In this document: piece by piece, positions 1-64,000 of the stretch
Position numbering within the stretch: position 1 is the stretch's first letter
Layout of the letters: every line of letters starts with the position of its first letter
DNA from: an uncultured Acidobacteriota bacterium
Lineage (GTDB): Bacteria; Acidobacteriota; Thermoanaerobaculia; UBA5066; Gp7-AA6
Direction of reading: 5' to 3'
NCBI GenBank assembly: GCA_963805495.1
Contig: CAWDUQ010000001.1
Span: 429,409 to 493,408, forward strand
DNA length: 64,000 nucleotides
Program-made: the position numbers and the translations under genes
Notes under the pieces: model-generated
Told to the model about the DNA's origin: nothing
Seen by the model: the letters and a program-made list of their open reading frames with translations, nothing else
The model's database searches: none

Positions 1-2000
1 ACAACAGGGGTGCCGCCGCCGGACGGACCGGACGACGGCGTCACGGAGGTAACGGTCGGCGGGTCACCGGTTCCGACGATCGTGAAAATGGAAAAAACGC
101 TCGAGCCCGTCTGGCCGTCGGGATTGGTGACGGCGATCGGATACGGCCCGGCCGCCGCGGCGGTGGTGTCGAGGTCGAGGGTCAATGACTTGGGACCGTT
201 GTAGGCAACGCCGTTGACCACGACGCCGCCGCCGAGCGACGCCGAGATTCGCTTCGGAAAACCGGGCCCCGGGTCGAAGTAGTCGCCGACCAGGGTTCCC
301 GAGATGTCGACGAGGACCGAGGCAAGCCCGACCGCGACGCTCGACGGCTGGGGAGACTGGGGTTGCGGCGGAGGCGGCGCCAGCACCTGCGCCACCTGCA
401 CGCCCCACGAGTCGTCGGCGTTGCAGTACTCCTGGATCGTCCAAAGCGTCATGTCGTCCTCGGGGTCGACGCTCGTGAACGAGTAGTCGCCCCAGCGGCG
501 GGGCGGGCCCGGATCTCCCGGCGGGTTGTAGGCGGCCGTGGTCGACGTGTACGACTGCGGCGGCTGAAGGAGGCCGGGGGGCGCCGAGGCCAGGCGTTCC
601 GTGACGGCCGCCTGAACGGGCTCGGTGGCTCCGGCGACGCTCGCGCCGAGGACGGCGCGCCCCTGGCCGGACACGGCGATCGCCGGCATCCAGTAGAAGC
701 GGGGATCGGCCGCGGCCGCGTCGAAGAGCGTCCCGGACTGGACGAGGGAAGGCGTGCCGGTCGAAACGTCGACCTCGTACCAGCGCGACCCGTCGCGGTC
801 TCCCGGGGCGGCGCCCGACGCATCCACGGCGATGTTGTGCGCCGTCCAGATGCTCCCGGCGCGAAGGCTCGCCGACGAGAGCCGGTCGTCGAGCGCGTCG
901 AGCTCGCCGTCGGCGCCGAACAGGTTGCCGGCGTGGGGGACCGTCAGCGGCAATGCCGTCGCGGCGACGGTCAGGGGCAGGTTCGCGGAGATCGAGGCGG
1001 GCGGCCAGGCGTCCGGAGCGCCGTAGGCGAGCTTGCGAAAGACGAGCGTCCCGAAACCGGCGTTGTCGACCCCGACGATCCACGACTCGAGCGACGCCGC
1101 GTCGAACAGGTTGTCGACCCCCTGCGGCGCGTAGGGGCCGGGGCCCGTCGGGGTGCCCGTCAGGTTGCGAAACGCGCTTGCGGCGCCGCTATCCGCCAGG
1201 TCGCCGCCGTCGCCCGTGAGGAGCTCGCTCTTGCGGACGGCGTGGACGGTGACTCCCTGGAACGCACCGACGGCGTCGAAGACGTTGCCGCCGATGACGA
1301 GCGCATGGACGTCGACTCCGAGCGAAGCCGAGTCGAGGAATGTGTTCGTGTCGCCGGGCGGGTCGTCGAGGTCGTGCTGGAAGTAGGAGTACGTCCACAC
1401 CGTCGTGTCGGAGATGATGCCGTTCGAGGCCGCGTCGGTCACGGCCACGAGCACCCGATTGCCGGTCGCCGTGAAGCTCAAGGCGGTCACGAACCACCGC
1501 GACGAGAGGCGGTCGTACCGCACCCGCGGCGTGCCCGTCCCGCTCCCGTTGCGCACGCTCGTAAAGAACGTGTCGAGGTCGACGTCGAGGACGCCGTCGG
1601 CCGTCCCGGAAGCCTTGGAGAACGTGCGGACCCGGCCGTTGATGCAGACGAAAAACTGCGTCGGGCCGGCCGCCCCCATCGTGTCCGGCGGAAAGGCATC
1701 GCTGTCGGCGAGGGTCGCGCCGAGGAAGCTCGTAGCGATGGAGAGCGGGGCCGACCCCGCGGCGGCGAACGCCGGCGCGGGGGAGCCGGAAACGCGCGGG
1801 GACGCCCCGTTCACAGGGAGGTTGCGCCGCGGTGCCGCCCGGCGCGGCGGGGCCAGTCTCCTCCCCGCCGGAGGAGCGGCCGGGATCGCCATGATCTGCC
1901 GGACCGAGAGTCGGTACGGTGAGCTTTCGGCACCCGCCGTCACCTGGCCGAGGGCGAGGAGCGCGAGCACCGACGCGGCCGCGCGAATTCTGGGGTTCAT
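1..2000 (-). CDS. Large secreted protein, IPT/TIG-like domain beginning at the window edge (partial, runs off left end)
   Basis: Not in the ORF track because it has no stop in the window. AGGAG RBS, ATG at 2000, signal peptide MNPRIRAAASVLALLALG; motifs PPDTMGAAGP, YDRLSSRWFV, RRWGDYS; ends PTVTSVTPSSGPSGGGTPVV (IPT/TIG start). Confidence 0.8.
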   Translation of the reverse strand, partial: MNPRIRAAASVLALLALGQVTAGAESSPYRLSVRQIMAIPAAPPAGRRLAPPRRAAPRRNLPVNGASPRVSGSPAPAFAAAGSAPLSIATSFLGATLADSDAFPPDTMGAAGPTQFFVCINGRVRTFSKASGTADGVLDVDLDTFFTSVRNGSGTGTPRVRYDRLSSRWFVTALSFTATGNRVLVAVTDAASNGIISDTTVWTYSYFQHDLDDPPGDTNTFLDSASLGVDVHALVIGGNVFDAVGAFQGVTVHAVRKSELLTGDGGDLADSGAASAFRNLTGTPTGPGPYAPQGVDNLFDAASLESWIVGVDNAGFGTLVFRKLAYGAPDAWPPASISANLPLTVAATALPLTVPHAGNLFGADGELDALDDRLSSASLRAGSIWTAHNIAVDASGAAPGDRDGSRWYEVDVSTGTPSLVQSGTLFDAAAADPRFYWMPAIAVSGQGRAVLGASVAGATEPVQAAVTERLASAPPGLLQPPQSYTSTTAAYNPPGDPGPPRRWGDYSFTSVDPEDDMTLWTIQEYCNADDSWGVQVAQVLAPPPPQPQSPQPSSVAVGLASVLVDISGTLVGDYFDPGPGFPKRISASLGGGVVVNGVAYNGPKSLTLDLDTTAAAAGPYPIAVTNPDGQTGSSVFSIFTIVGTGDPPTVTSVTPSSGPSGGGTPV

Positions 2001-2052
2001 CAGGACTCCTGTGACGGGATGGGCGGTAGATTAGCAGGCTGGAGGTGCGTCG

Positions 2053-3057
2053 ATGCGATGGAAGGCCGGCACGTTCGGGATTCTCTGCGCGGCGGTGGCC
2101 GCGGCGGCCGACCCGCCGACGCTGCGCTACGTCCCGAAGCACGACGAGCTCAAGTACACGTTCGGCGGCGTGGCCCCGACGCACCGCATCGCGCCGGGAA
2201 CGCGGATCGTCACGTGGACGGAAGACTGCTACGACGGCGCGGTCACGCAGCCCGGGCAGCTCCCGAGCAAGGTCCAACCGGCCGGACACGACAACCCGCA
2301 GACGGGACCGTTCTACGTCGAAGGGGCCGAGCCGGGCGACACGCTCGCGATCCACATCGAGAAGCTCGAGCCGGCCCGCGCCTACGGCATTTCGTCGCAG
2401 TTTCCCGGGTTCGGCGCGCTCTCCGGCACCGACCGCACGGCGGTGCTCCAGCCGGACCTGCCGGAACGCGTCTGGTTCTACGAGGTCGACCGCGGGAAGA
2501 ACGTGGCGCGCACGCGCTCATCCGACGGCAAGCGCTCCTGGGAGGTCCCGCTCGCGCCGTTCCTCGGCTGTCTCGGCGTGTCGCCGCCGTACGGCGAGGC
2601 GCGGTCGACGATCGTCCCCGACAACTTCGGCGGCAACATGGACTGCCCGGAGGTGCGCGCCGGCAACACCGTCTACCTCGGCGTGCGGGTCCCGGGAGGG
2701 CTGCTCTCCTTCGGCGACGGGCACTACGCGATGGGCGACGGCGAGATCATCGGAACGGCGATCGAGGGGGCGATGAACGTCGAGCTCGTCGTCGAGCTCA
2801 TCAAGGGCCGGGAGACGCCGTGGCCGCGGATCGAGAACACCGACTGGATGATGTCGCTCGGCGCCGCGCGGCCGCTCGAGGACGCCGCCCGCATCGCGTT
2901 CAAGGACATGGTCCAGTGGGTCATGGAGAAGAGCGGCCTCGACGAACTGGACGCTTACCAGTTCGTCTCGCAGAACGCCGTCTCCCCGGTCGTCGAGATG
3001 GTCGACCCCCTCTACACCGTCCTCGTCAAGATCCCCAAGGCCCGCCTCCCGAAATAG
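2053..3057 (+). CDS. Acetamidase/formamidase family protein with signal peptide
   Basis: GGAGG RBS; motifs NPQTGPFYVEGAEPGDTL, PDNFGGNMD, GDGHYAMGDGEI-GTAIE. Confidence 0.9.
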   Translation: MRWKAGTFGILCAAVAAAADPPTLRYVPKHDELKYTFGGVAPTHRIAPGTRIVTWTEDCYDGAVTQPGQLPSKVQPAGHDNPQTGPFYVEGAEPGDTLAIHIEKLEPARAYGISSQFPGFGALSGTDRTAVLQPDLPERVWFYEVDRGKNVARTRSSDGKRSWEVPLAPFLGCLGVSPPYGEARSTIVPDNFGGNMDCPEVRAGNTVYLGVRVPGGLLSFGDGHYAMGDGEIIGTAIEGAMNVELVVELIKGRETPWPRIENTDWMMSLGAARPLEDAARIAFKDMVQWVMEKSGLDELDAYQFVSQNAVSPVVEMVDPLYTVLVKIPKARLPK

Positions 3058-3060
3058 TCG

Positions 3061-4093
3061 GGGGTCAGGTCTCGATTTTTCGGTTTTGCGCGACCGCCTG
3101 TCCCGTGTCGCGACAATTCATTTGTGATGGCTCGTCCCTTGCGACTCGAACACGCCGGAGCGCTGTGGCACGTCACCAGCCGGGGCAACGAGCGTCGGCG
3201 CATCTTTCGCGATGCTTGCGACCGCAGAGTCTTCCTGAGCGTCCTCGCCGACGCGATCGGCCGGTACGGGTGGCGCCTGCACGCTTACGTCCTGATGGGG
3301 AACCACTACCACCTTCTCGTCGAGACGCCGGAGGCGAACCTCTCGGACGGCATGCATCGGCTCAACGCCATCCATTCGCAGCGGTTCAACCGGAGGCACG
3401 GGCGCGTCGGGCACCTGCTGCAGGGGCGTTTCAAGGGAATCCTGGTCGAGAAAGAGCGCCACCTCCTCGAACTCGTCCGATACCTCGTGCTCAACCCGGT
3501 CCGGGCCGGCCTGGTCCCCACCGCGGTGGAGTGGCCCTGGAGCAACTTCCGGGCGACGGCCGGCCTGTCACCGTGCCCGACGTGGCTCGAAACGGAATGG
3601 ACGATTGCGCAGTTCGGCGGCGGCGCCGCGGCGCGCGAAGCCTATCGCGAGTTCGTGACGGCGGGCGCGGCCGTCGTCGACCGTCCGTGGAGACGGATTG
3701 CGGGACAACTGTTCCTCGGTAGCGACGAATTCCGCCGGCGGATGCGGGGGATGCTCGCGGCACAGGCGGTCAGCAGGGAAGTGCCTCTCGCGCAGCGCCG
3801 GGCGATCCGACCGGACCTTTCGGACGTCGTGCGCGCATCGGCCAGGGTCCTGGGCACGGATCCCTCGCAAGTCATTGAGCGCGGGTGCACGGCGCTGCGA
3901 CTGGTCGTGGCCTACGTGGGTCGTCGCGATTCCATGGCGAAGCTGGCCGACCTCGGATCGACGCTGGGTGTCTCGACGACGTCGGCGCATGAGATCTGCG
4001 CCTCGGCCCGCCGGTTGAGCCTTTGCGAGCCCGAATTCCGGGACCTCCTGAAGCGCGTCCGCGCGGAGATCCGAAAAATCCAGACCTGACCCC
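3061..4093. mobile_element. Y1-transposase element bounded by 23-bp inverted repeats
   Basis: GGGGTCAGGTCTCGATTTTTCGG (3061-3083) versus reverse complement of 4071-4093 GGGGTCAGGTCTGGATTTTTCGG (22/23). Flanking direct repeat 3043-3058 / 4103-4118 (15/16). Confidence 0.7.
3127..4089 (+). CDS. HUH Y1 tyrosine transposase (RAYT / IS200-like) with C-terminal HTH
   Basis: MARPLR...WHVTSRGNERRRIF, HUH motif NHYHLL, GHLLQGRFK, catalytic RYLVLNPVRAG, WPWS; C-terminal helical region resembles a DnaA_C-like HTH. Confidence 0.9.
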   Translation: MARPLRLEHAGALWHVTSRGNERRRIFRDACDRRVFLSVLADAIGRYGWRLHAYVLMGNHYHLLVETPEANLSDGMHRLNAIHSQRFNRRHGRVGHLLQGRFKGILVEKERHLLELVRYLVLNPVRAGLVPTAVEWPWSNFRATAGLSPCPTWLETEWTIAQFGGGAAAREAYREFVTAGAAVVDRPWRRIAGQLFLGSDEFRRRMRGMLAAQAVSREVPLAQRRAIRPDLSDVVRASARVLGTDPSQVIERGCTALRLVVAYVGRRDSMAKLADLGSTLGVSTTSAHEICASARRLSLCEPEFRDLLKRVRAEIRKIQT

Positions 4094-4133
4094 ATATGAT
4101 TTCGCCTCCCGAATTAGTAATGTCGCCGCCGCC

Positions 4134-4811
4134 ATGAAGATCTGGAAGAAGCTGCTGATCGGGCTCGGAGCGGTCGTGGTGCTCGCCGCGGCCGCGTTCA
4201 CGTACATGGTCGGCGGTCCGCGCAGCGTCATCGGGATGCTGCGCTACGACCAGCGCGAGGAGGGGACGCTCCGGGTCGGCGACCGGGCGCCGGACGTGGG
4301 CCTCATCGCGCTCGACGGCTCGACTCCCGTCCGGCTGGCGAGCGAGCTCGGCGGGAAGCCGACGGTCCTGATCTTCGGCAGCTTCACCTGACCTCCCTTT
4401 CGCCGCTCGGTCGAGCGGGTCCTGGCGATGCGAAAGAGGTACGCCGACCACGCTCGATTCGTGACCCTGTACATCAAGGAGGCGCACCCGCTCGACGAGT
4501 GGCAGATGGACTCGAACGTGGACGAAGGCGTCTGCTACCCGCAGCCCGTGAATCTCGGAGACCGCCTGAGGATCGCCAACGACTTCGTCCGGCGCTTCCA
4601 TTACGACATCCCGCTCTACGTCGACCCGATCGAGAACCCGGCCAACGCGGCCTACGCGGGCTGGCCGGAGCGCCTCTACGTCGTCGACGAAGGCGGCACG
4701 ATCGTCTACAAGGGCAAGCCTGGCCCCTTCGGCTATCACCCGGAGGAAGTCGAAGCCTGGCTCGCGAAGCGGTTTCCCGACGTCAGCGCTCCGCCGGCGC
4801 CGGCATCCTGA
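4134..4811 (+). CDS. Iodothyronine-deiodinase-like thioredoxin-fold selenoprotein (in-frame TGA 4389-4391 = Sec)
   Basis: ORFs 4023..4391 and 4428..4811 share a frame. Read-through gives KPTVLIFGSFT-U-PPFR...LYIKEAHPLDEW...YAGWPERLYVV...YKGKPGPFGY, matching the deiodinase FGSxTUPPF motif. N-terminal TM segment. Confidence 0.85.
4391..4440 (+). promoter_or_regulatory. Candidate bacterial SECIS hairpin
   Basis: Stem CCGCTC (4403-4408) / GAGCGG (4413-4418), loop GGTC starting 17 nt after the TGA; bulged lower stem ACCTC..TTTCG / CGAAAGAGGT. Confidence 0.6.
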
Positions 4812-5283
4812 ACTCGTTTCTCCGCTTCCAGAGATAAAGAAGAATCGCCACGTTGATGGCGAGGAGCACGTAGCCTCGTACGCGCGCCGGACGGTGCGCG
4901 ATCTCGTAGATCTCGGCCGGAACGGCCGCGGTCGTCAGCGCGATCGTGAAGTAAGGGGACCACCACACACGCGCCAGCAGGCACGAGCCCTCGACGGCGA
5001 ACACCACGCCGATCAGGACCGCCGCGAACCCGAGGGCCTGGACCTGGCCGGGCGTGAAGGCCGAGAGCAGGGCCGCGACGTCTCGGATGGTCACCCGGCT
5101 CTCCTCGACGCCGACGGCTCGGGCGAACAGCATCGGCCCGGAACGCGCGGAGAGGTGGGCGATCCGGAGGATGACGCCGCCGACGAGCAGGAACCCCGCG
5201 GCCTTCAAGTACTTGAACACGATGATCCCGATGAACCCCGGGGTCAGCCGGGGACGGGTGGCGGCCGGGTCTTCGGTTAGCAT
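4783..5283 (-). CDS. DUF2127-like membrane protein
   Basis: Several TM helices; IIVFKYLKAAGFLL, AVEGSCL...WWSPYFT, VPAEIYEI, INVAILLYLW. Confidence 0.75.
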   Translation of the reverse strand: MLTEDPAATRPRLTPGFIGIIVFKYLKAAGFLLVGGVILRIAHLSARSGPMLFARAVGVEESRVTIRDVAALLSAFTPGQVQALGFAAVLIGVVFAVEGSCLLARVWWSPYFTIALTTAAVPAEIYEIAHRPARVRGYVLLAINVAILLYLWKRRNEFRMPAPAER

Positions 5284-5379
5284 CGGGAACGCCGGCAGTT
5301 TCCCATACACGCGGAGCCGACCCTGCGCGCGGTTTCCGGTTATTCTCATGGGCCCCCGTTCGGGGCTTTCGGAGGTCCC

Positions 5380-7320
5380 ATGTTTCCGTCCCACATCCCC
5401 GCCCGCCGCATCGTCTTCGCGGCCGTCGGGTTGTTGTTCGCTCTTCCCCTCCGCGCCGCCACGTACCGGGCCGGCGCGGATGCCGACCTCGCCCGCCGCG
5501 CCCCCGTGATCGTCCGGGCCTCGGTCGTGTCGCTGGAATCGCGGCTCGAGACCGTGGCCGGCCTCCGGCGGCCGTTCACGATCGTCACGCTGGCGACCCT
5601 GGAGACGATCCGGGGGCAGGTGCCCGAAGCCTTCTCCGTGCGGCTCCCGGGCGGACACGTCGGGGACACGACCGCATGGATTCCCGGCACGCCTCGCTTC
5701 GCGGTCGGCTCCGAGGTCGTGCTCTTTCTCGATCGCGTCGCGGGCCTGTCCCGCACCTACCGACTGACCGAGTTCGGCATGTCGAAGTTCGACCTCGTCG
5801 TCGACGACGCGGGACGCTCCTTCGCGGTGCGCTCCGCCTTCGACCCACGCGAGGACCTCGTGGCCGCCGACCGTTCCGACGTCCTGTCGTCGCTCTCCGA
5901 GAAATCCGCGGTCCCGGCCCGCGACGCCGAATCGTTCCTCGCGGCGCTGCGGGCGATCGGCGCCGGGCGGGGGCCCGGCGAGATCGTGTGGCGCGAGCGG
6001 TCCTCCAACGGCGGCGCCGGACGGCGTCCCAAGTGGGCGAACATCGGCGGCCGCGAGCCCGGCGACTGCGGCGCCGACGGTCCGTGTCTCTTCCGGTGGT
6101 TCTGGGACACGGGGGCGTCGGACGACGGCCTCGTCTCGGTCACCGGGACCCAGTCGAACCTGAACGCCGACGATGCCGCCGGCTGCGGCACCGATTCCCT
6201 CTGCGACGTGCAGCATGGCCTCGACGGCTGGACCGGGATCGCGGGGACGCGGGTCGTCTACGGGGGGCTCGCGCCCGGCGGGAACGTCAACGTCGCGCTC
6301 GACGCGCTGCAGGATTTCACCGGTGGCGTGTGGACGACCGCGCTCGGCTGCGGCGGCGGGGTCATCGGCCTCGGCGGTCCGTCGAATGCGACGGGCCCGC
6401 ACACGTACCGGGGCGACACCACCTACTACGCCACGCAGAGCGCCGACGTCTCGATGCGCAAGATCACCTGCGCCGCGGGCTACTCGGCCCGCACTTTCAA
6501 GACCGCCGTGATGCACGAGATCGGCCACACCCTCGGTCTCGGGCACCCGGACGAGGACGTCAGCACCCACAGCACCACCCCGTCGAGCGCATGGAGCGGG
6601 GCCGTGATGCACTCCGTCGTCCCGGCGGCCGCGCCCGACACGCCCCAGACGGACGACATCCAGGGGATCCAGTACCTCTACACGACGGGCTCGCTCGGGA
6701 CGCTGCCCTCGGCCAGCTTCTCCTTCGCGCCCGCTTCGCCGGTCGCGGGCGTCCCGGTCCAGTTCACCGACGGGTCGGCCGGCGGCCCGACGGTCTGGAC
6801 CTGGGACTTCGGCGACCCGACGTCGGGTTCGAGCAACGCCTCGACGGCGCGCAATCCGAGCCACGCTTTCTCCTCGCCGGGCAGCTACACGGTCACCCTC
6901 GCCGCCGCGAGCGCGACCGGAACGGGGACGACGACGAAGACCCTCGTGGTCGCGGCGGGGTCGACCGCCCCCTGCGCGCCGAGCTCGACGACGATCTGTC
7001 TCAGCAACAACCGCTTCGCGGTGACGGCGGCCTACGCGACCGGCCAGGCGAGCGGGAATGGGACGGGAACGAAGCTCACCGCCGACTCGGGATACTTCAC
7101 CTTCTTCAGCGCCTCCAACATCGAGGTGGTCCTGAAAGTGCTGAATGCCTGCACGCTCCAGCCGCCCCGGTTCTGGGTCTTCGCCGCCGGTCTGACGAAC
7201 GTCGAGGTGACTCTGACGGTCACGGACACGCTAACGGGGGCCGTCAAGACGTACGTCAATCCCCGGGGGACGCCCTACCAGCCGCTGCAGGACACGAGCG
7301 CGTTTTCGACCTGTCCCTGA
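5380..7320 (+). CDS. Secreted matrixin-like zinc metalloprotease with PKD domain and C-terminal Cys-containing domain
   Basis: GGAGG RBS, signal peptide, metzincin motif HEIGHTLGLGH with Met-turn AVM, PKD motif WTWDFGD. Confidence 0.85.
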   Translation: MFPSHIPARRIVFAAVGLLFALPLRAATYRAGADADLARRAPVIVRASVVSLESRLETVAGLRRPFTIVTLATLETIRGQVPEAFSVRLPGGHVGDTTAWIPGTPRFAVGSEVVLFLDRVAGLSRTYRLTEFGMSKFDLVVDDAGRSFAVRSAFDPREDLVAADRSDVLSSLSEKSAVPARDAESFLAALRAIGAGRGPGEIVWRERSSNGGAGRRPKWANIGGREPGDCGADGPCLFRWFWDTGASDDGLVSVTGTQSNLNADDAAGCGTDSLCDVQHGLDGWTGIAGTRVVYGGLAPGGNVNVALDALQDFTGGVWTTALGCGGGVIGLGGPSNATGPHTYRGDTTYYATQSADVSMRKITCAAGYSARTFKTAVMHEIGHTLGLGHPDEDVSTHSTTPSSAWSGAVMHSVVPAAAPDTPQTDDIQGIQYLYTTGSLGTLPSASFSFAPASPVAGVPVQFTDGSAGGPTVWTWDFGDPTSGSSNASTARNPSHAFSSPGSYTVTLAAASATGTGTTTKTLVVAAGSTAPCAPSSTTICLSNNRFAVTAAYATGQASGNGTGTKLTADSGYFTFFSASNIEVVLKVLNACTLQPPRFWVFAAGLTNVEVTLTVTDTLTGAVKTYVNPRGTPYQPLQDTSAFSTCP

Positions 7321-7329
7321 GCGCCCGAA

Positions 7330-8511
7330 TCAGGCCCGGCGTCGTCGGAGATTCGCTCCCGCGAGCCGGCGCGCCGCGTCCCGAAGCGTCGACTCCTTCT
7401 TCGCGAAGTTGAACCTCACCTTCGTCCTTCCCCCGCCGCGGGCGTAGAAGCTCGAGCCCGGGACGGCGGTGACGCCGACCTTCCGGGCGAGAAAGTCGAC
7501 GAAAGCCTCGTCGTCCTTCCAGCCGAGACCCGCGGCGTCGGCCATGACGTAGTAAGCGCCTTCGGGCGGGGAAAAGGTCAGGCCCGCGGAGGAAAGGGCC
7601 GAGAGCAGGATCTCGCGCCTGGCCGCGTATTTGCGCCGCATGTCGGCGTAGTAAGCGTCCGGCAGCGCGAGCGCCGCGAGCCCGGCTTTCTGGAAGAGGG
7701 TCGGCGCGCAGATCGTCAGGTAGTCGTGAACCTTGCGCACGAGGTGGGTCAGGCGCGGCGCGGCGACGGCCCAGCCCACCCGCCAGCCCGTGACGGCGTA
7801 GGTCTTTCCGAGCCCCGAAAGCGTCACCGTTCGGTCTTCCATGCCCGGAAGCGACCCCAGGCTGACGTGGCGGTGCGGCTCGAACCAGATGTGCTCGTAG
7901 ATTTCGTCGGTCACGGCGACGAGGCCGTGGCGCTGGCAGACCTTCGCGATCTCGCCGAGCTCTTCGCGCGAGAATACGCGGCCGGACGGATTGCCCGGCG
8001 TGTTGACGAGCACGAGGCGGGTTCGGGGCGTGATCGCCCGCGCGAGGCGGCCCGCGTCGAGCCGGAAATCGGGGCCCGCGAGGGCCACGAACCGCGGCCG
8101 CACGCCCGCGAGGACGCAAGCCGGCACGTAGTTCTCGTACCAGGGCTCGAAGATCACGGCCTCGTCTCCCGGCTCCGTCAGCGCGAGGACCGCGGCGGCG
8201 ACCGCCTCCGAGACGCCGCAGGTGATCGTGACCTCCGTGTCGGGGTCGGCGCGGATCCCGTTGATGCGCGCCGTCTTTCCGGCGACCGCGGCGCGGAATT
8301 CCGGCGTGCCCCAGGTGAACCCGTATTGGTGACTCGAAGGATCGCCGGCGGCGCGCGCGAGCGCGGCCACCAGAGACTCGGGAGGCTCGAAGTCCGGCAG
8401 TCCCTGCGCGAGGTTCACGCCCCCGACCTCGGCGTGCAGACGCGTCATCTCCCGGATCACGGACTCGCGAAACGGGCGCGTGCGCCGGGAAAGCGCGCGG
8501 ACCGAGGTCAT
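7330..8511 (-). CDS. PLP-dependent aminotransferase class I/II
   Basis: NLAQGLPDF, NTPGNPSG, DEIYEH, SGLGKTYAVTGWRVGW, VRFNFAK. Confidence 0.9.
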   Translation of the reverse strand: MTSVRALSRRTRPFRESVIREMTRLHAEVGGVNLAQGLPDFEPPESLVAALARAAGDPSSHQYGFTWGTPEFRAAVAGKTARINGIRADPDTEVTITCGVSEAVAAAVLALTEPGDEAVIFEPWYENYVPACVLAGVRPRFVALAGPDFRLDAGRLARAITPRTRLVLVNTPGNPSGRVFSREELGEIAKVCQRHGLVAVTDEIYEHIWFEPHRHVSLGSLPGMEDRTVTLSGLGKTYAVTGWRVGWAVAAPRLTHLVRKVHDYLTICAPTLFQKAGLAALALPDAYYADMRRKYAARREILLSALSSAGLTFSPPEGAYYVMADAAGLGWKDDEAFVDFLARKVGVTAVPGSSFYARGGGRTKVRFNFAKKESTLRDAARRLAGANLRRRRA

Positions 8512-8637
8512 GGAATCCGGATTATGTCCCGGCTCGCTGCAGGTTCGGCTTCGGCGAGGTCGTCTTCGGTGCTAACATTTGTCGAACCTGGCGCTTTGCT
8601 CCGAATGCGACGCTTCGGTTCGAGGAGGGCAGACCGC

Positions 8638-9042
8638 ATGGCAGGATGGGGCCGGGATCAACATCAGCCGGAGCCGTGGACGCACGAGGGGCGCGCGATC
8701 ATGAACGCCGCCGGGTGGACGCTGGCCAAGACCATTTTCGAGGCCGATGCCCGCCGCATCGTGGCCGCCGTCAACGACGTTCTGGGGATCCCGACGGCCG
8801 CCCTCGAGTCTGGATTCATCCGTGAAATCCTGGTTCCGCGGCCCGAATCCACGAGTGCGGTGACGATTCGCATCCATCCGCTGCCGGCCGAAACGGCCGC
8901 CCTCGATCCGGCCGAATTCTTCATCCACGACCGCCGTGTCGGCGACCGCCGGCAGGGCGACCGGCGAAAGGTTGATCGCCGCCGGGGAATGGCCGAGAAC
9001 CCCCGGATTCTGTCGGTCGCCGACGGGCCCGCGGGCCGCTGA
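8638..9042 (+). CDS. Hypothetical protein with DRRxxDRR repeats
   Basis: GAGGAGG RBS before ATG 8638; ends DRRVGDRRQGDRRKVDRRR. Confidence 0.6.
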   Translation: MAGWGRDQHQPEPWTHEGRAIMNAAGWTLAKTIFEADARRIVAAVNDVLGIPTAALESGFIREILVPRPESTSAVTIRIHPLPAETAALDPAEFFIHDRRVGDRRQGDRRKVDRRRGMAENPRILSVADGPAGR

Positions 9043-9092
9043 CGCGCGGCCGGGCGAACGTTTAGGGCAGGGGCCGCGCCGGGGCTCCGCCG

Positions 9093-10028
9093 TTACGGCA
9101 GCGTGGCCAGCCCGGTCTGAGGCTGGTACGTCGATCCCCCCGGCAGAACGCAGAGGCGAATCCCCGTTGCGCCGAGAACGGGGGCGCCGTTCGGGGTGAT
9201 CGCCGCCTCCCGGGCGTCGTAGACGACGGCGGCACTCTCGCCGAGGACCTTCCAGACGCCCGCCGGGCCGACCTCCAGGGCGGTCGATTCGTCGATTCCG
9301 ATTCCGACGAGGGTCGGGTTCTCGAGGATGACCGAGAGCAGGCGGTTGTTGCGCCGGCGGCGGACGTGGTGCTGGTCGATGACGACGCCCGGGAGGAGGC
9401 CGAATCCTTCCGCGGTGACGACGTTCCCGCGCGCGATCGTCATGAAGGCGTCGCTCGAGTCCTTGTCGGGCGGGCGGCTTCCGCCGGGATGCCGCTCGTC
9501 TCCCGTGATCATGGGCGTCGTCATGACGGCGGCGCCGGCGGAGGTGCCGCCCACGACGGCGCCGGCGCGGTAGAGCCCGGCGATCGCCTTCTCGACCGGG
9601 GTGTGGAGGAGGGCCGCCGTCAGGCGCGACTGGTCGCCTCCGCCGAACCAGATGCCGGTCACGCCGTCGAGGCGGCGCGCCGCGTCCTCGGATTCCGCCT
9701 CGCCGTGGGTCAAAACGACCCGCTCGGCCGATGCGCCGAGCCTCCGCAGGTGTTCGGCCATCTCGACGCCGGCATCGGGGTCCTCGGACGCCATCGGGAA
9801 GACCACGATGCGGGCTTTGCCGGCGCCGCCGGCGAGCGCCACGAAACGCTCGACGATCGAATCCGGAATGGGCCCTCCGCCCACGATGAGCAGCGTTCCC
9901 TTGAGAGCGGCGGCGGCCCCGGAGGCGGGCCGTAGCGTTGTGGCGGAGCAACCGGGGAAGACGAGGACGAAGGCGAGAAGGCCGGCGGCGGACCTCGCCG
10001 CGCGGGGGACGCTCGACGGAACTCTCAT
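9093..10028 (-). CDS. Cyanophycinase (peptidase S51) with probable lipoprotein signal
   Basis: LLIVGGG, FGGGDQSRL, nucleophile motif GTSAGA, DQHHVRRRRNNRL, GIGIDESTAL; hydrophobic leader ending FPGC; GGAGG RBS. Confidence 0.85.
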   Translation of the reverse strand: MRVPSSVPRAARSAAGLLAFVLVFPGCSATTLRPASGAAAALKGTLLIVGGGPIPDSIVERFVALAGGAGKARIVVFPMASEDPDAGVEMAEHLRRLGASAERVVLTHGEAESEDAARRLDGVTGIWFGGGDQSRLTAALLHTPVEKAIAGLYRAGAVVGGTSAGAAVMTTPMITGDERHPGGSRPPDKDSSDAFMTIARGNVVTAEGFGLLPGVVIDQHHVRRRRNNRLLSVILENPTLVGIGIDESTALEVGPAGVWKVLGESAAVVYDAREAAITPNGAPVLGATGIRLCVLPGGSTYQPQTGLATLP

Positions 10029-10274
10029 GCGACCTCCCTGACCGGAAGTCATCGGCCTCCGGAAAACCCGCGGCCACGCACGCCTTTTTGAATTTCGAGC
10101 GCGCCCGCGATTTTGATCGTTTCGGACTTTACGCCGCGCGAAACCGCGATAGCATAAATGCAACTTTCAACTGGACCCGTTCATTCGATCTCGGAGGCGT
10201 GCGCGCACGATGAATCGAAGCCATTCCCGGGACGCGGCGAAGTTCCCAGTTTTTCATTGAGGAGGAGGTCGTCT

Positions 10275-13200
10275 ATGTGGAGGTCCTATCTCGCTCGAGT
10301 GCTGGTCTGGTTCGTGGCGCTCGCGGGCCTCGGACTCCAGGCCGTCGCGCAGCAGAACACGGGAAACGTTTACGGCAACGTGATCGATCAGACGGGGACA
10401 CCGATCCCGGGCGGGACGGCCACGCTCACGGGCCCTTCCCAGCCGACGACCACCAGCGTCGACGGCACCGGCACCTTCCGGTTCCTGAAGGTGCCCCCCG
10501 GCAAGTACTCCGTCACGGTGACGATGCCGGGCTTCACGACGGTGACGCGCGAGAACGTGACCGTCTCGGTCGGCAGAAACACTCAGATCGACATGCAGCT
10601 CAAGCTCTCGGCGGTCCAGGAGACCGTCACGGTCACGAGCCAGACGCCGCTGCTCGATCCGCGCAAGGTCGAGACGGGGCAGAACTTCTCGCGTGACGAG
10701 CTGACCGAGATTCCCACCTCCCGGGACATCTGGTCGCTCATCCAGCAGGTGCCCGGCGTCCAGATCGACACCGTGAACGTCGCGGGCAACCAGAGCGCGA
10801 TCGCCGGCGGCCCGGACTTCATCACCAAGGGCTCGGGCAACGTCGTCTACCAGGTCGACGGCGCGACCGCCACCGACAATGCGTACGGCAACCCGTTCTC
10901 GCGCCAGAACGGCGGGACGAACACATTCTTCGACTTCGCGGCGATCCAGGACGTCGAAGTCGCGACCGGCGGCTCGGTCCTCGAGCAGCAGACCTCGGGC
11001 ATAACGATCAACGTCGTCACCAAGCGCGGCACGAACGAATACCACGGCGCGGCGCGCTACCTCTACGCCTCGAGCAACTGGCAGTCGGACAACACGCCGC
11101 AGGAGGCCGTGGACCAGGGCCTTCCGACGAACAACACCCGGATGATCCGCGAGTACGGCGCGGACTTCGGCGGCCCGATCATCAAGGACAAGCTGTGGCT
11201 CTGGTTCGCCGGCGCCTACCAGACCATCAACACGAACCAGACGGCGTTCAGCACGACCTTCGGCACCTTCGCGGCGCCCACCTGGGTCAATCTCGAGCCC
11301 TGGAGCGCGAAGCTGAACGCGCAGCTCTCCAGCGCGAACTCGGCGCAGCTCTATTTTCAGCGCAGCGACCGCACCCAGCTCAACACGAGCGCCGGACCGA
11401 CGCGCGCACCCGAGGCGCAGACCCTGCTCACGATCCCGACCAACTTTTACAAGGTCGAGGACTCGCACGTCTTCTCCGCGGACCTGTTCGCCTCGTTCTA
11501 CGCGGCCTACCAGAAGCCCGATTACACGGATGTCGGCAACGGCTCGAAGAACTGCCTGCAGCCCCAGTTTCAGGTCGTCTGCCCCGGGGATACGACGAGG
11601 GACGCCTACTGGAACCAGGGCACGTACTTCAACAATTACTCGTACTACTGGGCCAAGGACCCGCAGAGGCAGGCCAACGGCACGATGTCCAAGTTCTTCA
11701 ACACCGGCTCGGTCAACCACGAGGTGAAGTTCAGCTTCAACTACCGGCAGCAGATCGCGGACTCGGCGACCGGCTGGCCGGGCGACCAGAACGTCGGCAG
11801 CGAGTACGAGTACTCGTCCTCCAATACGGCGCTGCTGTCGCGCGGGGTTCGCCCGATCTACAAGAACCAGTTCTGGAGCGGAACGCTCGGCGACACGATC
11901 ACGATGGGCAACCTCACCGCGCAGGTCGGCGTTCGATACGACCGGCAGCAGGCGAAAAACCTCCCCGGCTCCGCCTTCGAGAACGTCATGTTTCCGGATC
12001 TGCTCCCGGCGGTGCAGTACCACGGCGCCGACAGCTGGCAGTTCGACTTCACCAACTGGCAGCCGCGGGTGTCGGCGACCTACGCCCTGGGGGAGAACAA
12101 GACGACGCTGGTCCGCGCCTCCTACGCGCAATTTGCCGACCAGCTCGGGTTCATCGGCTACTACGCGAGCGGGGTGCCCATATCGAACGGTTACTACTAC
12201 TACTGGACGGACCTCAACCAGGACCACTTCGTCCAGCCCAACGAGATCGACCTCGAGAACGGGCTTTACGGGTTCTACAACGACATCGACCCGGCCACTC
12301 TGCCGAACGTCCCGAACTCCATACAGCCGGGTCTGAAGGTGCCGAAGACCAACGAGTTAACGTTCGGCGTCGACCAGCAGTTCACCGACACGCTGGCGGT
12401 GTCGGCGACCTTCAGTTACCGCTCCACGAACAACCTTCTCCAGCAGTTGCCGACGGGCGCGAACAGCCTCAACGACTGGTCGCCCGCGGGGCGGACGCTG
12501 TGCGAGGATGACAACGGCAACCTGGGGCCGTGCGTGGCCGTCGCGCCCAACGGCTTCACGCTTGCGATCGACGAACCGTACTATTCTCTGCAACTTCCCG
12601 AGGAGCCGGCGGGCGTGACGATCTCCGACCGGCCCGGGGCCACGCAGAGGTACTACGGCGTGGATGTGTCGGTCGTCAAACGATTGTCGGACCACTGGAT
12701 GTTCCGGGGCAACTTCGGCTGGAACAGCTACAAGCAGCACCTGACGGCGGCCTCGATCCAGGACCCGAACAACCTGTGGAACCTGGGCGGCCAGAACTGC
12801 GGGGCGGTCCCGCAGACGTCGTGCCTGGCGGCCGGGTATTCCTCCCGCAATTCGGTCTTCCTGAACGGAAGCTGGCAGTTCAACGTGAACGCGCTCTACC
12901 AGGGACCGTGGGGAATCAATCTCGGCGCCAACTTCTTCGGCCGCCAGGGGTATCCCAATCCCTACTACGTCCGGGTCCGCGGGATCGAGGATGCGGCCGG
13001 CATCAGCCACACCTATTTCATCCAGATCAACCAGCTCGACACGTACCGATACGACAACGTCTACGAGCTCGACATGCGGCTCGCCAAGACGTTCGCGATC
13101 GGGGATTTCAGCGTCACTCCGGCCGTCGAGCTCTTCAACGTGGCCAACGCCAACACCATCCTCCAGCGCTACCAGCGGACCGGCGACTACCGGGCCAACC

Positions 13201-13292
13201 GGGGCACGTTCAACCAGAACGATTACTTCAACCAGATCATCGAGGTGCAGAGCCCGCGCATCGTGAGGCTCGGCATCAACGTCAACTTCTAG
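10275..13292 (+). CDS. TonB-dependent receptor (Oar-like, N-terminal carboxypeptidase-regulatory-like domain)
   Basis: GAGGAGG RBS, signal peptide, INVVTKRGTNEYHG, GGPIIKDKLW, WQPRVSATY, terminal SPRIVRLGINVNF. Confidence 0.92.
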   Translation: MWRSYLARVLVWFVALAGLGLQAVAQQNTGNVYGNVIDQTGTPIPGGTATLTGPSQPTTTSVDGTGTFRFLKVPPGKYSVTVTMPGFTTVTRENVTVSVGRNTQIDMQLKLSAVQETVTVTSQTPLLDPRKVETGQNFSRDELTEIPTSRDIWSLIQQVPGVQIDTVNVAGNQSAIAGGPDFITKGSGNVVYQVDGATATDNAYGNPFSRQNGGTNTFFDFAAIQDVEVATGGSVLEQQTSGITINVVTKRGTNEYHGAARYLYASSNWQSDNTPQEAVDQGLPTNNTRMIREYGADFGGPIIKDKLWLWFAGAYQTINTNQTAFSTTFGTFAAPTWVNLEPWSAKLNAQLSSANSAQLYFQRSDRTQLNTSAGPTRAPEAQTLLTIPTNFYKVEDSHVFSADLFASFYAAYQKPDYTDVGNGSKNCLQPQFQVVCPGDTTRDAYWNQGTYFNNYSYYWAKDPQRQANGTMSKFFNTGSVNHEVKFSFNYRQQIADSATGWPGDQNVGSEYEYSSSNTALLSRGVRPIYKNQFWSGTLGDTITMGNLTAQVGVRYDRQQAKNLPGSAFENVMFPDLLPAVQYHGADSWQFDFTNWQPRVSATYALGENKTTLVRASYAQFADQLGFIGYYASGVPISNGYYYYWTDLNQDHFVQPNEIDLENGLYGFYNDIDPATLPNVPNSIQPGLKVPKTNELTFGVDQQFTDTLAVSATFSYRSTNNLLQQLPTGANSLNDWSPAGRTLCEDDNGNLGPCVAVAPNGFTLAIDEPYYSLQLPEEPAGVTISDRPGATQRYYGVDVSVVKRLSDHWMFRGNFGWNSYKQHLTAASIQDPNNLWNLGGQNCGAVPQTSCLAAGYSSRNSVFLNGSWQFNVNALYQGPWGINLGANFFGRQGYPNPYYVRVRGIEDAAGISHTYFIQINQLDTYRYDNVYELDMRLAKTFAIGDFSVTPAVELFNVANANTILQRYQRTGDYRANRGTFNQNDYFNQIIEVQSPRIVRLGINVNF

Positions 13293-13305
13293 GGCCGCGA
13301 ATTTC

Positions 13306-13344
13306 GGGGTCCGCCCGGGAATTCCGGGCGGGCCCCTTCGTTTT
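13306..13344 (+). terminator. Intrinsic terminator after the TonB-dependent receptor
   Basis: GGGGTCCGCCCGG-GAATT-CCGGGCGGGCCCC followed by TTCGTTTT. Confidence 0.7.
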
Positions 13345-13353
13345 GGGGCGGGC

Positions 13354-15458
13354 GTGACACAGCGGTTCTGGGCGGCCGGGGTTTGTGCTCTTCTGGCCCT
13401 GCCGCTCGCCTCCTGCCGCCGGGAGCCTGCCGGGCAGGCGCCGTCCCCGAGCTCCGCCCCGCGCGTGGCTCGCGACGTCGTCGTCATCACGATCGACACG
13501 CTGCGGGCCGACGCCGTCGGGTTCGGCGGCAATCCGCGGGGGACGACGCCGAACCTCGACCGGCTGGCCGCCGAGGGCCGCGTGTTCACGCAGGCGCACG
13601 CGCACAACGTCATCACCCTGCCCTCGCACACGAACATCCTGACCGGGCTGCTGCCGTACCAGCACGGCGTGCGGGAGAACGCGGGCTTCCGGCTGTCGCC
13701 GAAGATCCCGACGGCCGCCGGGCGGCTCAAGGCCAGGGGCTACGCGTCGGGCGCGTTCGTCGCGGCCTACGTTCTCGACTCGCGCTATGGCCTCGGCCAT
13801 GACTTCGACGTCTACAACGAGCTCTACCGCCACCTCGACGAGCAGTTCGAGTTCTCCATCCAGCAGGCCCGCGCGGAGGACGTGGTGAAGGCGGCGGTCG
13901 ACTGGTACCGCGGGGAGAAGGGCAAGCCGCGGTTCCTGTGGGTGCACCTCTACGACCCCCACGCGCCCTACGACCCGCCGTCTCCCTACCGGGAGCGGTT
14001 CGCCGACGACCTCTACCTCGGCGAGGTCGCCTACACGGATGCCTCCCTCGCGCCGCTGCTCGCCGAGGTGCGCGCGACGGACCCGCCGCCGCTCGTCGTC
14101 GTCACGGGCGATCACGGCGAGGCCCGGGGCGATCACGGGGAGCTCACGCACGGGCTCTTCTGCTACGAGTCGACGCTTCACGTTCCGCTCTTCGCCTGGT
14201 GCCCTCCGCTCCTGCCGGCCGGCAGGAACGACGTCCCGGCGCGGCACATCGACATCCTGCCGACGATCCTCGATGCCGTCGGCGAGCCGAAGCCTCCGGA
14301 GCTGACGGGACAGTCCCTCCTGCCCGCCGGCCGGAAGGAGGCGGAGGAGGGAAGTTACTTCGAGGCGCTCTCGGCGGCCTTCAACCGTGGCTGGGCCCCG
14401 CTCCGGGGCATGGCGGCGCGCGGAGACAAGTACATCGACCTGCCGATTCCGGAGCTCTACAACCTCCCGACGGACCCCAAAGAGGTGAAGAATCTGGTGC
14501 CGGAAGCGCCCGACGCCCTGCGGCGGCTGCGCAAACGCCTGCTCGAGCTTCCCGCGGCGCCCCGCGAGAGGGGCACGGTCGGCTCGGAGGAAGCCGCCAA
14601 GCTCCGCAACCTCGGCTACCTGACGGGCTCGGGAGAGACGAAGGAGACATACGGCCCGCAGGACGACCCGAAAACGCTCATCTCCGTCGACCAGACGCTC
14701 CACACGATCATGGAGTTGAGCGATCGAGGCCAGTGCGACGAGGCGCTGCCGATGGCCCGAAGGTCGTCGCCGAGAACCCCCGGATGAAGCTCGGCTACAC
14801 GCACCTCGCCATGGTCCTGCGTTGCAAGGGCGACATCCAGGGAGTCCTCCGCGCATTCGAAAGCGCTTCCAAAAACGGCGCGGGCGGCGAGAGAACCGAC
14901 CGCCAGCGCGCGATGGTGCTCTCCGAAATGGGCCGGCCGAAGGAGGCCCTCGCGGTCCTGCTCCCGTATCGCGAAAGCGACGAGCTCGAAACGCTCAATT
15001 CGCTCGGCATCGCCCTCTCCGATGCGGGGCGCGCGCAGGAAGCCCTGCCCGTCTTCGACCGCGCCCTCGAGATCGACCCGACCAACGGAGACGCGTACCA
15101 GAACACGGGAATCGCGCTGCTGAAGCTCGATCGGCCGGAGGAGGCGCGAAAGAACCTCGAGCACGCCGTCGCCCTCGGCAAGCGGCGCGTCCGGGCCTGG
15201 AACGCGCTCGGTGTCGCCTGGTTGCGGCTCGGCGATCCCCGCCGGGCGATCGAGTGCTGGCAGAAATGCGTCGAGTTCAACCCCGAGCAGTACGACGCCA
15301 TCTACAACATCGGCCGCGTCGCCGGCCAGCTGGGCGACTGGAAGACCGCCCGCGCTGCGCTCGAGCGATTCGTCCAGACGGCGCCCCCGCGGCAGTACGC
15401 GCGCGACCTCGCGGAGGTCCGCGGCGTTCTCGCCGACATGGCAAGCCGCGGCCTCTGA
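13354..15458 (+). CDS. Sulfatase-like hydrolase with C-terminal TPRs, lipoprotein (frameshift near 14760)
   Basis: ITIDTLRAD, TLPSHTNILTG, WVHLYDPHAPY, GDHGE; TPRs continue in ORF 13938..15458 after ...PMAR / KVVAENP. Confidence 0.85.
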
Positions 15459-15481
15459 TTTCCCCATAGAATCGTCGGCCG

Positions 15482-16984
15482 ATGAAGGCTCTGCCGGGGT
15501 TCCTCGCTGCGGCGGTCGTGTCCCTCGGGCTCGCTCTCGCGGCACCGCCGCCGACCTCCTGGGTCATCGCGGGCGCGAGGGTCGCGGACGGAACGGGGGC
15601 GCCGCTCGTCGCGGAGGACGTGCGCGTCGACGGCGACCGCATCGTCGCCGTCGGCAAGCTCGCGCGGGCCCCGGGCGAGAAGGTCGTCGACGGACGGGGC
15701 CTGGTGCTTTCGCCCGGCTTCATCGACGTCCACAACCACTCGGAAGAGGGGCTCGTCAGCGACCCGCTCGCCGAGACCCAGGTCTCGCAGGGAATCACGA
15801 CGCTCGTCATCGGGCCGGATGGCGACTCGCCCTGGCCGATCGCCGAGTACCTCGACGCGCGGCGAAAGTCGCCGCCCGCGGTCAACGTGATGACCATGGT
15901 CGGCCACGCGACGGTCCGCGAGCTCGTCATGGGCAAGGACTTCCGGCGGACGGCGACACCGGGGGAGACCGCGAAGATGGCGGCGCTCGTCGAGCAGGGC
16001 ATGCGGGAAGGGGCGGCGGGCCTTTCCTCCGGCCTCGAGTACGACGTCGGCAGTTATGCCGCGACGGAGGAGCTGATCGCGCTCTCGAAGGCCGCGGCGG
16101 CGCACGGCGGTTTCTACATGACGCACGTCCGCGACGAGGCGGAAAAGACGTTTGCCGCCTTCGAGGAGGCGATCGAGATCTGCGTGAAGGCCGGGCTGCC
16201 GCTCGAGATCTCGCACATCAAGCTCGGCACGGTCGGCGTATGGGGACAGACGGCGCGGGCGATCGCGCTTTTCGACGCCGCGCGCCGGAGGGGACTCGAC
16301 GCCACGGCCGACTGCTATCCGTACGAGGCCTGGCATTCCAACCTGGAAGTCATCGTCCCCGACAAGCAGTACGACAATCCCGGAAGCGTCGCCGAGGCGC
16401 TCCGGGTCCTCGGCGGCCCCTCGCGGGTCACCGTGACGTACTGCAAGGCCCATCCCGCCTACGCCGGGAAGTCGCTCGAGGAGATCGCGGCGATGGAAGG
16501 GATGACGCCGGTCGCGCTCTACTCGAAGATGGTCCGGGAAGGCGGCGCGGACATCATCGGCCACTCGATGAAGGAAGAGGATGTCCTCGCCCTCTATCGG
16601 CAGCCCTGGGTCATGGTCGCCTCCGACGGCGGCATCGACAACGACCATCCGCGGGGAGCGGGCACCTTCCCGCGCGTGCTCGGCCGGTTCGTGCGCGAGA
16701 AACATCTCTTCACGCTCGAAGAGGCCGTCCGCAAGATGACGTCGCTTCCGGCCTCGCGAATGAAGCTCGACGACCGCGGGCGCATCGCGCCGGGGATGAG
16801 GGCCGACCTCGTCCTCTTCGATCCCGCGACCGTCATCGACCGGTCGACCTTTGCCGAGCCGCGCCGGCTCGCGGATGGGATCGTCCTGACGGTCGTCAAC
16901 GGCGAGCCGGTCTGGAAGGACCGGAAGACGACGGGCGCAAGGCCCGGACGCGTTCTGAAGGGGAAGCCGCCGGAGGCGAAGTAG
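15482..16984 (+). CDS. N-acyl-D-amino-acid deacylase (amidohydrolase)
   Basis: PGFIDVHNHS, GLSSGLEY, THVRDE, SHIK, ASDG, HPRGAGTFPRVLG, ADLVLFDP. Confidence 0.9.
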   Translation: MKALPGFLAAAVVSLGLALAAPPPTSWVIAGARVADGTGAPLVAEDVRVDGDRIVAVGKLARAPGEKVVDGRGLVLSPGFIDVHNHSEEGLVSDPLAETQVSQGITTLVIGPDGDSPWPIAEYLDARRKSPPAVNVMTMVGHATVRELVMGKDFRRTATPGETAKMAALVEQGMREGAAGLSSGLEYDVGSYAATEELIALSKAAAAHGGFYMTHVRDEAEKTFAAFEEAIEICVKAGLPLEISHIKLGTVGVWGQTARAIALFDAARRRGLDATADCYPYEAWHSNLEVIVPDKQYDNPGSVAEALRVLGGPSRVTVTYCKAHPAYAGKSLEEIAAMEGMTPVALYSKMVREGGADIIGHSMKEEDVLALYRQPWVMVASDGGIDNDHPRGAGTFPRVLGRFVREKHLFTLEEAVRKMTSLPASRMKLDDRGRIAPGMRADLVLFDPATVIDRSTFAEPRRLADGIVLTVVNGEPVWKDRKTTGARPGRVLKGKPPEAK

Positions 16985-17027
16985 AATCGGCGCCCCGGGG
17001 CCGATCGGCATTCGGGCCCGGAGGAAC

Positions 17028-19373
17028 ATGAAAAAACTCCCGCTCGCGACACTCCTCACCCTGGTTCTCGTCGGCGGCGCGACGGTCCTGCTCTCGTCCG
17101 CGGCGTCGGTCTCGGTCCCCGTCATCACCGAGCCCGCCTCGGACGGCCAGGTCATCAACCCCTACGACGTCCACATGGTCGCGGGACCTTTCGTGGGCTC
17201 TCCCGGCGAGGCCCACGTCTGCAGCGACTGGGAAATCCGGACGGCCGACTCCGACGAGCTGGTCTGGAGCGCTCCCTGCGCGGACGGGTCGGGCAAGGTG
17301 CACGTCCACCTCGGCGACGGCACTTTCACGGGATCTCTCGACGGCCGCCACCAGTTGAACGCGAGCGGCACATACCGGCTGCGCGTCCGCTTCCTGGGCG
17401 ACGCGGAACCGGCCGGGACCGACTGGAGCGACTGGGCCGTCCGTGAGTTCGCGACCACGGCCGCGACCGTGATCCAGCCGATCCTGCTCGCGGACGTGTC
17501 CGTCGTCCCGACGCCGCGGTGGCGCGACGACGCCGGGCACGACGTCGTGCTGCCCGCGGCCGGCGGCGGGGCGGGGAGCTTGCGGCTCGATGTGCTCGGC
17601 GGCGGGACGGCCCTCGCCTTCACCGGGTTCGACGGCGCGGTCAACAATCTTTCGAACCCGGCTCCCGTCGCGGCGCACGGCGCCCTGCGGGTCATCGTCG
17701 TCGCGGGTTCGGCTCCGCTCGATCTCCCGGCTTCGACGGTGCTCTTCACGGACGGAGGGGGAGAGGACCGGCAGGTCTTTCTTCCCCCGGTTGCGCTCGC
17801 CACGGACGAGAGCGTGTCCTTCTGGATCGCGGAAGGAGGCGGAGCATTCACCGACGCGACCGGCGGCGACCCGGCCGCGGCGCCCGTGTTCAACTCTCCG
17901 GTCACCGAGCCGCCCGTTCCCTGGGCCGTGAAGCAGCCGGGGTTCCGGGTCGATCGCGTGGCGACCGGCTTCCAGCTCCCTGTCAACATCGCGTTTGCCC
18001 CCGTGCCGGGCCCCGCGCCCGACGACCCGCTGTACTACGTCTCGGAGCTCTACGGCTCCGTCAAGGTCGTCTCGCGCAACGGGACGGTCTCGGACTACGC
18101 GACCGGACTCCTGAACTTCGATCCCTTCGGGGGGTTCCCCGGCTCGGGCGAGAAAGGCGTGGCGGGGATCGTCGTCGATCCCGGCTCGGGCGATGTCTAC
18201 GTCAGCTCGATCTTCGAGATCCCCGGAGTGACCGACTATCACTTTCCCGAGGTCCGGCGGCTCCACAGCGACGACGGGGGGCGGACGGCCTCGACCCGGG
18301 ATGCGATCCTGCAGTTCCCGGACGAGCCCATGGGTGCCTCGCACCAGACGTCCAACCTGTCGATCGGGCCCGACGGGAAGCTCTACGTGCACATCGGGGA
18401 CGGGCTCCTCACCACGCCGGCGCAGGACCTCGACTCGGTGCGCGGAAAGATCCTCCGGGTCAACCTCGACGGGTCGGCGCCCGAGGACAACCCCTACTAC
18501 GACGCGATGGACGGCCTGACGAAGCGGGATCTCATTTTCGCCTCGGGCCTGCGCAATCCCTTCGGGGGGTGCTGGCGGGACGTCGACGCGTCCCACTGGG
18601 AAGTCGAGAACGGGCCGGGCACGGACCGGCTGGCGAAGATCGTCGCGGGGCGCAATTACCTCTGGGACGGCTCGGACGGGAGCATGACCAATTACGCCGC
18701 GTACAACTGGGCCCCGTCGCACGCCCCGGTGAACATCGCGTTCGTGCAGCTCTCGACGTTTGCGGGAAGCGGATTCCCCGCCGACCGCCTCAATCACGCC
18801 TTCGTCTCGGAGTCGGGCGCGACCTACGCGGCCGGGCCGCAGGAACTCGGCAAGCGCGTCGTCGAATTCGTGCTCGACGCGGACGGCAACCTGGTGCGCG
18901 GCCCGCTGCCCGTCGTCGAGTATCTCGGCTCGGGCCGGGGAACCGCGGTGGGTCTGGCGGCCGGGCCCGACGGCCTCTACTTCACCGACCTCTACAAAGA
19001 CTTCGGGGCGCTGACGCCGATCGACCCGGGCGCAAGCGTCTTCCGGATCGTCTGGACCGGCGTGGCGGATTTCACGGCGGAGGCCGGGGCGTCCGGGCCG
19101 GTCCCGTTCGGGGTTCAGTTCCGAGATGCCTCGAACGTCCCCTCGGCCTCGGCATGGCACTGGGAGTTCGGGGACGGCGACACGAGCGACGAGCACGAGC
19201 CCTTTCACGTCTATCGCCTGGCGGGCCTCTACGACGTGCGCCTGACGGTCACCGGCGCGCCGGGTTCCGTGTCCCGGCAGAAACCGGGGTTCGTCACGAC
19301 GGGGCCCTCGATCCGGAACGTCCGGATCGCTCCCCGAGCCCTGCCCACGCCCAGGGTCCTTTCCCCGAGGTAG
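17028..19373 (+). CDS. Secreted PQQ-dependent sugar dehydrogenase (GSDH-like) with PKD domain
   Basis: GPDGKLYVHIGDG, AQDLDSVRGKILRVNLDGSAPEDNP, GLRNPF, WHWEFGDG. Confidence 0.82.
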   Translation: MKKLPLATLLTLVLVGGATVLLSSAASVSVPVITEPASDGQVINPYDVHMVAGPFVGSPGEAHVCSDWEIRTADSDELVWSAPCADGSGKVHVHLGDGTFTGSLDGRHQLNASGTYRLRVRFLGDAEPAGTDWSDWAVREFATTAATVIQPILLADVSVVPTPRWRDDAGHDVVLPAAGGGAGSLRLDVLGGGTALAFTGFDGAVNNLSNPAPVAAHGALRVIVVAGSAPLDLPASTVLFTDGGGEDRQVFLPPVALATDESVSFWIAEGGGAFTDATGGDPAAAPVFNSPVTEPPVPWAVKQPGFRVDRVATGFQLPVNIAFAPVPGPAPDDPLYYVSELYGSVKVVSRNGTVSDYATGLLNFDPFGGFPGSGEKGVAGIVVDPGSGDVYVSSIFEIPGVTDYHFPEVRRLHSDDGGRTASTRDAILQFPDEPMGASHQTSNLSIGPDGKLYVHIGDGLLTTPAQDLDSVRGKILRVNLDGSAPEDNPYYDAMDGLTKRDLIFASGLRNPFGGCWRDVDASHWEVENGPGTDRLAKIVAGRNYLWDGSDGSMTNYAAYNWAPSHAPVNIAFVQLSTFAGSGFPADRLNHAFVSESGATYAAGPQELGKRVVEFVLDADGNLVRGPLPVVEYLGSGRGTAVGLAAGPDGLYFTDLYKDFGALTPIDPGASVFRIVWTGVADFTAEAGASGPVPFGVQFRDASNVPSASAWHWEFGDGDTSDEHEPFHVYRLAGLYDVRLTVTGAPGSVSRQKPGFVTTGPSIRNVRIAPRALPTPRVLSPR

Positions 19374-19401
19374 CTCGCCCGACCCCCTTACAATTGGCCG
19401 G

Positions 19402-20595
19402 ATGGAGACTTCGGAGCAAGAGCGGGCGGGTCGCCGCCGTCCCCTGCGGTGGGCCCTGGGCGCCGCGGCGCTCCTGCTTCTCGCCATCCTGCTGACGGCG
19501 CTGGCGCGGCCCCGGGGGGTCCCGGTCCAGGTCGTCGGCGTCAAGCGCGGCGACCTGATCGTGCCGGTCCAGTGCGACGGGACGCTCGAGCCTCCGCCCG
19601 GCGGTGAGCTGCGCTCGCCCGAAAACGCGACGGTCGCCGAGGTCGCGGCCCGGGACGGCGATCGGGTCGCGACGGGAACGCCGCTCTTGCGGCTGGAGAA
19701 CGCGGAGCTCTCGCAGAAGGCGCTCGACGCGCGTTCGGAGGCATTGCGCCTGGCGGCCGATCGCGCGAGTGCCGAGGCCGAGCTCGCCGATCTCGCCCGC
19801 GAGGAGAAGCACCGGCGCGAGGTCTTCGAGGCGGACGGGCGCCTGCTGGCGTCGGGTGCCATCTCGCGGGCGGCCGCCGAGGGCGACGAGCGGGCCCTTC
19901 GTCAGGCGGAGGACAATCTTCGCGCGGCCCGGACGCGGCTCGGCGGCCTGGACGGTCCCATGTCGCGTCTGGCCCTGGCCGAGAAGGCGGCGGACGAGCT
20001 CGGCCGGCGCGTCGAGGCGTTGAGCTTCCGCGCGCCGTGGGCGGGTGTCGTCTACGGCCTGCCCCGCCGCGTCGGGGAGATCGTCGCGGCCGGCCAGGTC
20101 GTCGCGAGTGTCGTCGACGCCGAGCACCGCCGCCTCCGTGCCCGCGTCGACCAGCCGGACCTTCCGCGCGTCGCGAAGGGCCAGCGCGTCATCGTCGCCT
20201 TCGACGGCCTCCCGCGCGAGCGCTGGGAAGGCCGCGTGATCTTCGTGTCCCCGGGGCTCTCCCAGGTGGGCGGCCGCGAGGTCGGAGAGGTCCTCGGCGA
20301 AGTCGACGATCCCGGGGGGGAGCTTCCGACCAATGCCGCGGTCGAAGTCCAGATCGTGACCGGGGAAAAGAGCGACACGCTCGTCGTGCCCCGGGCCGCC
20401 GTGCTCCGCGACGGCGAGCGGCGCTACGTCTACCTGCTCGAGAAGGGGCGGGCGCGCCGGCGGGAAGTCCAGGTGGGGCTCTCCGGCTTGAACGACGTCG
20501 AGATCGCCTCCGGGGTCTCCGAAAAGGACGCCGTCATCCTTCCGGGCTCCACGACCCTGTCCGAGGGACTGCGGGTCCGCTCCGGCGGAGCGTAG
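19402..20595 (+). CDS. Efflux periplasmic adaptor (MacA/HlyD-like)
   Basis: N-terminal TM, lipoyl-like halves, coiled coil, VPRAAV, VQVGLSG...EIASGV. Confidence 0.85.
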   Translation: METSEQERAGRRRPLRWALGAAALLLLAILLTALARPRGVPVQVVGVKRGDLIVPVQCDGTLEPPPGGELRSPENATVAEVAARDGDRVATGTPLLRLENAELSQKALDARSEALRLAADRASAEAELADLAREEKHRREVFEADGRLLASGAISRAAAEGDERALRQAEDNLRAARTRLGGLDGPMSRLALAEKAADELGRRVEALSFRAPWAGVVYGLPRRVGEIVAAGQVVASVVDAEHRRLRARVDQPDLPRVAKGQRVIVAFDGLPRERWEGRVIFVSPGLSQVGGREVGEVLGEVDDPGGELPTNAAVEVQIVTGEKSDTLVVPRAAVLRDGERRYVYLLEKGRARRREVQVGLSGLNDVEIASGVSEKDAVILPGSTTLSEGLRVRSGGA

Positions 20596-20616
20596 GCGGT
20601 CCGAAAGCCCCGATCC

Positions 20617-21822
20617 ATGTTCAACCGCGAAGTCTTCGGGATGGCGCTCGACCGGTTCCGGAAGCACCCGGTGCAGACTTCGCTCACGCTCGCGGGCCTC
20701 GTCGTCGGCACCGCTGCGATCATCCTCGTCGTCAGCCTCGGGCTGACCGGGAGGCAGTACGTGCTGCGCCAGATCGAGGGCGTCGGCTCGCGCCTGGTCT
20801 GGGCGAACTACCGCGGCACCGTCAGCTCCGGTGTCTCGCGCGTCGCGGACGACGTCATGACGGACACGGACGTCAAGGCGATCGCCGCCCGGAGCGACCT
20901 GTTTTCGGGCGTCACGGGCATCGTGACGATCCGCGGGAACGTGACCGTCCAGTCCCAGTCGAAGACGCTGACGGTCCTCGGCGTGATGCCGAACTACGGG
21001 GAAGTCCGCAAGAACATGCGGATCCTGAGGGGCCGGTTCATCGACGACGACGACGCGCTCGAGCGCGCGCGGGTCTGCGTCGTGAACCGGGACCTCTACG
21101 ACCAGCTCTTCGCCAACGACGAATCGGCGGACAAGACGATCCGCACGCTCGGCACGACCTTCCAGGTCATCGGCGAATTCGAGGAACCCGTCGACACGCT
21201 GGGCCGCGGCGAGGTCGTCCCGGAGACGATCCTCATCCCGATCACGGTGGCCTGGTACTACACGCCGACCCGCCAGCTGAAGACGCTCTTCGCCGAGACC
21301 CGGGACTTCGAGGCCCTGCCGGCCGCCGTCGACGCGGTCCGGGAGATCCTGCGCGAGCGCCACCGCCCGGGATCGGTGTACGAGGTCGAAAGCATGACGA
21401 CGGTGGTGCGCCTGGCGCGCGCGATCTCGGTCGCCCTCATCGTCGTCTTCATCCTCGCGGCCGCGGTCTCGGTCGTCGTCGGCGGCGTCGGGATCATGAA
21501 CATCCTGCTCGCCTCGGTCGAGCAGCGGACGCGGGAGATCGGCGTGCGCATGTCGGTCGGCGCCCGCCGGAGGGACATCCTGGGGCAGTTTCTCTTCGAG
21601 GCCCTTGCCCTGGGCGTCGCCGGGGCCTCGATCGGCGTCGCGATCGGCGTCGGACTGCCGTACCTGTCGAGCCTTCTCGTCAAGGGCGTCGACATCCAGG
21701 TCTCGGTCCTCTCGGCCGTCCTCGCGTTTACCTTCTCGTGTGCCGTGGCAGTCGTTTTCGGCGCGGTACCGGCGTACCGCGCATCGAGCTTGAATCCGTC
21801 GGAGGCGCTTCACCATGAATAG
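20617..21822 (+). CDS. MacB-like ABC transporter permease
   Basis: VGGVGIMNILLASVEQRTREIGVRMSVGARRRDILGQFLFEA, PAYRASSLNPSEAL. Confidence 0.9.
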   Translation: MFNREVFGMALDRFRKHPVQTSLTLAGLVVGTAAIILVVSLGLTGRQYVLRQIEGVGSRLVWANYRGTVSSGVSRVADDVMTDTDVKAIAARSDLFSGVTGIVTIRGNVTVQSQSKTLTVLGVMPNYGEVRKNMRILRGRFIDDDDALERARVCVVNRDLYDQLFANDESADKTIRTLGTTFQVIGEFEEPVDTLGRGEVVPETILIPITVAWYYTPTRQLKTLFAETRDFEALPAAVDAVREILRERHRPGSVYEVESMTTVVRLARAISVALIVVFILAAAVSVVVGGVGIMNILLASVEQRTREIGVRMSVGARRRDILGQFLFEALALGVAGASIGVAIGVGLPYLSSLLVKGVDIQVSVLSAVLAFTFSCAVAVVFGAVPAYRASSLNPSEALHHE

Positions 21823-23143
21823 TCGCTGGATCGTTCGTTTCGCCGTGCTCGTCGTGTCGGCCCCCGCCGCGCTCCTGGCGCAGGCCGCCGGGCCGGAGCC
21901 GCTGAGTCTGCGCCAGGCCGTCGAGCTCGCGCTGGAGCGGGCCCCGCAGCTCGCGTCCGTGCGGGCCGCGCGCGAGGAGGGCGCGGCCTCGGCCGCCCTC
22001 GCCCGCGACGCCTTCCATCCCGCGGCGTACTTTTCGACGACGCCCGGATACACCTACGGCCTGCCGACGACCGTGGCGGGGCAGGTGCCCGCGATCGCGT
22101 CCGTCGAGATCCGCCAGACGATCTACGACAAGAACCGGAGGTCCGTGGCACTCCAGGCGCAGGCGACCGAGTCGGCCCTCGACGCGTCGCTCGCGCAGAC
22201 CTGCCGGTCGACGATCGAGGCCGTCGTCGGCGCCTACGCCCGGTCGTTTCTCGACGGAATGCAGGTCGAGGCCGCGCGGCGGCGGCTGGACGCCTCGGAG
22301 AGGATGGCCGGGCGGATCACCGCGCTCTTCGAGGAAGGCCGGCGCAGGCAGCTCGACGTCGAGCGCGCGACGCTGTCGGCGGCCCGCGCGCGCCAGAAGC
22401 TCCTCAACGCGGAATCGGACCGGGACCTTTCCGAGCTCGAGTTGAAGCGTCTCATCGGCTGGCCGGGCAGCTCCCCGCTCCGGTTGGCCGGCGACCCGGA
22501 GGCGGTCATACCCGAGCTGCAGCAGACGGAGAACCTCACCGTCGCGCTGGCCGCGGACCCCGGGCTCAAGGCGCTCGGCCGCGAAGTGGAGCTCCTCGGC
22601 GAGTCGGCGAGCGTCGAGTCGAAGCGCTGGCTGCCGGTCATCGAGGCCTCGGCCCACTACCAGCGGCTGGCGAAGTTCAACAACTACGACGACTACTACC
22701 TGTCGTTCACCCCCAACTCCGTGGCGGTCGGGGTGTCCGTCCTGCTGCCGCTCTGGACGGGCGGCCGGTTCGACGACGGGCAACGGCAGGCGCGCGCGCG
22801 GCTCGACCGCGCGGAAGCGGACCTGCGCGTGCGCCACGGCGACGTCGCGATGGAAGTGCGGCGGGCCGAGGCTGCCGTGGCCCGCGCGACCGCCGAGAAG
22901 AGCCTGTCCCGGCGGGCCCGGGGCATCGCCGACCAGACCCGCTCGGCCGAAGAGATGCTGGTCCGCGAGGGCCGGAGCGAGCCGATCGATCTCGACGCGA
23001 GCGACATCGCCCTGGCGGACTCCGACGAGGAGGCCGCGCGCGCCAGCCTCGACTCCGTTCTCGAGCGGGTGCGCCTGCTGTCGCTGCGGGGGGAGCTCGG
23101 GACCGCGCTTCTCGGCGTCGAGCCTCCCTGCTCGGTGGAGTAG
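21815..23143 (+). CDS. TolC-family outer membrane efflux protein
   Basis: Signal peptide, LSLRQAVELALERAP, LPLWTGG; overlaps the permease stop. Confidence 0.8.
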   Translation: MNSRWIVRFAVLVVSAPAALLAQAAGPEPLSLRQAVELALERAPQLASVRAAREEGAASAALARDAFHPAAYFSTTPGYTYGLPTTVAGQVPAIASVEIRQTIYDKNRRSVALQAQATESALDASLAQTCRSTIEAVVGAYARSFLDGMQVEAARRRLDASERMAGRITALFEEGRRRQLDVERATLSAARARQKLLNAESDRDLSELELKRLIGWPGSSPLRLAGDPEAVIPELQQTENLTVALAADPGLKALGREVELLGESASVESKRWLPVIEASAHYQRLAKFNNYDDYYLSFTPNSVAVGVSVLLPLWTGGRFDDGQRQARARLDRAEADLRVRHGDVAMEVRRAEAAVARATAEKSLSRRARGIADQTRSAEEMLVREGRSEPIDLDASDIALADSDEEAARASLDSVLERVRLLSLRGELGTALLGVEPPCSVE

Positions 23144-23163
23144 GGGCGGGGCTTGCCCCGCCC
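23140..23163 (+). repeat. GTAG-type REP palindrome overlapping the TolC stop codon
   Basis: GTAG-GGGCGGGGC-TT-GCCCCGCCC; near-identical copy on the minus strand at 58712-58736. Confidence 0.65.
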
Positions 23164-23170
23164 CTCCGCG

Positions 23171-24125
23171 TCAGCGAGGCGGGGCGGGAGTGGTCGCCGT
23201 CGCCGCGGGTGCCTCTGCGGCCGTGCGGTTGGCGGCGAGGAGCTTGGCGAGGACTTCGTCGTAGTACGGCTTCTCGCGCAGCCCCGCGTACTTGCCCGGG
23301 AAATAGGCGACCGTGACGTCGGCGAGGCCCGCCCCGGCGTCGAAGGCGTTCAGGACGACGGCGAGACGTTGATCGTGCGGCAGGCGGATGTTGTCGATCA
23401 TCGGGAAATCGAAGTACGCCAGCCAGAACTCGGTGGCCGTGGTGTCGGCCCGTCCGTTCTCCTCGGTCCGGACCGTGACGCGCAGTTGCACCTGCTCGAG
23501 GTCGGGATTGACTCCCAGCACCTCGAGCCGGAAGTTGCGCCGGATCCCGTTGACCTCGAGGTCCCGGGCGATGAACGGGACCTCGCCGTTGCCGTCGGGG
23601 GACGGGAAAGGTGAGGGTCTTCGTGTTCACCGTGGCGTCGAAGGTCGCCCCGCCCTCTTCGATGACGAGCATCTGCTTCTTGGCGACCTCCTCGGCCACG
23701 CGCGCGAGACGGGCGAGGTATTCGCGACGCTGCGGGCTCTGTCGCGCCTGGCGCTCGATGTGGAGGAAGAGCGGCTTGAGGTTGAGGGACTCGTGGAAGT
23801 TGTAGACGAGAAGCTCGAGGTTCAGGAGCCTCTGGTCGAGCGTCTGCGGCCCGGCGCCCAGAAAGGACGAGATGATCGACGTGAACATGTCCTTGCGAAG
23901 CGCGCTCTCGGACTCTTCGCGCCGGCTGATCAGCTCCGAGTAGAGGCGGGCGTTGGTGTCGGCCGTCTGCATGCGCTCGCGCAGCTCGGCCTCACGGTGC
24001 TCGCGCTCGCGCAGATACGAGGATGTCCAGAAGCCGAGCACCGCCACGGCGAGCGCCGTCAGGAGCCCGCCGACCGGATGCAGCAGGATCGAGGCCTTGT
24101 CCCAGGCGTCGCGCTTCTCGGCCAT
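23171..24125 (-). CDS. Hypothetical membrane-anchored coiled-coil protein (frameshift in G5 run 23597-23601)
   Basis: MAEKRDAWDK + TM + coiled coil; removing one base joins ...TFPVP to DGNGEVPF...FDFPMIDN...LREKPYYDEV; ATG overlaps the upstream TAA. Confidence 0.7.
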
Positions 24126-24454
24126 TACTTCCTGGACAGCGAGATCTTGCCCGCCTGTTCCGTGACCGCGAGGTCGTAGCGGCTGGGCTTCTCGAAGACC
24201 GCGACGCCGAGCGAGGCCGTCCCGCCCTTGTAGTCGATCGAGAGCTTGCACTGGCCGCTCGCCGCGATCTTCAGGCTGTAGCCGCCGAACTCGTCCGTCG
24301 ATGCCGCCGCCGTCGTGCCGCCGCAGTCGAGCTTCAGGGCGACGCCCTTGGCGACGGGCTTGTCGTTTTCGCTGACCGTGCCGTGGATCTCGGCTGCCGA
24401 AAGACCCGCGGCGACAGCCAACCCGAGGACCGCCAATCCCATTCGTCTCATCAT
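24125..24454 (-). CDS. Small secreted beta-sandwich-like protein
   Basis: GAGGTG RBS, signal peptide, IHGTVS...STDEFGGYSL, two Cys. Confidence 0.7.
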   Translation of the reverse strand: MMRRMGLAVLGLAVAAGLSAAEIHGTVSENDKPVAKGVALKLDCGGTTAAASTDEFGGYSLKIAASGQCKLSIDYKGGTASLGVAVFEKPSRYDLAVTEQAGKISLSRK

Positions 24455-24595
24455 GACCTCACCTCCGTGCCGAAGGGCTAACCCGAAACCGACCAGAGTG
24501 CATTCCAAACGCGTGACCGCTGCTTCCCGGCGTGACCGGCCGCACACGACGCCCGCGCCGGGCGCTCGAGGCGGTGTGGGAGAATTCAACGAAAA

Positions 24596-27160
24596 ATGAC
24601 CCGGCGTTTTCTGTCGCGCCTCTTCGCCATCGCGGCCCTCGCCGCAGTCTATGTCGCCGCGGCCCGGCTCGGGCTCTCGCTCGCGTTTCTGCACCCGAGC
24701 GCGACACCGGTCTGGGCGCCGACAGGCATCGCCCTGGCGGCGCTTCTGATCCTGGGCTACGGCGTCTGGCCGGGGGTCTTCGTCGGCGCCCTGGCGGCGA
24801 ACCTCTGGGTCTCGGGCGCGCTCGGGCCCTCTCTGGGGATTGCCGTCGGGAATACGCTCGAAAGCGTCGTCGGCGTGTGGCTCGTGAACCGGTTTGCGGG
24901 CGGCCGCCACGCATTCGAACGGCCGCGCGACATCTTCCGCTTCGCCTGGCTCGCGGCGGGAATGGCCACGGTGTTGAGCTCGACCCTCGGCACCCTGAGT
25001 CTCTGTCTGGGGGGCCTCGCCCCATGGACGAACTTCGGGCCGATCTGGCTGACCTGGTGGCTGGGCGATTCCTCCGGCGCCATTCTCGTGACGCCGGTCC
25101 TTCTGACCTGGACGCCGCGCGGCCCTGCTCGCGGAGCGTCCGAGCGGCTCGAGACGGGCCTCCTTCTTCTCGGCGTCGTTCTGGTCGGGCTGATCGTCTT
25201 TGGGGGCCTCGTCCCTACGCCGGCGAGCGACCTGCCGCTCGAGTTTCTCTGCCTGCCGCTGCTCGTGACGATCGCCTTCCGGCTGGGAGTCCGCGAAGCC
25301 GCGCTCGCGAACGTCCTGCTCGCCGTCGTGGCGATCTCCTGCACGCTGCGCGGGACGGGCCCTTTCCACCGGCCCGACTTCAACGAGTCGCTCCTGCTTC
25401 TCCAGTCCTTCGCGTGCGTCGTGGCGCTGACGACGGCGGCCCTCGCCGCGGTCGTCTCGGAGCGGCGTCGCGTGACGCAGTTCGCGGCCATGCTCGAATC
25501 AGCCGTCGACGGTGCGGTCGAAGGCGTCGTCATCCTCTCGGGCGGCCGCTCGTCCTCGCGGCCGCGGATCACGTTCGCCAACGGCGGCTTTCTGCGAATG
25601 ACCGGCCTGACGCGCGCCGACGTCCTGGGAAAGCCGCTCGACGTACTGAGCGTTTCTCCGGTGGAGATCCTCGCGGAGGCGAGGCGGGCGTTTGCCGTCG
25701 GTGACGGGCTCCAGCGTGAGTTCGTCGTTCGGCGCGCCGACCGCTCCGAGCTGGCCGTCGAGCTGCAGTTGATGCCCGTGAGTCGCCGCGAGGCCGGGTC
25801 GATCTCCTGGATCGCGATCTTGCGCGACGTCAGCGAGCGCCGGCAGCACGTCGCGGCCCTCGAGCACCAGGCCATGCACGATTCCCTGACGGGCCTGCCG
25901 AACCGCCTGCTGCTGCACGATCGCCTGGAGCAGACGCTCCGCGGGGCCCGCCGGGAGGGCGGCTCGCTCGCCGTCCTGCTGATCGATCTCGACGGCTTCA
26001 AGGAGATCAACGATTCCTACGGCCACGCGGTCGGCGACGGCGTTCTCGCGCAGGTCGGGCCCCGGCTCCGCGCGGTCCTGCGCTCGGTCGACACGATCGC
26101 GCGATACGGCGGCGACGAGTTCGTCGTGCTCCTTCCGGCGTCGGGAGGACGGACCCACGCCGGCCGTACCGCCGAGAAGATCCTCGAGACCCTCGAAACG
26201 CCGTTCGTCGTGAACGAGCACACTCTCGAGATCTCGGCCTCGATCGGCATCGCGCTCTCCCCCGAGCACGGCACCGACGGGTCGGTGCTCCTGCGGTCGG
26301 CCGACGTCGCGATGTACGCCGCCAAGCGCTCGAGCAACGGATACGCCGTCTACTCGGCGCAGGAGGACGTCTTCTCCCGGAGCCGGCTGGTCCTGCTGGA
26401 GGAGCTGCGCCACGGCCTCCAGGCCGGCGAGTTCTTCCTCGTGTACCAGCCGGAGGTCGATCTGCGCACGGGACGCCTCGAGCGGGTCGAGGCGCTGGTG
26501 CGATGGCGGCATCCGCAGCGGGGGCTCGTGTTGCCGGACGAGTTCATCTCCGGGGCCGAGCGGGTCGGCCTGATCCGCGAGCTGACGGACTGGGTCCTCG
26601 AAACGAGCCTGCGTCAGTGCGCCGAGTGGAGGGCGGCCGGCGCCGTCGTGCCGATCGCCGTCAACGCGTCCGTGCGGATCCTCCGCGACAGCGGCCTCGC
26701 CGAGCGTGTTCGCCGCCTTCTCGAGCGGCTGCGCCTCGACCCGAACGTCCTGACGTTCGAGATCACCGAGAGCGTCACGGCCGAGCCCCTGCACGCCCTC
26801 TCGACGCTGGCCGAGCTGCGCGAGGCCGGAGTGCGCCTCGCGATCGACGATTTCGGCGTCGGCTCGCTGTCTCTCCGGACGCTCAAGCAGCTCCCGGTCG
26901 ACGAGATCAAGATCGACCGGTCCTTCGTCACGGGGATGGAGACGCAGGAGGCGAACGCGGCCGTCGTCCGCTCCGTGATCGACCTCGCGCATCACCTGGG
27001 CTGCCGGGCCGTCGCCGAGGGTGTGGAGACACCGGGAGAATGGGAGCGGCTCGCCGCGCTCGGCTGCGATCTCGTCCAGGGCCACTTCGTCAGCCCGCCG
27101 CTGCCGGCCGACGAGGTCGTCCGCTGGATGGCCGAGCCCCACCCGCTCGCCCGCCGCTGA
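24596..27160 (+). CDS. MASE1-PAS-GGDEF-EAL diguanylate cyclase/phosphodiesterase
   Basis: MASE1 motifs VWAPTGIALA and WWLGD; PAS; HDSLTGLPNR, RSVD I-site, YGGDEF; VEALVRW, IDDFG, AEGVE. Confidence 0.93.
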   Translation: MTRRFLSRLFAIAALAAVYVAAARLGLSLAFLHPSATPVWAPTGIALAALLILGYGVWPGVFVGALAANLWVSGALGPSLGIAVGNTLESVVGVWLVNRFAGGRHAFERPRDIFRFAWLAAGMATVLSSTLGTLSLCLGGLAPWTNFGPIWLTWWLGDSSGAILVTPVLLTWTPRGPARGASERLETGLLLLGVVLVGLIVFGGLVPTPASDLPLEFLCLPLLVTIAFRLGVREAALANVLLAVVAISCTLRGTGPFHRPDFNESLLLLQSFACVVALTTAALAAVVSERRRVTQFAAMLESAVDGAVEGVVILSGGRSSSRPRITFANGGFLRMTGLTRADVLGKPLDVLSVSPVEILAEARRAFAVGDGLQREFVVRRADRSELAVELQLMPVSRREAGSISWIAILRDVSERRQHVAALEHQAMHDSLTGLPNRLLLHDRLEQTLRGARREGGSLAVLLIDLDGFKEINDSYGHAVGDGVLAQVGPRLRAVLRSVDTIARYGGDEFVVLLPASGGRTHAGRTAEKILETLETPFVVNEHTLEISASIGIALSPEHGTDGSVLLRSADVAMYAAKRSSNGYAVYSAQEDVFSRSRLVLLEELRHGLQAGEFFLVYQPEVDLRTGRLERVEALVRWRHPQRGLVLPDEFISGAERVGLIRELTDWVLETSLRQCAEWRAAGAVVPIAVNASVRILRDSGLAERVRRLLERLRLDPNVLTFEITESVTAEPLHALSTLAELREAGVRLAIDDFGVGSLSLRTLKQLPVDEIKIDRSFVTGMETQEANAAVVRSVIDLAHHLGCRAVAEGVETPGEWERLAALGCDLVQGHFVSPPLPADEVVRWMAEPHPLARR

Positions 27161-27236
27161 TTCTTTACGCGGGATTCACGCGCTTCTCGCCGGCGGCGGT
27201 GCACTCTCGCCGTCCACCCGAAGGAGGAGCGCGAGG

Positions 27237-27434
27237 ATGCGAAACACGAGATCCATGGAATGGACCTGCCCGAAGTGCCGCACGCGGAACGCCCGGCCGA
27301 TTCCGGGGAACACGCCGGAGGGCAAGCTCATCGCCGTCCGCTGCGAGTCCTGCGGGGCCGCGTACTACGCCACGGCGATCGTGCGCACGCCGCCCGGCCG
27401 GCCGACCGCCGTTTACGGGGTGACCTGGGTCTAG
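27237..27434 (+). CDS. Small zinc-ribbon protein (copy A)
   Basis: AAGGAGGAG RBS; WTCPKC...CESC...YGVTWV; paralogues at 34546 and 37721. Confidence 0.75.
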   Translation: MRNTRSMEWTCPKCRTRNARPIPGNTPEGKLIAVRCESCGAAYYATAIVRTPPGRPTAVYGVTWV

Positions 27435-27591
27435 CTTTCCGTCGCCCGATTCTCGCCCCCGGCCCTCCCTGCTCCCCATCCCGGTCCTGGTTGCGTTATT
27501 TTTGGAAGGTCCCACCGGGAAGCGCAGCTCTTTGTCGTCTTGAGTCGGGGGTGCGAATCGGGACCCAATTACGGTCCCCGGGGAGGAATCG

Positions 27592-28773
27592 ATGAGCACG
27601 CGAACGACGAAGATTTGGTTCTGGGCGGCGGTCCTCGCGGCCCTCACGGCCGGAGTCGCGGCGGCCGGCAGCGGGGCATCCGGCGGAGACCGAAGCGACG
27701 CCCGATCGGCGCCGGAGCCGGCCGCTCCGGACAACCCGTTCGGTCCTCCACCCTGCACCGGCCAGGTGTTCGCGGACGTCACGTGCACGACGCCCTTCGA
27801 TCCCTGGATCGAGCTGTACGCGACCGACGAGATCACCGGGGGATGCGGCGGCGGCCTCTATTGCCCCGGCAACCCCGTGACGCGGGCCCAGATGGCCGTG
27901 TTCGTCGAGAAAGCGATGCGGGGAACGGCGTCGTGGAGCCCGGGCAACCTCGGCAATCGGAACACGGGTCTCGGGGCCTCGGCGCTCTTCAACAATGCGA
28001 CGGCGGGCGGGAACACGGCGATCGGCCAGCGCGCGCTCTTCGTTCAGTCGTTCGACAACAACGGGGGAGCCTGGGATTCCCTCAACACGGCCATCGGCCT
28101 GCAGGCCCTGGCGGACAACGAGCCGACGAGCACCGCTAACGGATACGGCAACACCGCCGTCGGCGCGTACGCCATGAACCTCAACACGACGGGGTTCCGC
28201 AACACGGCCCTCGGTTGGAGCGCGGGAGCGCGCGAGGGCCAGATGGTCACGGGATATGCGGGTTCCGACGTCGCGCTCGTGGCCAATCAGACGGGGAACT
28301 ACAACACCTTCGTCGGGCCGTCGGGCTCCACGACCCAGGTCGACAACTGCACCGCCGTCGGGGTGGACGCCTACTGCGACGGCACGAACCAGGTTCGCCT
28401 GGGCAACTTCTTCGTCAGCTCGATCGGCGGCAAGGTTGCGTGGAGCGCCCTCTCGGATGCCCGGGCGAAATCGGACATCCGGGACCTCGACCGGGGTCTC
28501 GATCTGGTTCTGGCACTGCGCCCGGTGTCGTACCGGTACAAGGGCGGCAACGGGCGAACCGACCTGGGCTTCGTCGCCCAGGACGTCGAGGAGCTGCTGG
28601 GCGACGGCTACAACGTCGTCGACGCCGGCGGCGACGCGGACCGCACGCTCTCGCTGCGTTACGCCGAGCTGATCGCGCCGCTGGTGAAGGCCGTCCAGGA
28701 GCAGCAGGCGCAGATCGAGGCCCTGCGCGGGGAGATCCGCGCCCTGCGGGGCCACGGCGCGAAGAGCGACTGA
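27592..28773 (+). CDS. Secreted fibre protein: single SLH-like repeat + NTAxG repeats + Peptidase_S74 chaperone (copy 1)
   Basis: Signal peptide; FADV...WIE...ITGGCGGGLYCPGNPVTRAQMAVF; NTAIG/NTAVG repeats; LSDARAK...LRPVSYRYK...GFVAQDVE...LRYAELIAPLVKAVQEQQ. Confidence 0.85.
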   Translation: MSTRTTKIWFWAAVLAALTAGVAAAGSGASGGDRSDARSAPEPAAPDNPFGPPPCTGQVFADVTCTTPFDPWIELYATDEITGGCGGGLYCPGNPVTRAQMAVFVEKAMRGTASWSPGNLGNRNTGLGASALFNNATAGGNTAIGQRALFVQSFDNNGGAWDSLNTAIGLQALADNEPTSTANGYGNTAVGAYAMNLNTTGFRNTALGWSAGAREGQMVTGYAGSDVALVANQTGNYNTFVGPSGSTTQVDNCTAVGVDAYCDGTNQVRLGNFFVSSIGGKVAWSALSDARAKSDIRDLDRGLDLVLALRPVSYRYKGGNGRTDLGFVAQDVEELLGDGYNVVDAGGDADRTLSLRYAELIAPLVKAVQEQQAQIEALRGEIRALRGHGAKSD

Positions 28774-28820
28774 GGGAAGACGGGCAGCCGCCGCGATTCG
28801 TCCGCGGCAACGAGACTGGG

Positions 28821-29252
28821 TCAGACCGTCTTGGTCATCCTGACGTGAGGGACGGTGAAGTCGACATATTCGCCGCCGACCACGGTGTAGCCCAGCTGTT
28901 CGTAAAACCCCTCGGCCGACGTGCGGGCGTTGAGTACGAAACTGTTGAAGCCGCGGCCCTGGAGATAGTTCTCGAGTTCACTCATGATGCGCCGCCCCAG
29001 CCCTTTTCGCTGATGTGAGGGCGAAACGGCCATCTGCCGGATCCTGGCCTCGGTGGGCGAGAGCCTGACCGCAACGACACAGGCCAGGAGGTCCTGGCTC
29101 GGCCCGAACAAGCCGAAGTGCAGCTGATTCTGCTCGCCGGTCAAGTCCTCGGGTCGCAAGGGAAGACCCAGGGGCCGGCGAAGGACTTCCTCCCGAAGCC
29201 GGCATTCGAGCTCGTACTCCGGTGTCCCGAAGATGATCTCTCTGAACTTCAT
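28821..29252 (-). CDS. GNAT N-acetyltransferase (ElaA/YjcF-like)
   Basis: LREEVLRRPLGL, RIRQMAVSPSHQRKGLGRRI, NARTSAEGFYEQLGY, PHVRMTK. Confidence 0.88.
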   Translation of the reverse strand: MKFREIIFGTPEYELECRLREEVLRRPLGLPLRPEDLTGEQNQLHFGLFGPSQDLLACVVAVRLSPTEARIRQMAVSPSHQRKGLGRRIMSELENYLQGRGFNSFVLNARTSAEGFYEQLGYTVVGGEYVDFTVPHVRMTKTV

Positions 29253-29464
29253 GGCCTGGACCGACGGGCGACGTGGCCAACGGTGCGGCCGAGGCGGCCC
29301 GGTTCTGCCCGAGCGATCGGACGGGACGGACGCGCGGGCCCGCCTCGCCTGGAGGAGCCACCCCGTCCGCGAACCGCGGACTTCAGCGAAGCGCTCGCGC
29401 TCCTGGTGGAAGCCATGCCCGTGAGCAAGCCATGTGCAACGGTGCCGTCGAAGCTCTTTCGAAC

Positions 29465-31822
29465 CTACGGCGCAACGTTGTTCAGCGGCAGCTGGAACGT
29501 CTTCGTCAGGAACACCGCCATCTGCCCGCGCGTGACCGGATTGCCCGGACAGTAGAGCCCGCCCCCGCATCCGGCCGTGATCCCCTCGCCGACGAGCGTA
29601 TTCACCCAGTCGACGAACGGGCCCCCCGGGCAGGGCTCGTCCGTGAAGACCGTCGCCGAGCACGACGGCGCGACGTACGCCCCCCCATGCTCGCCCTTGA
29701 GGAGGAAGACCGCCATCGCGCCCCGGCTCACCGGTGCTCCCGGACAGTAGTTTCCACCGCCGCAGCCGCCCGTGATCCCCTCGGCCGCGAGCTGGTTGAC
29801 CCAGTCCACGTTCGGGCCGCCCGGACACGGCACGTCGGCGAAAACCGTCGCCGCGCAGGCGGGAGGCACGTACGTTCCGCCGTGCTCGCCCTTCAGGAGG
29901 AAGACCGCCATCTGCGCCCGGGTCGTGTTGGACGTCGTGCAGTAGTTGCCGCCTCCGCACCCGGCCGTGATCCCGTTGTGCAGCGCCGTCTCGATGAACT
30001 TGTAGAACGGGTCCGCGATCGGCACGTCGGCGAAGCTTCCGCCGATGTGCACGATCCAGCGGATGGCGGAGTGGTCGTCGAGCGTCTCGTCGATGCCGAA
30101 GTCCCAGTGGAGCGAGGGACGCGGCACCGCGAAGCTCAGCCCGAACTGGTAGCACTCGCCGGTCGCGTCGAAGCAGTTCGCGGACGCGCCGTCGGCAACC
30201 GTCCCGTAGTCTCCGATCGCGTGCGCCGGGTAGCCCAGACCGTCGTCGTCCTGGAACTGGGGCGTGAACCCGTGCAGCAGGAGAGGCGCCCCCGTTCCGT
30301 TGTGCCAGGTCGGCTCGACGTTGATGGTCTCGCCCCGCTCGAAGACGCCGTTCCCGTTCGAGTTGTTCGTGGCGTGGACGTCCGTACCGAGCGACACGGG
30401 CGTCAGGCCCGGCGGAAAGTCCGTCGTGCACGCGGAGCCGACAGTCGTGATGTCCTCCGCCGAGATGTCGAAAGTGCCGGGCGGCGTGTTCGTCACGCTC
30501 GCGAGGCTCACCGTCGCCGAGCTCAGCGTCGCCGCCACGGCCGCGCCGTCGGAGACGGTGACGTTCGCCGTGTTGGTGATCTCGCCGAGCAGGCACCCCG
30601 TGAACTCACCGTCGGGGCCTACGCGCAGCAGAGTGTCTCCGATGACCTCGTCCGGGTAGTTCGCGCCGTTGCCGGCGACGGTCACCGAGCCGTCGGCTTC
30701 GGCGGTCACGCCCGTGAAACGCATGTAGAAGTTGAACCCCGGGCTCTGGAACTGCTTCGCCCAGATGAGCGCGCCGTCGGTCGAGGAGATTTTGTAGATC
30801 GACGCGGGGTTGTTGTCGGCGCCGGCGAAGACGAGGTTGTGGTCCGGCGTCTCGGTGATCGCGCCGAGGAAGTTGAACTGGGTCAGGTAAATCTTCTGCC
30901 AGTCGATCGTGCCGTCGGCGTTGAGGTGCAGGACGAGGTTGCCGAGCACGCCCCCGCCGAAGCTGGTGCCCGCGAGGATGAAGGTTCCGTCGGTCATCTG
31001 GAGGACGGCGGTCGGTACCCACGTGAAGCCCGCGACGTGATACGCCTTGTCGAAGATCGGAGTCCCGTCGGAGTCCGTGCGGATCAGCCGGTACATCCCG
31101 TCGGTGCCGTCGCTGTAGGTGGCCGCGATCGCATACCCGTCGTCGGGCGACGTGCGCACGACGGACACGGCGTGCGTCTGCACCTCGGAGGAGTCGGTCG
31201 GGTAGTACTTGGCCCAGAGCGCATGGCCGTCGCCCGAATCGATCCCGACCAGGCTCGCCCAGGGGAGGTTCGTGTCGTTCGCGTTCGGGCCCGCCCACGC
31301 GCCGGCGACCGCGTAGCTACTGTCGCCCGCTTCGGCGATCGAGAGCCCCTCCGTGAAGAAGCCGTCCGCCCCCGCGCCGTAATACGCCTTGTTCCAGAGA
31401 ACGGTGCCGAGAGGGTCGAGCTTCACGAGCCAGACGTTGTTGACGATGTTGGTCTCGAAGACCGCGTCGTGCGAGGAGTCCTCGAGGATCGCGTGCGGAT
31501 AGAGGCCGCCTCCGCCAACGCTCTGGATCGTCGTGAAGCTTCTCTGGTACTCGACGGTCCGTGTCGAGTCCACCTTGCTCACGACGATGGCGCAGCAGTT
31601 GTTGTGGCCCGGCTGGGAAGGTTGCGGGTTCAGGTCGTTCGACAGCCACAGCCATCCGCCGTCGAACGACTTCACCATGCCGATCGCGCCGGTCCCGCCC
31701 TCGGCGGCGGAGCTGAACGGCTGTCCGTAGAAGTTGACCCAGGTCTCGAGCGGTTGAGCGTGTGCCGAAGGAGCGCGGAGGAAGAGAAGGAGAGAGCCGA
31801 CGAGCGCCGACCTCTTGAGCAC
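29465..31822 (-). CDS. Secreted surface protein, propeller-like repeats plus three C-terminal SLH-like repeats
   Basis: GGAGGTG RBS + GTG; repeats WLVKLD..G..LW.K.Y; three GITAGCGGG.YC...TR.QMAVFL-type units. Confidence 0.85.
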   Translation of the reverse strand: MLKRSALVGSLLLFLRAPSAHAQPLETWVNFYGQPFSSAAEGGTGAIGMVKSFDGGWLWLSNDLNPQPSQPGHNNCCAIVVSKVDSTRTVEYQRSFTTIQSVGGGGLYPHAILEDSSHDAVFETNIVNNVWLVKLDPLGTVLWNKAYYGAGADGFFTEGLSIAEAGDSSYAVAGAWAGPNANDTNLPWASLVGIDSGDGHALWAKYYPTDSSEVQTHAVSVVRTSPDDGYAIAATYSDGTDGMYRLIRTDSDGTPIFDKAYHVAGFTWVPTAVLQMTDGTFILAGTSFGGGVLGNLVLHLNADGTIDWQKIYLTQFNFLGAITETPDHNLVFAGADNNPASIYKISSTDGALIWAKQFQSPGFNFYMRFTGVTAEADGSVTVAGNGANYPDEVIGDTLLRVGPDGEFTGCLLGEITNTANVTVSDGAAVAATLSSATVSLASVTNTPPGTFDISAEDITTVGSACTTDFPPGLTPVSLGTDVHATNNSNGNGVFERGETINVEPTWHNGTGAPLLLHGFTPQFQDDDGLGYPAHAIGDYGTVADGASANCFDATGECYQFGLSFAVPRPSLHWDFGIDETLDDHSAIRWIVHIGGSFADVPIADPFYKFIETALHNGITAGCGGGNYCTTSNTTRAQMAVFLLKGEHGGTYVPPACAATVFADVPCPGGPNVDWVNQLAAEGITGGCGGGNYCPGAPVSRGAMAVFLLKGEHGGAYVAPSCSATVFTDEPCPGGPFVDWVNTLVGEGITAGCGGGLYCPGNPVTRGQMAVFLTKTFQLPLNNVAP

Positions 31823-32066
31823 GGAATCACCTCCTGCAAAAGCGAAAGCGGGCAGACAATATCAGAAGCAAAACCGGAGATCACAATGCCGGCCGGGCCG
31901 TTTCAGGGCTCCACGGGTCGTATGTCGTCGAATTGCTTCGTCAAACGCAGCGACGAACGTAATAGGATTTCTCTCGGCCGTCCCGGAGATTTCTGTTCGC
32001 ACGTTTGTGTGGGCTTCGGTCCAGGGAGCCCTTTGCGAGTCGGATGGAGCCGAGCAGGAGGTTGCC

Positions 32067-33995
32067 ATGACGCGTCGCCACAGACTTGCCACGCTGTTCG
32101 CGGCCGTTCTTTTGGGCCTGGGGGCGGAGGTCGCCTCGGCGCAGACCTACACGGACCTGTACCACCTTTCGGACGTCGCGAATGGGGACGGTTCCCACCC
32201 CCGGGGTCCGCTGACCGTGGAGGAATCGTCCGGCCAGGTCCTTCTCCATGGAACGGCCGCGTACGGGGGTCAATCGGACGCCGGTACCGCGTTTTCGTAC
32301 GTCGTGGCCTCGGGTACGTACTCGAGCCAGTCGTTCGACGGGACGAACGGGCAACTGCCGATGGGGGGCGTTACTCTGACGTCTTCCGGGCTCTTCGGCA
32401 CGGCTTACCAGGGCGGGGGCTCGAGCCTCGGGACGGTGTGGGCCGGCACCAGCGGACTTCAGGCGATCCATACCTTCGCAGGGAGCGGCCAGGGATCCTC
32501 TCCGGCTGGACCGCTGCTCGCGCTATTGGATCCGACCACGTTCTGGGGCACGACGTCCGATTCCATGACCGGTGTCGTCTTCCGGATCAGCTTCGATCCC
32601 ATCGGCGGCGGCTGGATCTACACGGTTCTTCACCCATTGGACCCGATCAACCATTCCTTTTCGGGCCTCATCCAGGCGTCGAACGGGTCGCTCTACGGGA
32701 CGACGTCCAACACTGCCTTCCGCATCGACCCCGACGGCTCGAACTTTGCCGACGTGGGTCCTGCGCTCGCAGATCAATACAATTTCACGCTCCTCCAGGC
32801 GTCCGACGGGTACCTGTACGGTCGAGGCGACCATGAGATCTTTCGGATGGATCTTTCCGGAGGAAACTTCTCCGTCCTCCGAACCTTGAGTGTCGCGGAC
32901 GGTCATGACTTCGGACCATTCGGGGGCGCGCTCCTCGAGGGGTCGGATGGCCTTCTCTACGGAACGAATGACACGGGCGGCGCCAACGGGCTCGGCACCA
33001 TCTTTCGAATCGGCAAGGATGGCAGCCATTTCGTGGTCCTCCACGACTTTGCCGGCCCGGAAGGCTCGGGATCCTCGAGCGGTCTCGTGCGGGACTCGGC
33101 TGGGCACTTCTACGGGACCGCGTCGGGAGGCGGGGATCACGGCGACGGCGTTATCTTCCAATTCGATCCAGCCCCGGGGCCGTGGGTCATCCAGTTGATT
33201 CCGACGGCGGGACCCGTCTTCGTCGAGCCCGGCGATCCGGTCCAGGTCGTCGGGCAGTTTTTCCCGGCCTCGTCGGGCCTCTCCGTCGGAGGCCTTCCGT
33301 CCAACGCGATCAGCGTGCCGGACGACCAGCACATCAGCGCGAACACCCCGCCCGGGCTGAACCCGGGCACGCTCAACGACGTCGTCGTCTCGGACCCCGA
33401 CACCGGGGCGGTCGGAGTGCTCAAGGAAGGCTGGTTCGCCGACTTCCTCGACGTTCCGGGCTCAACCCTCTTCCACGGAGGCGTCGAATCGATCGTGAGA
33501 GCGAAGATCACTGCCGGCTGCGGCGGCGGCAACTTCTGCCCGACGGCTCCTGTCACGCGGGCCCAGATGGCCGTCTTCCTCTTGAAAGGGGAGCATGGCT
33601 CTGGCTACACGCCGCCGCCTTGCACCGGCATCTTTTCGGACGTGTCGTGTTCGGCGACGCCCGACTTCGCGGCGGACTGGATCGAGCAGCTATACGGCGA
33701 GGGCATCACCGCTGGCTGCGGGCCCGACATCTACTGCCCGACGAACCCGGTTTCGAGGCAGCAGATGGCAGTCTTCCTGCTCAAGGCCGAGCACGGCGTC
33801 GGCTACGTTCCACCGGCCTGCGCCGGCGTTTTTGTCGACGTCCCTTGCGGGACGCTCTTCGCAGACTGGATCGAAGAGCTCTACGCCGAGCAGATCACGG
33901 GTGGCTGCCTCATGAACCCGTTGAGCTATTGCCCCCTGGCCTCGGCTTCGCGAGGCCAGATGGCCGCGTTTCTAACGAAGGTTTTCCAACTCTGA
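32067..33995 (+). CDS. Secreted protein with GloVer-like tandem repeats, IPT-like domain and three SLH-like repeats
   Basis: AGGAGG RBS; LYGT..GG..G.GTIFRI...F.VLHDF repeats; three C-terminal SLH-like units. Confidence 0.85.
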   Translation: MTRRHRLATLFAAVLLGLGAEVASAQTYTDLYHLSDVANGDGSHPRGPLTVEESSGQVLLHGTAAYGGQSDAGTAFSYVVASGTYSSQSFDGTNGQLPMGGVTLTSSGLFGTAYQGGGSSLGTVWAGTSGLQAIHTFAGSGQGSSPAGPLLALLDPTTFWGTTSDSMTGVVFRISFDPIGGGWIYTVLHPLDPINHSFSGLIQASNGSLYGTTSNTAFRIDPDGSNFADVGPALADQYNFTLLQASDGYLYGRGDHEIFRMDLSGGNFSVLRTLSVADGHDFGPFGGALLEGSDGLLYGTNDTGGANGLGTIFRIGKDGSHFVVLHDFAGPEGSGSSSGLVRDSAGHFYGTASGGGDHGDGVIFQFDPAPGPWVIQLIPTAGPVFVEPGDPVQVVGQFFPASSGLSVGGLPSNAISVPDDQHISANTPPGLNPGTLNDVVVSDPDTGAVGVLKEGWFADFLDVPGSTLFHGGVESIVRAKITAGCGGGNFCPTAPVTRAQMAVFLLKGEHGSGYTPPPCTGIFSDVSCSATPDFAADWIEQLYGEGITAGCGPDIYCPTNPVSRQQMAVFLLKAEHGVGYVPPACAGVFVDVPCGTLFADWIEELYAEQITGGCLMNPLSYCPLASASRGQMAAFLTKVFQL

Positions 33996-34080
33996 CGGGA
34001 GTGACTGGTTCGAGGTCTTGCTCGTTCCAGGCGGCCTCTACGAGAGCGTAGCCCTCCGGTTCCGCCGGACCCGAGAAAAA

Positions 34081-34126
34081 TGGTGCGCCCGGCGCGATTC
34101 GAATGCGCGACCTTTAGCTCTCGAGG
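34081..34126 (-). repeat. Duplicated 3' part of tRNA-Arg(CCG), att site of island 1
   Basis: 43/46 identical to 45494-45539. Confidence 0.85.
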
Positions 34127-34545
34127 GGAGAGCGGCGACGAGCCGACGACACGGACGACAGCCGAGAGTAGACCAATCAAGGTCGTTCTGATTCCCCGCT
34201 CCAGTAGATGGTCTTGTCCTTGCCGCCGGCGGTCTTGACGACCATCGACTCATCGAATCATTCGAGGCCTGACTGGAACGCCACGAGGCTTCGACACGAC
34301 GGCATTCCCTTTCTCGGGCGAGGGTCCGCGTTGTGCGGGAAGGGCTATTCGTCGGCCCGGCCACCTTGCTCCCCGCTGATGCCGAAGGAAACGCAACGGC
34401 TTGACTCGGGCCACCGTCCATCGCTCGCGGCTCTGAACTCGATCGAAACAAACGATTGGAACCGGCTCGGGCGGCCGCACATGATCACGGCTTGGAGATT
34501 CGAGTCTCGCGGGATGTCTTCGGTCTCGTTAACGGCGGAGGGTTG

Positions 34546-34731
34546 ATGGAAATGAGTTGGACCTGCCCCAAGTGTCGGTCTCGGAATGCGACGATCATCG
34601 CTCGCGATGCCGAGGCCGGGAAGATCGTCCAAGTCAGCTGCGCCCCCTGCGGGGCACAACACGATGCTTCCGTCTTCTTTCCGTCCACGAGACACGGGGG
34701 ACCCATGACTGTCGGTGTCGTCTGGGTCTGA
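34546..34731 (+). CDS. Small zinc-ribbon protein (copy B)
   Basis: GGAGG RBS; MEMSWTCPKCRSRNA...CAPCG...VGVVWV. Confidence 0.75.
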   Translation: MEMSWTCPKCRSRNATIIARDAEAGKIVQVSCAPCGAQHDASVFFPSTRHGGPMTVGVVWV

Positions 34732-34866
34732 AGGCGCCTGCCTGAAGGACCCGGCATTTGAAGGATCGGTTCGGCAAACCCTTGGGCCGCCCGAGCCTGG
34801 GGCCCGGTCCCCCACAGAAACTCTCTCGGCCGAGTCCTCGAGCGGGTATGCGAAAGGAGCCCTGCC

Positions 34867-35145
34867 ATGACAATGTCACTACCGGAACTCCTGGTTCTCA
34901 TCGTGATCGCGGCCGTTTGCGGCGCCATCGGAAAGGCCATTGCGGGCAGCGTTCGTGGTGGGCTGATCGTCTCGATAGCTCTTGGCTTCGTCGGGGCACT
35001 TCTTGGGCCCTGGGTTGCCCGGCTGCTCAAGCTCCCGGAGCCTCTCATGGTCACCGTCGGCGGACATCCATTCCCGGTCCTGTGGTCCATCATCGGTGCC
35101 GCCCTTTTCGTGGCGATCATTCACCTGGTCTCCCGACGGAGGTAA
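34867..35145 (+). CDS. GlsB/YeaQ/YmgE (transglycosylase-associated) stress membrane protein
   Basis: AAGGAG RBS; three TMs; GLIVSIALGFVGALLG, SIIGAALFV. Confidence 0.85.
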   Translation: MTMSLPELLVLIVIAAVCGAIGKAIAGSVRGGLIVSIALGFVGALLGPWVARLLKLPEPLMVTVGGHPFPVLWSIIGAALFVAIIHLVSRRR

Positions 35146-35369
35146 GCGCGCAGGTCGAGGGCCGGGCACGTTCCCATAGGCCACACCAGGTTGCCAGACC
35201 GGGTCGCCACGAGCTCTGTAGCCTGGCAGCAGCTTCAGCCTCGGGCGTCTCCGAGACGCCGCACTTTTCACGTCTCAAATCGAGCGGAACAAACGATTGG
35301 AAATGGTTTGACAGAGCGCACATGCTCACTCTGCGGATTGAGAGACTTCCGGATTAGAAGGGACAAGAT

Positions 35370-35450
35370 ATGGGAACCATCGTTATCGTTCTTTTGGTGC
35401 TTCTTCTTCTCGGTGGCGGCGGATATTGGTACCGCGGCAGACGTGTATGA
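35370..35450 (+). CDS. 26-aa single-TM peptide, DUF3309-like
   Basis: Below the ORF-track cutoff: MGTIVIVLLVLLLLGGGGYWYRGRRV. Confidence 0.65.
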   Translation: MGTIVIVLLVLLLLGGGGYWYRGRRV

Positions 35451-35511
35451 CGAGGCCGTTGGACCGTAGGGAGTAGAACCCCTGCAATTTCACGAAACAG
35501 CGAGGAACTCC

Positions 35512-35715
35512 ATGAACCGAAATGAACTGGAAGGCAAGAAAGAGGCGGTCAAGGGCCGCGTCAAGGAAGCCGTGGGCGTACTGACGGGCAACAAGAAACT
35601 CGAATCGGAAGGCGCCAACGAGCGAGCGGAGGGTGCGGCCCAGGAACGGATTGGGAAAGCCAGTCGCAAGGTCGGCGAAGCGATCGAGGATCTCGGCAAG
35701 AAGATCAAGCGCTAG
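35512..35715 (+). CDS. CsbD family stress protein
   Basis: GAGGA RBS; EGKKEAVKGRVKEAVGVLTGNKKLESEG...EGAAQERIG. Confidence 0.9.
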   Translation: MNRNELEGKKEAVKGRVKEAVGVLTGNKKLESEGANERAEGAAQERIGKASRKVGEAIEDLGKKIKR

Positions 35716-35894
35716 GCTGCGCCGCCGGCGGGTTCAAGGTCGCTTTCTTCCGAGTCCTTCAACCAGGCCCGGGACTCCACCTTTTCCCCCTGGATCGGGC
35801 GCCACGGATCCCGCGACATGTCGTTTTGGTTGAAACCCGACGATCGACCGAACGTCGAATGCGGCCGCAAATATTTGTTTGGAGGCACCAGGTC

Positions 35895-36455
35895 ATGAAA
35901 AGGGTAGCAACGGGTTTTCTGTCGCTGATGAGCATAGGTCTGCTTTGGGTGGGCGGCGCCTCAACGGCGCGCGCGGCCGAAGTCCCGAAAGCCCCTGCTT
36001 CGGTAGAGGTTTCCGAGGCTCTGAAGGCCCTGTCCGTCCAGTCCAAGCTAATCGACAAGCTCGGCGCCGACGCCCTTGGGATCACCGTTCACGTCTCCGG
36101 GGAAACCGCGACTCTGACCGGCGAGGTGGCCAGGAAGTCCAGCCAGAAGCTGGCCGAAGCCGTGGCTCTGTCGGTCGAAGGTATCAAGAAGGTCGACAAC
36201 CAGGTGACGGAGGAGACGACGCCTGCAGCTCTTGCAAACGCCGAAGCCAACGTGAAGGACACGGTTCTCCTGACCAGGGTGAAGACCATGCTTCTGACGG
36301 AGATCGGCGTCAACGCTTTCAAGATCGACGTCGACGTCACCAATGGCATCGTCAGCCTTCGGGGGAAGCTCGGCGATGCGGGGATCAACAGGGCGGCGAT
36401 CGAGAAGACCCAGTCGATCGAAGGCGTCAAGAAAGTCATAAACCTGCTGGACTGA
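35895..36455 (+). CDS. Two-BON-domain (OsmY-like) protein
   Basis: GGAGG RBS, signal peptide, two I.V.V..G.V.L.G...VEG.KKV.N repeats. Confidence 0.88.
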   Translation: MKRVATGFLSLMSIGLLWVGGASTARAAEVPKAPASVEVSEALKALSVQSKLIDKLGADALGITVHVSGETATLTGEVARKSSQKLAEAVALSVEGIKKVDNQVTEETTPAALANAEANVKDTVLLTRVKTMLLTEIGVNAFKIDVDVTNGIVSLRGKLGDAGINRAAIEKTQSIEGVKKVINLLD

Positions 36456-36529
36456 CGTCCGGTGGTTGCCACCAGGCCGCGCTTACACCTCGGCGCATCG
36501 GGCGATGCTGCCGGCTACTCGGAGGAGCC

Positions 36530-36745
36530 ATGGACGAGACTCGCAATCGTGAAGGTTCGAGTGAGGAGGCGAAGCAGCCGAATCCTCGAGATGCTCAAGG
36601 GTTCAAGGAGAATCCGGCGCCCCGGGGACTGAAGACGCCGCCTCCCCTCGAGAAGGGCGAGGAGTCAGGCGAATGGACGCGAGGCGGGGGTTCTGACCCG
36701 AATGAGGGTGAAGGAGCGGCTCAACAGAAGCCTTCAACGACGTAG
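36530..36745 (+). CDS. Small hydrophilic hypothetical protein
   Basis: GGAGGAG RBS; 71 aa, charged/Gly/Pro-rich. Confidence 0.55.
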   Translation: MDETRNREGSSEEAKQPNPRDAQGFKENPAPRGLKTPPPLEKGEESGEWTRGGGSDPNEGEGAAQQKPSTT

Positions 36746-37194
36746 CTGCGCTCTCGATTTGCTTCGAGGTACACGTATGCCCGTCGAGGCCCTGTCGGAC
36801 TCCACGGGCGAATGCCGCGAATCCTCTCGTCTTCTCCAGGGCGTGGGCTGTTCTTCGGCCTTGTCCTTTCTGGTAGCACGCCGCTGGCGAAGCGCCGCCC
36901 ACCAGGCGATCCTTCAGGGGCCGAGCGAGGCGGGCGTTGATCGTTGCTTCGTTGAAAGTCAAGCGAAAGAAACGATTGGACGGTATGAACTTCGACCGCT
37001 GACAATGGCGATATCACCCGGCTTAACCCGGGAACTCATCCAAAAGCCGCGAGTCCCGCACTGGGGGCGTTAGCGGCCCTTCCTTGTTCTGCTCCCACGA
37101 GGCATGGCAATGGCCCGGTGCAACAGATGCGCTCGACAGTGGAGTCCCGCCGTCACCAAGCCCTTCGAGGGCCGACCGAAACGCGGCGAGGCAA

Positions 37195-37278
37195 GACATG
37201 CGAGAAATCCTGCTCAAGGTCTAGGTGCGCCTCGCTGCGGAGGCAGGGAAGCCCTCCAACGTTGTCCCGCTCCGCAAA
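37195..37278 (+). pseudogene. Relic of tyrosine-integrase C-terminus (island 1)
   Basis: DMREILLKV*VRLAAEAGKPSNVVPLRK, homologous to 45312-45427 and at the same position next to an att site. Confidence 0.5.
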
Positions 37279-37331
37279 CCCGGACCAAACACGGACACTC
37301 GTGGCTCGGAGGCGGGGGAGGGGTCGTCTAG

Positions 37332-37371
37332 GTCCTCGGGAAAAGTGGTGCGTCCTCGGGAAAAGTGGTGC
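37332..37371 (+). repeat. 20-bp perfect tandem duplication at the att junction
   Basis: GTCCTCGGGAAAAGTGGTGC x2. Confidence 0.85.
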
Positions 37372-37411
37372 GCCCGGCGCGATTCGAACACGCGACCTTT
37401 AGCTCCGGAGG
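37366..37411 (-). repeat. Duplicated 3' part of tRNA-Arg(CCG), junction between islands 1 and 2
   Basis: 45/46 identical to 45494-45539. Confidence 0.9.
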
Positions 37412-37720
37412 GGAGGACGGGGAGAAGCCCACGACACCTGACGACAGGTCAGAGTAGATAACTCAACGAGTTAGCTCATCGTACCTGTCGTGAGATTCCG
37501 TCCGTTGTCGTCAAGACACGGAGAAAACACGGAGAATCTGGCGAATCAACGCCGGCTCAGGAGCGTCATCTCAAAGTCGACTCGAGAGGAAAAGTGCCGA
37601 CAGCGGTCGTCTTACCGGCGGGATCGTGCTTTGTCAGAGAGTTCGCGTCTTCCACACAGATTTTTCACCCGTTACGACATATGGACAGTCTCAACCCCTG
37701 ACCAAGTCCACGCCTGCCAG

Positions 37721-37867
37721 ATGATGACCGACTTTCCGGCCAACACGCCGGACGGCAAGCTCGTCGCCGTCACGTGCGAGAGCTGCCGGGCCGATTACTT
37801 CGCCACGGCCGTCGTTCGCACCCCGCCCGGCCAGCCGACCTCGGTGTACGGGGTGACCTGGGTCTAG
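37721..37867 (+). pseudogene. Zinc-ribbon protein copy C, lacking the N-terminal CPKC
   Basis: PANTPDGKLVAVTCESC...VRTPPGQPTSVYGVTWV closely matches copy A, but the first CxxC is absent. Confidence 0.6.
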
Positions 37868-38082
37868 CGGTCCTTCTCGCCCTGGAAGAAGCGTTCTTCG
37901 AACCTTCCGAACCTTCGCGGCCGGATGGCTGCGGCGCCCAATCTCCGTTCCGCCCGGAGAGGACGAGGTCCTGCCGGGCCCGATTGCGCTATTTTTGGAA
38001 GATCCCACGGGGAAGCGCAGCTCTTTGTCGTCGGGAGTCGAGGGTGTAAATCGGGACCCGTCATGGTCCCCGGGAGGAGTCG

Positions 38083-39309
38083 ATGAGCGCACGAACGACG
38101 AAGATTTGGTTCTGGGCGGCGGTCCTTGCGGCCCTGACGGCCGGCATCGCGGCGGCCGGCAGCGGGGAGTCCGGAGGAGACCGAAGCGACGCCCGATCGG
38201 CGCCGGAGCCGGCCACTCCGGCCGCTCCGGACGACCAGTTCGATCCTCCGCCGTGCACCGGTCTCTTTTTCGCGGACGTCACCTGCACGACGCCTTTCGA
38301 TCCCTGGATCGAGCAGTATGCGACCGACGAAATCACCGGAGGCTGCGGCGGCGGGCTGTACTGCCCCGGAAACCCCGTGACGCGGGCGCAGATGGCCGTT
38401 TTCGTCGAGAAGGCGATGCGGGGAACGGCCGGGTGGAGCCCCGGAGATCTCGGCCACCAGAACACGAAGTTGGGGTCCCTGGCGCTGTCGAACAACACGA
38501 AGGCGGGGGGCAACACGGCGATCGGCCAGCGGGCGCTCTACGTGCAGTCGTACGACAACAACGGGATCACGTGGAACTCCGTCAACACGGCCATCGGTGT
38601 GCAGGCGCTGGCGGTCAACGAGCCGACGAGCACCGGGACCGGGTTCGGCAACACGGCCGTCGGCGCGTACAGCCTCAACGGCAACACGATCGGGTTCCTC
38701 AATACGGCGGTCGGCTGGGAGGCGGGTGCGCCCGGGGGCCGAATGATCGCCGGCTATGCGGGCACATCCGTCATGCTCGTTTCGAACGAGACCGGCAACT
38801 ACAACACCTTCATCGGGCCCTCGGGCGCCACGACGCAGGTCGATAACTGCACCGCCGTGGGGATCGACGCGTACTGTGATGCGACCGACCAGGTCCGCCT
38901 GGGAGACTTCTTCGTCAACTCGATCGGCGGAAAGGTCGCGTGGAGCACCCTCTCCGACGCCCGGGCCAAGTGGGACGTGCGGGAGCTCGAGCAGGGCCTT
39001 CCGCTCGTTCTCGCGCTTCGGCCGGTCTCGTACCGCTATCGCGGCGGAAACGGAAAGGCCGACATGGGCTTCGTCGCGCAGGACGTCGAGGCCCTCGTCG
39101 GCGACGGGTACAACCTGGTCGATGCCGGCGGCGATTCCGACCGGACGCTTTCGCTGCGCTACACGGAGCTCATCGCACCGCTGGTGAAGGCGGTGCAGGA
39201 GCAGCAGGCGCTGATCGAGGCGCAGGGCGGCGAGATCGAGAGCCTCCGCGCCGAAGTCAGGGCTCTGACGCGCGGTCGTCCGGAAGGGGCGCCAGCGCCC
39301 TCGCCTTAG
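38083..39309 (+). CDS. SLH-like + NTAxG repeats + Peptidase_S74 fibre protein (copy 2)
   Basis: Same architecture as copy 1; near-identical N-terminus; LSDARAK. Confidence 0.85.
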   Translation: MSARTTKIWFWAAVLAALTAGIAAAGSGESGGDRSDARSAPEPATPAAPDDQFDPPPCTGLFFADVTCTTPFDPWIEQYATDEITGGCGGGLYCPGNPVTRAQMAVFVEKAMRGTAGWSPGDLGHQNTKLGSLALSNNTKAGGNTAIGQRALYVQSYDNNGITWNSVNTAIGVQALAVNEPTSTGTGFGNTAVGAYSLNGNTIGFLNTAVGWEAGAPGGRMIAGYAGTSVMLVSNETGNYNTFIGPSGATTQVDNCTAVGIDAYCDATDQVRLGDFFVNSIGGKVAWSTLSDARAKWDVRELEQGLPLVLALRPVSYRYRGGNGKADMGFVAQDVEALVGDGYNLVDAGGDSDRTLSLRYTELIAPLVKAVQEQQALIEAQGGEIESLRAEVRALTRGRPEGAPAPSP

Positions 39310-39411
39310 CCAGGCGAAGCGGATTGTTCGGAGACGAGAGACAACTCACTGCGTCCTGAGAGGTTTCAGGGCGTGAATCGGAACCGAAAGAGGGTTCCGG
39401 GTGGAGGAGTG

Positions 39412-40710
39412 ATGATCGGTCGACGGATGCAGGTCTGGCTTGGCGCAGCGGTTCTTCTGATACTGGCTCCGGCGGCGACGGAGGCCCAGTCGTCCGGCCC
39501 CGACAATCCCTATGTCCCGCCGCCATGCGCGGGCAACGTGTTCGCGGACGTCACTTGCACGACGCCTTTCGATCCCTGGATCGAGCAATACGCGGCCGAC
39601 GAGATCACCGGAGGCTGCGGCGGCGGGCTCTACTGCCCCGGGAACCCCGTGACGCGGGCGCAGATGGCCGTTTTCGTCGAGAAGGCGATGCGGGGAACGG
39701 CGGCGTGGAGCCCGGGGGACCTCGGCTACCTCAACACTGGACTCGGCCGACATGCCTTGATCAGCAACACGACTGGCATGCACAATACGGCCGTCGGCGG
39801 CGACGCCCTGGGCTCTCAATCCTTCGACAACGGGGGTTCACTTTGGTTTGCCGACAATACGGCGGTCGGCTGGAGCGCGCTTGCTTTGAACCAGCCGACG
39901 GCGACGTCCAACGGGGCGCTCAACACCGCCGTCGGATCGCAGGCCCTCAGCAACAACGTGATCGGCCATTCCAACACGGCGGTGGGATACAACAGCCTCG
40001 TCACTAGCAAAGGCTTCGACAACACGGCGATCGGCAGCACCGCCGGCGCCCGAACGGAAGCGATCACCGGCTACGCCGGGTCATCGGTCCAGCTCCAGCG
40101 ACTCCAGACCGGCAACTACAATACGTTCGTCGGGATCGCGGGCGCCACGGCGCAAGTCGACAATTGCACCGCCGTCGGCATGGATGCGTACTGCGACGCA
40201 ACCAACCAGATCCGCCTGGGCAACTTCTTCGTCACCTCGATCGGAGGGAAGGTTGCCTGGAGCACGCTATCCGACGCGCGGGCCAAGCAGGATGTCCGCG
40301 ACCTCGATCACGGCCTTGCTCTGGTGCTGGCGCTGCGCCCGGTGTCGTACCGGTACAAGGACGGGAACGGTCGCACGGATATGGGATTCGTGGCGCAGGA
40401 CGTGGAGGCGGTGCTGGGCGACGGCTACAACGTCGTCGACGCGGGCGGAGACGCGGATCGGACACTCTCGCTGCGCTACGCCGAGCTGATCGCACCGCTC
40501 GTCCGGGCGATTCAGGAGCAGCAGGCGCTGATCGAGGCGCAGCGGCGGGAGAACGACCGTCAGAGCCGGAAGATCGAAGCACTGGAGGCGGGGCTCACTG
40601 AAGTCGATACGCTTCGGATGCAGATCGAACGCCTCATGGAGAGCGCCAGTCTTCGGGCGTCAGGGGCGCCGGTTCGGGCCGAACGAGGGACCCAGGGAGG
40701 AAATCGATGA
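39412..40710 (+). CDS. SLH-like + NTAxG repeats + Peptidase_S74 fibre protein (copy 3)
   Basis: GGAGGAG RBS; different signal peptide, extra repeat, longer coiled-coil tail. Confidence 0.85.
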   Translation: MIGRRMQVWLGAAVLLILAPAATEAQSSGPDNPYVPPPCAGNVFADVTCTTPFDPWIEQYAADEITGGCGGGLYCPGNPVTRAQMAVFVEKAMRGTAAWSPGDLGYLNTGLGRHALISNTTGMHNTAVGGDALGSQSFDNGGSLWFADNTAVGWSALALNQPTATSNGALNTAVGSQALSNNVIGHSNTAVGYNSLVTSKGFDNTAIGSTAGARTEAITGYAGSSVQLQRLQTGNYNTFVGIAGATAQVDNCTAVGMDAYCDATNQIRLGNFFVTSIGGKVAWSTLSDARAKQDVRDLDHGLALVLALRPVSYRYKDGNGRTDMGFVAQDVEAVLGDGYNVVDAGGDADRTLSLRYAELIAPLVRAIQEQQALIEAQRRENDRQSRKIEALEAGLTEVDTLRMQIERLMESASLRASGAPVRAERGTQGGNR

Positions 40711-41924
40711 GCTCGAGACGAATGACGGGTTGGCTCGGGTCGCTGATCCTCTCGATTCTGGCAGTCGGTCCCGCGGCAGCCCAGACTTCTGGCGAGGGCT
40801 CGCTGCCGGGATCCGTCGCGCCATCCGGCCCCGACAATCCGTACGTTCCGCCGTCCTGTGCGGGGAACGTCTTCGCCGACGTCACATGCTCGACGCCTTT
40901 CGACGCCTGGATCGAGCAGTACGCGGCCGACGAAATTACCGGGGGCTGCGGCGGCGGTCTCTACTGCCCGAACAGCCCCGTCACGCGTGCCCAGATGGCC
41001 GTGTTCGTCGAGAAGGCGATGCGCGGCACGGACACGTGGAACCCCGGAGATCTGGGCGGAAACAATACCGGCCTCGGGGAAGGTGCGCTTTATGCGAACA
41101 CTCGGGCGCTGGGGAACACGGCGCTGGGCGCTTCCGCTCTCGTCAACCAGTCGTTCGACAACGGAGGGTTCGGATGGTCGACCTACAACACGGCGGTCGG
41201 GGTCGATGCGCTCTTCTACAACCAGCCGACCAATACGTCCAACGGCCGGGAAAACACCGCGGTCGGCGCGAACGCACTGACCAACAACACGACCGGGTTC
41301 TACAACACCGCCGTCGGGTCCCTGGTTCTGGGCTACAACGAAACCGGGTTCCGCAACACCGCGATCGGCTGGCATGCCGGCGCCCGCGGCGGCGACGTGA
41401 TCACCGGCTATTCGGGATCGAACGTCACTTTCATCAACAACCATGACGGCCTCTACAACACTTTCATCGGACCCGCGGGATCGACGACCGAGGTCAACAA
41501 CTGCACGGCGGTCGGAATGGATGCCTACTGCTCCGCGGCGGACCAGGTGCGGCTGGGCAACTTCTTCGTCACGCCCATCGGGGGCAAGGTGGCCTGGAGC
41601 ACGCTTTCGGACGCCCGTGCAAAATCGGATGTCCGCGAGCTCGACTACGGCCTCGATCTCGTGCTTGCCCTCAAGCCGGTGTCATACCGGTACAAGGGCG
41701 GCAACGGCCGCACCGACATGGGTTTCGTGGCCCAGGACGTGGAGAAACTCCTCGACGGCTACAACGTCGTCGACGCGGGCGGCGACTCGGACCGGACCCT
41801 TTCCCTTCGGTACACGGAGCTGATCGCGCCGCTGGTGAAGGCGGTACAGGAGCAGCAATCTCAGATCGAGGCCCTGCGCGAGGAGATCCGCATGCTGCGG
41901 GCAAGCGGAGCGAGGAGCGACTGA
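40707..41924 (+). CDS. SLH-like + NTAxG repeats + Peptidase_S74 fibre protein (copy 4)
   Basis: ATGA overlap with copy 3; C-terminus matches copy 1. Confidence 0.85.
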   Translation: MSSRRMTGWLGSLILSILAVGPAAAQTSGEGSLPGSVAPSGPDNPYVPPSCAGNVFADVTCSTPFDAWIEQYAADEITGGCGGGLYCPNSPVTRAQMAVFVEKAMRGTDTWNPGDLGGNNTGLGEGALYANTRALGNTALGASALVNQSFDNGGFGWSTYNTAVGVDALFYNQPTNTSNGRENTAVGANALTNNTTGFYNTAVGSLVLGYNETGFRNTAIGWHAGARGGDVITGYSGSNVTFINNHDGLYNTFIGPAGSTTEVNNCTAVGMDAYCSAADQVRLGNFFVTPIGGKVAWSTLSDARAKSDVRELDYGLDLVLALKPVSYRYKGGNGRTDMGFVAQDVEKLLDGYNVVDAGGDSDRTLSLRYTELIAPLVKAVQEQQSQIEALREEIRMLRASGARSD

Positions 41925-41961
41925 GCGGCCGATTGCCCGCCGCGGCCGTTACAAGCGACCG

Positions 41962-42207
41962 TCAGAGGCTCCTGGTCATCCTGACGTGCGGGACGGTCAC
42001 GTCGACGAACTCTTCGCCGGCGACCGTGTACCCCAGCCGTTCGTAGAAACCCACGGCCGACCCATCAGAGCCCATGGGGGGAGAGGGTTCGAAAGAATTT
42101 CGCGAGCCAGCAATAGCGAAAAGGGCAACCACATCTGCATAGAGTTGGTTGAGTAGCGCGAAGATCCAGAATAGAGACAACCGCTCCCTTGTGTCGTGCA
42201 TATCCAC
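41962..42207 (-). pseudogene. Chimeric remnant: DUF6326-like N-terminus fused to GNAT C-terminus
   Basis: RERLSLFWIFALLNQLYADV, then SAVGFYERLGYTVAGEEFVDVTVPHVRMTRSL, homologous to the end of 28821..29252. Confidence 0.65.
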
Positions 42208-42272
42208 CTCCTACGGAGTATCCCCCGACCCTCTCGTTCCATCCGCCGCGGGACGAACGCCTGGCTCCGTCC

Positions 42273-44899
42273 TCACTCCGATCGCAGCGCCTGGATGACG
42301 TCCACGCGCGACGCACGGACGGCGGGCAAGAGCGACGCGAGGATCGCCGCGGCCGCCAGAAGCACAGCCGCTCCGGCGATCGGCAGCGCGCCCGGCATCT
42401 GGGCCACGCCGAACAGCAGGCTCGCGACCCAGGCCAGCGCGATCCCGCCGAGGCCGCCGACGAGGATTCCCGCGGAGGCGATCACGGCGCCCTCGCGGAG
42501 AACGCGGGCCCTGAGCCGGCGCGGCTCGCATCCGACCGCGAGCCGGATGCCGAACTCGCGCGTCCGAGCGCTCACCGAAAACGCCAGCACGCCCGCGACC
42601 CCAACGACCGCGATGAGCAGCGCGATGCCGCCGAAGGCCGAGAACACGAACGCGTTCAACCGCTGCGGCGTCAGCACCTGGGTGCGAATGTCCTCGAGCG
42701 TCGCCGGCCGCTCGACCGCCTGGTCGGCGGAGAGGTCGTGAAGCGTGCGCGTCACGACCGGGACGAGCGCATAGGGATCGGCCGCGGCCCGGACGAACAG
42801 GCGGCTCGGCTCGCCGAACTGCCGCCACGGGAGGTACACCGTCATCGTCGGCACCTGCACGACGTTCTCGTCGTCCACGTCGGCGACGACGCCGACGATG
42901 CGGCGCGGCTTGGGCTCGAGGCCGGTGCGGCTGTCGAGCCACAGGTGTCGGTTGACCGCTTCGCCCTTGGGGAAGAGCCGCTGCGCCACGCTCTGGCTGA
43001 CGATGGCGACGGATTCGGTGTCGGGACGGTCCTCGTCCGTGAAGTCGCGGCCGGCGACGATCGGGACACCGAGCACGGCGAAGAATCGAGGCGAGACGGG
43101 CCGGAGTATGCAGGCCGGGTTGTCCTCGCCGTTGGCGGGCTGGTACCCCTCGAACCCGAACTGGAGCTTGAGGCTCCACTGGTCGCGCCAGGGCACGACC
43201 ATCCCGGACGCGACGCCCTCCACACCCGGCAGCGCGCCGATCCTCCGCATGGCTTCCCGGAAGAAGTTGTCCGTCGCTTCGCCGCCGGCGCCGGGCGCTG
43301 CAGGCGGGACGTCGATCGCCAGGACCTGCCGCATGTCATAAGCGGTGTTTGCCGTCGACATCGCATTCAACGTCGCGACGAGCATGCCGGCGCCCACGAG
43401 CAGCAGGAAAGAGCACGCGATCTGCGTCGCTGCGAAGATCTTGAGACGGCGGTTCGTGCCCGGCGTGATCCGAATGCCGCCGGCGGCGGCGCTCAGAGCG
43501 CTCGACCGGTCGAAGGAGGGGAGCCGCGGTACATACGCGAGCAGCACCGCCGCCACCACGGCCAGCCCCGCGCCGAGCCAGAGCACGCTGCCGTCCACCC
43601 TGGCCTCCAGCGCGCGAACGGAGAAGCGCGCGGCATAGCGGGCCGCCACGGCCACGAGCGGCCTCGCGAGCAGCAGCCCGAGCGCTGCCCCCGCGACGCA
43701 GAGGACGAGGCTCTCCGCGAGAAGGGTGCGCCGGAGTGCGCCCCGGCTGGCGCCGAGCGCGGCACGCACGGCGAGCTCGGATTCGCGGCGGACCGACCGG
43801 CCCAGGATCAGGTTGGCGACGTTCGAACACGCGATCACGAAAACGATCGCCGCCGCCGCCAGGAGAAGCAGGAGGATCGTCCGTGCGGGCGACGCGATCT
43901 GGTCGCGGAGCGTCTTGACCTCGATCCCGACCCGGGCGCCGTGGAGTACGATTCCGGATGCGCGTGCACCATCGACGCATGGACGGCCTCCAGCTCGGCG
44001 CGGGCTCCTTCCAGCGTGGCGCCCGGCGCGAGACGCCCGAAGAGCTCGGTCATGCGGTGCCAGCGTTCATTCTGCATCGTCGCCCCGAGGTGGTGCGGGC
44101 TGGTCACGACGTTCGCGATGATCTGAGTCTCGGCCGGGTAGGGAACCGAGGGCTCGAGGACGCCGACGACGGTCGCGTTGCCGGGACCCAGACGGATGAC
44201 CTTGCCGACGACGGACGGATCGGCGTGGAGCACCGTCGTCCAGAAGCGGTGAGTCAGGACCGCGACCGGCGCCGCTTTCGGGCCGTCATCGCCGGAGTTG
44301 ATCAGCCGGCCGAGCACCGGCCGAAGCCCCATGACGTCGAAGAACGATCCGTTGACGACACCTGCCGTCACGACGCGGGGCTCCCCGCCGAACCCGACCA
44401 GCGTGAAGTCGACGGTGGAAAAATCGCCGAACGCGGAAATCGACTTCACGCGCGACTCGAGGTCGCCGATCTCCGGCATGGAGAAGGTGAGGTTCTCAGT
44501 CCCGATGCCCGGGGCGGTCTGGCGGATGTAGAGCAGCCGATCCGCATCCCGATTGACGAGCGGACGCAGGAGCACGCTCCGAACGACGCTGAAGATCGCC
44601 GCGTTGGCGCCGATGCCGAGCGCGAGCGTCACAATCACGGTGATCGCCAGCCCCCGCGTGCGCAGAAGGGAACGCAGCCCGATTCGCATTTCCTGGAAGA
44701 GCAACAAGGCGGCGTCGAACCAGCGGCTGTACCAGACTCGATGCATCGAGTCGCGGACGGCCGCTATGGATCCGAACTCCTCGAGCGCGGCTTGTCGGGC
44801 GGATCGCGGATCCTCGCCACGCTCGATCCGTTCCCGAATGCTCAGCTCCAGGGCGCTTCGGATTTCGTCCTCGAGGTCGCGGTCGTCGGGGGTGCGCAT
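42273..44899 (-). CDS. Acidobacterial duplicated orphan permease (ADOP-type ABC permease; frameshift near 43935)
   Basis: TLALGIGANAAIFSVV, IACSNVANL, RESELAVRAALGA, RTREFGIRLAVG, PAVRASRVD; ORFs 43835..44899 and 42273..43838 join by a 1-nt shift. Confidence 0.85.
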
Positions 44900-44904
44900 G
44901 GCGA

Positions 44905-45264
44905 CTACTCCTCAGCGGCCGGTGCGGGGTTCATGATCCGGCCGATCGCGCGGACGAGCTGTGACCAGCGGTCCTGCTCGCGGATCAGCTGGGCCCTGCC
45001 GGAGGGCGTAAGACGGTAGAACTTCGCCCGCTGATTGGCCTCGCTCACTCCCCACTCGGACTTGAGCCATCCTCGCTTCACGAGCCGGTGCAGGGCAGGG
45101 TAGAGCGAGCCGGTCTCGACCCTGAGCAGCTCCTCCGACTGCCGGCGGATGGCCTGGCCGATCCCGTGGCCGTGCTGAGGTCCCCACCGGAGGGTCCGCA
45201 GGATGAGCATGTCGAGGGTGCCCTGGAGGAGCTCGAGGCGCGGATCGTCGGGGGTTCTGGTCAT
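44905..45264 (-). CDS. Acidobacterial-type PadR family regulator
   Basis: LLQGTLDMLILRTL, HGHGI, GSLYPALHRL, WGVSEANQRAKFYRLT. Confidence 0.92.
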   Translation of the reverse strand: MTRTPDDPRLELLQGTLDMLILRTLRWGPQHGHGIGQAIRRQSEELLRVETGSLYPALHRLVKRGWLKSEWGVSEANQRAKFYRLTPSGRAQLIREQDRWSQLVRAIGRIMNPAPAAEE

Positions 45265-45268
45265 TGTA

Positions 45269-45305
45269 GTAGACGGTCTACCACCCTGTACGTAGAACGT
45301 CTACG
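45269..45305. promoter_or_regulatory. Two palindromes, probable PadR operators
   Basis: GTAGAC-G-GTCTAC (45269-45281) and CGTAGA-ACG-TCTACG (45291-45305), directly upstream of padR. Confidence 0.65.
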
Positions 45306-45311
45306 GCTTGT

Positions 45312-45427
45312 TTCAAGCGGGCGCGACATCGCCTCAGAGGAATACAAGCGCGAGGCGTTGGGCGGTAGGTCGAGGCGCGCCTCGTGGCGGAGGCTGGCAA
45401 GGCTCTGACGTGGTCCCGATCCGCAAA
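45312..45427 (+). pseudogene. Relic of tyrosine-integrase C-terminus (island 2)
   Basis: Across frameshifts reads FKR-x-DIASEEYKREAL...VEARLVAEAGKA-DVVPIRK; the expected catalytic Tyr codon position is disrupted. Confidence 0.55.
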
Positions 45428-45493
45428 CACGGAGAAACACGGAGAATCGGGGGTCCGGAGCGGGGGAGGGGTCAGCTAAGTCGTTGGAAGAAA

Positions 45494-45571
45494 TGGTGCG
45501 CCCGGCGCGATTCGAACGCGCGACCTTTAGCTCCGGAGGCTAACGCTCTATCCGGACTGAGCTACGGGCGC
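45494..45571 (-). tRNA. tRNA-Arg(CCG)
   Basis: GCGCCCG acceptor stem, TTAGC-CT-CCG-GA-GCTAA anticodon arm, GTTCGAATC T-loop, encoded CCA. Confidence 0.97.
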
Positions 45572-45592
45572 AAAGAACGACGCGAGAAACAC

Positions 45593-45670
45593 TGGGGTGA
45601 GTGGAGGGGTTCGAACCCTCGACATCCAGATCCACAATCTGGCGCTCTAACCAGCTGAGCTACACCCACC
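45593..45670 (-). tRNA. tRNA-His(GTG)
   Basis: G-1 opposite C73, CCAGA-TT-GTG-GA-TCTGG anticodon arm, GTTCGAAC, encoded CCA. Confidence 0.97.
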
Positions 45671-45682
45671 GTCGGGGCGCGC

Positions 45683-45711
45683 AGTTTAACCTCACGGGGA
45701 GGGGGGGTCAA
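45683..45711 (-). promoter_or_regulatory. Sigma70-type promoter of the tRNA-His/tRNA-Arg pair
   Basis: TTGACC-N17-TAAACT followed by a GC-rich discriminator. Confidence 0.7.
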
Positions 45712-45733
45712 ACCCTCTGCTATGTTGCCGCGG

Positions 45734-47744
45734 ATGCGGTTTTCGAGCGCCCGGGCGGTCTTCTCGGCCCTCCTCCTCGCTTTCGCGGGCTCGTGCCGGC
45801 GCGAGAGTCCGGCGCCGGCCGTGCCGCAACCGGTCGGCCCGGGCGCCCGTCGAATCGTCGGACGAGGCCGCCCGCGGTCCGCGCGCGGCGTCGGCACGGC
45901 CGCCCGTGATCTGGCTCGGTCTCGACGGGCTCGACTTCGAGCTTCTCGACCGGCTCGCCGCCGAGGGGAAGATGCCGAACTGGAAGCGGCTGGCGGACGA
46001 GGGCTACACGGCCCGCCTCTCGAGCGACTACCCGCTGATCTCGCCGATTCTCTGGACGACCGCCGCGACCGGTGTGCCGCCCGACGTCCACCGCGTCCTC
46101 GATTTCCAGGAGGTCGATCCGAAGACGGGGCGCAAGAGGCCGATCTCGGGCGAGTCGCGGCGCGCGCCCGCCGCCTGGAACCTCGCGTCGGCCGACGGCC
46201 GGAAAGTCGGCGTCGTGGGCTGGTGGGCGACGCACCCGGCCGAGCAGGTCGACGGATTCTTCGTTTCCGACCGCGCGAGTCCGATCCTGTTTGCCGACCT
46301 CCCGCGCGAGGGCGTCGCGTTCCCGGCTTCGCTCGAGGCGGGTGTCGCGCAGGTCGTCGCGCGGGACGGGAAGATCGGGGCGGACGACCTCGCGCCGTAC
46401 CTCGACGTGCCGCCGGGCGAGATCGCGGCCGCGCTCGCAAGCGGCGCCGGGATGGAGAACCCGATCGTCGCGCTCGCGCGGGTCGTGTCCGCGACGCGCG
46501 TGACGCAGCGGATCGCGCGCGACCTCTACGACCGATACCGGCCCGAGCTCATGACGGCCTATTTCGAGGGCACCGACGAGGTCGGCCACGTCTTCGCCTC
46601 GTTCACTCCGCCGAAACTCGACTGCGCGGGCGTGGCGGATGCGGACGTCGCGAAGTTCTCCCGCGTGGTCGAGGTCTACTACGCCGCGATCGACCGGATC
46701 CTCGGCCAGTGGATCAAGCGCGCCGCCGAGGACGGCGCGGTCCTCCTCGTCCACTCGGACCACGGCTTCAAGTGGGGGAGCGACCGCCCCTGCGGCCTCG
46801 CCTCCGGCAACTGGGCGACGGCGGCGTTCTGGCACCGGCCCGAAGGGGTCCTCGCCGTCTGGGGCGCCGGCGTCCGCGGGGGGCAGCCGCGCGGCTCGGC
46901 CCGGCTCGTCGACGTCGCGCCGACGGTGCTCGCGCTGCTGGACGTTCCGGGCGACCGGCGCATGACGGGGGAGCCGGTGGCCGCGGCTTTCGCGAAGCCG
47001 CCGCGCTTTTCCCGCTCCGACCGGGCGGGCCTCGCCGTGGCGCGCGTCGCGGCAGCCGACGTCTCCGATGCCGAGTCCTCGGAGTACGCGAAGAAGCTCC
47101 TCGCCCTGGGGTACCTGTCGCCCGGCGAGACGACGTCCGTCGCGCCGCCCGGCGGGGCCCTGCCGGGCCTGACCGAGGGCGGGTGGAACAACCTCGGGAC
47201 CTACGAGCTGCAGACGAAGAAGAACCTTCCCGCGGCGAAGGCGGCGTTCGAGGAGTCACTGAAGCTCTCCCCCGACTATTACTCGCCGATGTTCAACCTC
47301 GCCGTGCTGCACCGGGAGCAGGGCGACGTCCGGGGGTCCGAGGAGTGGTTGATCCGGTCGCTGCACGCAGTCCCGGGCGACCCGTCGGTCGCGGTCGTCG
47401 GCTGGGCCCGCGAGTGGGCCCGGCGGGGCAGGCCCGCGGCGGCGCAGTCGCTTCTGGCGCGGGCGCAGAACGAGTTCCCGGGCAACGAGGCGATCGCGCG
47501 CGAGCGAGGGCATTTTCTTCACGAGAACAAGGACTGCGCGGGAGCGGTGAAGGCGCTCGAGCCGTTGGAAGCTTCGACCTCGAATCCGCAGGTCTTGAAC
47601 GACCTCGCCCTCTACGAGACCTGCCTGGGCCGCCGTGAAGTCGTCGAGCGCCTGCTGGCGCGGTCGCTCGAGTTGAAGCCCGATCAGCCCGACGTGGCCC
47701 GCGCCCTCGAGATCGTCCGGCGCGCGGGGACCGAGGGCCGCTGA
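45734..47744 (+). CDS. Alkaline-phosphatase-superfamily (NPP-like) lipoprotein with TPRs (frameshift near 45835)
   Basis: Lipobox FAGSC in one frame, then WLGLDGLD, SPILWTTAATG, TDEVGH, HSDHGF, LLALGYL and TPRs in ORF 45906..47744. Confidence 0.82.
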
Positions 47745-47745
47745 G

Positions 47746-48252
47746 CTACTTCTTGTATTCCGACAGGTACTTCAGCTCGATCGTCGCGAGCGCGTAGGAC
47801 GATCGCACCGGATCGCCGTAGACGATGAGGCGCACCGGCCCCTCGTTCTCGGGCAGCGGGTCCATGCCGGCCTCGGAGACGAGGAAGACCTTCGGGTTGC
47901 TCCGGTTGTTGCGAAGCTCCCCGACGGAGAACGCGACCGCGTATCCGCCGCGCGCTGTTACGAGCACCACCGCGGACCCGGAGTTTCGCTCTCCCGCCAT
48001 CGTGCGCACGTCGAGCCCGCCTTTCTCGAGCACTTCGAGCAGAGGCTGGCCGTGGTAGATCGTCACGTTGCCCTGGACATCCTCCATGCGGACGTCCCGC
48101 TCGTCGGCGCCGAGCAGCGATTGCGGGGCGATCGGTTGATCCGCTCGCCCCGGCACCTTGAGGACCGGCGGGGCGGCGGGCGCGGCGGCGCCAACGGCCG
48201 CCGCCGAGAGCGCAATCGCGCCCGCGACGGCAGCCGCCAGTGGACGCCGCAT
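47746..48252 (-). CDS. Secreted protein resembling the molybdopterin-oxidoreductase binding domain
   Basis: Signal peptide; YHGQPLLEVL, VTARGGYAVAFSVGEL, EGPVRLIV; TGATG coupling to the receptor gene. Confidence 0.65.
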   Translation of the reverse strand: MRRPLAAAVAGAIALSAAAVGAAAPAAPPVLKVPGRADQPIAPQSLLGADERDVRMEDVQGNVTIYHGQPLLEVLEKGGLDVRTMAGERNSGSAVVLVTARGGYAVAFSVGELRNNRSNPKVFLVSEAGMDPLPENEGPVRLIVYGDPVRSSYALATIELKYLSEYKK

Positions 48253-51014
48253 CAGAAGTTGTACGTCGCCGAGAACGCGAACCGTCGAGGCGGAGCAAAG
48301 GACGTCCCCGCCCCGAAGTTAGGGTTCGGGTCGGTGTTGTCGTCCGAGAGCCACAGGTCCTGGTTCACCTCGAGAGCGGGCTGCGAGTTGAAGAGGTTGA
48401 AGATCCGCGCCTCGATCCGCAGCGACGTCTCCCCGATCGGGATGTCCTGCGCCAGGAGGAAGTCGAAGTTCGCCCAGGTCGGTGTCGTGCGCGAGCCCGC
48501 GGGCTCCGCGTACTGGTAGTCGGTCCCGTAGATCGGGTCGAACTCCCGAGCTTCCCAGGGCCGTCCGCTCTGAACCCGGAAATAGCCGCCGAGGATCGTG
48601 TGGAAGGGGAAGGTGTAGTTCGCGAAGATCTTGCCGACGTGGGTGCGGTTGCCGATGAGCGTGCCCGTCCGGTTGGGGTCCTGGACGTAGAGGCCCGGAC
48701 CGTCCTGGATGTACGAGGACGAGTAGAAGAGCTGGGTCGCATAGTCGAGGTCCCAGTTGCCCGTGAGCTTCGAGAGCGTGTACGAGACGTCGAGGGTCCA
48801 GTTGCTGCCGTAGGCCTTGCGGACCTGGATGGTCCCGCCCTTGTACTCGCGCTGGGCCGGGATGTTGCCGTAGCGGAAGTTGCCCGGGTCGTCGAGGACG
48901 CCCGTGACGGGGAAATCCTCGAAGATGTCCTGCGTCTTGCGATACAGGCCGTAGACCTCGGCCACCCAGCCGTCGCCGAGGGGGCGCGCGTAGCCCAGAG
49001 TCCACTCGTCGGTGTACGTCGGGTCGATGTTGGGGATGACGACCTTGTTGACGTTGTTCGACCGGGTGATCTCCTGGATCAGCGCTCCCGTCTGCATGTT
49101 GAAGAACGCATCGGTGCGGTAGAGCCGGATCGGCGCGGCCGACCGCGCGAACGACTGGTTGTCCATGTTGTCGTAGCGGGCGAAGTTCGCGTACAGCTTG
49201 TCGTGGACGCTCGGCGTCAGCTCGTACGAGACGCCGACGCGCGGCTGCCACTGTTTGGAGAAGGGAAACGTGTAGGTGTCGCGGTACGTGCACGCGCGCG
49301 GGTCGCGGTTGGGGTCCGTGCAGGGCAGCAGCGCCGAGTTGGGAACGGTGTAGTCGCCCTGGACGATGACGAAGGTCCCGTTGTCGTTCGGGATGAACTC
49401 GTCCTGGTTGACGAGAACGCCGAGGTTGACCGTCAGCCGGTCCCAGGTCGCCTGGTCCTGCAGGTACAGGCCGATCGTGCGGCCGCGGGAGATCTGCGCC
49501 GGCTGGTTGGGGTTGAACCGCGCCCGATAGCAGGGGTTCTGACCCATGCAGTTCGAGGCGCTGTTGTTGACGACGATCGAGCCCCAGCCGTTGGCGAGGG
49601 TGAGTTTTTCCTCCTCGTTGTCGCTGTAGTAGCCGCCGAGCTTGATGAGGTGGCTTCCGCCGAGGAAGTTCGTCAGGTACGAGCCGGCGAGCCGGTACTC
49701 GAGCCGCTTGAAGTTGTCGATGTTGTTGCGCAGGCTCGCCACACCGTTGCAGAGGCCGCCGTCGCAGAAGTACCCGACGTTGCCCGGGTTGACCGGATCG
49801 AAGGGCGGCTGGTAGCCGATCGGCACCGTCGGGACCGAGCTCTGCGGGTTGTCGTTGTAGTTGAACTTGAACTCCAGGTTGAACTGGGGCGTGGCGGTCC
49901 AGTAGCCCGAGAAGACCGCCACGCGGTTGATCTCCTTGGTGGTTACACCGGTCGAGGGCGTCGAGTCGACGTCGATCGAGGTGTTGTCCTGGTCGATGCC
50001 CCGATACCGGAACGACGCGTCGAAGAGCAGGTTGGTCGTCGGAGTCGACGAAAGCTTGCCGAAATACTCCTGGATGTCGAAGTTGGATTTGGGCAGGGGA
50101 CCCGTCAGGTTGGTACGGTCCTTTTCGTCCACGTAGTAGAGGTTGACCGAGCCGTACCCGAACAGGCGGTCCTTGATGATCGGACCGCCCACGCCCACGC
50201 CCGGCCGGAAGCGGTCGGTCTTGGTCTGGATGTTGGGGTCCTTGCTGTCGGCCTCGAGGCCGGAAGGCTGATAGTCGAGCCGCGCTTCGCCGTGGACGAT
50301 GTTGGTGCCGGACTTGGTCACGCCGTTGACGATGAATCCGCCGGTGCGGCCGTACTCCGGCGCGATGCCCGCGCGGGTGATGTTGACCTCCTGGATGTCG
50401 AGCTCGGCGAAGTCCTGGTAGAGGTCGCCGAAGAACGGATTCGTCACGTTGACGCCGTCGTACAGGAAAGTGTTGTCCTGGCGTCCGCCCGCCGCGTTGA
50501 TGCCGATGTTCGTGTTCGAGATCTGGACGCCGCTGTCGACGATGCCCGGCGCGAGCTGGAAGGTGCCGCTGAAGGTGCGGGCGAGCGGCAGCTTCTCGAT
50601 CGTGGCGCGCTGGGTGACCTGGGAGATGTCCGAGGACTTGGTGTCGACGAGAGGCGTCGCGGCCGTGACGGTGACCTGCGCGGAGGCCGTCGGGCGCAGA
50701 ACGGGCCGGACCTCGGTCACCTTGGTCAGGCTGACGACGACTTCCTGCTCGAAGGAGCCCAGCCCCTGCAGCTCCGCCCGGAGGTGGTAGTTGCCGGGGA
50801 TGAGGTTCAGGAACTGGAAGACGCCGTCGACCCGCGTCGTCGCCGTGCGTCCGAGCGGCATCGGCGGTCCCGAAATGGAGACGAGCACGCCCGGCACCGG
50901 GGCCCCGGCGTCGTCTTTCACGACGCCCTGTATGGAGCCCGTGGTCTGCGCGTAGGCCCACGACGACAAGAGCAGGCAGACGAAAAGCGCGGAAAGGGAA
51001 ATCCGTCGGTTCAT
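48252..51014 (-). CDS. TonB-dependent receptor (Oar-like)
   Basis: GAGGAGG RBS; QTTGSIQGVV, PEYGRTGG...VTKSGTN, GGPIIKDRLF, terminal PRRFAFSATYNF. Confidence 0.92.
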   Translation of the reverse strand: MNRRISLSALFVCLLLSSWAYAQTTGSIQGVVKDDAGAPVPGVLVSISGPPMPLGRTATTRVDGVFQFLNLIPGNYHLRAELQGLGSFEQEVVVSLTKVTEVRPVLRPTASAQVTVTAATPLVDTKSSDISQVTQRATIEKLPLARTFSGTFQLAPGIVDSGVQISNTNIGINAAGGRQDNTFLYDGVNVTNPFFGDLYQDFAELDIQEVNITRAGIAPEYGRTGGFIVNGVTKSGTNIVHGEARLDYQPSGLEADSKDPNIQTKTDRFRPGVGVGGPIIKDRLFGYGSVNLYYVDEKDRTNLTGPLPKSNFDIQEYFGKLSSTPTTNLLFDASFRYRGIDQDNTSIDVDSTPSTGVTTKEINRVAVFSGYWTATPQFNLEFKFNYNDNPQSSVPTVPIGYQPPFDPVNPGNVGYFCDGGLCNGVASLRNNIDNFKRLEYRLAGSYLTNFLGGSHLIKLGGYYSDNEEEKLTLANGWGSIVVNNSASNCMGQNPCYRARFNPNQPAQISRGRTIGLYLQDQATWDRLTVNLGVLVNQDEFIPNDNGTFVIVQGDYTVPNSALLPCTDPNRDPRACTYRDTYTFPFSKQWQPRVGVSYELTPSVHDKLYANFARYDNMDNQSFARSAAPIRLYRTDAFFNMQTGALIQEITRSNNVNKVVIPNIDPTYTDEWTLGYARPLGDGWVAEVYGLYRKTQDIFEDFPVTGVLDDPGNFRYGNIPAQREYKGGTIQVRKAYGSNWTLDVSYTLSKLTGNWDLDYATQLFYSSSYIQDGPGLYVQDPNRTGTLIGNRTHVGKIFANYTFPFHTILGGYFRVQSGRPWEAREFDPIYGTDYQYAEPAGSRTTPTWANFDFLLAQDIPIGETSLRIEARIFNLFNSQPALEVNQDLWLSDDNTDPNPNFGAGTSFAPPRRFAFSATYNF

Positions 51015-51084
51015 CGACCTTCCTCCTCGGAAAGAAAAGAAAAGAAAAGAGCGGATGTGAATCCCGGAAGTCTTTAGGGGGATT

Positions 51085-52321
51085 TTACGGCCGTTCGAGC
51101 CGTGTGAGGTCCTCGAAAGTTTCACGGCGCCGGATTTCCCGGGCCGACCCGTTCTCGACGAGGACCTCGGCCGCGCGATACCGGAAGTTGTAGTTGGAGG
51201 ACATCGCGGCGCCGTAGGCCCCGGCATCGAGGATCGCGAGGAGGTCTCCCTGCGCCGGCTCGACGATGTCGGCGTCGTGCACGAAGCAGTCCGCGGTCTC
51301 GCAGACGGGGCCGACGACGTCGGCGCGGATTCCTGGATTGTTCGTGGCCGTGACGGGCTCGATCGGATGAACGGCCCCGTAGAGCGCCGGCCGGAGCAGA
51401 TCGTTCATTCCCGCGTCGACGATGACGAAGGTCTTTCCGCGCTCGCGCTTGACGCCGACGACCCGGGTCACGAGGGCGCCCGCCGGCCCGACGATCGAGC
51501 GGCCCGGCTCGACGAGAACGCGTCCCGGAGAAGCCGGCGAGTCCCGGCAGGACGGCCGCCGCGTAGGACTCGGGGGTCGGCGCTCCCGGCCCGACGCCGA
51601 TGCCGCCGCCGACGTCGACCGTCTCGATCGGAAAACCGGCCTCGAGCAGCTCGCCGGCGAGCACTGCCAGCTCCCGGGCCGTTTGGGCGAGCGGTTCGGT
51701 CTCGAGGATCTGGCTGCCGATGTGAGCCTGGACCCCGGAGAGGCGAACGCGGGAGAGCCTGCCCGATCTCTCGAAGATCTCGCGGGCCCGGCCGATGTCG
51801 ACTCCGAACTTGTTCTGCTTCAGGCCGGTCGAGATGTAGGGATGCGACCGCGCGTCGATGTCCGGATTGACCCGCAAGGCGACGCGGGCGGTCCGGCCCA
51901 CGGCTGCCGCCGCCGCGTCGATGCGCTCGATCTCGCGCTCGGACTCGGCGTTGAAGGCGAGGATCCCGCTCTCGACGCCGAATCGCAGCTCCTCGTCCGT
52001 CTTGCCGACGCCGGAGAAGACGACCCGGCCGGGGGGAAACCCGCTTTCGAGGCACGCCCGCAGCTCGCCCCCCGAGACGACGTCTGCCCCGGCTCCGAGC
52101 GCGGCGAGCCGCCGGAGGATCGCGAGGCTCGAGTTGGCCTTGGCGGCATAGCAGACGAGGTGCGGAACAGGCGCGAAAGCTGCGTCGAAGCGCCCGTAGG
52201 CCTCGTCGATCCGCGCGGCGCTGTAGATATAGAGGGGCGTTCCGTGCTCGCGGGCGAGGTCGGCGAGTCGCACGCCGTCGCACGCGAGGTCGCCGTCGTT
52301 ACCCCGCACGAAACCCTTCAC
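51085..52321 (-). CDS. lysA: Diaminopimelate decarboxylase (frameshift near 51525)
   Basis: GTPLYIYS, YAAKAN, HPYISTG..NKFG, HIGSQ, DVGGG, then EPGRSIV, VVGPVCETAD, GAYGAAMSSNYN in the adjacent frame. Confidence 0.92.
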
Positions 52322-52352
52322 GGCGCGGACGATATCCGATTCGGCGCCCGCG

Positions 52353-53060
52353 CTAAGGCGAGGGATTGTTGACGGCCGCGGGCGGCCCGCCGGCGACGGC
52401 CTGGAAGATCTCGGTCAGCGTCATGGGCAAGGCCTCCGCGTCCTCGACCCCGTCGATCGCCCGGAAGCGTTCGAATTCGCGCGCGTCGAAATTCGACACG
52501 ACCGCCTCGATCCCCCAGCCGCGGACCCGCACGCGGACCGCGTCGAACGCGTCGAGCTCCGTGCCGAAAGCGGTGCGGGTCTCGGTCAGTCGGTTCGCAT
52601 AGCGGATCCGCCGGAACCGGGCGTCGAGCTCCGAAACGGGCGCGTCGAGGGCCAATCGACCCTTGCAGAGGATGCCGACGTGCGTCGCGATTCCGGCGAC
52701 GACCTCCGGGTCGGCGGTGGCCGCGAAGACCGTCCCCCGCCCGGCCGGCAGAACGAAGCCGGGCGGCGGATCGTCGATGACGAGGAGCTCGGGGAGCGCC
52801 CCCGTGGGATCCGGGCGATTTCCGACCCGCTCCGAGAGCCCGCGGCGCTTCTTCCAGGCATCCTCGCCGAAGAGCAGCGCGCGGCCGCCCGTGGGTTTGC
52901 GCCGCCCGAGAAGAACGTCGACGAGGGAAGACTTCCCCGCGCCGGCGTGGCCGAGGAGCGCGTAGACCGTACCGGCTGCGACGAAGAGGTTGACGTCGCG
53001 AACGGCCGCGACCTTCCGGTACTCGACGGTCAGACTCTCGAGCCGCACGGGCTCGTTCAA
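52353..53060 (-). CDS. Degenerate ABC ATPase-like protein
   Basis: TTG overlapping the MFS stop; Walker A GHAGAGKS, Walker-B-like LLVIDDP; no LSGGQ signature. Confidence 0.65.
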   Translation of the reverse strand: MNEPVRLESLTVEYRKVAAVRDVNLFVAAGTVYALLGHAGAGKSSLVDVLLGRRKPTGGRALLFGEDAWKKRRGLSERVGNRPDPTGALPELLVIDDPPPGFVLPAGRGTVFAATADPEVVAGIATHVGILCKGRLALDAPVSELDARFRRIRYANRLTETRTAFGTELDAFDAVRVRVRGWGIEAVVSNFDAREFERFRAIDGVEDAEALPMTLTEIFQAVAGGPPAAVNNPSP

Positions 53061-54343
53061 CGTTCTTTCCCCATGCTCTGCCGGAAGTCGTAGCGCCGCA
53101 GCATGGGGGCCGCGGCCGCGATGGCGGCCGTGATGAGGACGGTCGCGGCGCCTCCCGAGACGACGGAGACGGTCACGCCGAGGGCGGTCGAGGCGAAGAG
53201 CGAGGCGACGAAGCCGGCCTCGAGCTCGCCCAACTGCGGTCCGCCCATGAAGAAGATCATGTTGATCGACGTCATCCGGCCGCGCAGGCGGTCGGGGGTG
53301 ATGAACTGGCGCAGCGTCTGCCGGATCACCGTCGAGATCGCGTCGGCGAGGCCGACGCCGGCGAGCGCCGCGAGTGTCAGCCAGAAGCTCCGGGAGAGGC
53401 CGAAGACGATCGTGGACGCGCCGTAGGCGGCGACGGCCCAGAGGAAGATCCGGCCCTGGCGCGCGGGAAGCGGCCGGATCGAGAGGTAGAGCGCGCCCGT
53501 GAGCGCCCCGACGGCCGGCGCCGCGGCCAGAATGCCGTACCCCTTCGCGCCGACGTGGAGGACCTGGTCGGCGAAGATCGGCAGGAGCGAGGTGGCGCCG
53601 GAGAAGAAGGTCGCCAGGAAGTCGAGGCCCATCGTCCAGACCATCAGCGGGGTGCGGAAGACGAAGCGGAGCCCCTCGGCCAGGGCGGAGCGCATGTCGA
53701 CCTTCCCCGCGGTCGGCTCGGGCGCGCCGGAGATGCGCATGGTCGCGAGGGCGAAGATCACCGCGATGAAGGAGACGGCATTCAACAGGTAGATCAGGGC
53801 GAGCCCCGCCGTCGGTGCCGAGCCGGGGTGGTTGGCAATCAGGAGACCCGCCAGCGCGGGGCCGCCGATCAACCCGGCCTGAAAGACCGACAGGTTCAGC
53901 GAGAGCGCGCCGGGGAGGTCCTCGGGCGGAACGAGCCGCGGGATCAGCGCCTGCCGCGACGGGCCGTCGAACGCGACGGCCGAGGCGCCGAGGGCGTTGA
54001 GCAGGTAGAGCAGCCAGAGCGTCTCGCGGCCCGCGAACGTGAAAGCTGCCAGACCCAGCGCGACGAGAGTCATCGCCACCTGGGTCGTGACCATGACGCG
54101 CCGCCGGTCGTACCGGTCGGCGACGACTCCGCCCCAGAGAGAAAAGATCACGATCGGCACGACGCGCGTCAGGCCCACGAACCCGAGGGCGAGCGGCGAC
54201 TTCGTCAGCAGGTAGACGTGCCAGTTGATGGCGACCACCTGCATCTGCGAGCCGGTCAGCGACAGGAGCTGCGAAAAGATCAGCCGCCGGTAGTCGCGGT
54301 GAACGAGCGCCATGTACGGCGCCCTGGCGGCGGGAGTGGACAC
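53057..54343 (-). CDS. MFS transporter (EntS/DHA3-like)
   Basis: About 12 TMs, GGVVADRYDRRRVM, RQALIPRLV, TPDRLRGRMTS, GPQLGELEAG. Confidence 0.9.
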   Translation of the reverse strand: MSTPAARAPYMALVHRDYRRLIFSQLLSLTGSQMQVVAINWHVYLLTKSPLALGFVGLTRVVPIVIFSLWGGVVADRYDRRRVMVTTQVAMTLVALGLAAFTFAGRETLWLLYLLNALGASAVAFDGPSRQALIPRLVPPEDLPGALSLNLSVFQAGLIGGPALAGLLIANHPGSAPTAGLALIYLLNAVSFIAVIFALATMRISGAPEPTAGKVDMRSALAEGLRFVFRTPLMVWTMGLDFLATFFSGATSLLPIFADQVLHVGAKGYGILAAAPAVGALTGALYLSIRPLPARQGRIFLWAVAAYGASTIVFGLSRSFWLTLAALAGVGLADAISTVIRQTLRQFITPDRLRGRMTSINMIFFMGGPQLGELEAGFVASLFASTALGVTVSVVSGGAATVLITAAIAAAAPMLRRYDFRQSMGKER

Positions 54344-54381
54344 GGGAGCGGGATTCTACGGCCGGCGCCGGGCGCCGCGGC

Positions 54382-56016
54382 TCAAGGTTCCGAGAAGCTT
54401 CCCGGGAACGGAGTCCGCGCGAACTGGACGCCTTCGAACGGGAAGCGGATCGCGGCATACCCCCGGACGGCGACGCCGTTCCTGCGCGCGGGCTCGAATC
54501 TCCACTGCCAGGCCGCAGCGACGGCCGCCTCGGTCAGGTCCTGGCGGGCCGCTGTCGTCACGGTGACCTCCACAGGCTGGCCGGTCTCCGAGACGAGGAC
54601 GCGCAGGACGACGACGCCGCGTACGCGTTCCTTGAGCGCCTTCTCCGGGTAGACGGGCATGGCGCGCTCGATTGGCCTGGGCGTCGGGATGTCGGCCCCC
54701 GGGGTCCCGGAAGGAGGCATCGTCGGGTAGCGGCTCAGCGCTCTCGCGATCGGGGTTCGGGTGGCGGTCACGGTCGGCGAGAGGGGCGTCCGGGAGGCCG
54801 TTCGCGTCGGCGATTCGGTCCTCGTCGAGGAGGGAGTGCGTGTCCGGGTGGCGGTGGGCGAGAGGGGCGTTCGGGACGCAGTGCGCGTGTGCGTGTCGGT
54901 CGGCGTCGAGGAGGGAGTGCGCGTCCGGGTGGCGGTGGGCGAGAGGGGCGTTCGGGACGCAGTGCGCGTGTGCGTGTCGGTCGGCGTCGACGACGGAGTG
55001 CGTGTCCGGGTGGCGGTGGGCGAGAGGGGCGTTCGGGACGGAGTGCGTGTGTGCGTGTCGGTCGGCGTCGACGACGGAGTGCGTGTCCGGGTGGCGGTGG
55101 GCGAGAGGGGCGTCCGGGACGCGGTGCGTGTGTGCGTGTCGGTCGGCGTCGACGAAGGAGTCCGTGTCCGGGTGGCGGTGGGCGAGAGAGGCGTTCGGGA
55201 CGCCGTGCGCGTGTGCGTGTCGGTCGGCGTCGACGAAGGAGTCCGTGTCCGGGTGGCGGTGGGCGAGAGAGGCGTTCGGGACGCGGTGCGGGTGTGCGTG
55301 TCGGTCGGCGTCAACGAAGGAGTGCGTGTGAGGGTGGCGGTGGGCGAGAGAGGCGTCCGGGACGCAGTGCGGGTGGCGGTATCGGTCGGCGTCGGCGGAG
55401 AGGTGCGTGTGGAAGATGCAGCGAGTGTCGGTGGAACAGTCGGTGACTGGCTTACGGGCGTCGGCGTTGCGACGGTCGACGGAAGAGGGGTCGGCTGCTC
55501 GGTCGGGGCGAAGGCCGTGGGCGAAAGGGTGGGCCGGCGGGTGGGGCGGGCGGGGATGAGCGCGAGCTCGGCGGCCAGGGTTTCGACCGAAAGGATCCGG
55601 TCGCGCGCCAGGTGCGTCAGCGCGACCGTCCGAAACCGGTCCCGCAGGTCCGGCTCGAGTGTCGAAGCGCGAAACTCGCCGACCAGGCGCTCGTCGTCCA
55701 GGAACTGCCGGAGCGTCCGATCCCTGGCGGCTGCCTGGCCGGCGGAATCCTCGGCTACGGCGAGGCGAGCCAGGCAGGCGAGGTGGCGACTCGCGTCGTT
55801 GACGCTCATGAAGCTCGCGACGTCGAAGGTCGCCGCCGCGCTGACGAACTTTCCGCTGCGGTACTGGAGAACACCCTTTTGGATCATCTCGTCGATCTCG
55901 TCGGCCGACGCGGCCCGGGCGCCCAGGGCGAGCGCCAGGAAGGCAGCCGCCGCAGCGATCCGCCCGGCCAACGCCCACGCTCCCGCGGAACTCTCTCGCT
56001 CGAGACCTCGCCTCAC
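54382..56016 (-). CDS. TonB C-terminal-domain protein with long Thr/Pro/Arg-rich repeat linker
   Basis: PVYPEKALKERVRGVVVLRVLVSETG...WRFEPARRNG; N-terminal hydrophobic leader and helical domain. Confidence 0.85.
   Translation of the reverse strand: MRRGLERESSAGAWALAGRIAAAAAFLALALGARAASADEIDEMIQKGVLQYRSGKFVSAAATFDVASFMSVNDASRHLACLARLAVAEDSAGQAAARDRTLRQFLDDERLVGEFRASTLEPDLRDRFRTVALTHLARDRILSVETLAAELALIPARPTRRPTLSPTAFAPTEQPTPLPSTVATPTPVSQSPTVPPTLAASSTRTSPPTPTDTATRTASRTPLSPTATLTRTPSLTPTDTHTRTASRTPLSPTATRTRTPSSTPTDTHTRTASRTPLSPTATRTRTPSSTPTDTHTRTASRTPLSPTATRTRTPSSTPTDTHTRTPSRTPLSPTATRTRTPSSTPTDTHTRTASRTPLSPTATRTRTPSSTPTDTHTRTASRTPLSPTATRTRTPSSTRTESPTRTASRTPLSPTVTATRTPIARALSRYPTMPPSGTPGADIPTPRPIERAMPVYPEKALKERVRGVVVLRVLVSETGQPVEVTVTTAARQDLTEAAVAAAWQWRFEPARRNGVAVRGYAAIRFPFEGVQFARTPFPGSFSEP
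54770..55390 (-). repeat. 81-bp coding tandem repeat, about 7.5 copies
   Basis: Unit encodes TRTASRTPLSPTATRTRTPSSTPTDTH (27 aa); units are contiguous with no spacers. Confidence 0.95.
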
Positions 56017-56084
56017 GATGCGACGATTCTATCCGCGGCACATCGCCACGGCGGCCGTTCCGCCCCCGTGGCGGGTTCCGGGTC

Positions 56085-57675
56085 TCAGGCCGTCTGCGCC
56101 GCGTCCTTCCGCATCGTCCGCTCGCGCCAGAACCGCTGCGCATCGAGCTCGTCCCAGGGCGGAACGTCGTCGCAGGCGTGGAGCGCGTCGGCGAACGCCC
56201 GCGCGCTCTCGGGCCGCTCGTCGGGGTCCTTGGACAGCGTGCGGAGGATGAGGGCCTCGAGCTTGGGCGGCAGCTCCCGGCCGAGCCGCTTCGAAAGGGG
56301 CTCGGGCGTCGTCTGCAGGTGGTGGTGGATGATCTCGAGCGCGCCGCGGCCGGAGAAGACGGGCGAGCCGGTCAGCAGGAAGTAGCCGACCGCGCCGAGA
56401 GCGTAGAGGTCGCTGCGGGCGTCGATCGAGTCCGCGCTCCGGATGGCCTCGGGGGCGAGGTACTGGGGCGTCCCGTGCAGGACGTTGTCGGCCGTCAGAC
56501 GCGGGTCCGAAGTCCCCGAGATCTCGCGGACGAGCCCGAAGTCGAGGACCTTCGCGATGTCGGGAAAGCCGCCGCGCTCGCAGAGCAGGATGTTGGCGGG
56601 CTTGATGTCGCGGTGGATCAGGCCGATCCCGTGCGCTTCGGTCAGGGCCGCGCAGACCTGCCGCAGGATGCGCACGGCGCGCCCGGGAGCGAGGGGCCCG
56701 TTCTCCTTGACGAGATCCTCCAGGTCCACGCCGTCGAGGAACTCCATGACGTAGTAGAAGAGGCCGTCGGGAGTGCGTCCGAAGTCGTAGACCGAGACCG
56801 TGTGCGGGCTCGTCAGGCGCGCGGTCAACTGCACCTCGCGCTCGAACCGCCGCAGGTTGTCCTCCCCGGCCGTTCCCGGCGGGAGAAGCTTGATCGCGGT
56901 GGGGCGCCGCAGCATCTCGTGCTCGGCGCGGTAGACGACGCCCATCCCGCCCTCGCCGATCTTCTCCTTCAGCGTGTACTGGCCCAGCCGCCTCGCCCGC
57001 GCCACGCTGTTGCGGAGACGAAACGTCACGTACGAGACGATCGTCGAGAGCAGCACCGCGAGCAGCGCCCAGAGCAAGCTGTTGGCGGCCGCGGCCCCGG
57101 CGGACAGGTCGGGCGTCGCGTTCCGATGAACCGCGTAGGCGACGATGGGGATCGGAAGAGCCGCGAGCGTCGAGATCCACGCGGTGCGGCGCGGGGCGCT
57201 CGGTACGATGGCCGCGCGGTAGAGGAGGATCGCCATCGCCGCGAGCAGCGCGATCGACTCGGGCCGCCACGTCGCGGGCATGTTGCAGGGACATCGCGGC
57301 CGTGAGCCCCAGGGTCCCCATCGTGCCGCCGGCGTCCATGAAGAGGAGCGTCCGCGGCGAGAGGCCGGGCTGCCGGACGGCGAGCCACATCACGAGGAGC
57401 AGGGCGATCGCGGCCAGGTGAAAGAGGAGGAACGGCTCGGTGAGCGTGACCGGGTACGGCACCCGCGACGGGAAAAGCACGTAGATGATGCGGCCCGCGA
57501 GAAAGAAGCCCGCCGCCGCGAAAAGCGTGGCGGAGAAATACAGCGAAAGTCTCTCGCCCAGAAAATCACGCTCGCTCGCGGAGTCGATCGGGGCCTCGAC
57601 CTGCCCGGGCTCCGCTCCGCGGCACTGGAGCCTCTTGATGAAACCGCCTTCGCAGGGGTCTGCCGGATCGCTCAT
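56085..57675 (-). CDS. Hanks-type Ser/Thr protein kinase with N-terminal membrane domain (frameshift near 57289)
   Basis: IGEGGMGVVY, AIK, HRDIKPAN, DFG, GTPQYLAPE, SDLYALG; N-terminal TMs in ORF 56029..57675. Confidence 0.9.
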
Positions 57676-57694
57676 GGGCCGTCTCCTCTTGCGG

Positions 57695-58582
57695 TCAATC
57701 GATTCGGATCTCGACGCGCTGGCCGAGCTTCAGGGGTGTGGGTTCGAGCAACGCGACCTTGACGAGCAGGACGCGCGTGTCCTCGGGCTTGCCCGGGTCC
57801 TGCGGCTTGAGCCTGCGCCCGACGACCGCGTCCGGGATCTCCTCGACACGGCCCTTCCAGACCTTTCCGTCGTAGCCCTCGGCCGTGACGCGGACCTCGT
57901 CCTGGAGCCGGACGCGTCCGGAGTCGAACTCGTCGAGCTCGGCCTCGATCCGGACCTTCGACAGATCGGCGACGGTCACGATGCGCTGCCCGGCCTCGAG
58001 CGTCTCGCCCGCCTGCGCGTGCCGGGCGACGATGACGCCGTCGATGGGCGAGAGGATGCGCGTCTTGGCGAGGACGGCCGCGAGGCGGTCGGCGGTCGCC
58101 GCGGCGGTTTGACGGCGGGCCCGCGCGGCGTCGACGTCGCGTTCCGCCTTGTCGACCGCCTGACGCGAGCCGACGTTTTTCTGCCAGAGGGCGCGTGCCC
58201 GCTCGACCTCGGCCTCCGCGAGGCGGATGTCGGCGTCGGCTTCGACGACCCGGGCCTTCGCCTCCGCGAGAGCGGCCCGGTAGTCGTCCGACCGGAGCTC
58301 CGCCAGGAGCTGGCCCCGGCGGACCCTGTCCTTCTCCTGCACCTTGAGAACTACGATCGTCCCGGCGAGGTCGGTTCCGACGACCACCTCGGCGCCGGGG
58401 TAGGCCACGACCCGACCCTCGGCGGCGACGGAAGTCAGCCTCGACGGGGCGGCCGGCGGGGCCGCGGCGGGCCGCCGGGTGACGGCCGGCGAAACGGCCG
58501 CCCGGGCCTGCAGGCCGACGATGGCGAGGATCCCCAGGCCGAGCAGCGGCCAGAGAGCGCGGTTCCAGAATCCCTTCTTCAT
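57695..58582 (-). CDS. Efflux periplasmic adaptor (HlyD-like)
   Basis: MKKGFWNRALW + TM; VAAEGRV, ILSPIDGVI, LKLGQRVEIRI. Confidence 0.85.
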   Translation of the reverse strand: MKKGFWNRALWPLLGLGILAIVGLQARAAVSPAVTRRPAAAPPAAPSRLTSVAAEGRVVAYPGAEVVVGTDLAGTIVVLKVQEKDRVRRGQLLAELRSDDYRAALAEAKARVVEADADIRLAEAEVERARALWQKNVGSRQAVDKAERDVDAARARRQTAAATADRLAAVLAKTRILSPIDGVIVARHAQAGETLEAGQRIVTVADLSKVRIEAELDEFDSGRVRLQDEVRVTAEGYDGKVWKGRVEEIPDAVVGRRLKPQDPGKPEDTRVLLVKVALLEPTPLKLGQRVEIRID

Positions 58583-58661
58583 GGCATCCCCCCTTGTTCC
58601 TGCGCCTGGAGCGCTTCCGGGTGTCGGGGCGGCGTTACCGCCGAGCGTCGCTCGGCGTTGC

Positions 58662-59426
58662 CTATGCACCGAGGGCCTCCCTCTGGTGGTCGGCTTGTGG
58701 CCGCCCTCCGAGGGCGGGGGCAAGCCCCGCCCCTACCTCGGACGCGTCTTGATCAACCAGCTCGCCGTCGCGGATCCGGAGCACCCGGTCGGCGATCGAG
58801 CGGACCTTCGGGTCGTGGGTGACGATCAGGAGCGCCCGGTTCTCCTGCTTGGCGAGGGCGCGGAACATCTCGAGGACCTGGCCCCCGACGTGCGAGTCGA
58901 GGTTGGCGGTCGGCTCGTCGGCGAGCAGAATCGGCGACTGGCCCGCCAGCGCCCGGGCGACGGCGATCCGCTGCTTCTGGCCGCCGGAGAGGTCGCGCGG
59001 AAGGAAGTCGAGCCGGTCCGAAAGGCCCACGGCGCGAAGCACGCGCTCGGCCTCCGTCCGCGCCGCGCCGCCGCGGTGGCCCTTGACGTTGAGCGCGTAC
59101 TCCACGTTCTCGAGCGCCGTCAGGGACGGGAAGAGATTGAACTGCTGAAAGACGAACCCGATCGACTTCTTCCGGATTTCCGGCAGCCGCGAGGCCCGGC
59201 GCGGGTCGGCTTCCTCGCCGTCGACGATCACGCGGCCCGCCGAAGCCGTCAGGATGCAGCCGAGGATCGAGAGCAGCGTCGTCTTGCCGGATCCGGACGG
59301 CCCCTCGAGCGAGACGATCTCGCCGCGCGACAGGGTCAGGGAGACGCCCCGCAGGACCGTCACGATGTCGCCCCGGCCCTCGCGGAAGTCCTTCGAGACG
59401 CCGATGGCTTCGAGCACGGGCGTCAT
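58662..59426 (-). CDS. ABC transporter ATP-binding protein (LolD/MacB/DevA-like)
   Basis: GPSGSGKT, LSGGQ, ILLADEPT, VTHD. Confidence 0.93.
   Translation of the reverse strand: MTPVLEAIGVSKDFREGRGDIVTVLRGVSLTLSRGEIVSLEGPSGSGKTTLLSILGCILTASAGRVIVDGEEADPRRASRLPEIRKKSIGFVFQQFNLFPSLTALENVEYALNVKGHRGGAARTEAERVLRAVGLSDRLDFLPRDLSGGQKQRIAVARALAGQSPILLADEPTANLDSHVGGQVLEMFRALAKQENRALLIVTHDPKVRSIADRVLRIRDGELVDQDASEVGAGLAPALGGRPQADHQREALGA
58712..58736 (-). repeat. GTAG-type REP palindrome inside the 3' end of the ABC ATPase gene
   Basis: GTAGGGGCGGGGCTTGCCCCCGCCC, translated as VGAGLAPA. Confidence 0.65.
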
Positions 59427-59498
59427 GACGCGGCTCCGGTCGGGCGGAAGAGAAAGGTTGGGGCCGCGAGCACCTGGACGACGATCATCGAGTCTCCG

Positions 59499-60627
59499 CT
59501 AGGCCCGGAACACGAGCGCCGGGTCGATCGATGCGACCTTCCGGAACGAGATCATCGCCGCGGCGAGGCACATGAGAAGCGATCCGACGAACACGATCGC
59601 GACGAAGGTCGGCGGGATGATCAGCTTCAGGTCGATCTTCCCGATGGCCGGCCGCAGGGCATAGGCCATGAGCGCTCCGAGCACGAACCCGGCCACGGCC
59701 GCGATCGAGGCCTGCTTTCCGAGGATCCGGTAGATGTCGACTGTTCCCGCCGCCGATCGCCTTGACGGTGCCGAACTCCTTGAGGTGTTCCATCGTCGAC
59801 GTGTAGAGCGTCTGGGCGACGACGACGACGCCGACGAGGCAGCCGAGGAAGACGGTCAGGTACATGTTCAGGCCGATGCCCGTCGACTGGACCCAGTAGT
59901 TGCGGGAGCGCGCGGCCCACTCCTTCTTCGTGTAGACGTCGTTGTATGGAAGCCGTCGCGCGATCTCGGCCTTGACCGCCGCGGCGTCCGCCCCCGGCGC
60001 GAGCTTGACGAGGACGTATGTGGTCTTCCCGCGGAGCGACTGGGGGTTCAGCGTCTGGGCCCGGTCGAAGTCGACGAACAGGATGGGCGTCGTCGTGAAG
60101 GAGCGCGCCTCCCGGGTCCGGCCGATGATTTTCATCCGCTGGCCGAGGATCTCCCGGTACTGCCCGACCTCGAAGGCGCCGTAGCGCTTGACGGCCGACT
60201 CGTCGAGAAAGAAGTACTGGCCGCGCCTCAAGTCCGACAGCTCGCCCTCCGCGACGTTCCAGGGAATGTTCCAGCCCGAGAAATCCTCGAGCGCGTAAAC
60301 GAGCGAGCCTTCCTGGGCGCCCGTGGGCAGGTTGACCGTCACGAACCAGACGATGAGGTTGTCCGCGCGCGCGACCCCCGGCACGGACCGCACGCGCTTG
60401 ACCGCCGTGTCGGGAAAGGTGTGCGCGAAGTCGACGTTGGGCGTGTTGCGCGAGGTCACCCAGAGGTCCGCGTCGATGTGCTCGATCGTGACCGAGGCGT
60501 TGTCGAGGAGGCCGAGGAAGAGGCCGACCTGGACGAACACGAGGGTGACGGCGAACGCGACGCCCGACACGGTGATCAGGAACCGCAGCTTGTCGTGGAG
60601 CAGGCTCTTCGTCGCGAGGTCGACCAC
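59499..60627 (-). CDS. ABC transporter permease (DevC/FtsX-like; frameshift near 59740)
   Basis: HDKLRFLITVSGVAFAV, DADLWV, HLKEFGTVKAIG, then ISFRKVASIDPALVF in ORF 59499..59696. Confidence 0.88.
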
Positions 60628-60628
60628 G

Positions 60629-61264
60629 TCAGCTCGCTTCCCGGGTCAGGCCGCGGATGAGCGCCTCGATCTGGGCGTGCGCGGTTTCGACGGGATCGCG
60701 CCAGTCGACCCACGCGTCCTTGCACTTGGCGATGTGGAGCGAGACGACGCCGTGCGTCCCGGCCCAGACCATCTGGGAGACGAGGTCGGCGTCGAGAAAC
60801 TCGGGTCGAAGCTTTCCCGATTCGATCGCTTCCGCGACCGTGGCCCGGAGGAATGCGTAGGCGTCCTCCTCCGGGTTGCCGCGGGTCAGCCGGCTGTCTT
60901 CGGGCCTCAGGGCCTCGGAGTGCGGCGTCATGAACATGAGCCGGTAGTGGTTGCGGTGGGACATGGCGAAGGCCACGTAGGCCCGGCCGATCCGCCGCAG
61001 CCGCTCGATCGGGTCCGCGATCGCCGCAATCTTGCCGAACTCGCCGGCCAGGGTGCCGAAGTCCTCGTCGCAGAGCTCCTGCATCAGGGCGTGCTTGTCG
61101 CGGAAATGGAAGTAGATCGCGGTGGGCGAGTACTCGATCCGCTCGGCGATCCGCCGCATCGTCACGGCGTCGTAGCCCTCCTCGGCGAAGAGCTCGCGGG
61201 CCGCATCCAGGATCCGAGTCCGAAGCTCGTGTTTCTCCCGTTCGCGTCGTTCGGCAGTACCCAA
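60629..61264 (-). CDS. TetR/AcrR family regulator
   Basis: ILDAARELF...VTMRRIA..IEYSPTAIYFHFRDK; WAGTHG. Confidence 0.92.
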   Translation of the reverse strand: MGTAERREREKHELRTRILDAARELFAEEGYDAVTMRRIAERIEYSPTAIYFHFRDKHALMQELCDEDFGTLAGEFGKIAAIADPIERLRRIGRAYVAFAMSHRNHYRLMFMTPHSEALRPEDSRLTRGNPEEDAYAFLRATVAEAIESGKLRPEFLDADLVSQMVWAGTHGVVSLHIAKCKDAWVDWRDPVETAHAQIEALIRGLTREAS

Positions 61265-61279
61265 GAACGTCCCTCCGTT

Positions 61280-61296
61280 ACTTAACTACGTTAAGT
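61280..61296. promoter_or_regulatory. Palindrome, probable operator of the leftward TetR
   Basis: ACTTAAC-TAC-GTTAAGT. Confidence 0.6.
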
Positions 61297-61377
61297 TACA
61301 TATCAAGGTTCTAGTCAGTCAATGAGTTTTTCGAGCTTCTCGGCAACCTCGCCTCGCCAAGACCCGTATGTGATACA

Positions 61378-61395
61378 GAACTGACCGGTCAGTTC
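61378..61395. promoter_or_regulatory. Perfect 18-bp palindrome, probable operator of the rightward TetR
   Basis: GAACTGACCGGTCAGTTC. Confidence 0.65.
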
Positions 61396-61408
61396 CGAAA
61401 TAAAGCCA

Positions 61409-61984
61409 ATGCCGAGAGTAAAGACCGAAGCAAAGGAGAGGGCAATCCTCGACGCTGCGGCGAGCGTGTTTGCGCGACGGCCCTTCCATGCGGTCCTGAT
61501 CGACGACATCGCATCCGACGCCGGCATTGGCAAGGGCACGATCTATCGCTACTTCCAGACGAAGGACGACCTCTACTTCGCGACGACTCTCCACGTTCTC
61601 GACGGCCTGTCGCAGGTGCTGTCGCAGCAGTTGCCGCAGGAGCCGTCGGCGGTCTGCCGGCTCGAGCGCATCGCGACGGAGAATCTGCGCTTCTACTGGG
61701 ACCGGCAGTTTCTCTTCCCGTTCCTGCACAGCGACGACGGCCCGGCGCGCCGCGACCAGGTGATGAAGCGGCGGGAGGCGATCCTGCGATTCTCACAGGA
61801 AGCGATCCTCGCCGGTATCGAGCAGAGGGAGCTGCGGGGCATCGACGCCCGAATCGGCGCCGAGCTCTTCCTCGGCATGGTCCGCTCGGCGAGCCTCTTT
61901 CGCCGGCCGGAGGATTCGCTCGAGGAGCTCGTCCGGCAGATCATGTCGGTCTTCCTCGACGGTGCCGCGCGGAGGGAGGCTTGA
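61409..61984 (+). CDS. TetR/AcrR family regulator
   Basis: ILDAAASVF, IDDIASDAGIGKGTIYRYFQTKDDL. Confidence 0.92.
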   Translation: MPRVKTEAKERAILDAAASVFARRPFHAVLIDDIASDAGIGKGTIYRYFQTKDDLYFATTLHVLDGLSQVLSQQLPQEPSAVCRLERIATENLRFYWDRQFLFPFLHSDDGPARRDQVMKRREAILRFSQEAILAGIEQRELRGIDARIGAELFLGMVRSASLFRRPEDSLEELVRQIMSVFLDGAARREA

Positions 61985-63444
61985 GGAAGGCCGCCGCGCT
62001 CCTTCTCGCCGCGGCCGCCGCCGCACCGGGCTGCTCTCTGCTTCCGAAGAAGAGCGTGCAGAGCTCGGTCGCCGCGGCGCCGAACGAGCCCTGGAAGCCT
62101 CCACCCGCGGCCGCGATGCCGGAATCCACGGCGGCCCCCGCGCCGCAGATCCCGGAGGAGTACACGAAGCCCGGCACGACGCTCTCGCTCGGCCAGCTCG
62201 TCGACGTGGCGTTGAAGAACAACCCGTCGACGCGCGAGGCCTGGTTCGCCGCCCGCGCGGCCGCGGCCGAGGTAGGCTCGAAACGGTCGCTCTATTTTCC
62301 CTACGTCGAGGCCGACGCCGTCGTCGAGCGGCAGAAGCAGTCGGCCGTCGGCGGGCAGTTCACGTTCCTGCAGACGACCTACGGGCCGTCGATCGCGGCG
62401 ACCTGGCTGCTCTTCAATTTCGGTGCGCGCGAGGCGGAGGTCCAGGAGGCCACGCGCTTCCTCTACGCCGCCGACTGGACCCACAACGCCGCGATCCAGG
62501 ACGTGGTGCTGAGCGTCGCCCAGGCCTACTACCAGTACCTGAACGCAAAGGCCCAGGTCGCCGCCCGCGAGACGAACCTGGAGGAGGCGAAGCGCAACCT
62601 CGCTGCCGCCGAGGAGCGGCATCGCGCGGGGGTCGCGACGATCGCCGACGTGCTGCTCGCAAAGACTTCGGCCTCGCAGGCGAAGCTCGCGCTCCAGGTC
62701 GTCCAGGGCCAGGTGCAGGTCGTCCGCGGCGCGCTCGCCACCGCGATCGGCGTCGATGCCACGGTGCCGGTGGACGTCGGAAGCCTTCCCGATGAGCTCC
62801 CGCTCGACGCCGTCACCAAGAGCGTGGACGAGTTGATCGCGAAGGCCGTCTCGGAGCGGCCGGATCTGGCGGCCCAGAAGTTCCGCGCGCTGGCCGCGCA
62901 GAGCCGCATCCGGGCCTCGGCGGTGGACGGCCTGCCGACCCTCTCGCTCGACGCCACCGGCAACCGCACCTTCTACTCACGTCCGGGGGTGCCGGACCCG
63001 TTCTCGACGAACTGGGCCGGGCTGATTTCGCTGCGAATCCCCGTGTTCCGGGGCTTCGACACGGCGTACCAGGTGCAGAAGGCACGGGAAGAGGCCGAGC
63101 TCGCCCGGGCGAGCGCCGAGCGCACCGAGGACCAGGTCATCTTCGACGTGTGGTCGAGCTACTACGCCGTGCAGACGGCCGCGCAAACGGTGCTCACCAC
63201 GCGCGACCTGCTCGCGAGCGCGCAGCAGTCCGCCGACGTCGCCGACGGTCGTTACCGCGCGGGCGTGGGCTCGATCCTCGACCTGCTGACGGCGCAGACG
63301 GCGTTCGCCGACGCGCGCTCCCAGGAGGCTCAGGCCCGATCGCTGTGGTTCCTGTCCGTCGCGCAACTGGCGCACGCGACCGGCGTTCTTCAACCCGGCT
63401 CTCCCGAGATCCGCGCCCTGCCGCAGACGAAAGGAACTCCATGA
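61981..63444 (+). CDS. TolC-family outer membrane efflux lipoprotein
   Basis: Lipobox APGC, VAQAYYQY, RPDL, RYRAGVGSILDLLTAQ. Confidence 0.88.
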   Translation: MRKAAALLLAAAAAAPGCSLLPKKSVQSSVAAAPNEPWKPPPAAAMPESTAAPAPQIPEEYTKPGTTLSLGQLVDVALKNNPSTREAWFAARAAAAEVGSKRSLYFPYVEADAVVERQKQSAVGGQFTFLQTTYGPSIAATWLLFNFGAREAEVQEATRFLYAADWTHNAAIQDVVLSVAQAYYQYLNAKAQVAARETNLEEAKRNLAAAEERHRAGVATIADVLLAKTSASQAKLALQVVQGQVQVVRGALATAIGVDATVPVDVGSLPDELPLDAVTKSVDELIAKAVSERPDLAAQKFRALAAQSRIRASAVDGLPTLSLDATGNRTFYSRPGVPDPFSTNWAGLISLRIPVFRGFDTAYQVQKAREEAELARASAERTEDQVIFDVWSSYYAVQTAAQTVLTTRDLLASAQQSADVADGRYRAGVGSILDLLTAQTAFADARSQEAQARSLWFLSVAQLAHATGVLQPGSPEIRALPQTKGTP

Positions 63445-64000
63445 TCCGCAACGGCTCGAGAGGGCTCCTCGCCGCCGCCGTCCTCGCGGCGGCCGCCGCG
63501 GCCTGCCGGGGCAAGGGCCCGACCGCGGCCGCCGAGGCGGTGCCGGTGCGGGTCGGCAAGGTGGTGCAGAAGGCGGTGCCGCTCCAGATCCGCAACGTCG
63601 GCACGATCCAGCCCTACGTCGCCGTCGCGGTGCGCGCGCAGGTCTCGGGCGAGATCACGCAGGTCCACTTTCGCGAGGGACAGGACCTCAAGAAGGGCGA
63701 GCTCATCTTCTCGATCGACCCGCGGCCCTACGAGGCCGCGCTCGCCCAGGCCGAGGCGGCGCTCGCCCGCGACCGGGCCCAGATGGAGAATGCGCAGACG
63801 GACGTCAAGCGATACGAGGACCTCGTCAAGAAGGACTACGTGACGCAGCAGCAGTACGACAGCGTGAAAGCCAACGCCGCCGCGACCGCCGCGACCGTGC
63901 GCCTGAACCAGGCGACGGTCGAGCGGGCGCGCCTCGACCTGGCGTACTGCTCGATCCGCGCGCCGATGGACGGACGGAGCGGCAGCATCATGGTCCAGGC
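63441..64000 (+). CDS. RND efflux periplasmic adaptor, MdtA-like (partial, runs off right end)
   Basis: AAGGA RBS, ATGA overlap; VRAQVSGEI, IDPRPYEAAL, DLAYCSIRAPMDGR. Confidence 0.88.
   Translation, partial: MIRNGSRGLLAAAVLAAAAAACRGKGPTAAAEAVPVRVGKVVQKAVPLQIRNVGTIQPYVAVAVRAQVSGEITQVHFREGQDLKKGELIFSIDPRPYEAALAQAEAALARDRAQMENAQTDVKRYEDLVKKDYVTQQQYDSVKANAAATAATVRLNQATVERARLDLAYCSIRAPMDGRSGSIMVQ

Follow-up and report, generated by a model that had tools for sequence, protein, structure and literature searches.

Organisation of the locus

The window analysed here is the whole 64,000-nt stretch of DNA, and the locus of interest lies between an acetamidase/formamidase-family gene and a deiodinase-like selenoprotein gene. 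Its features, in window coordinates, are as follows:

2053–3057, + strand: acetamidase/formamidase-family gene, the upstream host gene (Pfam FmdA_AmdA, E 1.2e-24)
3043–3058, + strand: left direct-repeat copy, CGCCTCCCGAAATAGT, which includes the acetamidase stop
3061–3083, + strand: left terminal inverted repeat (TIR), GGGGTCAGGTCTCGATTTTTCGG, the first 8 nt of which match the published TIRYT motif GGGGWSAS
3124–4089, + strand: TIRYT (RAYT-like Y1 HUH tyrosine transposase) gene, 321 codons from GTG 3124
3304–3312, + strand: HUH motif H-Y-H, in the transposase gene
3481–3483, + strand: tyrosine of the YxxxNP motif, in the transposase gene
ca. 3808–4086, + strand: C-terminal DnaA-domain-IV-like HTH (residues ca. 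228–320), by predicted fold
4071–4093, − strand: right TIR, which codes for the transposase end R-K-I-Q-T and the TGA stop
4094–4102, + strand: AT-rich tail of 9 nt, ATATGATTT, separating the right TIR from the right direct-repeat copy
4103–4118, + strand: right direct-repeat copy, CGCCTCCCGAATTAGT
4134–4811, + strand: deiodinase-like selenoprotein gene, the downstream host gene, with an in-frame TGA at 4389–4391

The deiodinase-like gene matched Pfam T4_deiodinase (E 1.7e-33) with its TGA read as Sec. The last codons of the acetamidase gene (L-P-K-stop) fall in the left direct-repeat copy, where the TAG stop occupies 3055–3057.

The encoded transposase

The originally predicted combination of a Y1 HUH transposase and an HTH at its C-terminus was borne out by a Pfam Y1_Tnp match (E 5e-10) and by a DnaA-like C-terminal domain in the predicted fold. 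Homologues, of which the search returned more than 4,400, begin at the position of ATG 3127, corresponding to a protein of 320 aa. Residues H60, H62, Y119, N123 and P124 were invariant in an alignment of 13 homologues. The protein passed the NCBIfam model for REP-associated tyrosine transposases (NF047646; 84.7 bits, cut-off 80), and close homologues are labelled RayT by JGI. A profile built from the 13 homologues matched TnpArep (4er8; E 0.0026) and, weakly, DnaA (E 0.16), and the best Foldseek match of the predicted model was again TnpArep (4er8_A; E 4.2e-5).

The pLDDT of the model was 64.6 overall and above 90 in the C-terminal 90 residues. The C-terminal domain superimposed on the DnaA DNA-binding domain with a TM score of 0.84 (3pvp_B; rmsd 1.5 Å, 93 columns) or 0.75 (1j1v_A). 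Pfam searches of the whole transposase gave no match to the C-terminal domain at E 0.01 or better and no Bac_DnaA_C, and searches of the C-terminal half gave only a sub-threshold HTH (HTH_AsnC-type, E 0.0025, below its cut-off). The DnaA-like assignment thus rests on the predicted fold.

The Y1_Tnp domain, together with a fold similar to the TnpA of IS608 and ISDra2 (E about 1e-3), could suggest an autonomous insertion sequence of the IS200/IS605 type. However, the best sequence and fold matches were to RAYT/TnpArep, and the NCBIfam IS200 model scored 16.6 bits (cut-off 55). Moreover, the genome carries a single copy of this lineage, the remaining matches being paralogues of 31%–39% identity, its ends are not subterminal hairpins and tnpB is absent. 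We therefore consider an IS200/IS605-type identity extremely improbable.

Ends of the element

The 23-nt inverted repeat was confirmed, with 22 of 23 positions identical between 3061–3083 and the reverse complement of 4071–4093 (GGGGTCAGGTCTGGATTTTTCGG); in a repeat search the pair stretched to 43 nt at 81% identity (3050–3092/4062–4104). The family motif GGGGTCAG lies at 3061–3068 and its reverse complement at 4086–4093. As predicted, the last codons and TGA stop (4087–4089) of the transposase ORF lie inside the right repeat. The stop falls within the right repeat in all orthologues, and TGA followed by CCCC marks the gene end in 22 of 62 wider homologues. Among the homologous loci analysed (62 of 79 fetched), GGGGWSAS was present in inverted orientation on both sides in 42, and the gene-carrying units measured 1009–1177 bp. 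The window contains two copies of the 12-mer GGGGTCAGGTCT, compared with a shuffle mean of 0.29.

The single ends are non-palindromic, as had been claimed: as single-stranded DNA they folded no better than shuffled sequences (z −1.39, 0.12 and 0.28). A candidate hairpin at the ends, in which the outer CCGAAAAA pairs with the inner TTTTTCGG, was dropped as a general feature, the folding of ends with their flanks being not significant; the outer motif is frequent in the repeat family of the source genome, but among 84 unit flanks from relatives just two contain it. TAG was enriched just beyond the repeat end (14 of 38 units versus a background of 2.3%) and is no fixed part of the repeat. The inner-repeat DNA reads TCGATTTTTCGGATTT.

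The tail at 4094–4102 is probably part of the right end of the element. It is kept as (A/C)TATAATTT(CGG) in the orthologues of G024, G014, G003 and G002, and it imperfectly mirrors the left flank, CCGAAATAGTCG. Similar spacers (TTATTTTT and GGCCTTTCGG) were present in both other cases of a direct repeat described below.

Dispersed repeats and their association with the gene

The original prediction had named an abundant dispersed motif as evidence against itself, and the count gave exactly this: 39 exact copies of GGGGTCAGGTCT in the source genome, compared with none of the reversed control, and 26–111 in relatives carrying the gene. Most of the 39 copies are held by 18 short hairpin-forming doublets of 57–91 bp, the arms of which are headed by the 23-mer of the left TIR with no more than three mismatches; the family further includes the gene-carrying unit and five single or degenerate units. 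Doublet folding was strong (z −9.96 and −8.87).

Short Logan contigs of four soil-metagenome runs were used as a check on mobility. One contig of 680 nt (run X2) crosses the left junction with no differences, and none in the four runs spans the right direct repeat. The single "joint", from 3085 to 4071 with 22 letters between, was rejected as an excision product, because its loose ends match the flanks of C1:423693, a paralogous 70-bp doublet.

In 13 of 25 genomes of the genus, 26–111 copies of the 12-mer were found, and 12 of these 13 repeat-rich genomes carry the transposase gene at the orthologous locus (10 intact and two frameshifted). The other 12 genomes have 0–7 copies and no orthologue of 49% identity or more. 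The exception is G009 (85% complete, 400 contigs), in which 35 copies but no TIRYT were found. Since the two broken genes belong to genomes with 70 (G013) and 111 (G014) copies, a currently intact gene is not needed for repeat abundance. Across lineages the 12-nt terminus was invariant, while the inner part of the repeat co-varied with the gene lineage, which makes predictions of the cleavage site and of HTH specificity testable.

These features resemble a classical RAYT/REPIN system, in which a domesticated REP-associated tyrosine transposase is accompanied by GTAG-tagged palindromic REPs. The passed RAYT equivalog model, the RayT label of close homologues, the single-copy gene with dispersed hairpin-forming doublets and the co-occurrence of gene and repeats across the genus (G009 excepted) are all in line with this identity. 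In contrast, individual repeat units are non-palindromic and bear the GGGGTCAG terminus in place of a GTAG foot, and the protein, at 321 aa, is twice as long as TnpArep (165 aa), with the extra DnaA-like domain. Elsewhere in the source genome (C1:195813), true GTAG palindromes accompany another, short RAYT-like gene, and this shows the two kinds to be distinct. A classical RAYT/REPIN identity thus appears very improbable, although the choice between this name and TIRtron is largely a matter of naming, as the element works like a RAYT/REPIN system.

Turnover of the locus

The anticipated acetamidase–deiodinase junction without an insert was found in G005, G006, G008, G012, G016, G021, G022, G057, G059, G043, G053 and G052, and the position directly behind the acetamidase stop codon is unoccupied in roughly half the genus. 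In relatives where it is unoccupied, the C-terminal tail of the acetamidase varies beyond L-P. Occupied and empty genomes were interspersed in the flank-gene tree, where well-supported branches force at least three changes. In G007 the cassette is discordant with that of G000, the flanks being 91% identical and the gene only 69%. The nearest relative of the source genome, G024, has flanks about 90% identical to it. These patterns indicate that the cassette has been gained, lost or exchanged several times at this locus. An alternative source of both presence/absence and allele exchange could be homologous recombination between the conserved genes on either side, instead of transposition. G023 and G004 have 1.1-kb inserts at this position, which were set aside: they lack TIRs and contain an unrelated ORF (about 330 aa) on the minus strand.

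The direct repeat

The two direct-repeat copies are identical at 15 of 16 positions and, as first described, are offset from the inverted repeats by 2 nt (left) and 9 nt (right); merging them places the acetamidase stop 16 nt before the selenoprotein ATG at 4134. Scored as length minus twice the mismatches, the repeat reached 14, compared with at most 10 when unrelated flanks from this repeat family were cross-paired (342 pairings). The repeat is therefore real, but the proposal that target duplication is a feature of the element did not hold. Among 11 orthologous occupied loci only that of the source genome has the repeat, which is missing at the orthologous position in the 10 relatives carrying the cassette. 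The flanks of homologues, which the original prediction had singled out for inspection, showed no direct repeat in any of the 42 wider homologues having both ends. Direct repeats above the null were present in 2 of 19 repeat-bounded units in the source genome and in a single one of 39 independent doublets from relatives (three units of one tandem array set aside). Their lengths varied (16, 17–18 and about 37 nt), and they were offset from the ends. A target-site duplication of fixed length does not abut most copies.

These results bear directly on the idea of a previously unrecognised class of Y1 + HTH transposon that, unlike other HUH elements, has TIRs and generates a target-site duplication of 16 bp. 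In its favour, all three features (TIRs, HTH and direct repeat) are real, and two more repeat-bounded units have long direct repeats in a similar layout. Nevertheless, the repeat is absent from 10 orthologous cassettes, from 42 of 42 homologues, from 17 of 19 units of the genome itself and from 38 of 39 doublets of relatives, its lengths are inconsistent (16, 17–18 and about 37 nt), and the TIRYT/TIRtron is already in print (PMC3733652; PMC6006769). A new class is accordingly very improbable.

One further case was informative. The doublet C4:486585 has a direct repeat of like geometry, with offsets of 3 and 8 nt, and its site is empty in G014, G016 and G003 with one copy of the duplicated sequence, which indicates a true target duplication. 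At the locus studied here, an empty site matching the collapsed repeat (CGCCTCCCGAA(A/T)TAGTAATGTCGCC) was found in none of the 43 other genomes of the genus with up to three mismatches. The same search gave two matches, in G019 and G050, which lie elsewhere in the genome and are unrelated; the nearest empty site, that of G057, differs in the acetamidase tail.

We read the 16-nt direct repeat as a sporadic target duplication of variable length that accompanied or followed insertion, not as a fixed, enzyme-made target-site duplication. A reasonable alternative, to which we give somewhat less than even weight, is a secondary local duplication unrelated to insertion (e.g., by template switching during replication close to the hairpin-prone ends), an event in the source lineage long after the arrival of the cassette. 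G024, which is nearest to the source genome in the flank tree as well as the gene tree, and G014 match it at the left junction (TCG|GGGG) and in the right tail (ATATAATTTCGG) yet lack the direct repeat. The failure of any empty site in the genus (0/43) to equal the collapsed sequence points the same way. However, what follows the right copy (AATGTCGCCGCCGCC and then ATG) has no counterpart on the left and resembles native intergenic spacer, as at the empty sites of G005 and G006; a plain insertion with duplication is the simpler account of this. The same geometry at C4:486585, where three relatives are empty with one copy, also argues against a secondary event. With regard to the origin of the repeat, the state of G024 would fit a secondary duplication as well as a fresh insertion.

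It is also conceivable, though unlikely, that TIRYT insertion does not always follow the scar-less "peel and paste" of IS200/IS605, and that a minority of events leave duplications of 16 to about 37 bp. In this arrangement the 8–10-nt AT-rich right tail of the element sits between. If true, this would imply that the target is double-stranded or gapped and is broken with a wide stagger, or that the element is copied in by template switching at a replication fork. The cassette of the source genome would then be freshly re-inserted, and a "domesticated" single-copy gene would still be an autonomous transposon.

Interpretation and comparison with known systems

The element is of an already known but little-studied kind, and the direct repeat is a rare local oddity, not its hallmark. 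The whole is very probably best explained as a TIRtron at 3061–4102 with REPIN-like passengers, repeated turnover of the locus and a sporadic direct repeat. The original interpretation thus survives in its Y1 domain, HTH, non-palindromic TIRs and empty site, whereas the novelty of the class and target duplication as a property of the element do not. In this reading, the TIRtron comprises one TIRYT gene between TIRs of about 23–27 nt beginning GGGGTCAG, and the approximately 18 head-to-head doublets of this Thermoanaerobaculia-type Acidobacteriota genome behave like REPINs, as non-autonomous passengers of the single-copy transposase. By homology to TnpArep and the IS200/IS605 TnpA, the TIRYT may cleave and rejoin single-stranded DNA at the GGGGTCAGGTCT terminus; the doublet hairpin would be the likely substrate, and the HTH may help to recognise the inner repeat sequence, which is lineage-specific.

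TIRYTs are numerous, yet just two publications in the literature searched name them, and neither puts them to the test. The value of the present case lies in a well-documented example of a TIRtron with rare, unexplained flank duplications. The genus also offers a clean natural experiment: at one and the same locus some sister genomes have the cassette and others do not, and the dispersed doublets are present or missing accordingly.

With IS200/IS605 elements (IS608 and ISDra2), the source element shares the Y1 HUH fold, the lack of a regular target duplication and, probably, cleavage of a single strand at a conserved terminal sequence. It differs in being not multi-copy, in having TIRs and in lacking subterminal hairpins and tnpB. 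The likeness to RAYT/REPIN systems, as exemplified by E. coli TnpArep (PDB 4er8) and the Pseudomonas REPINs (Bertels and Rainey 2011; PMC3116915), is closer: a single-copy Y1 gene, its own repeats inverted around it, doublets folding into long hairpins and repeats confined to gene-bearing genomes (here except G009). Unlike those systems, the source repeat is no GTAG-footed palindrome, the protein has the extra DnaA-like domain and the doublets number about 20 in the source genome rather than hundreds.

The TIRYT/TIRtron was named, with the TIR motif GGGGWSAS, by Di Nocera, De Gregorio and Rocco (2013; BMC Genomics 14:522; PMC3733652), and that paper describes a sharply defined Acidobacteria group and no obvious correlation between gene and repeat. 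Quentin et al. (2018; BMC Genomics 19:475; PMC6006769) placed TnpA-Y1 proteins with Bac_DnaA_C/HTH-like C-termini in subclass 2.1, with Bac_DnaA_C, HTH_23 and HTH_28 as relatives of the C-terminal HTH; they found this subclass in 14.9% of strains, and no REP-like repeats near its genes. Contrary to the "distinct class" initially proposed, the architecture described here is the same as that in these two publications. Common to the published group and the present element are a RAYT-like Y1 protein roughly double the length of TnpArep with a Bac_DnaA_C-type HTH, long non-palindromic GGGGWSAS TIRs flanking the gene, the 3′ TIR overlapping its end, and a moderately abundant TIR family dispersed as singles and dimers. 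There is no difference in kind from the TIRYT/TIRtron. To knowledge of this group, the present analysis adds the genus-level co-occurrence of the gene and TIR doublets (with the exception of G009), empty sites and cassette exchange at one locus, and rare long duplications of the flanks.

Ends and neighbours of the cassette

The cassette, comprising a Y1 transposase gene and its bracketing terminal inverted repeats (TIRs), lies between acetamidase and deiodinase-like genes. The inverted and direct repeats of the original prediction, together with their coordinates, were borne out by sequence reading (2400–4800) and a repeat search (2900–4300). The direct repeat scored 14, against a maximum of 10 in a null of 342 cross-pairings between flanks that belong to different, unrelated copies of the TIR repeat.

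Features of the cassette locus (window positions; both repeats from the search of 2900–4300)
Upstream: acetamidase/formamidase-family gene (Pfam FmdA_AmdA), TAG stop inside the left direct-repeat copy
3043–3058 / 4103–4118: direct repeat, 15/16 identical, left offset 2 nt, right offset 9 nt
3050–3060: example of a TAG-bearing outer flank
3061–3083 / 4071–4093: inverted repeat, 22/23 positions identical, extending to 43 nt at 81%
3124–4089: transposase ORF, TGA stop inside the right inverted-repeat arm
4134–4811 (downstream): deiodinase-like predicted selenoprotein, in-frame TGA at 4389–4391, motif FGSFT-U-PPF (T4_deiodinase, E 1.7e-33, TGA read as Sec)

Transposase protein and its paralogues

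The product (321 aa) carries Pfam Y1_Tnp at residues 15–100 and matched NCBIfam NF047646 ‘REP-associated tyrosine transposase’ over residues 7–140 (84.7 bits, curated cut-off 80); the NCBIfam IS200 model was not passed (16.6 vs. cut-off 55). There are more than 4,447 homologues of comparable length, several of which are named ‘RayT’ by JGI. In an alignment of 13 homologues with 50%–100% identity, H60, H62, Y119, N123 and P124 were invariant, and the derived profile matched E. coli TnpArep in the N-terminal half (4er8, E 0.0026) and, weakly, DnaA at residues 223–311 (1l8q, E 0.16). The AlphaFold model was poor overall (pLDDT 64.6), with values > 90 at residues 230–320. Using Foldseek against the PDB, the best match was 4er8_A (E 4.2e-5), followed by IS200/IS605 transposases, and the C-terminal domain resembled DnaA DNA-binding domains on DnaA boxes (3pvp_B, TM 0.84, rmsd 1.5 Å over 93 columns), with 1j1v_A as a second such domain (TM 0.75). 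These family, profile and fold matches therefore confirm the predicted ‘Y1 + HTH’ architecture.

Outside the window, this genome (G000) encodes three paralogues of the TIRYT type (RAYT-like Y1 transposases with TIRs; 37%–39% identical) at C2:1350465–1351319, C1:41304–42098 and C2:77409–78236, each with CCCC after its terminal TGA stop. An inverted repeat of its own, 36 nt long and starting with GGGGTCAGCCC, flanks the first paralogue; an upstream inverted-repeat partner was not found for the other two. Three copies of a classical GTAG-footed palindrome (GTGTGTAGGGGCGGGG-TTCA-TCCCCGCCC) lie within the ca. 150 nt downstream of a separate short RAYT-like gene at C1:195813–196208 (31% identity across 132 residues); thus, G000 holds a classical REP system in addition to TIRYT systems.

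The TIR repeat family

In the G000 assembly (4.44 Mb, 6 contigs, 69% G+C), the 12-mer GGGGTCAGGTCT that begins the TIR occurs 39 times, compared with 0 for the reversed control. Paired units comprise 18 short convergent doublets (57–91 bp), in which two TIR-like units are paired head to head without a gene, and the 1033-bp gene-carrying unit; five further units are single or degenerate. According to the original prediction, an abundant dispersed REP would refute its reading, and the motif proved to be such a repeat. As single strands, doublets form long hairpins (z −9.96, −8.87), and single ends showed no such folding (z −1.39, 0.12, 0.28).

TAG occurs just outside the TIR ends, within 7 nt or overlapping the first Gs, in 14/38 unit flanks in G000 and 15/84 in relatives (background: 2.3% of random genomic 10-mers). 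This enrichment may reflect a target preference placing insertions directly behind stop codons. CCGAAA(A) is also common 4–7 nt outside the end in the G000 family.

Distribution and origin of the direct repeat

The direct repeat was read originally as resembling a target site duplication (TSD), and as a property of the element this was unsupported. It is absent at 10 other occupied orthologous loci; at the nearest, in the congeneric genome G024, the right side reads CCCC|ATATAATTTCGGGTGG|ATG. In G024, G014, G003 and G002, the 9-nt tail that separates the right TIR of G000 from its right direct-repeat copy is conserved, which argues that this tail belongs to the element's right end. Direct repeats exceeded the null in only 2/19 units in G000 and in 1/39 independent doublets in G009, G019, G015 and G011 (42 scored, three belonging to one tandem array).

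One such unit is the G000 doublet at C4:486585–486672, flanked by a repeat of 14 nt exact, or 17–18 nt with one indel (left offset 3 nt, right spacer TTATTTTT). Its counterparts in G014, G016 and G003 are empty sites with one copy of the repeated sequence, which shows that target sequence was truly duplicated here. A doublet in G011 (L116) has a flank repeat of ca. 37 nt, a left offset of 4 nt and a right spacer made up of GGCCTTTCGG and a local tandem duplication of 17 nt. Because the lengths vary, the direct repeat is not an enzyme-set TSD. At the G000 cassette, it may have arisen through a fresh re-insertion with duplication or through a later local duplication. The collapsed sequence had been proposed as the empty site; none matching it was found in 43 other genomes of the genus, the closest being that of G057 (acetamidase end 91% identical, gene tail different).

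In G015, three TIR doublets lie head-to-tail (L098, C13:20223–20789) with a 138-nt period of a 91-nt doublet and a 47-nt spacer (46/47 identical); this array is a tandem amplification of doublet plus flank. Among other doublets of that genome (L099–L108), ca. 22 nt left and ca. 15 nt right outside GGGG...CCCC are conserved among copies (AGTCGGGCCTGCGCGCTTCGAT ... GAGCACGGCATCCGG). The G015 mobile unit is asymmetric and exceeds the doublet in length.

Occupancy within the genus

The cassette occupies the acetamidase–deiodinase locus in G000, G024, G007, G014, G018, G003, G019, G002, G011, G013, G015 and G010 (genes frameshifted in G013 and G014); G056 and G042 are probable further carriers. The junction without the insert, sought following the original prediction, was present in G005, G006, G008, G012, G016, G021, G022, G057, G059, G043, G053 and G052 (stop-to-start 10–25 nt), and also in G017 based on HSP spacing. 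The junction is a variable spot. In G023 (L056) and G004 (L057), it carries an unrelated minus-strand, lipoprotein-like ORF of ca. 324–336 aa.

Among the first 25 genus genomes, 26–111 copies of the 12-mer were found in 13, namely the 12 with the cassette and G009, and 0–7 in the remaining 12. No TIRYT was found in G009 (85% complete, 400 contigs). In the low-copy genomes G006, G008 and G012, matches at E ≤ 1e-30 were paralogues only (35%–47% identical), and the unpublished genome G030, on which no conclusion depends, had 0 copies and no orthologue. The initial 12 nt of the repeat do not change between families; its inner part varies between genomes and co-varies on both sides of the gene.

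In a phylogeny built from both flanking genes, empty genomes were intermixed with occupied ones, with at least three changes forced by branches with SH-aLRT ≥ 95. The gene tree was discordant with the flanks at G007, whose flanks share 91% and 89% identity with those of G000, against 69% for the gene. Therefore, the cassette has been repeatedly gained, lost or exchanged, by transposition or by homologous recombination through conserved flanks. A second TIRYT gene (ca. 50% identical) lies ca. 19–20 kb from the first in G019 (C14:88758), G018 (C2:2027811), G002 (C1:264035) and G013 (C13:186363), and is absent at this distance in G000.

Wider homologues and proposed mechanism

A total of 79 related loci were retrieved, mostly from Acidobacteriota, Thermoanaerobaculia and Holophagales MAGs, with a minority from Nitrospirota, Desulfobacterota, Zixibacteria and Verrucomicrobiota. 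We analysed 62, leaving out 17 (L152, L154, L156–L158, L160, L161, L182, L183, L187–L192, L194 and L196), in most of which the match was well below the full protein or a contig end was near. GGGGWSAS was inverted on both sides at 42/62 loci (units 1009–1177 bp, inverted repeats mostly 19–30 nt), and a flanking direct repeat above the null was found in 0/42 of these (observed maximum 10, null maximum 11). The stop was TGA followed by CCCC in 22/62; at other loci, the same end motif is read in a different frame, giving a C-terminus of ...DLTP.

From its homology to TnpArep and IS200/IS605 TnpA, the Y1 domain would be expected to cleave single-stranded DNA at the invariant end, GGGGTCAGGTCT, and to join it again. 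Its substrate is probably the doublet hairpin, and the lineage-specific inner repeat would probably be read by the DnaA-like HTH.

Comparison with known systems

RAYT-like genes with long flanking TIRs unrelated to GTAG REPs have been described as TIRYTs, and the gene with its TIRs as a TIRtron (Di Nocera et al. 2013, PMC3733652). According to that paper, TIRtrons share the motif GGGGWSAS, TIR families are moderately abundant as singles, dimers and clusters, and an Acidobacteria group is singled out; neither ‘target site’ nor ‘duplication’ occurs in this text. Quentin et al. (2018, PMC6006769) placed 20/26 TIRYTs in subclass 2.1, long proteins with Bac_DnaA_C/HTH_23/HTH_28-like C-terminal domains, near whose genes these authors found no REP-like sequences. 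In a full-text literature search, ‘TIRYT’ and ‘TIRtron’ were found only in these two papers and the preprint of the latter. Given these descriptions, the G000 element is of a known kind: the original prediction of a distinct class of Y1 + HTH element read the architecture correctly, and the class itself is not new, as the cassette belongs to the already published TIRYT/TIRtron kind.

Follow-up and report, generated by a model that had tools for sequence, protein, structure and literature searches.

Four paralogous acidobacterial genes encode exported-looking proteins with one SLH-like unit and a Peptidase_S74 domain outside phage context

The window, the whole 64,000-nucleotide stretch of DNA that was analysed, contains four paralogous genes for putative fibres on the plus strand (here termed paralogues 1 to 4), together with the following features.

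24596..27160, + strand, MASE1-PAS-GGDEF-EAL signalling gene, conserved upstream neighbour of the fibre genes
27258..27434, + strand, small ORF of 58 aa, zinc-ribbon-like with two CxxC pairs, immediately 5' of paralogue 1
27481..27566, + strand, conserved 86-nt leader upstream of paralogue 1
27592..28773, + strand, fibre paralogue 1, 393 aa (ORF, Pfam, unit HMM, AF2)
within paralogue 1, aa 1-25, signal-like stretch, then linker
within paralogue 1, aa 47-112 (nt 27730-27927), SLH unit
within paralogue 1, aa 113-124, neck
within paralogue 1, aa 125-280 (nt 27964-28431), beta-roll shaft
within paralogue 1, before S288 (nt 28453), predicted cleavage point
within paralogue 1, aa 288-393, S74 chaperone and C-terminal helix
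29465..31822, - strand, secreted protein (785 aa) whose C-terminus has three Cys-rich SLH units; comparison case, not a fibre
32067..33995, + strand, secreted protein; GloVer repeats (TIGR03803, 133.5 bits), three SLH units at the C-terminus; comparison case
37724..37867, + strand, N-terminally truncated copy of the zinc-ribbon-like ORF, upstream of paralogue 2
38083..39309, + strand, fibre paralogue 2, 408 aa, architecture and shaft length as in paralogue 1
39412..40710, + strand, fibre paralogue 3, 432 aa, alternative GTG start at 39373
40707..41924, + strand, fibre paralogue 4, 405 aa, one additional shaft repeat

All four ORFs lie at the starts given in a first-pass annotation of this DNA, and the features it described are visible in each: a signal-peptide-like N-terminus (by eye, basic residues followed by a hydrophobic run and an Ala-rich end), one Cys-rich SLH unit and, in the paralogue alignment, the NTAxG repeats and the SDARAK motif. 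Paralogue 2 is 80% identical to paralogue 1, and the other paralogues fall between 70% and 80%. By part, pairwise identity is 80-92% in the SLH unit, which is the most conserved, 80-88% in the S74 core and 55-74% in the shaft; to call the anchors and chaperones near-identical, as had been done, is therefore an overstatement. Paralogue 3 has a shaft longer by one repeat and a longer C-terminal helix than paralogue 1, its stop and the start of paralogue 4 overlap, and its 432-aa form starting at 39412 is present in a public protein collection. Similarity extends to the flanks. The leader of paralogue 1, which has no recognisable sigma-70 consensus, has a counterpart of 87% identity ahead of paralogue 2 (37974-38059). 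The zinc-ribbon-like copies are 83% identical over 143 nt (37734-37876 and 27301-27443), and the 3' flanks of paralogues 4 and 1 (41961-42061 and 28820-28920, respectively) share 80% identity. Whether the zinc-ribbon-like ORF at 27258..27434 is part of the fibre system is uncertain.

Pfam Peptidase_S74 is found in all four fibres at approximately aa 288-349 (39.5-56.1 bits, cut-off 22 bits; E = 7e-10 to 5e-15), and a long C-terminal helix is predicted at aa 357-392. S288, D289, R291 and K293, which include the Ser288-Lys293 dyad of the SDxxxK motif, show no variation among 88 homologues; over the SDxRxK region the fibre profile matches a solved tail-fibre chain, 8jov (E = 1.3e-4). The shaft is a YadA-head-like beta-roll with NTAxG repeats. 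Its AF2 model (aa 121-280) has pLDDT values of 86-97, and the top VIA-align matches are heads of trimeric autotransporters: EibD (Z = 12.8), UspA1 (Z = 12.4, rmsd 2.7 Å over 118 residues), YadA (Z = 11.5) and BoaA (Z = 11.4, rmsd 2.3 Å over 114 residues, 29% identity), with generic left-handed beta-helices at Z = 7-8. Foldseek alone gives no match for the shaft at E ≤ 0.001, the best being the BoaA head (E = 5.9e-3).

Sequence comparison shows homology of the shaft and S74 module with the tail spikes of phages. The module matches the PHROG family phrog_4636 "tail spike" (E = 2e-33 to 2e-36) and, over approximately aa 106-386, 160 phage records (30-35% identity), among them SPO1 gp2.52 and Pelagibacter phage HTVC112P. 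These matches, together with tRNA-like direct repeats at 34072 and 37357, could suggest tail-fibre genes belonging to a prophage, tailocin or contractile injection system that has decayed or lies at another locus. We consider this very improbable: none of the 160 matches covers the N-terminal 105 residues, where a signal-peptide-like sequence and an SLH unit would be unfit for cytoplasmic assembly, and the direct repeats bracket a 3.3-kb island of stress genes, not the fibres. The first-pass annotation had reported no phage genes in the window, and indeed none of the 35 window proteins scanned has a phage-structural Pfam family; one IS200-like transposase is present (3124-4089). That annotation took homologues in prophage tail operons as a sign against its proposal; 0 of 23 neighbours in four related loci belong to a phage-structural family. 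The genome is 98% complete; no tail sheath was detected in it, and its only four S74 matches are the fibre genes. Moreover, the place beside the GGDEF-EAL gene is kept in three related genomes (the MASE1-PAS-GGDEF-EAL neighbour lies upstream in loci L001 and L003 as in the window, and in locus L002 it is represented by its EAL part). The data support a view of the fibres as exported-looking, S74-bearing proteins outside phage context.

The N-terminal unit is best called SLH-like, because the Pfam SLH scores of the four fibres (14.2-18.6 bits, cut-off 20.8 bits) are below threshold and cover only profile positions 15-44 of 44. The neighbours at 29465-31822 and 32067-33995 score 57.3 bits (in three stretches) and 34.6 bits, respectively. 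A custom HMM built from ten units in six proteins (the four fibres and these two neighbours) detects a single unit per fibre (82-86 bits) and, as previously claimed, three in both neighbours. The fibre profile also matches the OmpM stalk trimer 8bz2 over aa 49-103 (E = 2.3e-3). The below-threshold, partial Pfam match is what might be expected if the unit were a degenerate SLH remnant, serving only as a trimer cap or folding nucleus in fibres that are released or bind otherwise; the unit is, in addition, predicted to self-trimerise and could work as a cap, and Veillonella VtaG is described as not released on loss of SLH binding (bioRxiv 10.64898/2026.01.22.700529, cited section). This alternative nonetheless appears improbable. 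W72, G84 and R98 are invariant in the 88 homologues; their equivalents, a Trp, a Gly and the TRAE-Arg that bind sugar and pyruvate, are named as ligand residues in the cited section of the OmpM paper (PMC10628300). Furthermore, the mean identity of the fibre unit to units two and three of the SLH triples in this genome (59.8% and 56.5%) is as high as that of those two to each other, and its conservation exceeds that of every other part of the paralogues.

Unit counts separate the fibres from other proteins less cleanly than had been proposed. The suggested rule was one unit with S74 and three without. In its favour, 0 of 240 fibre relatives examined have two or three units (89 have one, 151 none). 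Its second half fails, since at least 24 small non-S74 proteins of this genome carry one C-terminal unit; their family comprises at least 4363 relatives. The first-pass annotation regarded single repeats equally common without S74 as speaking against its proposal, and in this genome that is the case: of 44 single-unit ORFs, only four are fibres.

Modelling predicts that the single SLH units of three chains come together in one three-fold module. When aa 47-124 was modelled in three copies, ipSAE was 0.83 in three of three runs (best of three controls, 0.00; the ipSAE mark, which 20 of 30 solved pairs and 1 of 23 single chains attained, was calibrated on two copies, not three), partner pLDDT values were 82-83 and at least 81% of contacts were common between runs. 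In the monomer model, the same segment is disordered, with pLDDT below 50-56. The score is a measure of likeness, not of binding, and may reflect memory of solved SLH trimers (SlpA, OmpM and three-repeat SLH domains). In this model the joining of three chains probably completes a cell-wall anchor, each chain supplying one third. The earlier idea that the chaperone drives anchor assembly from three chains stands in part: the packing is predicted, but the SLH unit alone trimerises in the model, so a chaperone is not a requirement.

We favour a reading, to which we give a probability of roughly 0.55, in which the product of each gene is exported by the Sec route and assembles into a short homotrimeric fibre. 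The C-terminal Peptidase_S74 domain would act as an intramolecular chaperone, setting three chains in register and folding the beta-roll shaft, and would then cut itself before the Ser of SDARAK through the Ser288-Lys293 dyad, exposing the distal tip. At the N-terminal end, the three-fold SLH module would attach the fibre to a probably pyruvylated glycan of the cell wall. Polarity would be that of a phage tail fibre (N-terminal base, C-terminal receptor-binding tip), with a signal peptide and cell-wall anchor in place of the virion-attachment end. The role is likely adhesion or recognition, and the variable shafts may give four specificities. The fibres have six Cys, all kept in the four paralogues, and an even number is as expected for disulfides outside the cytoplasm. 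In favour of a pyruvylated ligand, a CsaB-like pyruvyl transferase gene lies 7 kb upstream of the window; read in two frames, it scores 152.5 and 48.8 bits, both below the NCBIfam cut-off of 213.1.

"Surface fibre" is the weakest link of this explanation, because in diderms SLH is described as periplasmic in SlpA, OmpM and the Veillonella adhesins (cited sections of PMC9388160, PMC10628300 and 10.64898/2026.01.22.700529). The TolC-like OEP and TonB-type barrels encoded in the genome indicate that the host is diderm. This is an uncultured soil-type bacterium. No route across the outer membrane is evident for the fibres, in which no beta-barrel, lipobox Cys or recognised sorting signal was found beyond the Sec-type N-terminus. 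It is possible, although rather unlikely, that they stay periplasmic, the three-chain module binding from inside a polymer linked to peptidoglycan, as OmpM and SlpA do, and the shaft, which is short (approximately 5-8 nm, estimated by analogy with YadA-type heads), reaching into the periplasmic space as a spacer, scaffold or envelope-stress element and not an adhesin. However, Bdellovibrio MAT fibres are described as reaching a diderm surface with a signal peptide only (PMC10769870, cited section). In 84 proteins of this genome, SLH triples accompany propeller, PKD and GloVer "choice-of-anchor" passengers; these proteins look surface-type, and an SLH triple of this type in the tail-tip protein of an IMG/VR phage contig suggests a ligand reachable from outside. 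Variable phage-type shafts also suit recognition better than scaffolding.

K1F endosialidase and T5 pb1 are phage tailspikes or tail fibres with C-terminal intramolecular chaperone domains. Phage proteins such as SPO1 gp2.52 and HTVC112P share with the fibres approximately 270 aa of shaft and S74, the Ser-Lys motif and the N-base to C-tip polarity. In contrast, phage fibres begin with a virion-attachment part without signal peptide, and the genes described here lie outside tail operons. Classical SLH anchors of S-layer and cell-wall proteins (e.g., Bacillus anthracis Sap, P. alvei SpaA) have three units in one chain, which form a pseudo-trimer. The fibres share with them the unit family, a TRAE-like motif (TRAQ) and a CsaB-like gene in the genome, but carry one unit per chain, with two extra Cys pairs (PPxC...DVxC and GCGGGxYC motifs).

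The first-pass annotation named the fibres its best candidate for an undescribed system; in principle they are not one. Homotrimers in which one SLH unit per chain makes up the module are published for SlpA of Deinococcus (PMC9388160), OmpM of Negativicutes (PMC10628300) and Veillonella autotransporters (10.64898/2026.01.22.700529). According to the cited sections, OmpM and SlpA, like the fibres, have a single N-terminal unit, followed by a coiled coil and an outer-membrane beta-barrel, and act as porin-tethers; the fibres instead have a beta-roll shaft and a predicted cleavable S74 domain, and no barrel. VtaG and its like are trimeric, as is predicted for the fibres, and resemble them in their YadA-type head repeats, although their SLH is described as periplasmic, after a C-terminal type Vc barrel that runs trimerisation and export. 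The fibres lack the barrel, their SLH is N-terminal and their trimerisation device would be S74.

Cellular S74 surface fibres are likewise published, as the mosaic adhesive trimer (MAT) fibres of Bdellovibrio bacteriovorus, which have an S74 subgroup (e.g., Bd3182); they are described as self-cleaving at the SDxxxK serine, which an S782A mutant blocks (PMC10769870, cited section). Both systems have chromosomal, non-phage genes in a diderm host, a signal peptide, a cell-proximal N-terminal domain, a trimeric beta-helical fibre (predicted here), a C-terminal S74 with SDxxxK, and several paralogues whose ends are conserved while their middles or tips vary. MAT proteins are larger (approximately 900-1000 aa and 55 nm, compared with approximately 400 aa), and their N-terminal domain is beta-rich and approximately 130 aa long, whereas here it is a single alpha-helical SLH unit of known ligand class. 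The YadA-head-type beta-roll and a host acidobacterium without known predatory habit are further differences. What is new in the fibres is how known parts are combined; the kind of system is not.

We found four fibre genes in the window, by which we mean genes for proteins, probably exported, that combine one SLH unit with a Peptidase_S74 chaperone domain (S74) predicted to cleave itself. All fibre residue numbers below refer to paralogue 1 (393 aa).

Fibre genes in the window and the evidence for each
27592-28773, + strand, fibre paralogue 1 (ORF, Pfam, alignment)
38083-39309, + strand, fibre paralogue 2 (ORF, Pfam, alignment)
39412-40710, + strand, fibre paralogue 3 (ORF, Pfam, alignment; possible alternative GTG start at 39373)
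40707-41924, + strand, fibre paralogue 4 (ORF, Pfam, alignment)

The window is chromosomal (G+C content ~70%), and the source genome of 4.44 Mb is 98% complete in six contigs. Paralogues 2-4 share 70-80% identity with paralogue 1, and all four fibres have a common order: a signal-like N-terminus, one Cys-rich SLH-like unit, NTAxG repeats, S74, and a long terminal helix. The signal peptides were assigned by eye, not by a predictor, from an N-terminus that is basic, then hydrophobic, and ends Ala-rich. ORFs, Pfam S74 matches, our own SLH HMM, and the alignment agree on this layout, which the first-pass annotation had read from the sequence alone. The closest public relatives of the genome are MAGs of Acidobacteriota, and some database homologues carry Thermoanaerobaculia names. 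Between 26000 and 43000 no Rfam family reached its gathering score, a consensus scan around the fibre genes returned no promoters, and both terminator-like sites found around them lie inside coding sequence and do not exceed shuffles.

The Pfam SLH profile (PF00395) scores the fibres at 14.2-18.6 bits, below its cut-off of 20.8, and aligns through positions 15-44, its second half. By using an SLH HMM of our own, made from ten units of six window proteins and iterated over all stop-to-stop ORFs of the genome, we find exactly one unit per fibre (82-86 bits) and three in each of two neighbouring nonfibre proteins (29465-31822, - strand, and 32067-33995, + strand), the same counts that had been noticed by eye. 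Since these scores come from an HMM containing neighbour units that pass Pfam SLH, and since 8bz2, a solved SLH chain, matches the profile made from 88 homologues of the fibres (aa 49-103, E = 2.3e-3), we count the fibre unit as an SLH member. Chain 8bz2 comes from Veillonella OmpM1, whose trimeric stalk it forms, and the study of that protein assigns ligand contact in SLH to three residues: a Trp, a Gly, and the Arg in a TRAE motif (PMC10628300). W72, G84, and R98 (motif TRAQ) are invariant across the 88 homologues and appear to match these residues, whose roles are taken from that text; the equivalence of W72 is by motif position and not by column, as the HMM alignment displaces it by one turn of the helix. 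Judged by sequence, the nearest relatives of the fibre unit in the SLH triples of the genome are those in second and third place: Its mean identity is 59.8% to second units, 56.5% to third, and 46.9% to first, and the upstream Cys is found in 4/4 fibres, 57/82 second units, 66/82 third units, and only 1/82 first units.

We predicted a complex of three copies of aa 47-124 with an 88-row alignment, in three runs and three controls. The ipSAE score is 0.83 in all three runs (best control 0.00), partner pLDDT is 82-83, and at least 81% of contacts are common between runs; helix 95-112 touches residues 67-82 and 90-96 of the adjacent chain. The proposal that three single SLH units form one module thus has support in silico, and since the segment was modelled alone, the prediction does not require S74 for the unit to trimerise. 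The mark used for the score was reached by 20 of 30 solved pairs and one of 23 single chains, a calibration that applies only roughly to a trimer because it was made with two copies and other alignments. The score may also reflect solved SLH trimers already known to the predictor, and we read it as predicted likeness, not binding. Among residues of the predicted interface, 32/37 are identical in all four paralogues, versus 26/41 of the other residues of aa 47-124.

Peptidase_S74 (PF13884) matches all four fibres at 39.5-56.1 bits (cut-off 22), and these are the only S74 matches in the whole genome. The domain begins at aa 288, after the beta-roll. The SDARAK motif is present in 4/4 paralogues, none of the 88 homologues departs from S288 or K293, and among the best 120 fibre matches the commonest forms of this dyad motif are variants of SDxRxK. 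In an AF2 monomer model made with the 88-sequence alignment, pLDDT is 86-97 for the shaft (aa 121-280), 54-89 for the S74 part, and <56 for the SLH region (aa 23-113). The best Foldseek match in the PDB is the YadA-like head of BoaA (probability 1.00, E = 5.9e-3), and the full model matches nothing there at E <= 0.001. Comparison of the model with 48,161 chains by VIA-align places it nearest to the heads of EibD (Z 12.8), UspA1 (Z 12.4; rmsd 2.7 A over 118 residues), YadA (Z 11.5), and BoaA (Z 11.4; rmsd 2.3 A over 114 residues, 29% identity), with generic left-handed beta-helices at Z 7-8. The shaft is accordingly modelled as a YadA-like left-handed parallel beta-roll resembling the heads of trimeric autotransporters; Pfam gives no head family in the fibres at E <= 0.1. 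The ESM Atlas returned S74 clusters alone, at 0.88, under the 0.9 level at which a match there counts as more than a lead.

The reading that we favour, with a probability of roughly 55%, is that the fibres are exported homotrimers with a role in adhesion or recognition. The S74 domain would fold the exported trimer and, to judge from its conserved dyad, would then trim it by autoproteolytic release, and the predicted SLH module contributed by three chains would hold the fibre on wall glycan. The observation behind the first-pass annotation is confirmed, and its interpretation is supported in part only.

Around the fibre genes lie genes for a PadR regulator and a MASE1-PAS-GGDEF-EAL protein, together with others for a TolC-like OEP, HlyD, MacB, and TonB-type barrels; these last four show that the organism is a diderm. 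The main rival, which we consider less likely but a serious contender, accepts the identical fibre molecule and confines it to the periplasm. A hint that the SLH ligand is reachable from outside the cell comes from the viral database IMG/VR, a scan of which returned no SLH-S74 fibre and three loci that matched the SLH part only. An IMG/VR contig (L014, 7851-9194) encodes a protein of 447 aa that combines a Cys-rich SLH triple (82.5 bits over three stretches) with a weak Phage_tail_L C-terminus, in a phage tail module that also holds a tape-measure-like protein, DUF2460, and a Phage-tail_3 host-specificity protein; a phage thus seems to use this type of anchor at its tail tip. A second IMG/VR contig, classed as viral (L015, 7221-9254), encodes a 677-aa FAD-dependent oxidoreductase-like protein with SLH-like units in mid-protein.

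The homology of the fibres to phage proteins is confined to the shaft and S74. The 'tail spike' family phrog_4636 matches these two parts at E 2e-33 to 2e-36, and 160 phage records show 30-35% identity in alignments that all start at aa ~106-121 and never cover 80% of the query. This points to a phage-type fibre module with a replaced N-terminal end. The annotation had seen no phage genes in the window, and indeed none of its 35 proteins has a phage-structural Pfam family. Prophage tail operons, also raised there as a possible home of the homologues, were not encountered: None of 23 neighbours in four related loci with fibre genes (L001-L004) is phage-like, and the genome has no tail-sheath match. 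By this evidence the fibre genes stand neither in a tail module nor beside phage genes.

What does recur is the MASE1-PAS-GGDEF-EAL gene, a conserved upstream neighbour of the fibre genes (window 24596-27160, L001:6902-9505, and L003:4319-6883); in L002 the EAL part of a GGDEF-EAL gene (8077-9618) precedes the fibre gene. This neighbourhood could reflect c-di-GMP control of the fibres or merely shared descent. In the window, as in two related genomes, a small zinc-ribbon-like ORF of ~58-65 aa separates the GGDEF-EAL gene from the fibre gene; it has two CxxC pairs, a conserved C-terminal YGVTWV, and no signal peptide. Pfam gives weak zinc-ribbon matches only, and the window copies comprise one full, one truncated, and one divergent.

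Zinc-ribbon-like ORFs
Window 27258-27434
Window 34546-34731
Window 37724-37867
L002 (related locus) 9701-9898
L003 (related locus) 7801-7998

Two 81-nt direct repeats (34072-34152 and 37357-37437, 85% identical) look like tRNA gene 3' ends, and ARAGORN finds no tRNA at them. They flank a 3.3-kb stretch of 61% G+C with CsbD, Transgly_assoc, BON, and zinc-ribbon genes, which looks like an old integration site. We considered these repeats as marks of a fibre-carrying prophage and rejected the idea, because the genes they flank are CsbD, BON, and Transgly_assoc, not fibres. Downstream of the PadR gene, a MacB/FtsX-type permease is encoded by two ORFs (42273-43838 and 43835-44899, - strand) with a 4-nt overlap; either one gene has been split here or there are two.

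The SLH proteome of this genome is very large for a diderm. Our HMM finds Cys-rich SLH units in 136 ORFs; Pfam SLH alone gives at least 137 matches, with 150 of 287 candidates scored.

ORFs of the genome by number of Cys-rich SLH units
3 units: 84 ORFs
1 unit: 44 ORFs
2 units: 6 ORFs
3 units plus a partial: 2 ORFs

The triples of the 84 ORFs are C-terminal, and the genes often stand in long tandem arrays (e.g., C4:658398-675528 and C1:1037149-1131769). The 44 single-unit ORFs comprise the four fibres, at least 24 small secreted-looking proteins with the unit at the extreme C-terminus, and fragments or frame-broken pieces. Of the proposed rule on unit counts, the half that gives three to non-S74 proteins is false in view of the at least 24 small singles.

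One such small protein (L009:70-789; C2:29270-30058 in the source genome) has at least 23 paralogues of ~240 aa. Its relatives number at least 4363, each of them ~240 aa long and with a single SLH. Its monomer model shows a jelly-roll at aa 35-170 (pLDDT >90) and leaves the SLH unit at the C-terminus disordered. The best structural matches of the jelly-roll are monomeric CBM6/35/36 modules (TM-target 0.61-0.65), with TNF-family trimers weaker (~0.4); since these matches are ambiguous, we do not claim the small proteins as trimers.

Among the best 120 fibre relatives of similar length, 88 have one N-terminal unit and 32 have none (~14 of these being incomplete gene calls); among the best 120 of 689-2000 aa, one has such a unit and 119 have none. 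Two or three units occur in neither set. In a sample of 301 genomes of the phylum, 41 match the fibre somewhere. Full-length matches come only from the source genome and one congeneric genome, the others having shaft and S74 alone or SLH alone. The SLH-S74 fusion is therefore lineage-restricted. The family to which it belongs, the exported 'tail fiber domain-containing' proteins, is very large, and its members have swapped N-termini. Seven kilobases upstream of the window lies a gene for a CsaB-like pyruvyl transferase (C1:421207-422197; PS_pyruv_trans, 91.4 bits). The CsaB model matches it in two frames (152.5 + 48.8 bits, under the NCBIfam cut-off of 213.1), owing to either a frameshift or a sequencing error.

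Identity between the four paralogues is 80-92% in the SLH unit, 80-88% in the S74 core, and 55-74% in the shaft, where paralogues 3 and 4 have one extra repeat each. Similarity extends beyond the genes: Paralogues 1 and 2 share 83-92% of nucleotides across the 5' flank and signal-peptide region (27301-27730 vs. 37734-38221), and paralogues 1 and 4 share 80% in the 3' flank (28820-28920 vs. 41961-42061). This pattern of identity suggests that the copies arose by duplication with recombination among them. Paralogues 3 and 4 overlap where the former stops and the latter starts. Given this translational coupling and the near-identical predicted interface, paralogues whose shafts are equally long (1 with 2, 3 with 4) could form heterotrimers, which, if true, would multiply surface specificities. 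Since phages of the host appear to carry an SLH triple in a tail-tip protein, the wall glycan may be anchor site and phage receptor alike, and the fibres would then be competitors or decoys. A bolder reading, which we regard as a long shot, joins all this: The number of SLH units per chain would encode quaternary structure (three for a monomer, one for an obligate trimer), S74 fibres and small jelly-roll proteins would both be trimers whose anchor forms only on assembly, and the heterotrimers and decoy fibres are part of this reading.

The first-pass annotation had proposed an undescribed system. This does not hold, since homotrimers with one SLH per chain and surface fibres with S74 domains have both been published. 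In the text available for each, the former are described for SlpA (PMC9388160), OmpM (PMC10628300), and autotransporters of Veillonella (bioRxiv 10.64898/2026.01.22.700529), and the latter for the MAT family of Bdellovibrio, cellular surface fibres with self-cleaving S74 domains (PMC10769870). Our literature search, which covered mainly the main texts of open-access papers, returned no publication joining Peptidase_S74 with SLH and none on acidobacterial SLH proteomes; the S74 literature found concerns, by title and abstract, phages, injection systems, giant viruses, and MYRF.

OmpM and SlpA have a coiled-coil stalk and an outer-membrane barrel, whereas the fibre model has a beta-roll and S74, and Pfam finds no barrel or porin family in the fibres. 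With type Vc trimeric autotransporter adhesins (TAAs) the fibres share the modelled YadA-like head (Z 11.4-12.8). However, they end in S74 and a helix instead of a YadA-type membrane-anchor barrel; Pfam gives no anchor family at E <= 0.1 and the model contains no barrel, so the fibres are not TAAs.

A close likeness is to the S74 subgroup of MAT, which has a signal peptide, a trimeric beta-helical fibre, and a C-terminal SDxxxK domain, a combination that is also predicted for the fibres. According to the MAT study, SDxxxK stands at the end of 13 of the 21 members, cleavage is blocked in an S782A mutant, and a conserved N-terminal domain with no known partner is common to all members (PMC10769870). 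That domain is beta-rich and of ~130 aa, whereas the fibres have an SLH unit of ~60 aa with predicted helices at 70-78 and 98-110. On that description, the fibres would work like MAT fibres, but we do not class them as members. If the reading is confirmed, their anchor, unlike that of MAT, would fall in a family whose class of ligand is known, so how such fibres stay on the cell would become testable.

If confirmed, the fibres would be a second, independent case, after MAT, of bacteria using phage-type S74-chaperoned fibres as envelope organelles. They would also draw attention to a diderm acidobacterium with an SLH-anchored proteome of unusual size (136 ORFs), and would offer a natural pair of one-unit and three-unit proteins in one genome for relating pseudo-trimeric anchors to true trimers. 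Set beside these known systems, the fibres are a new combination within known kinds, not a new system.
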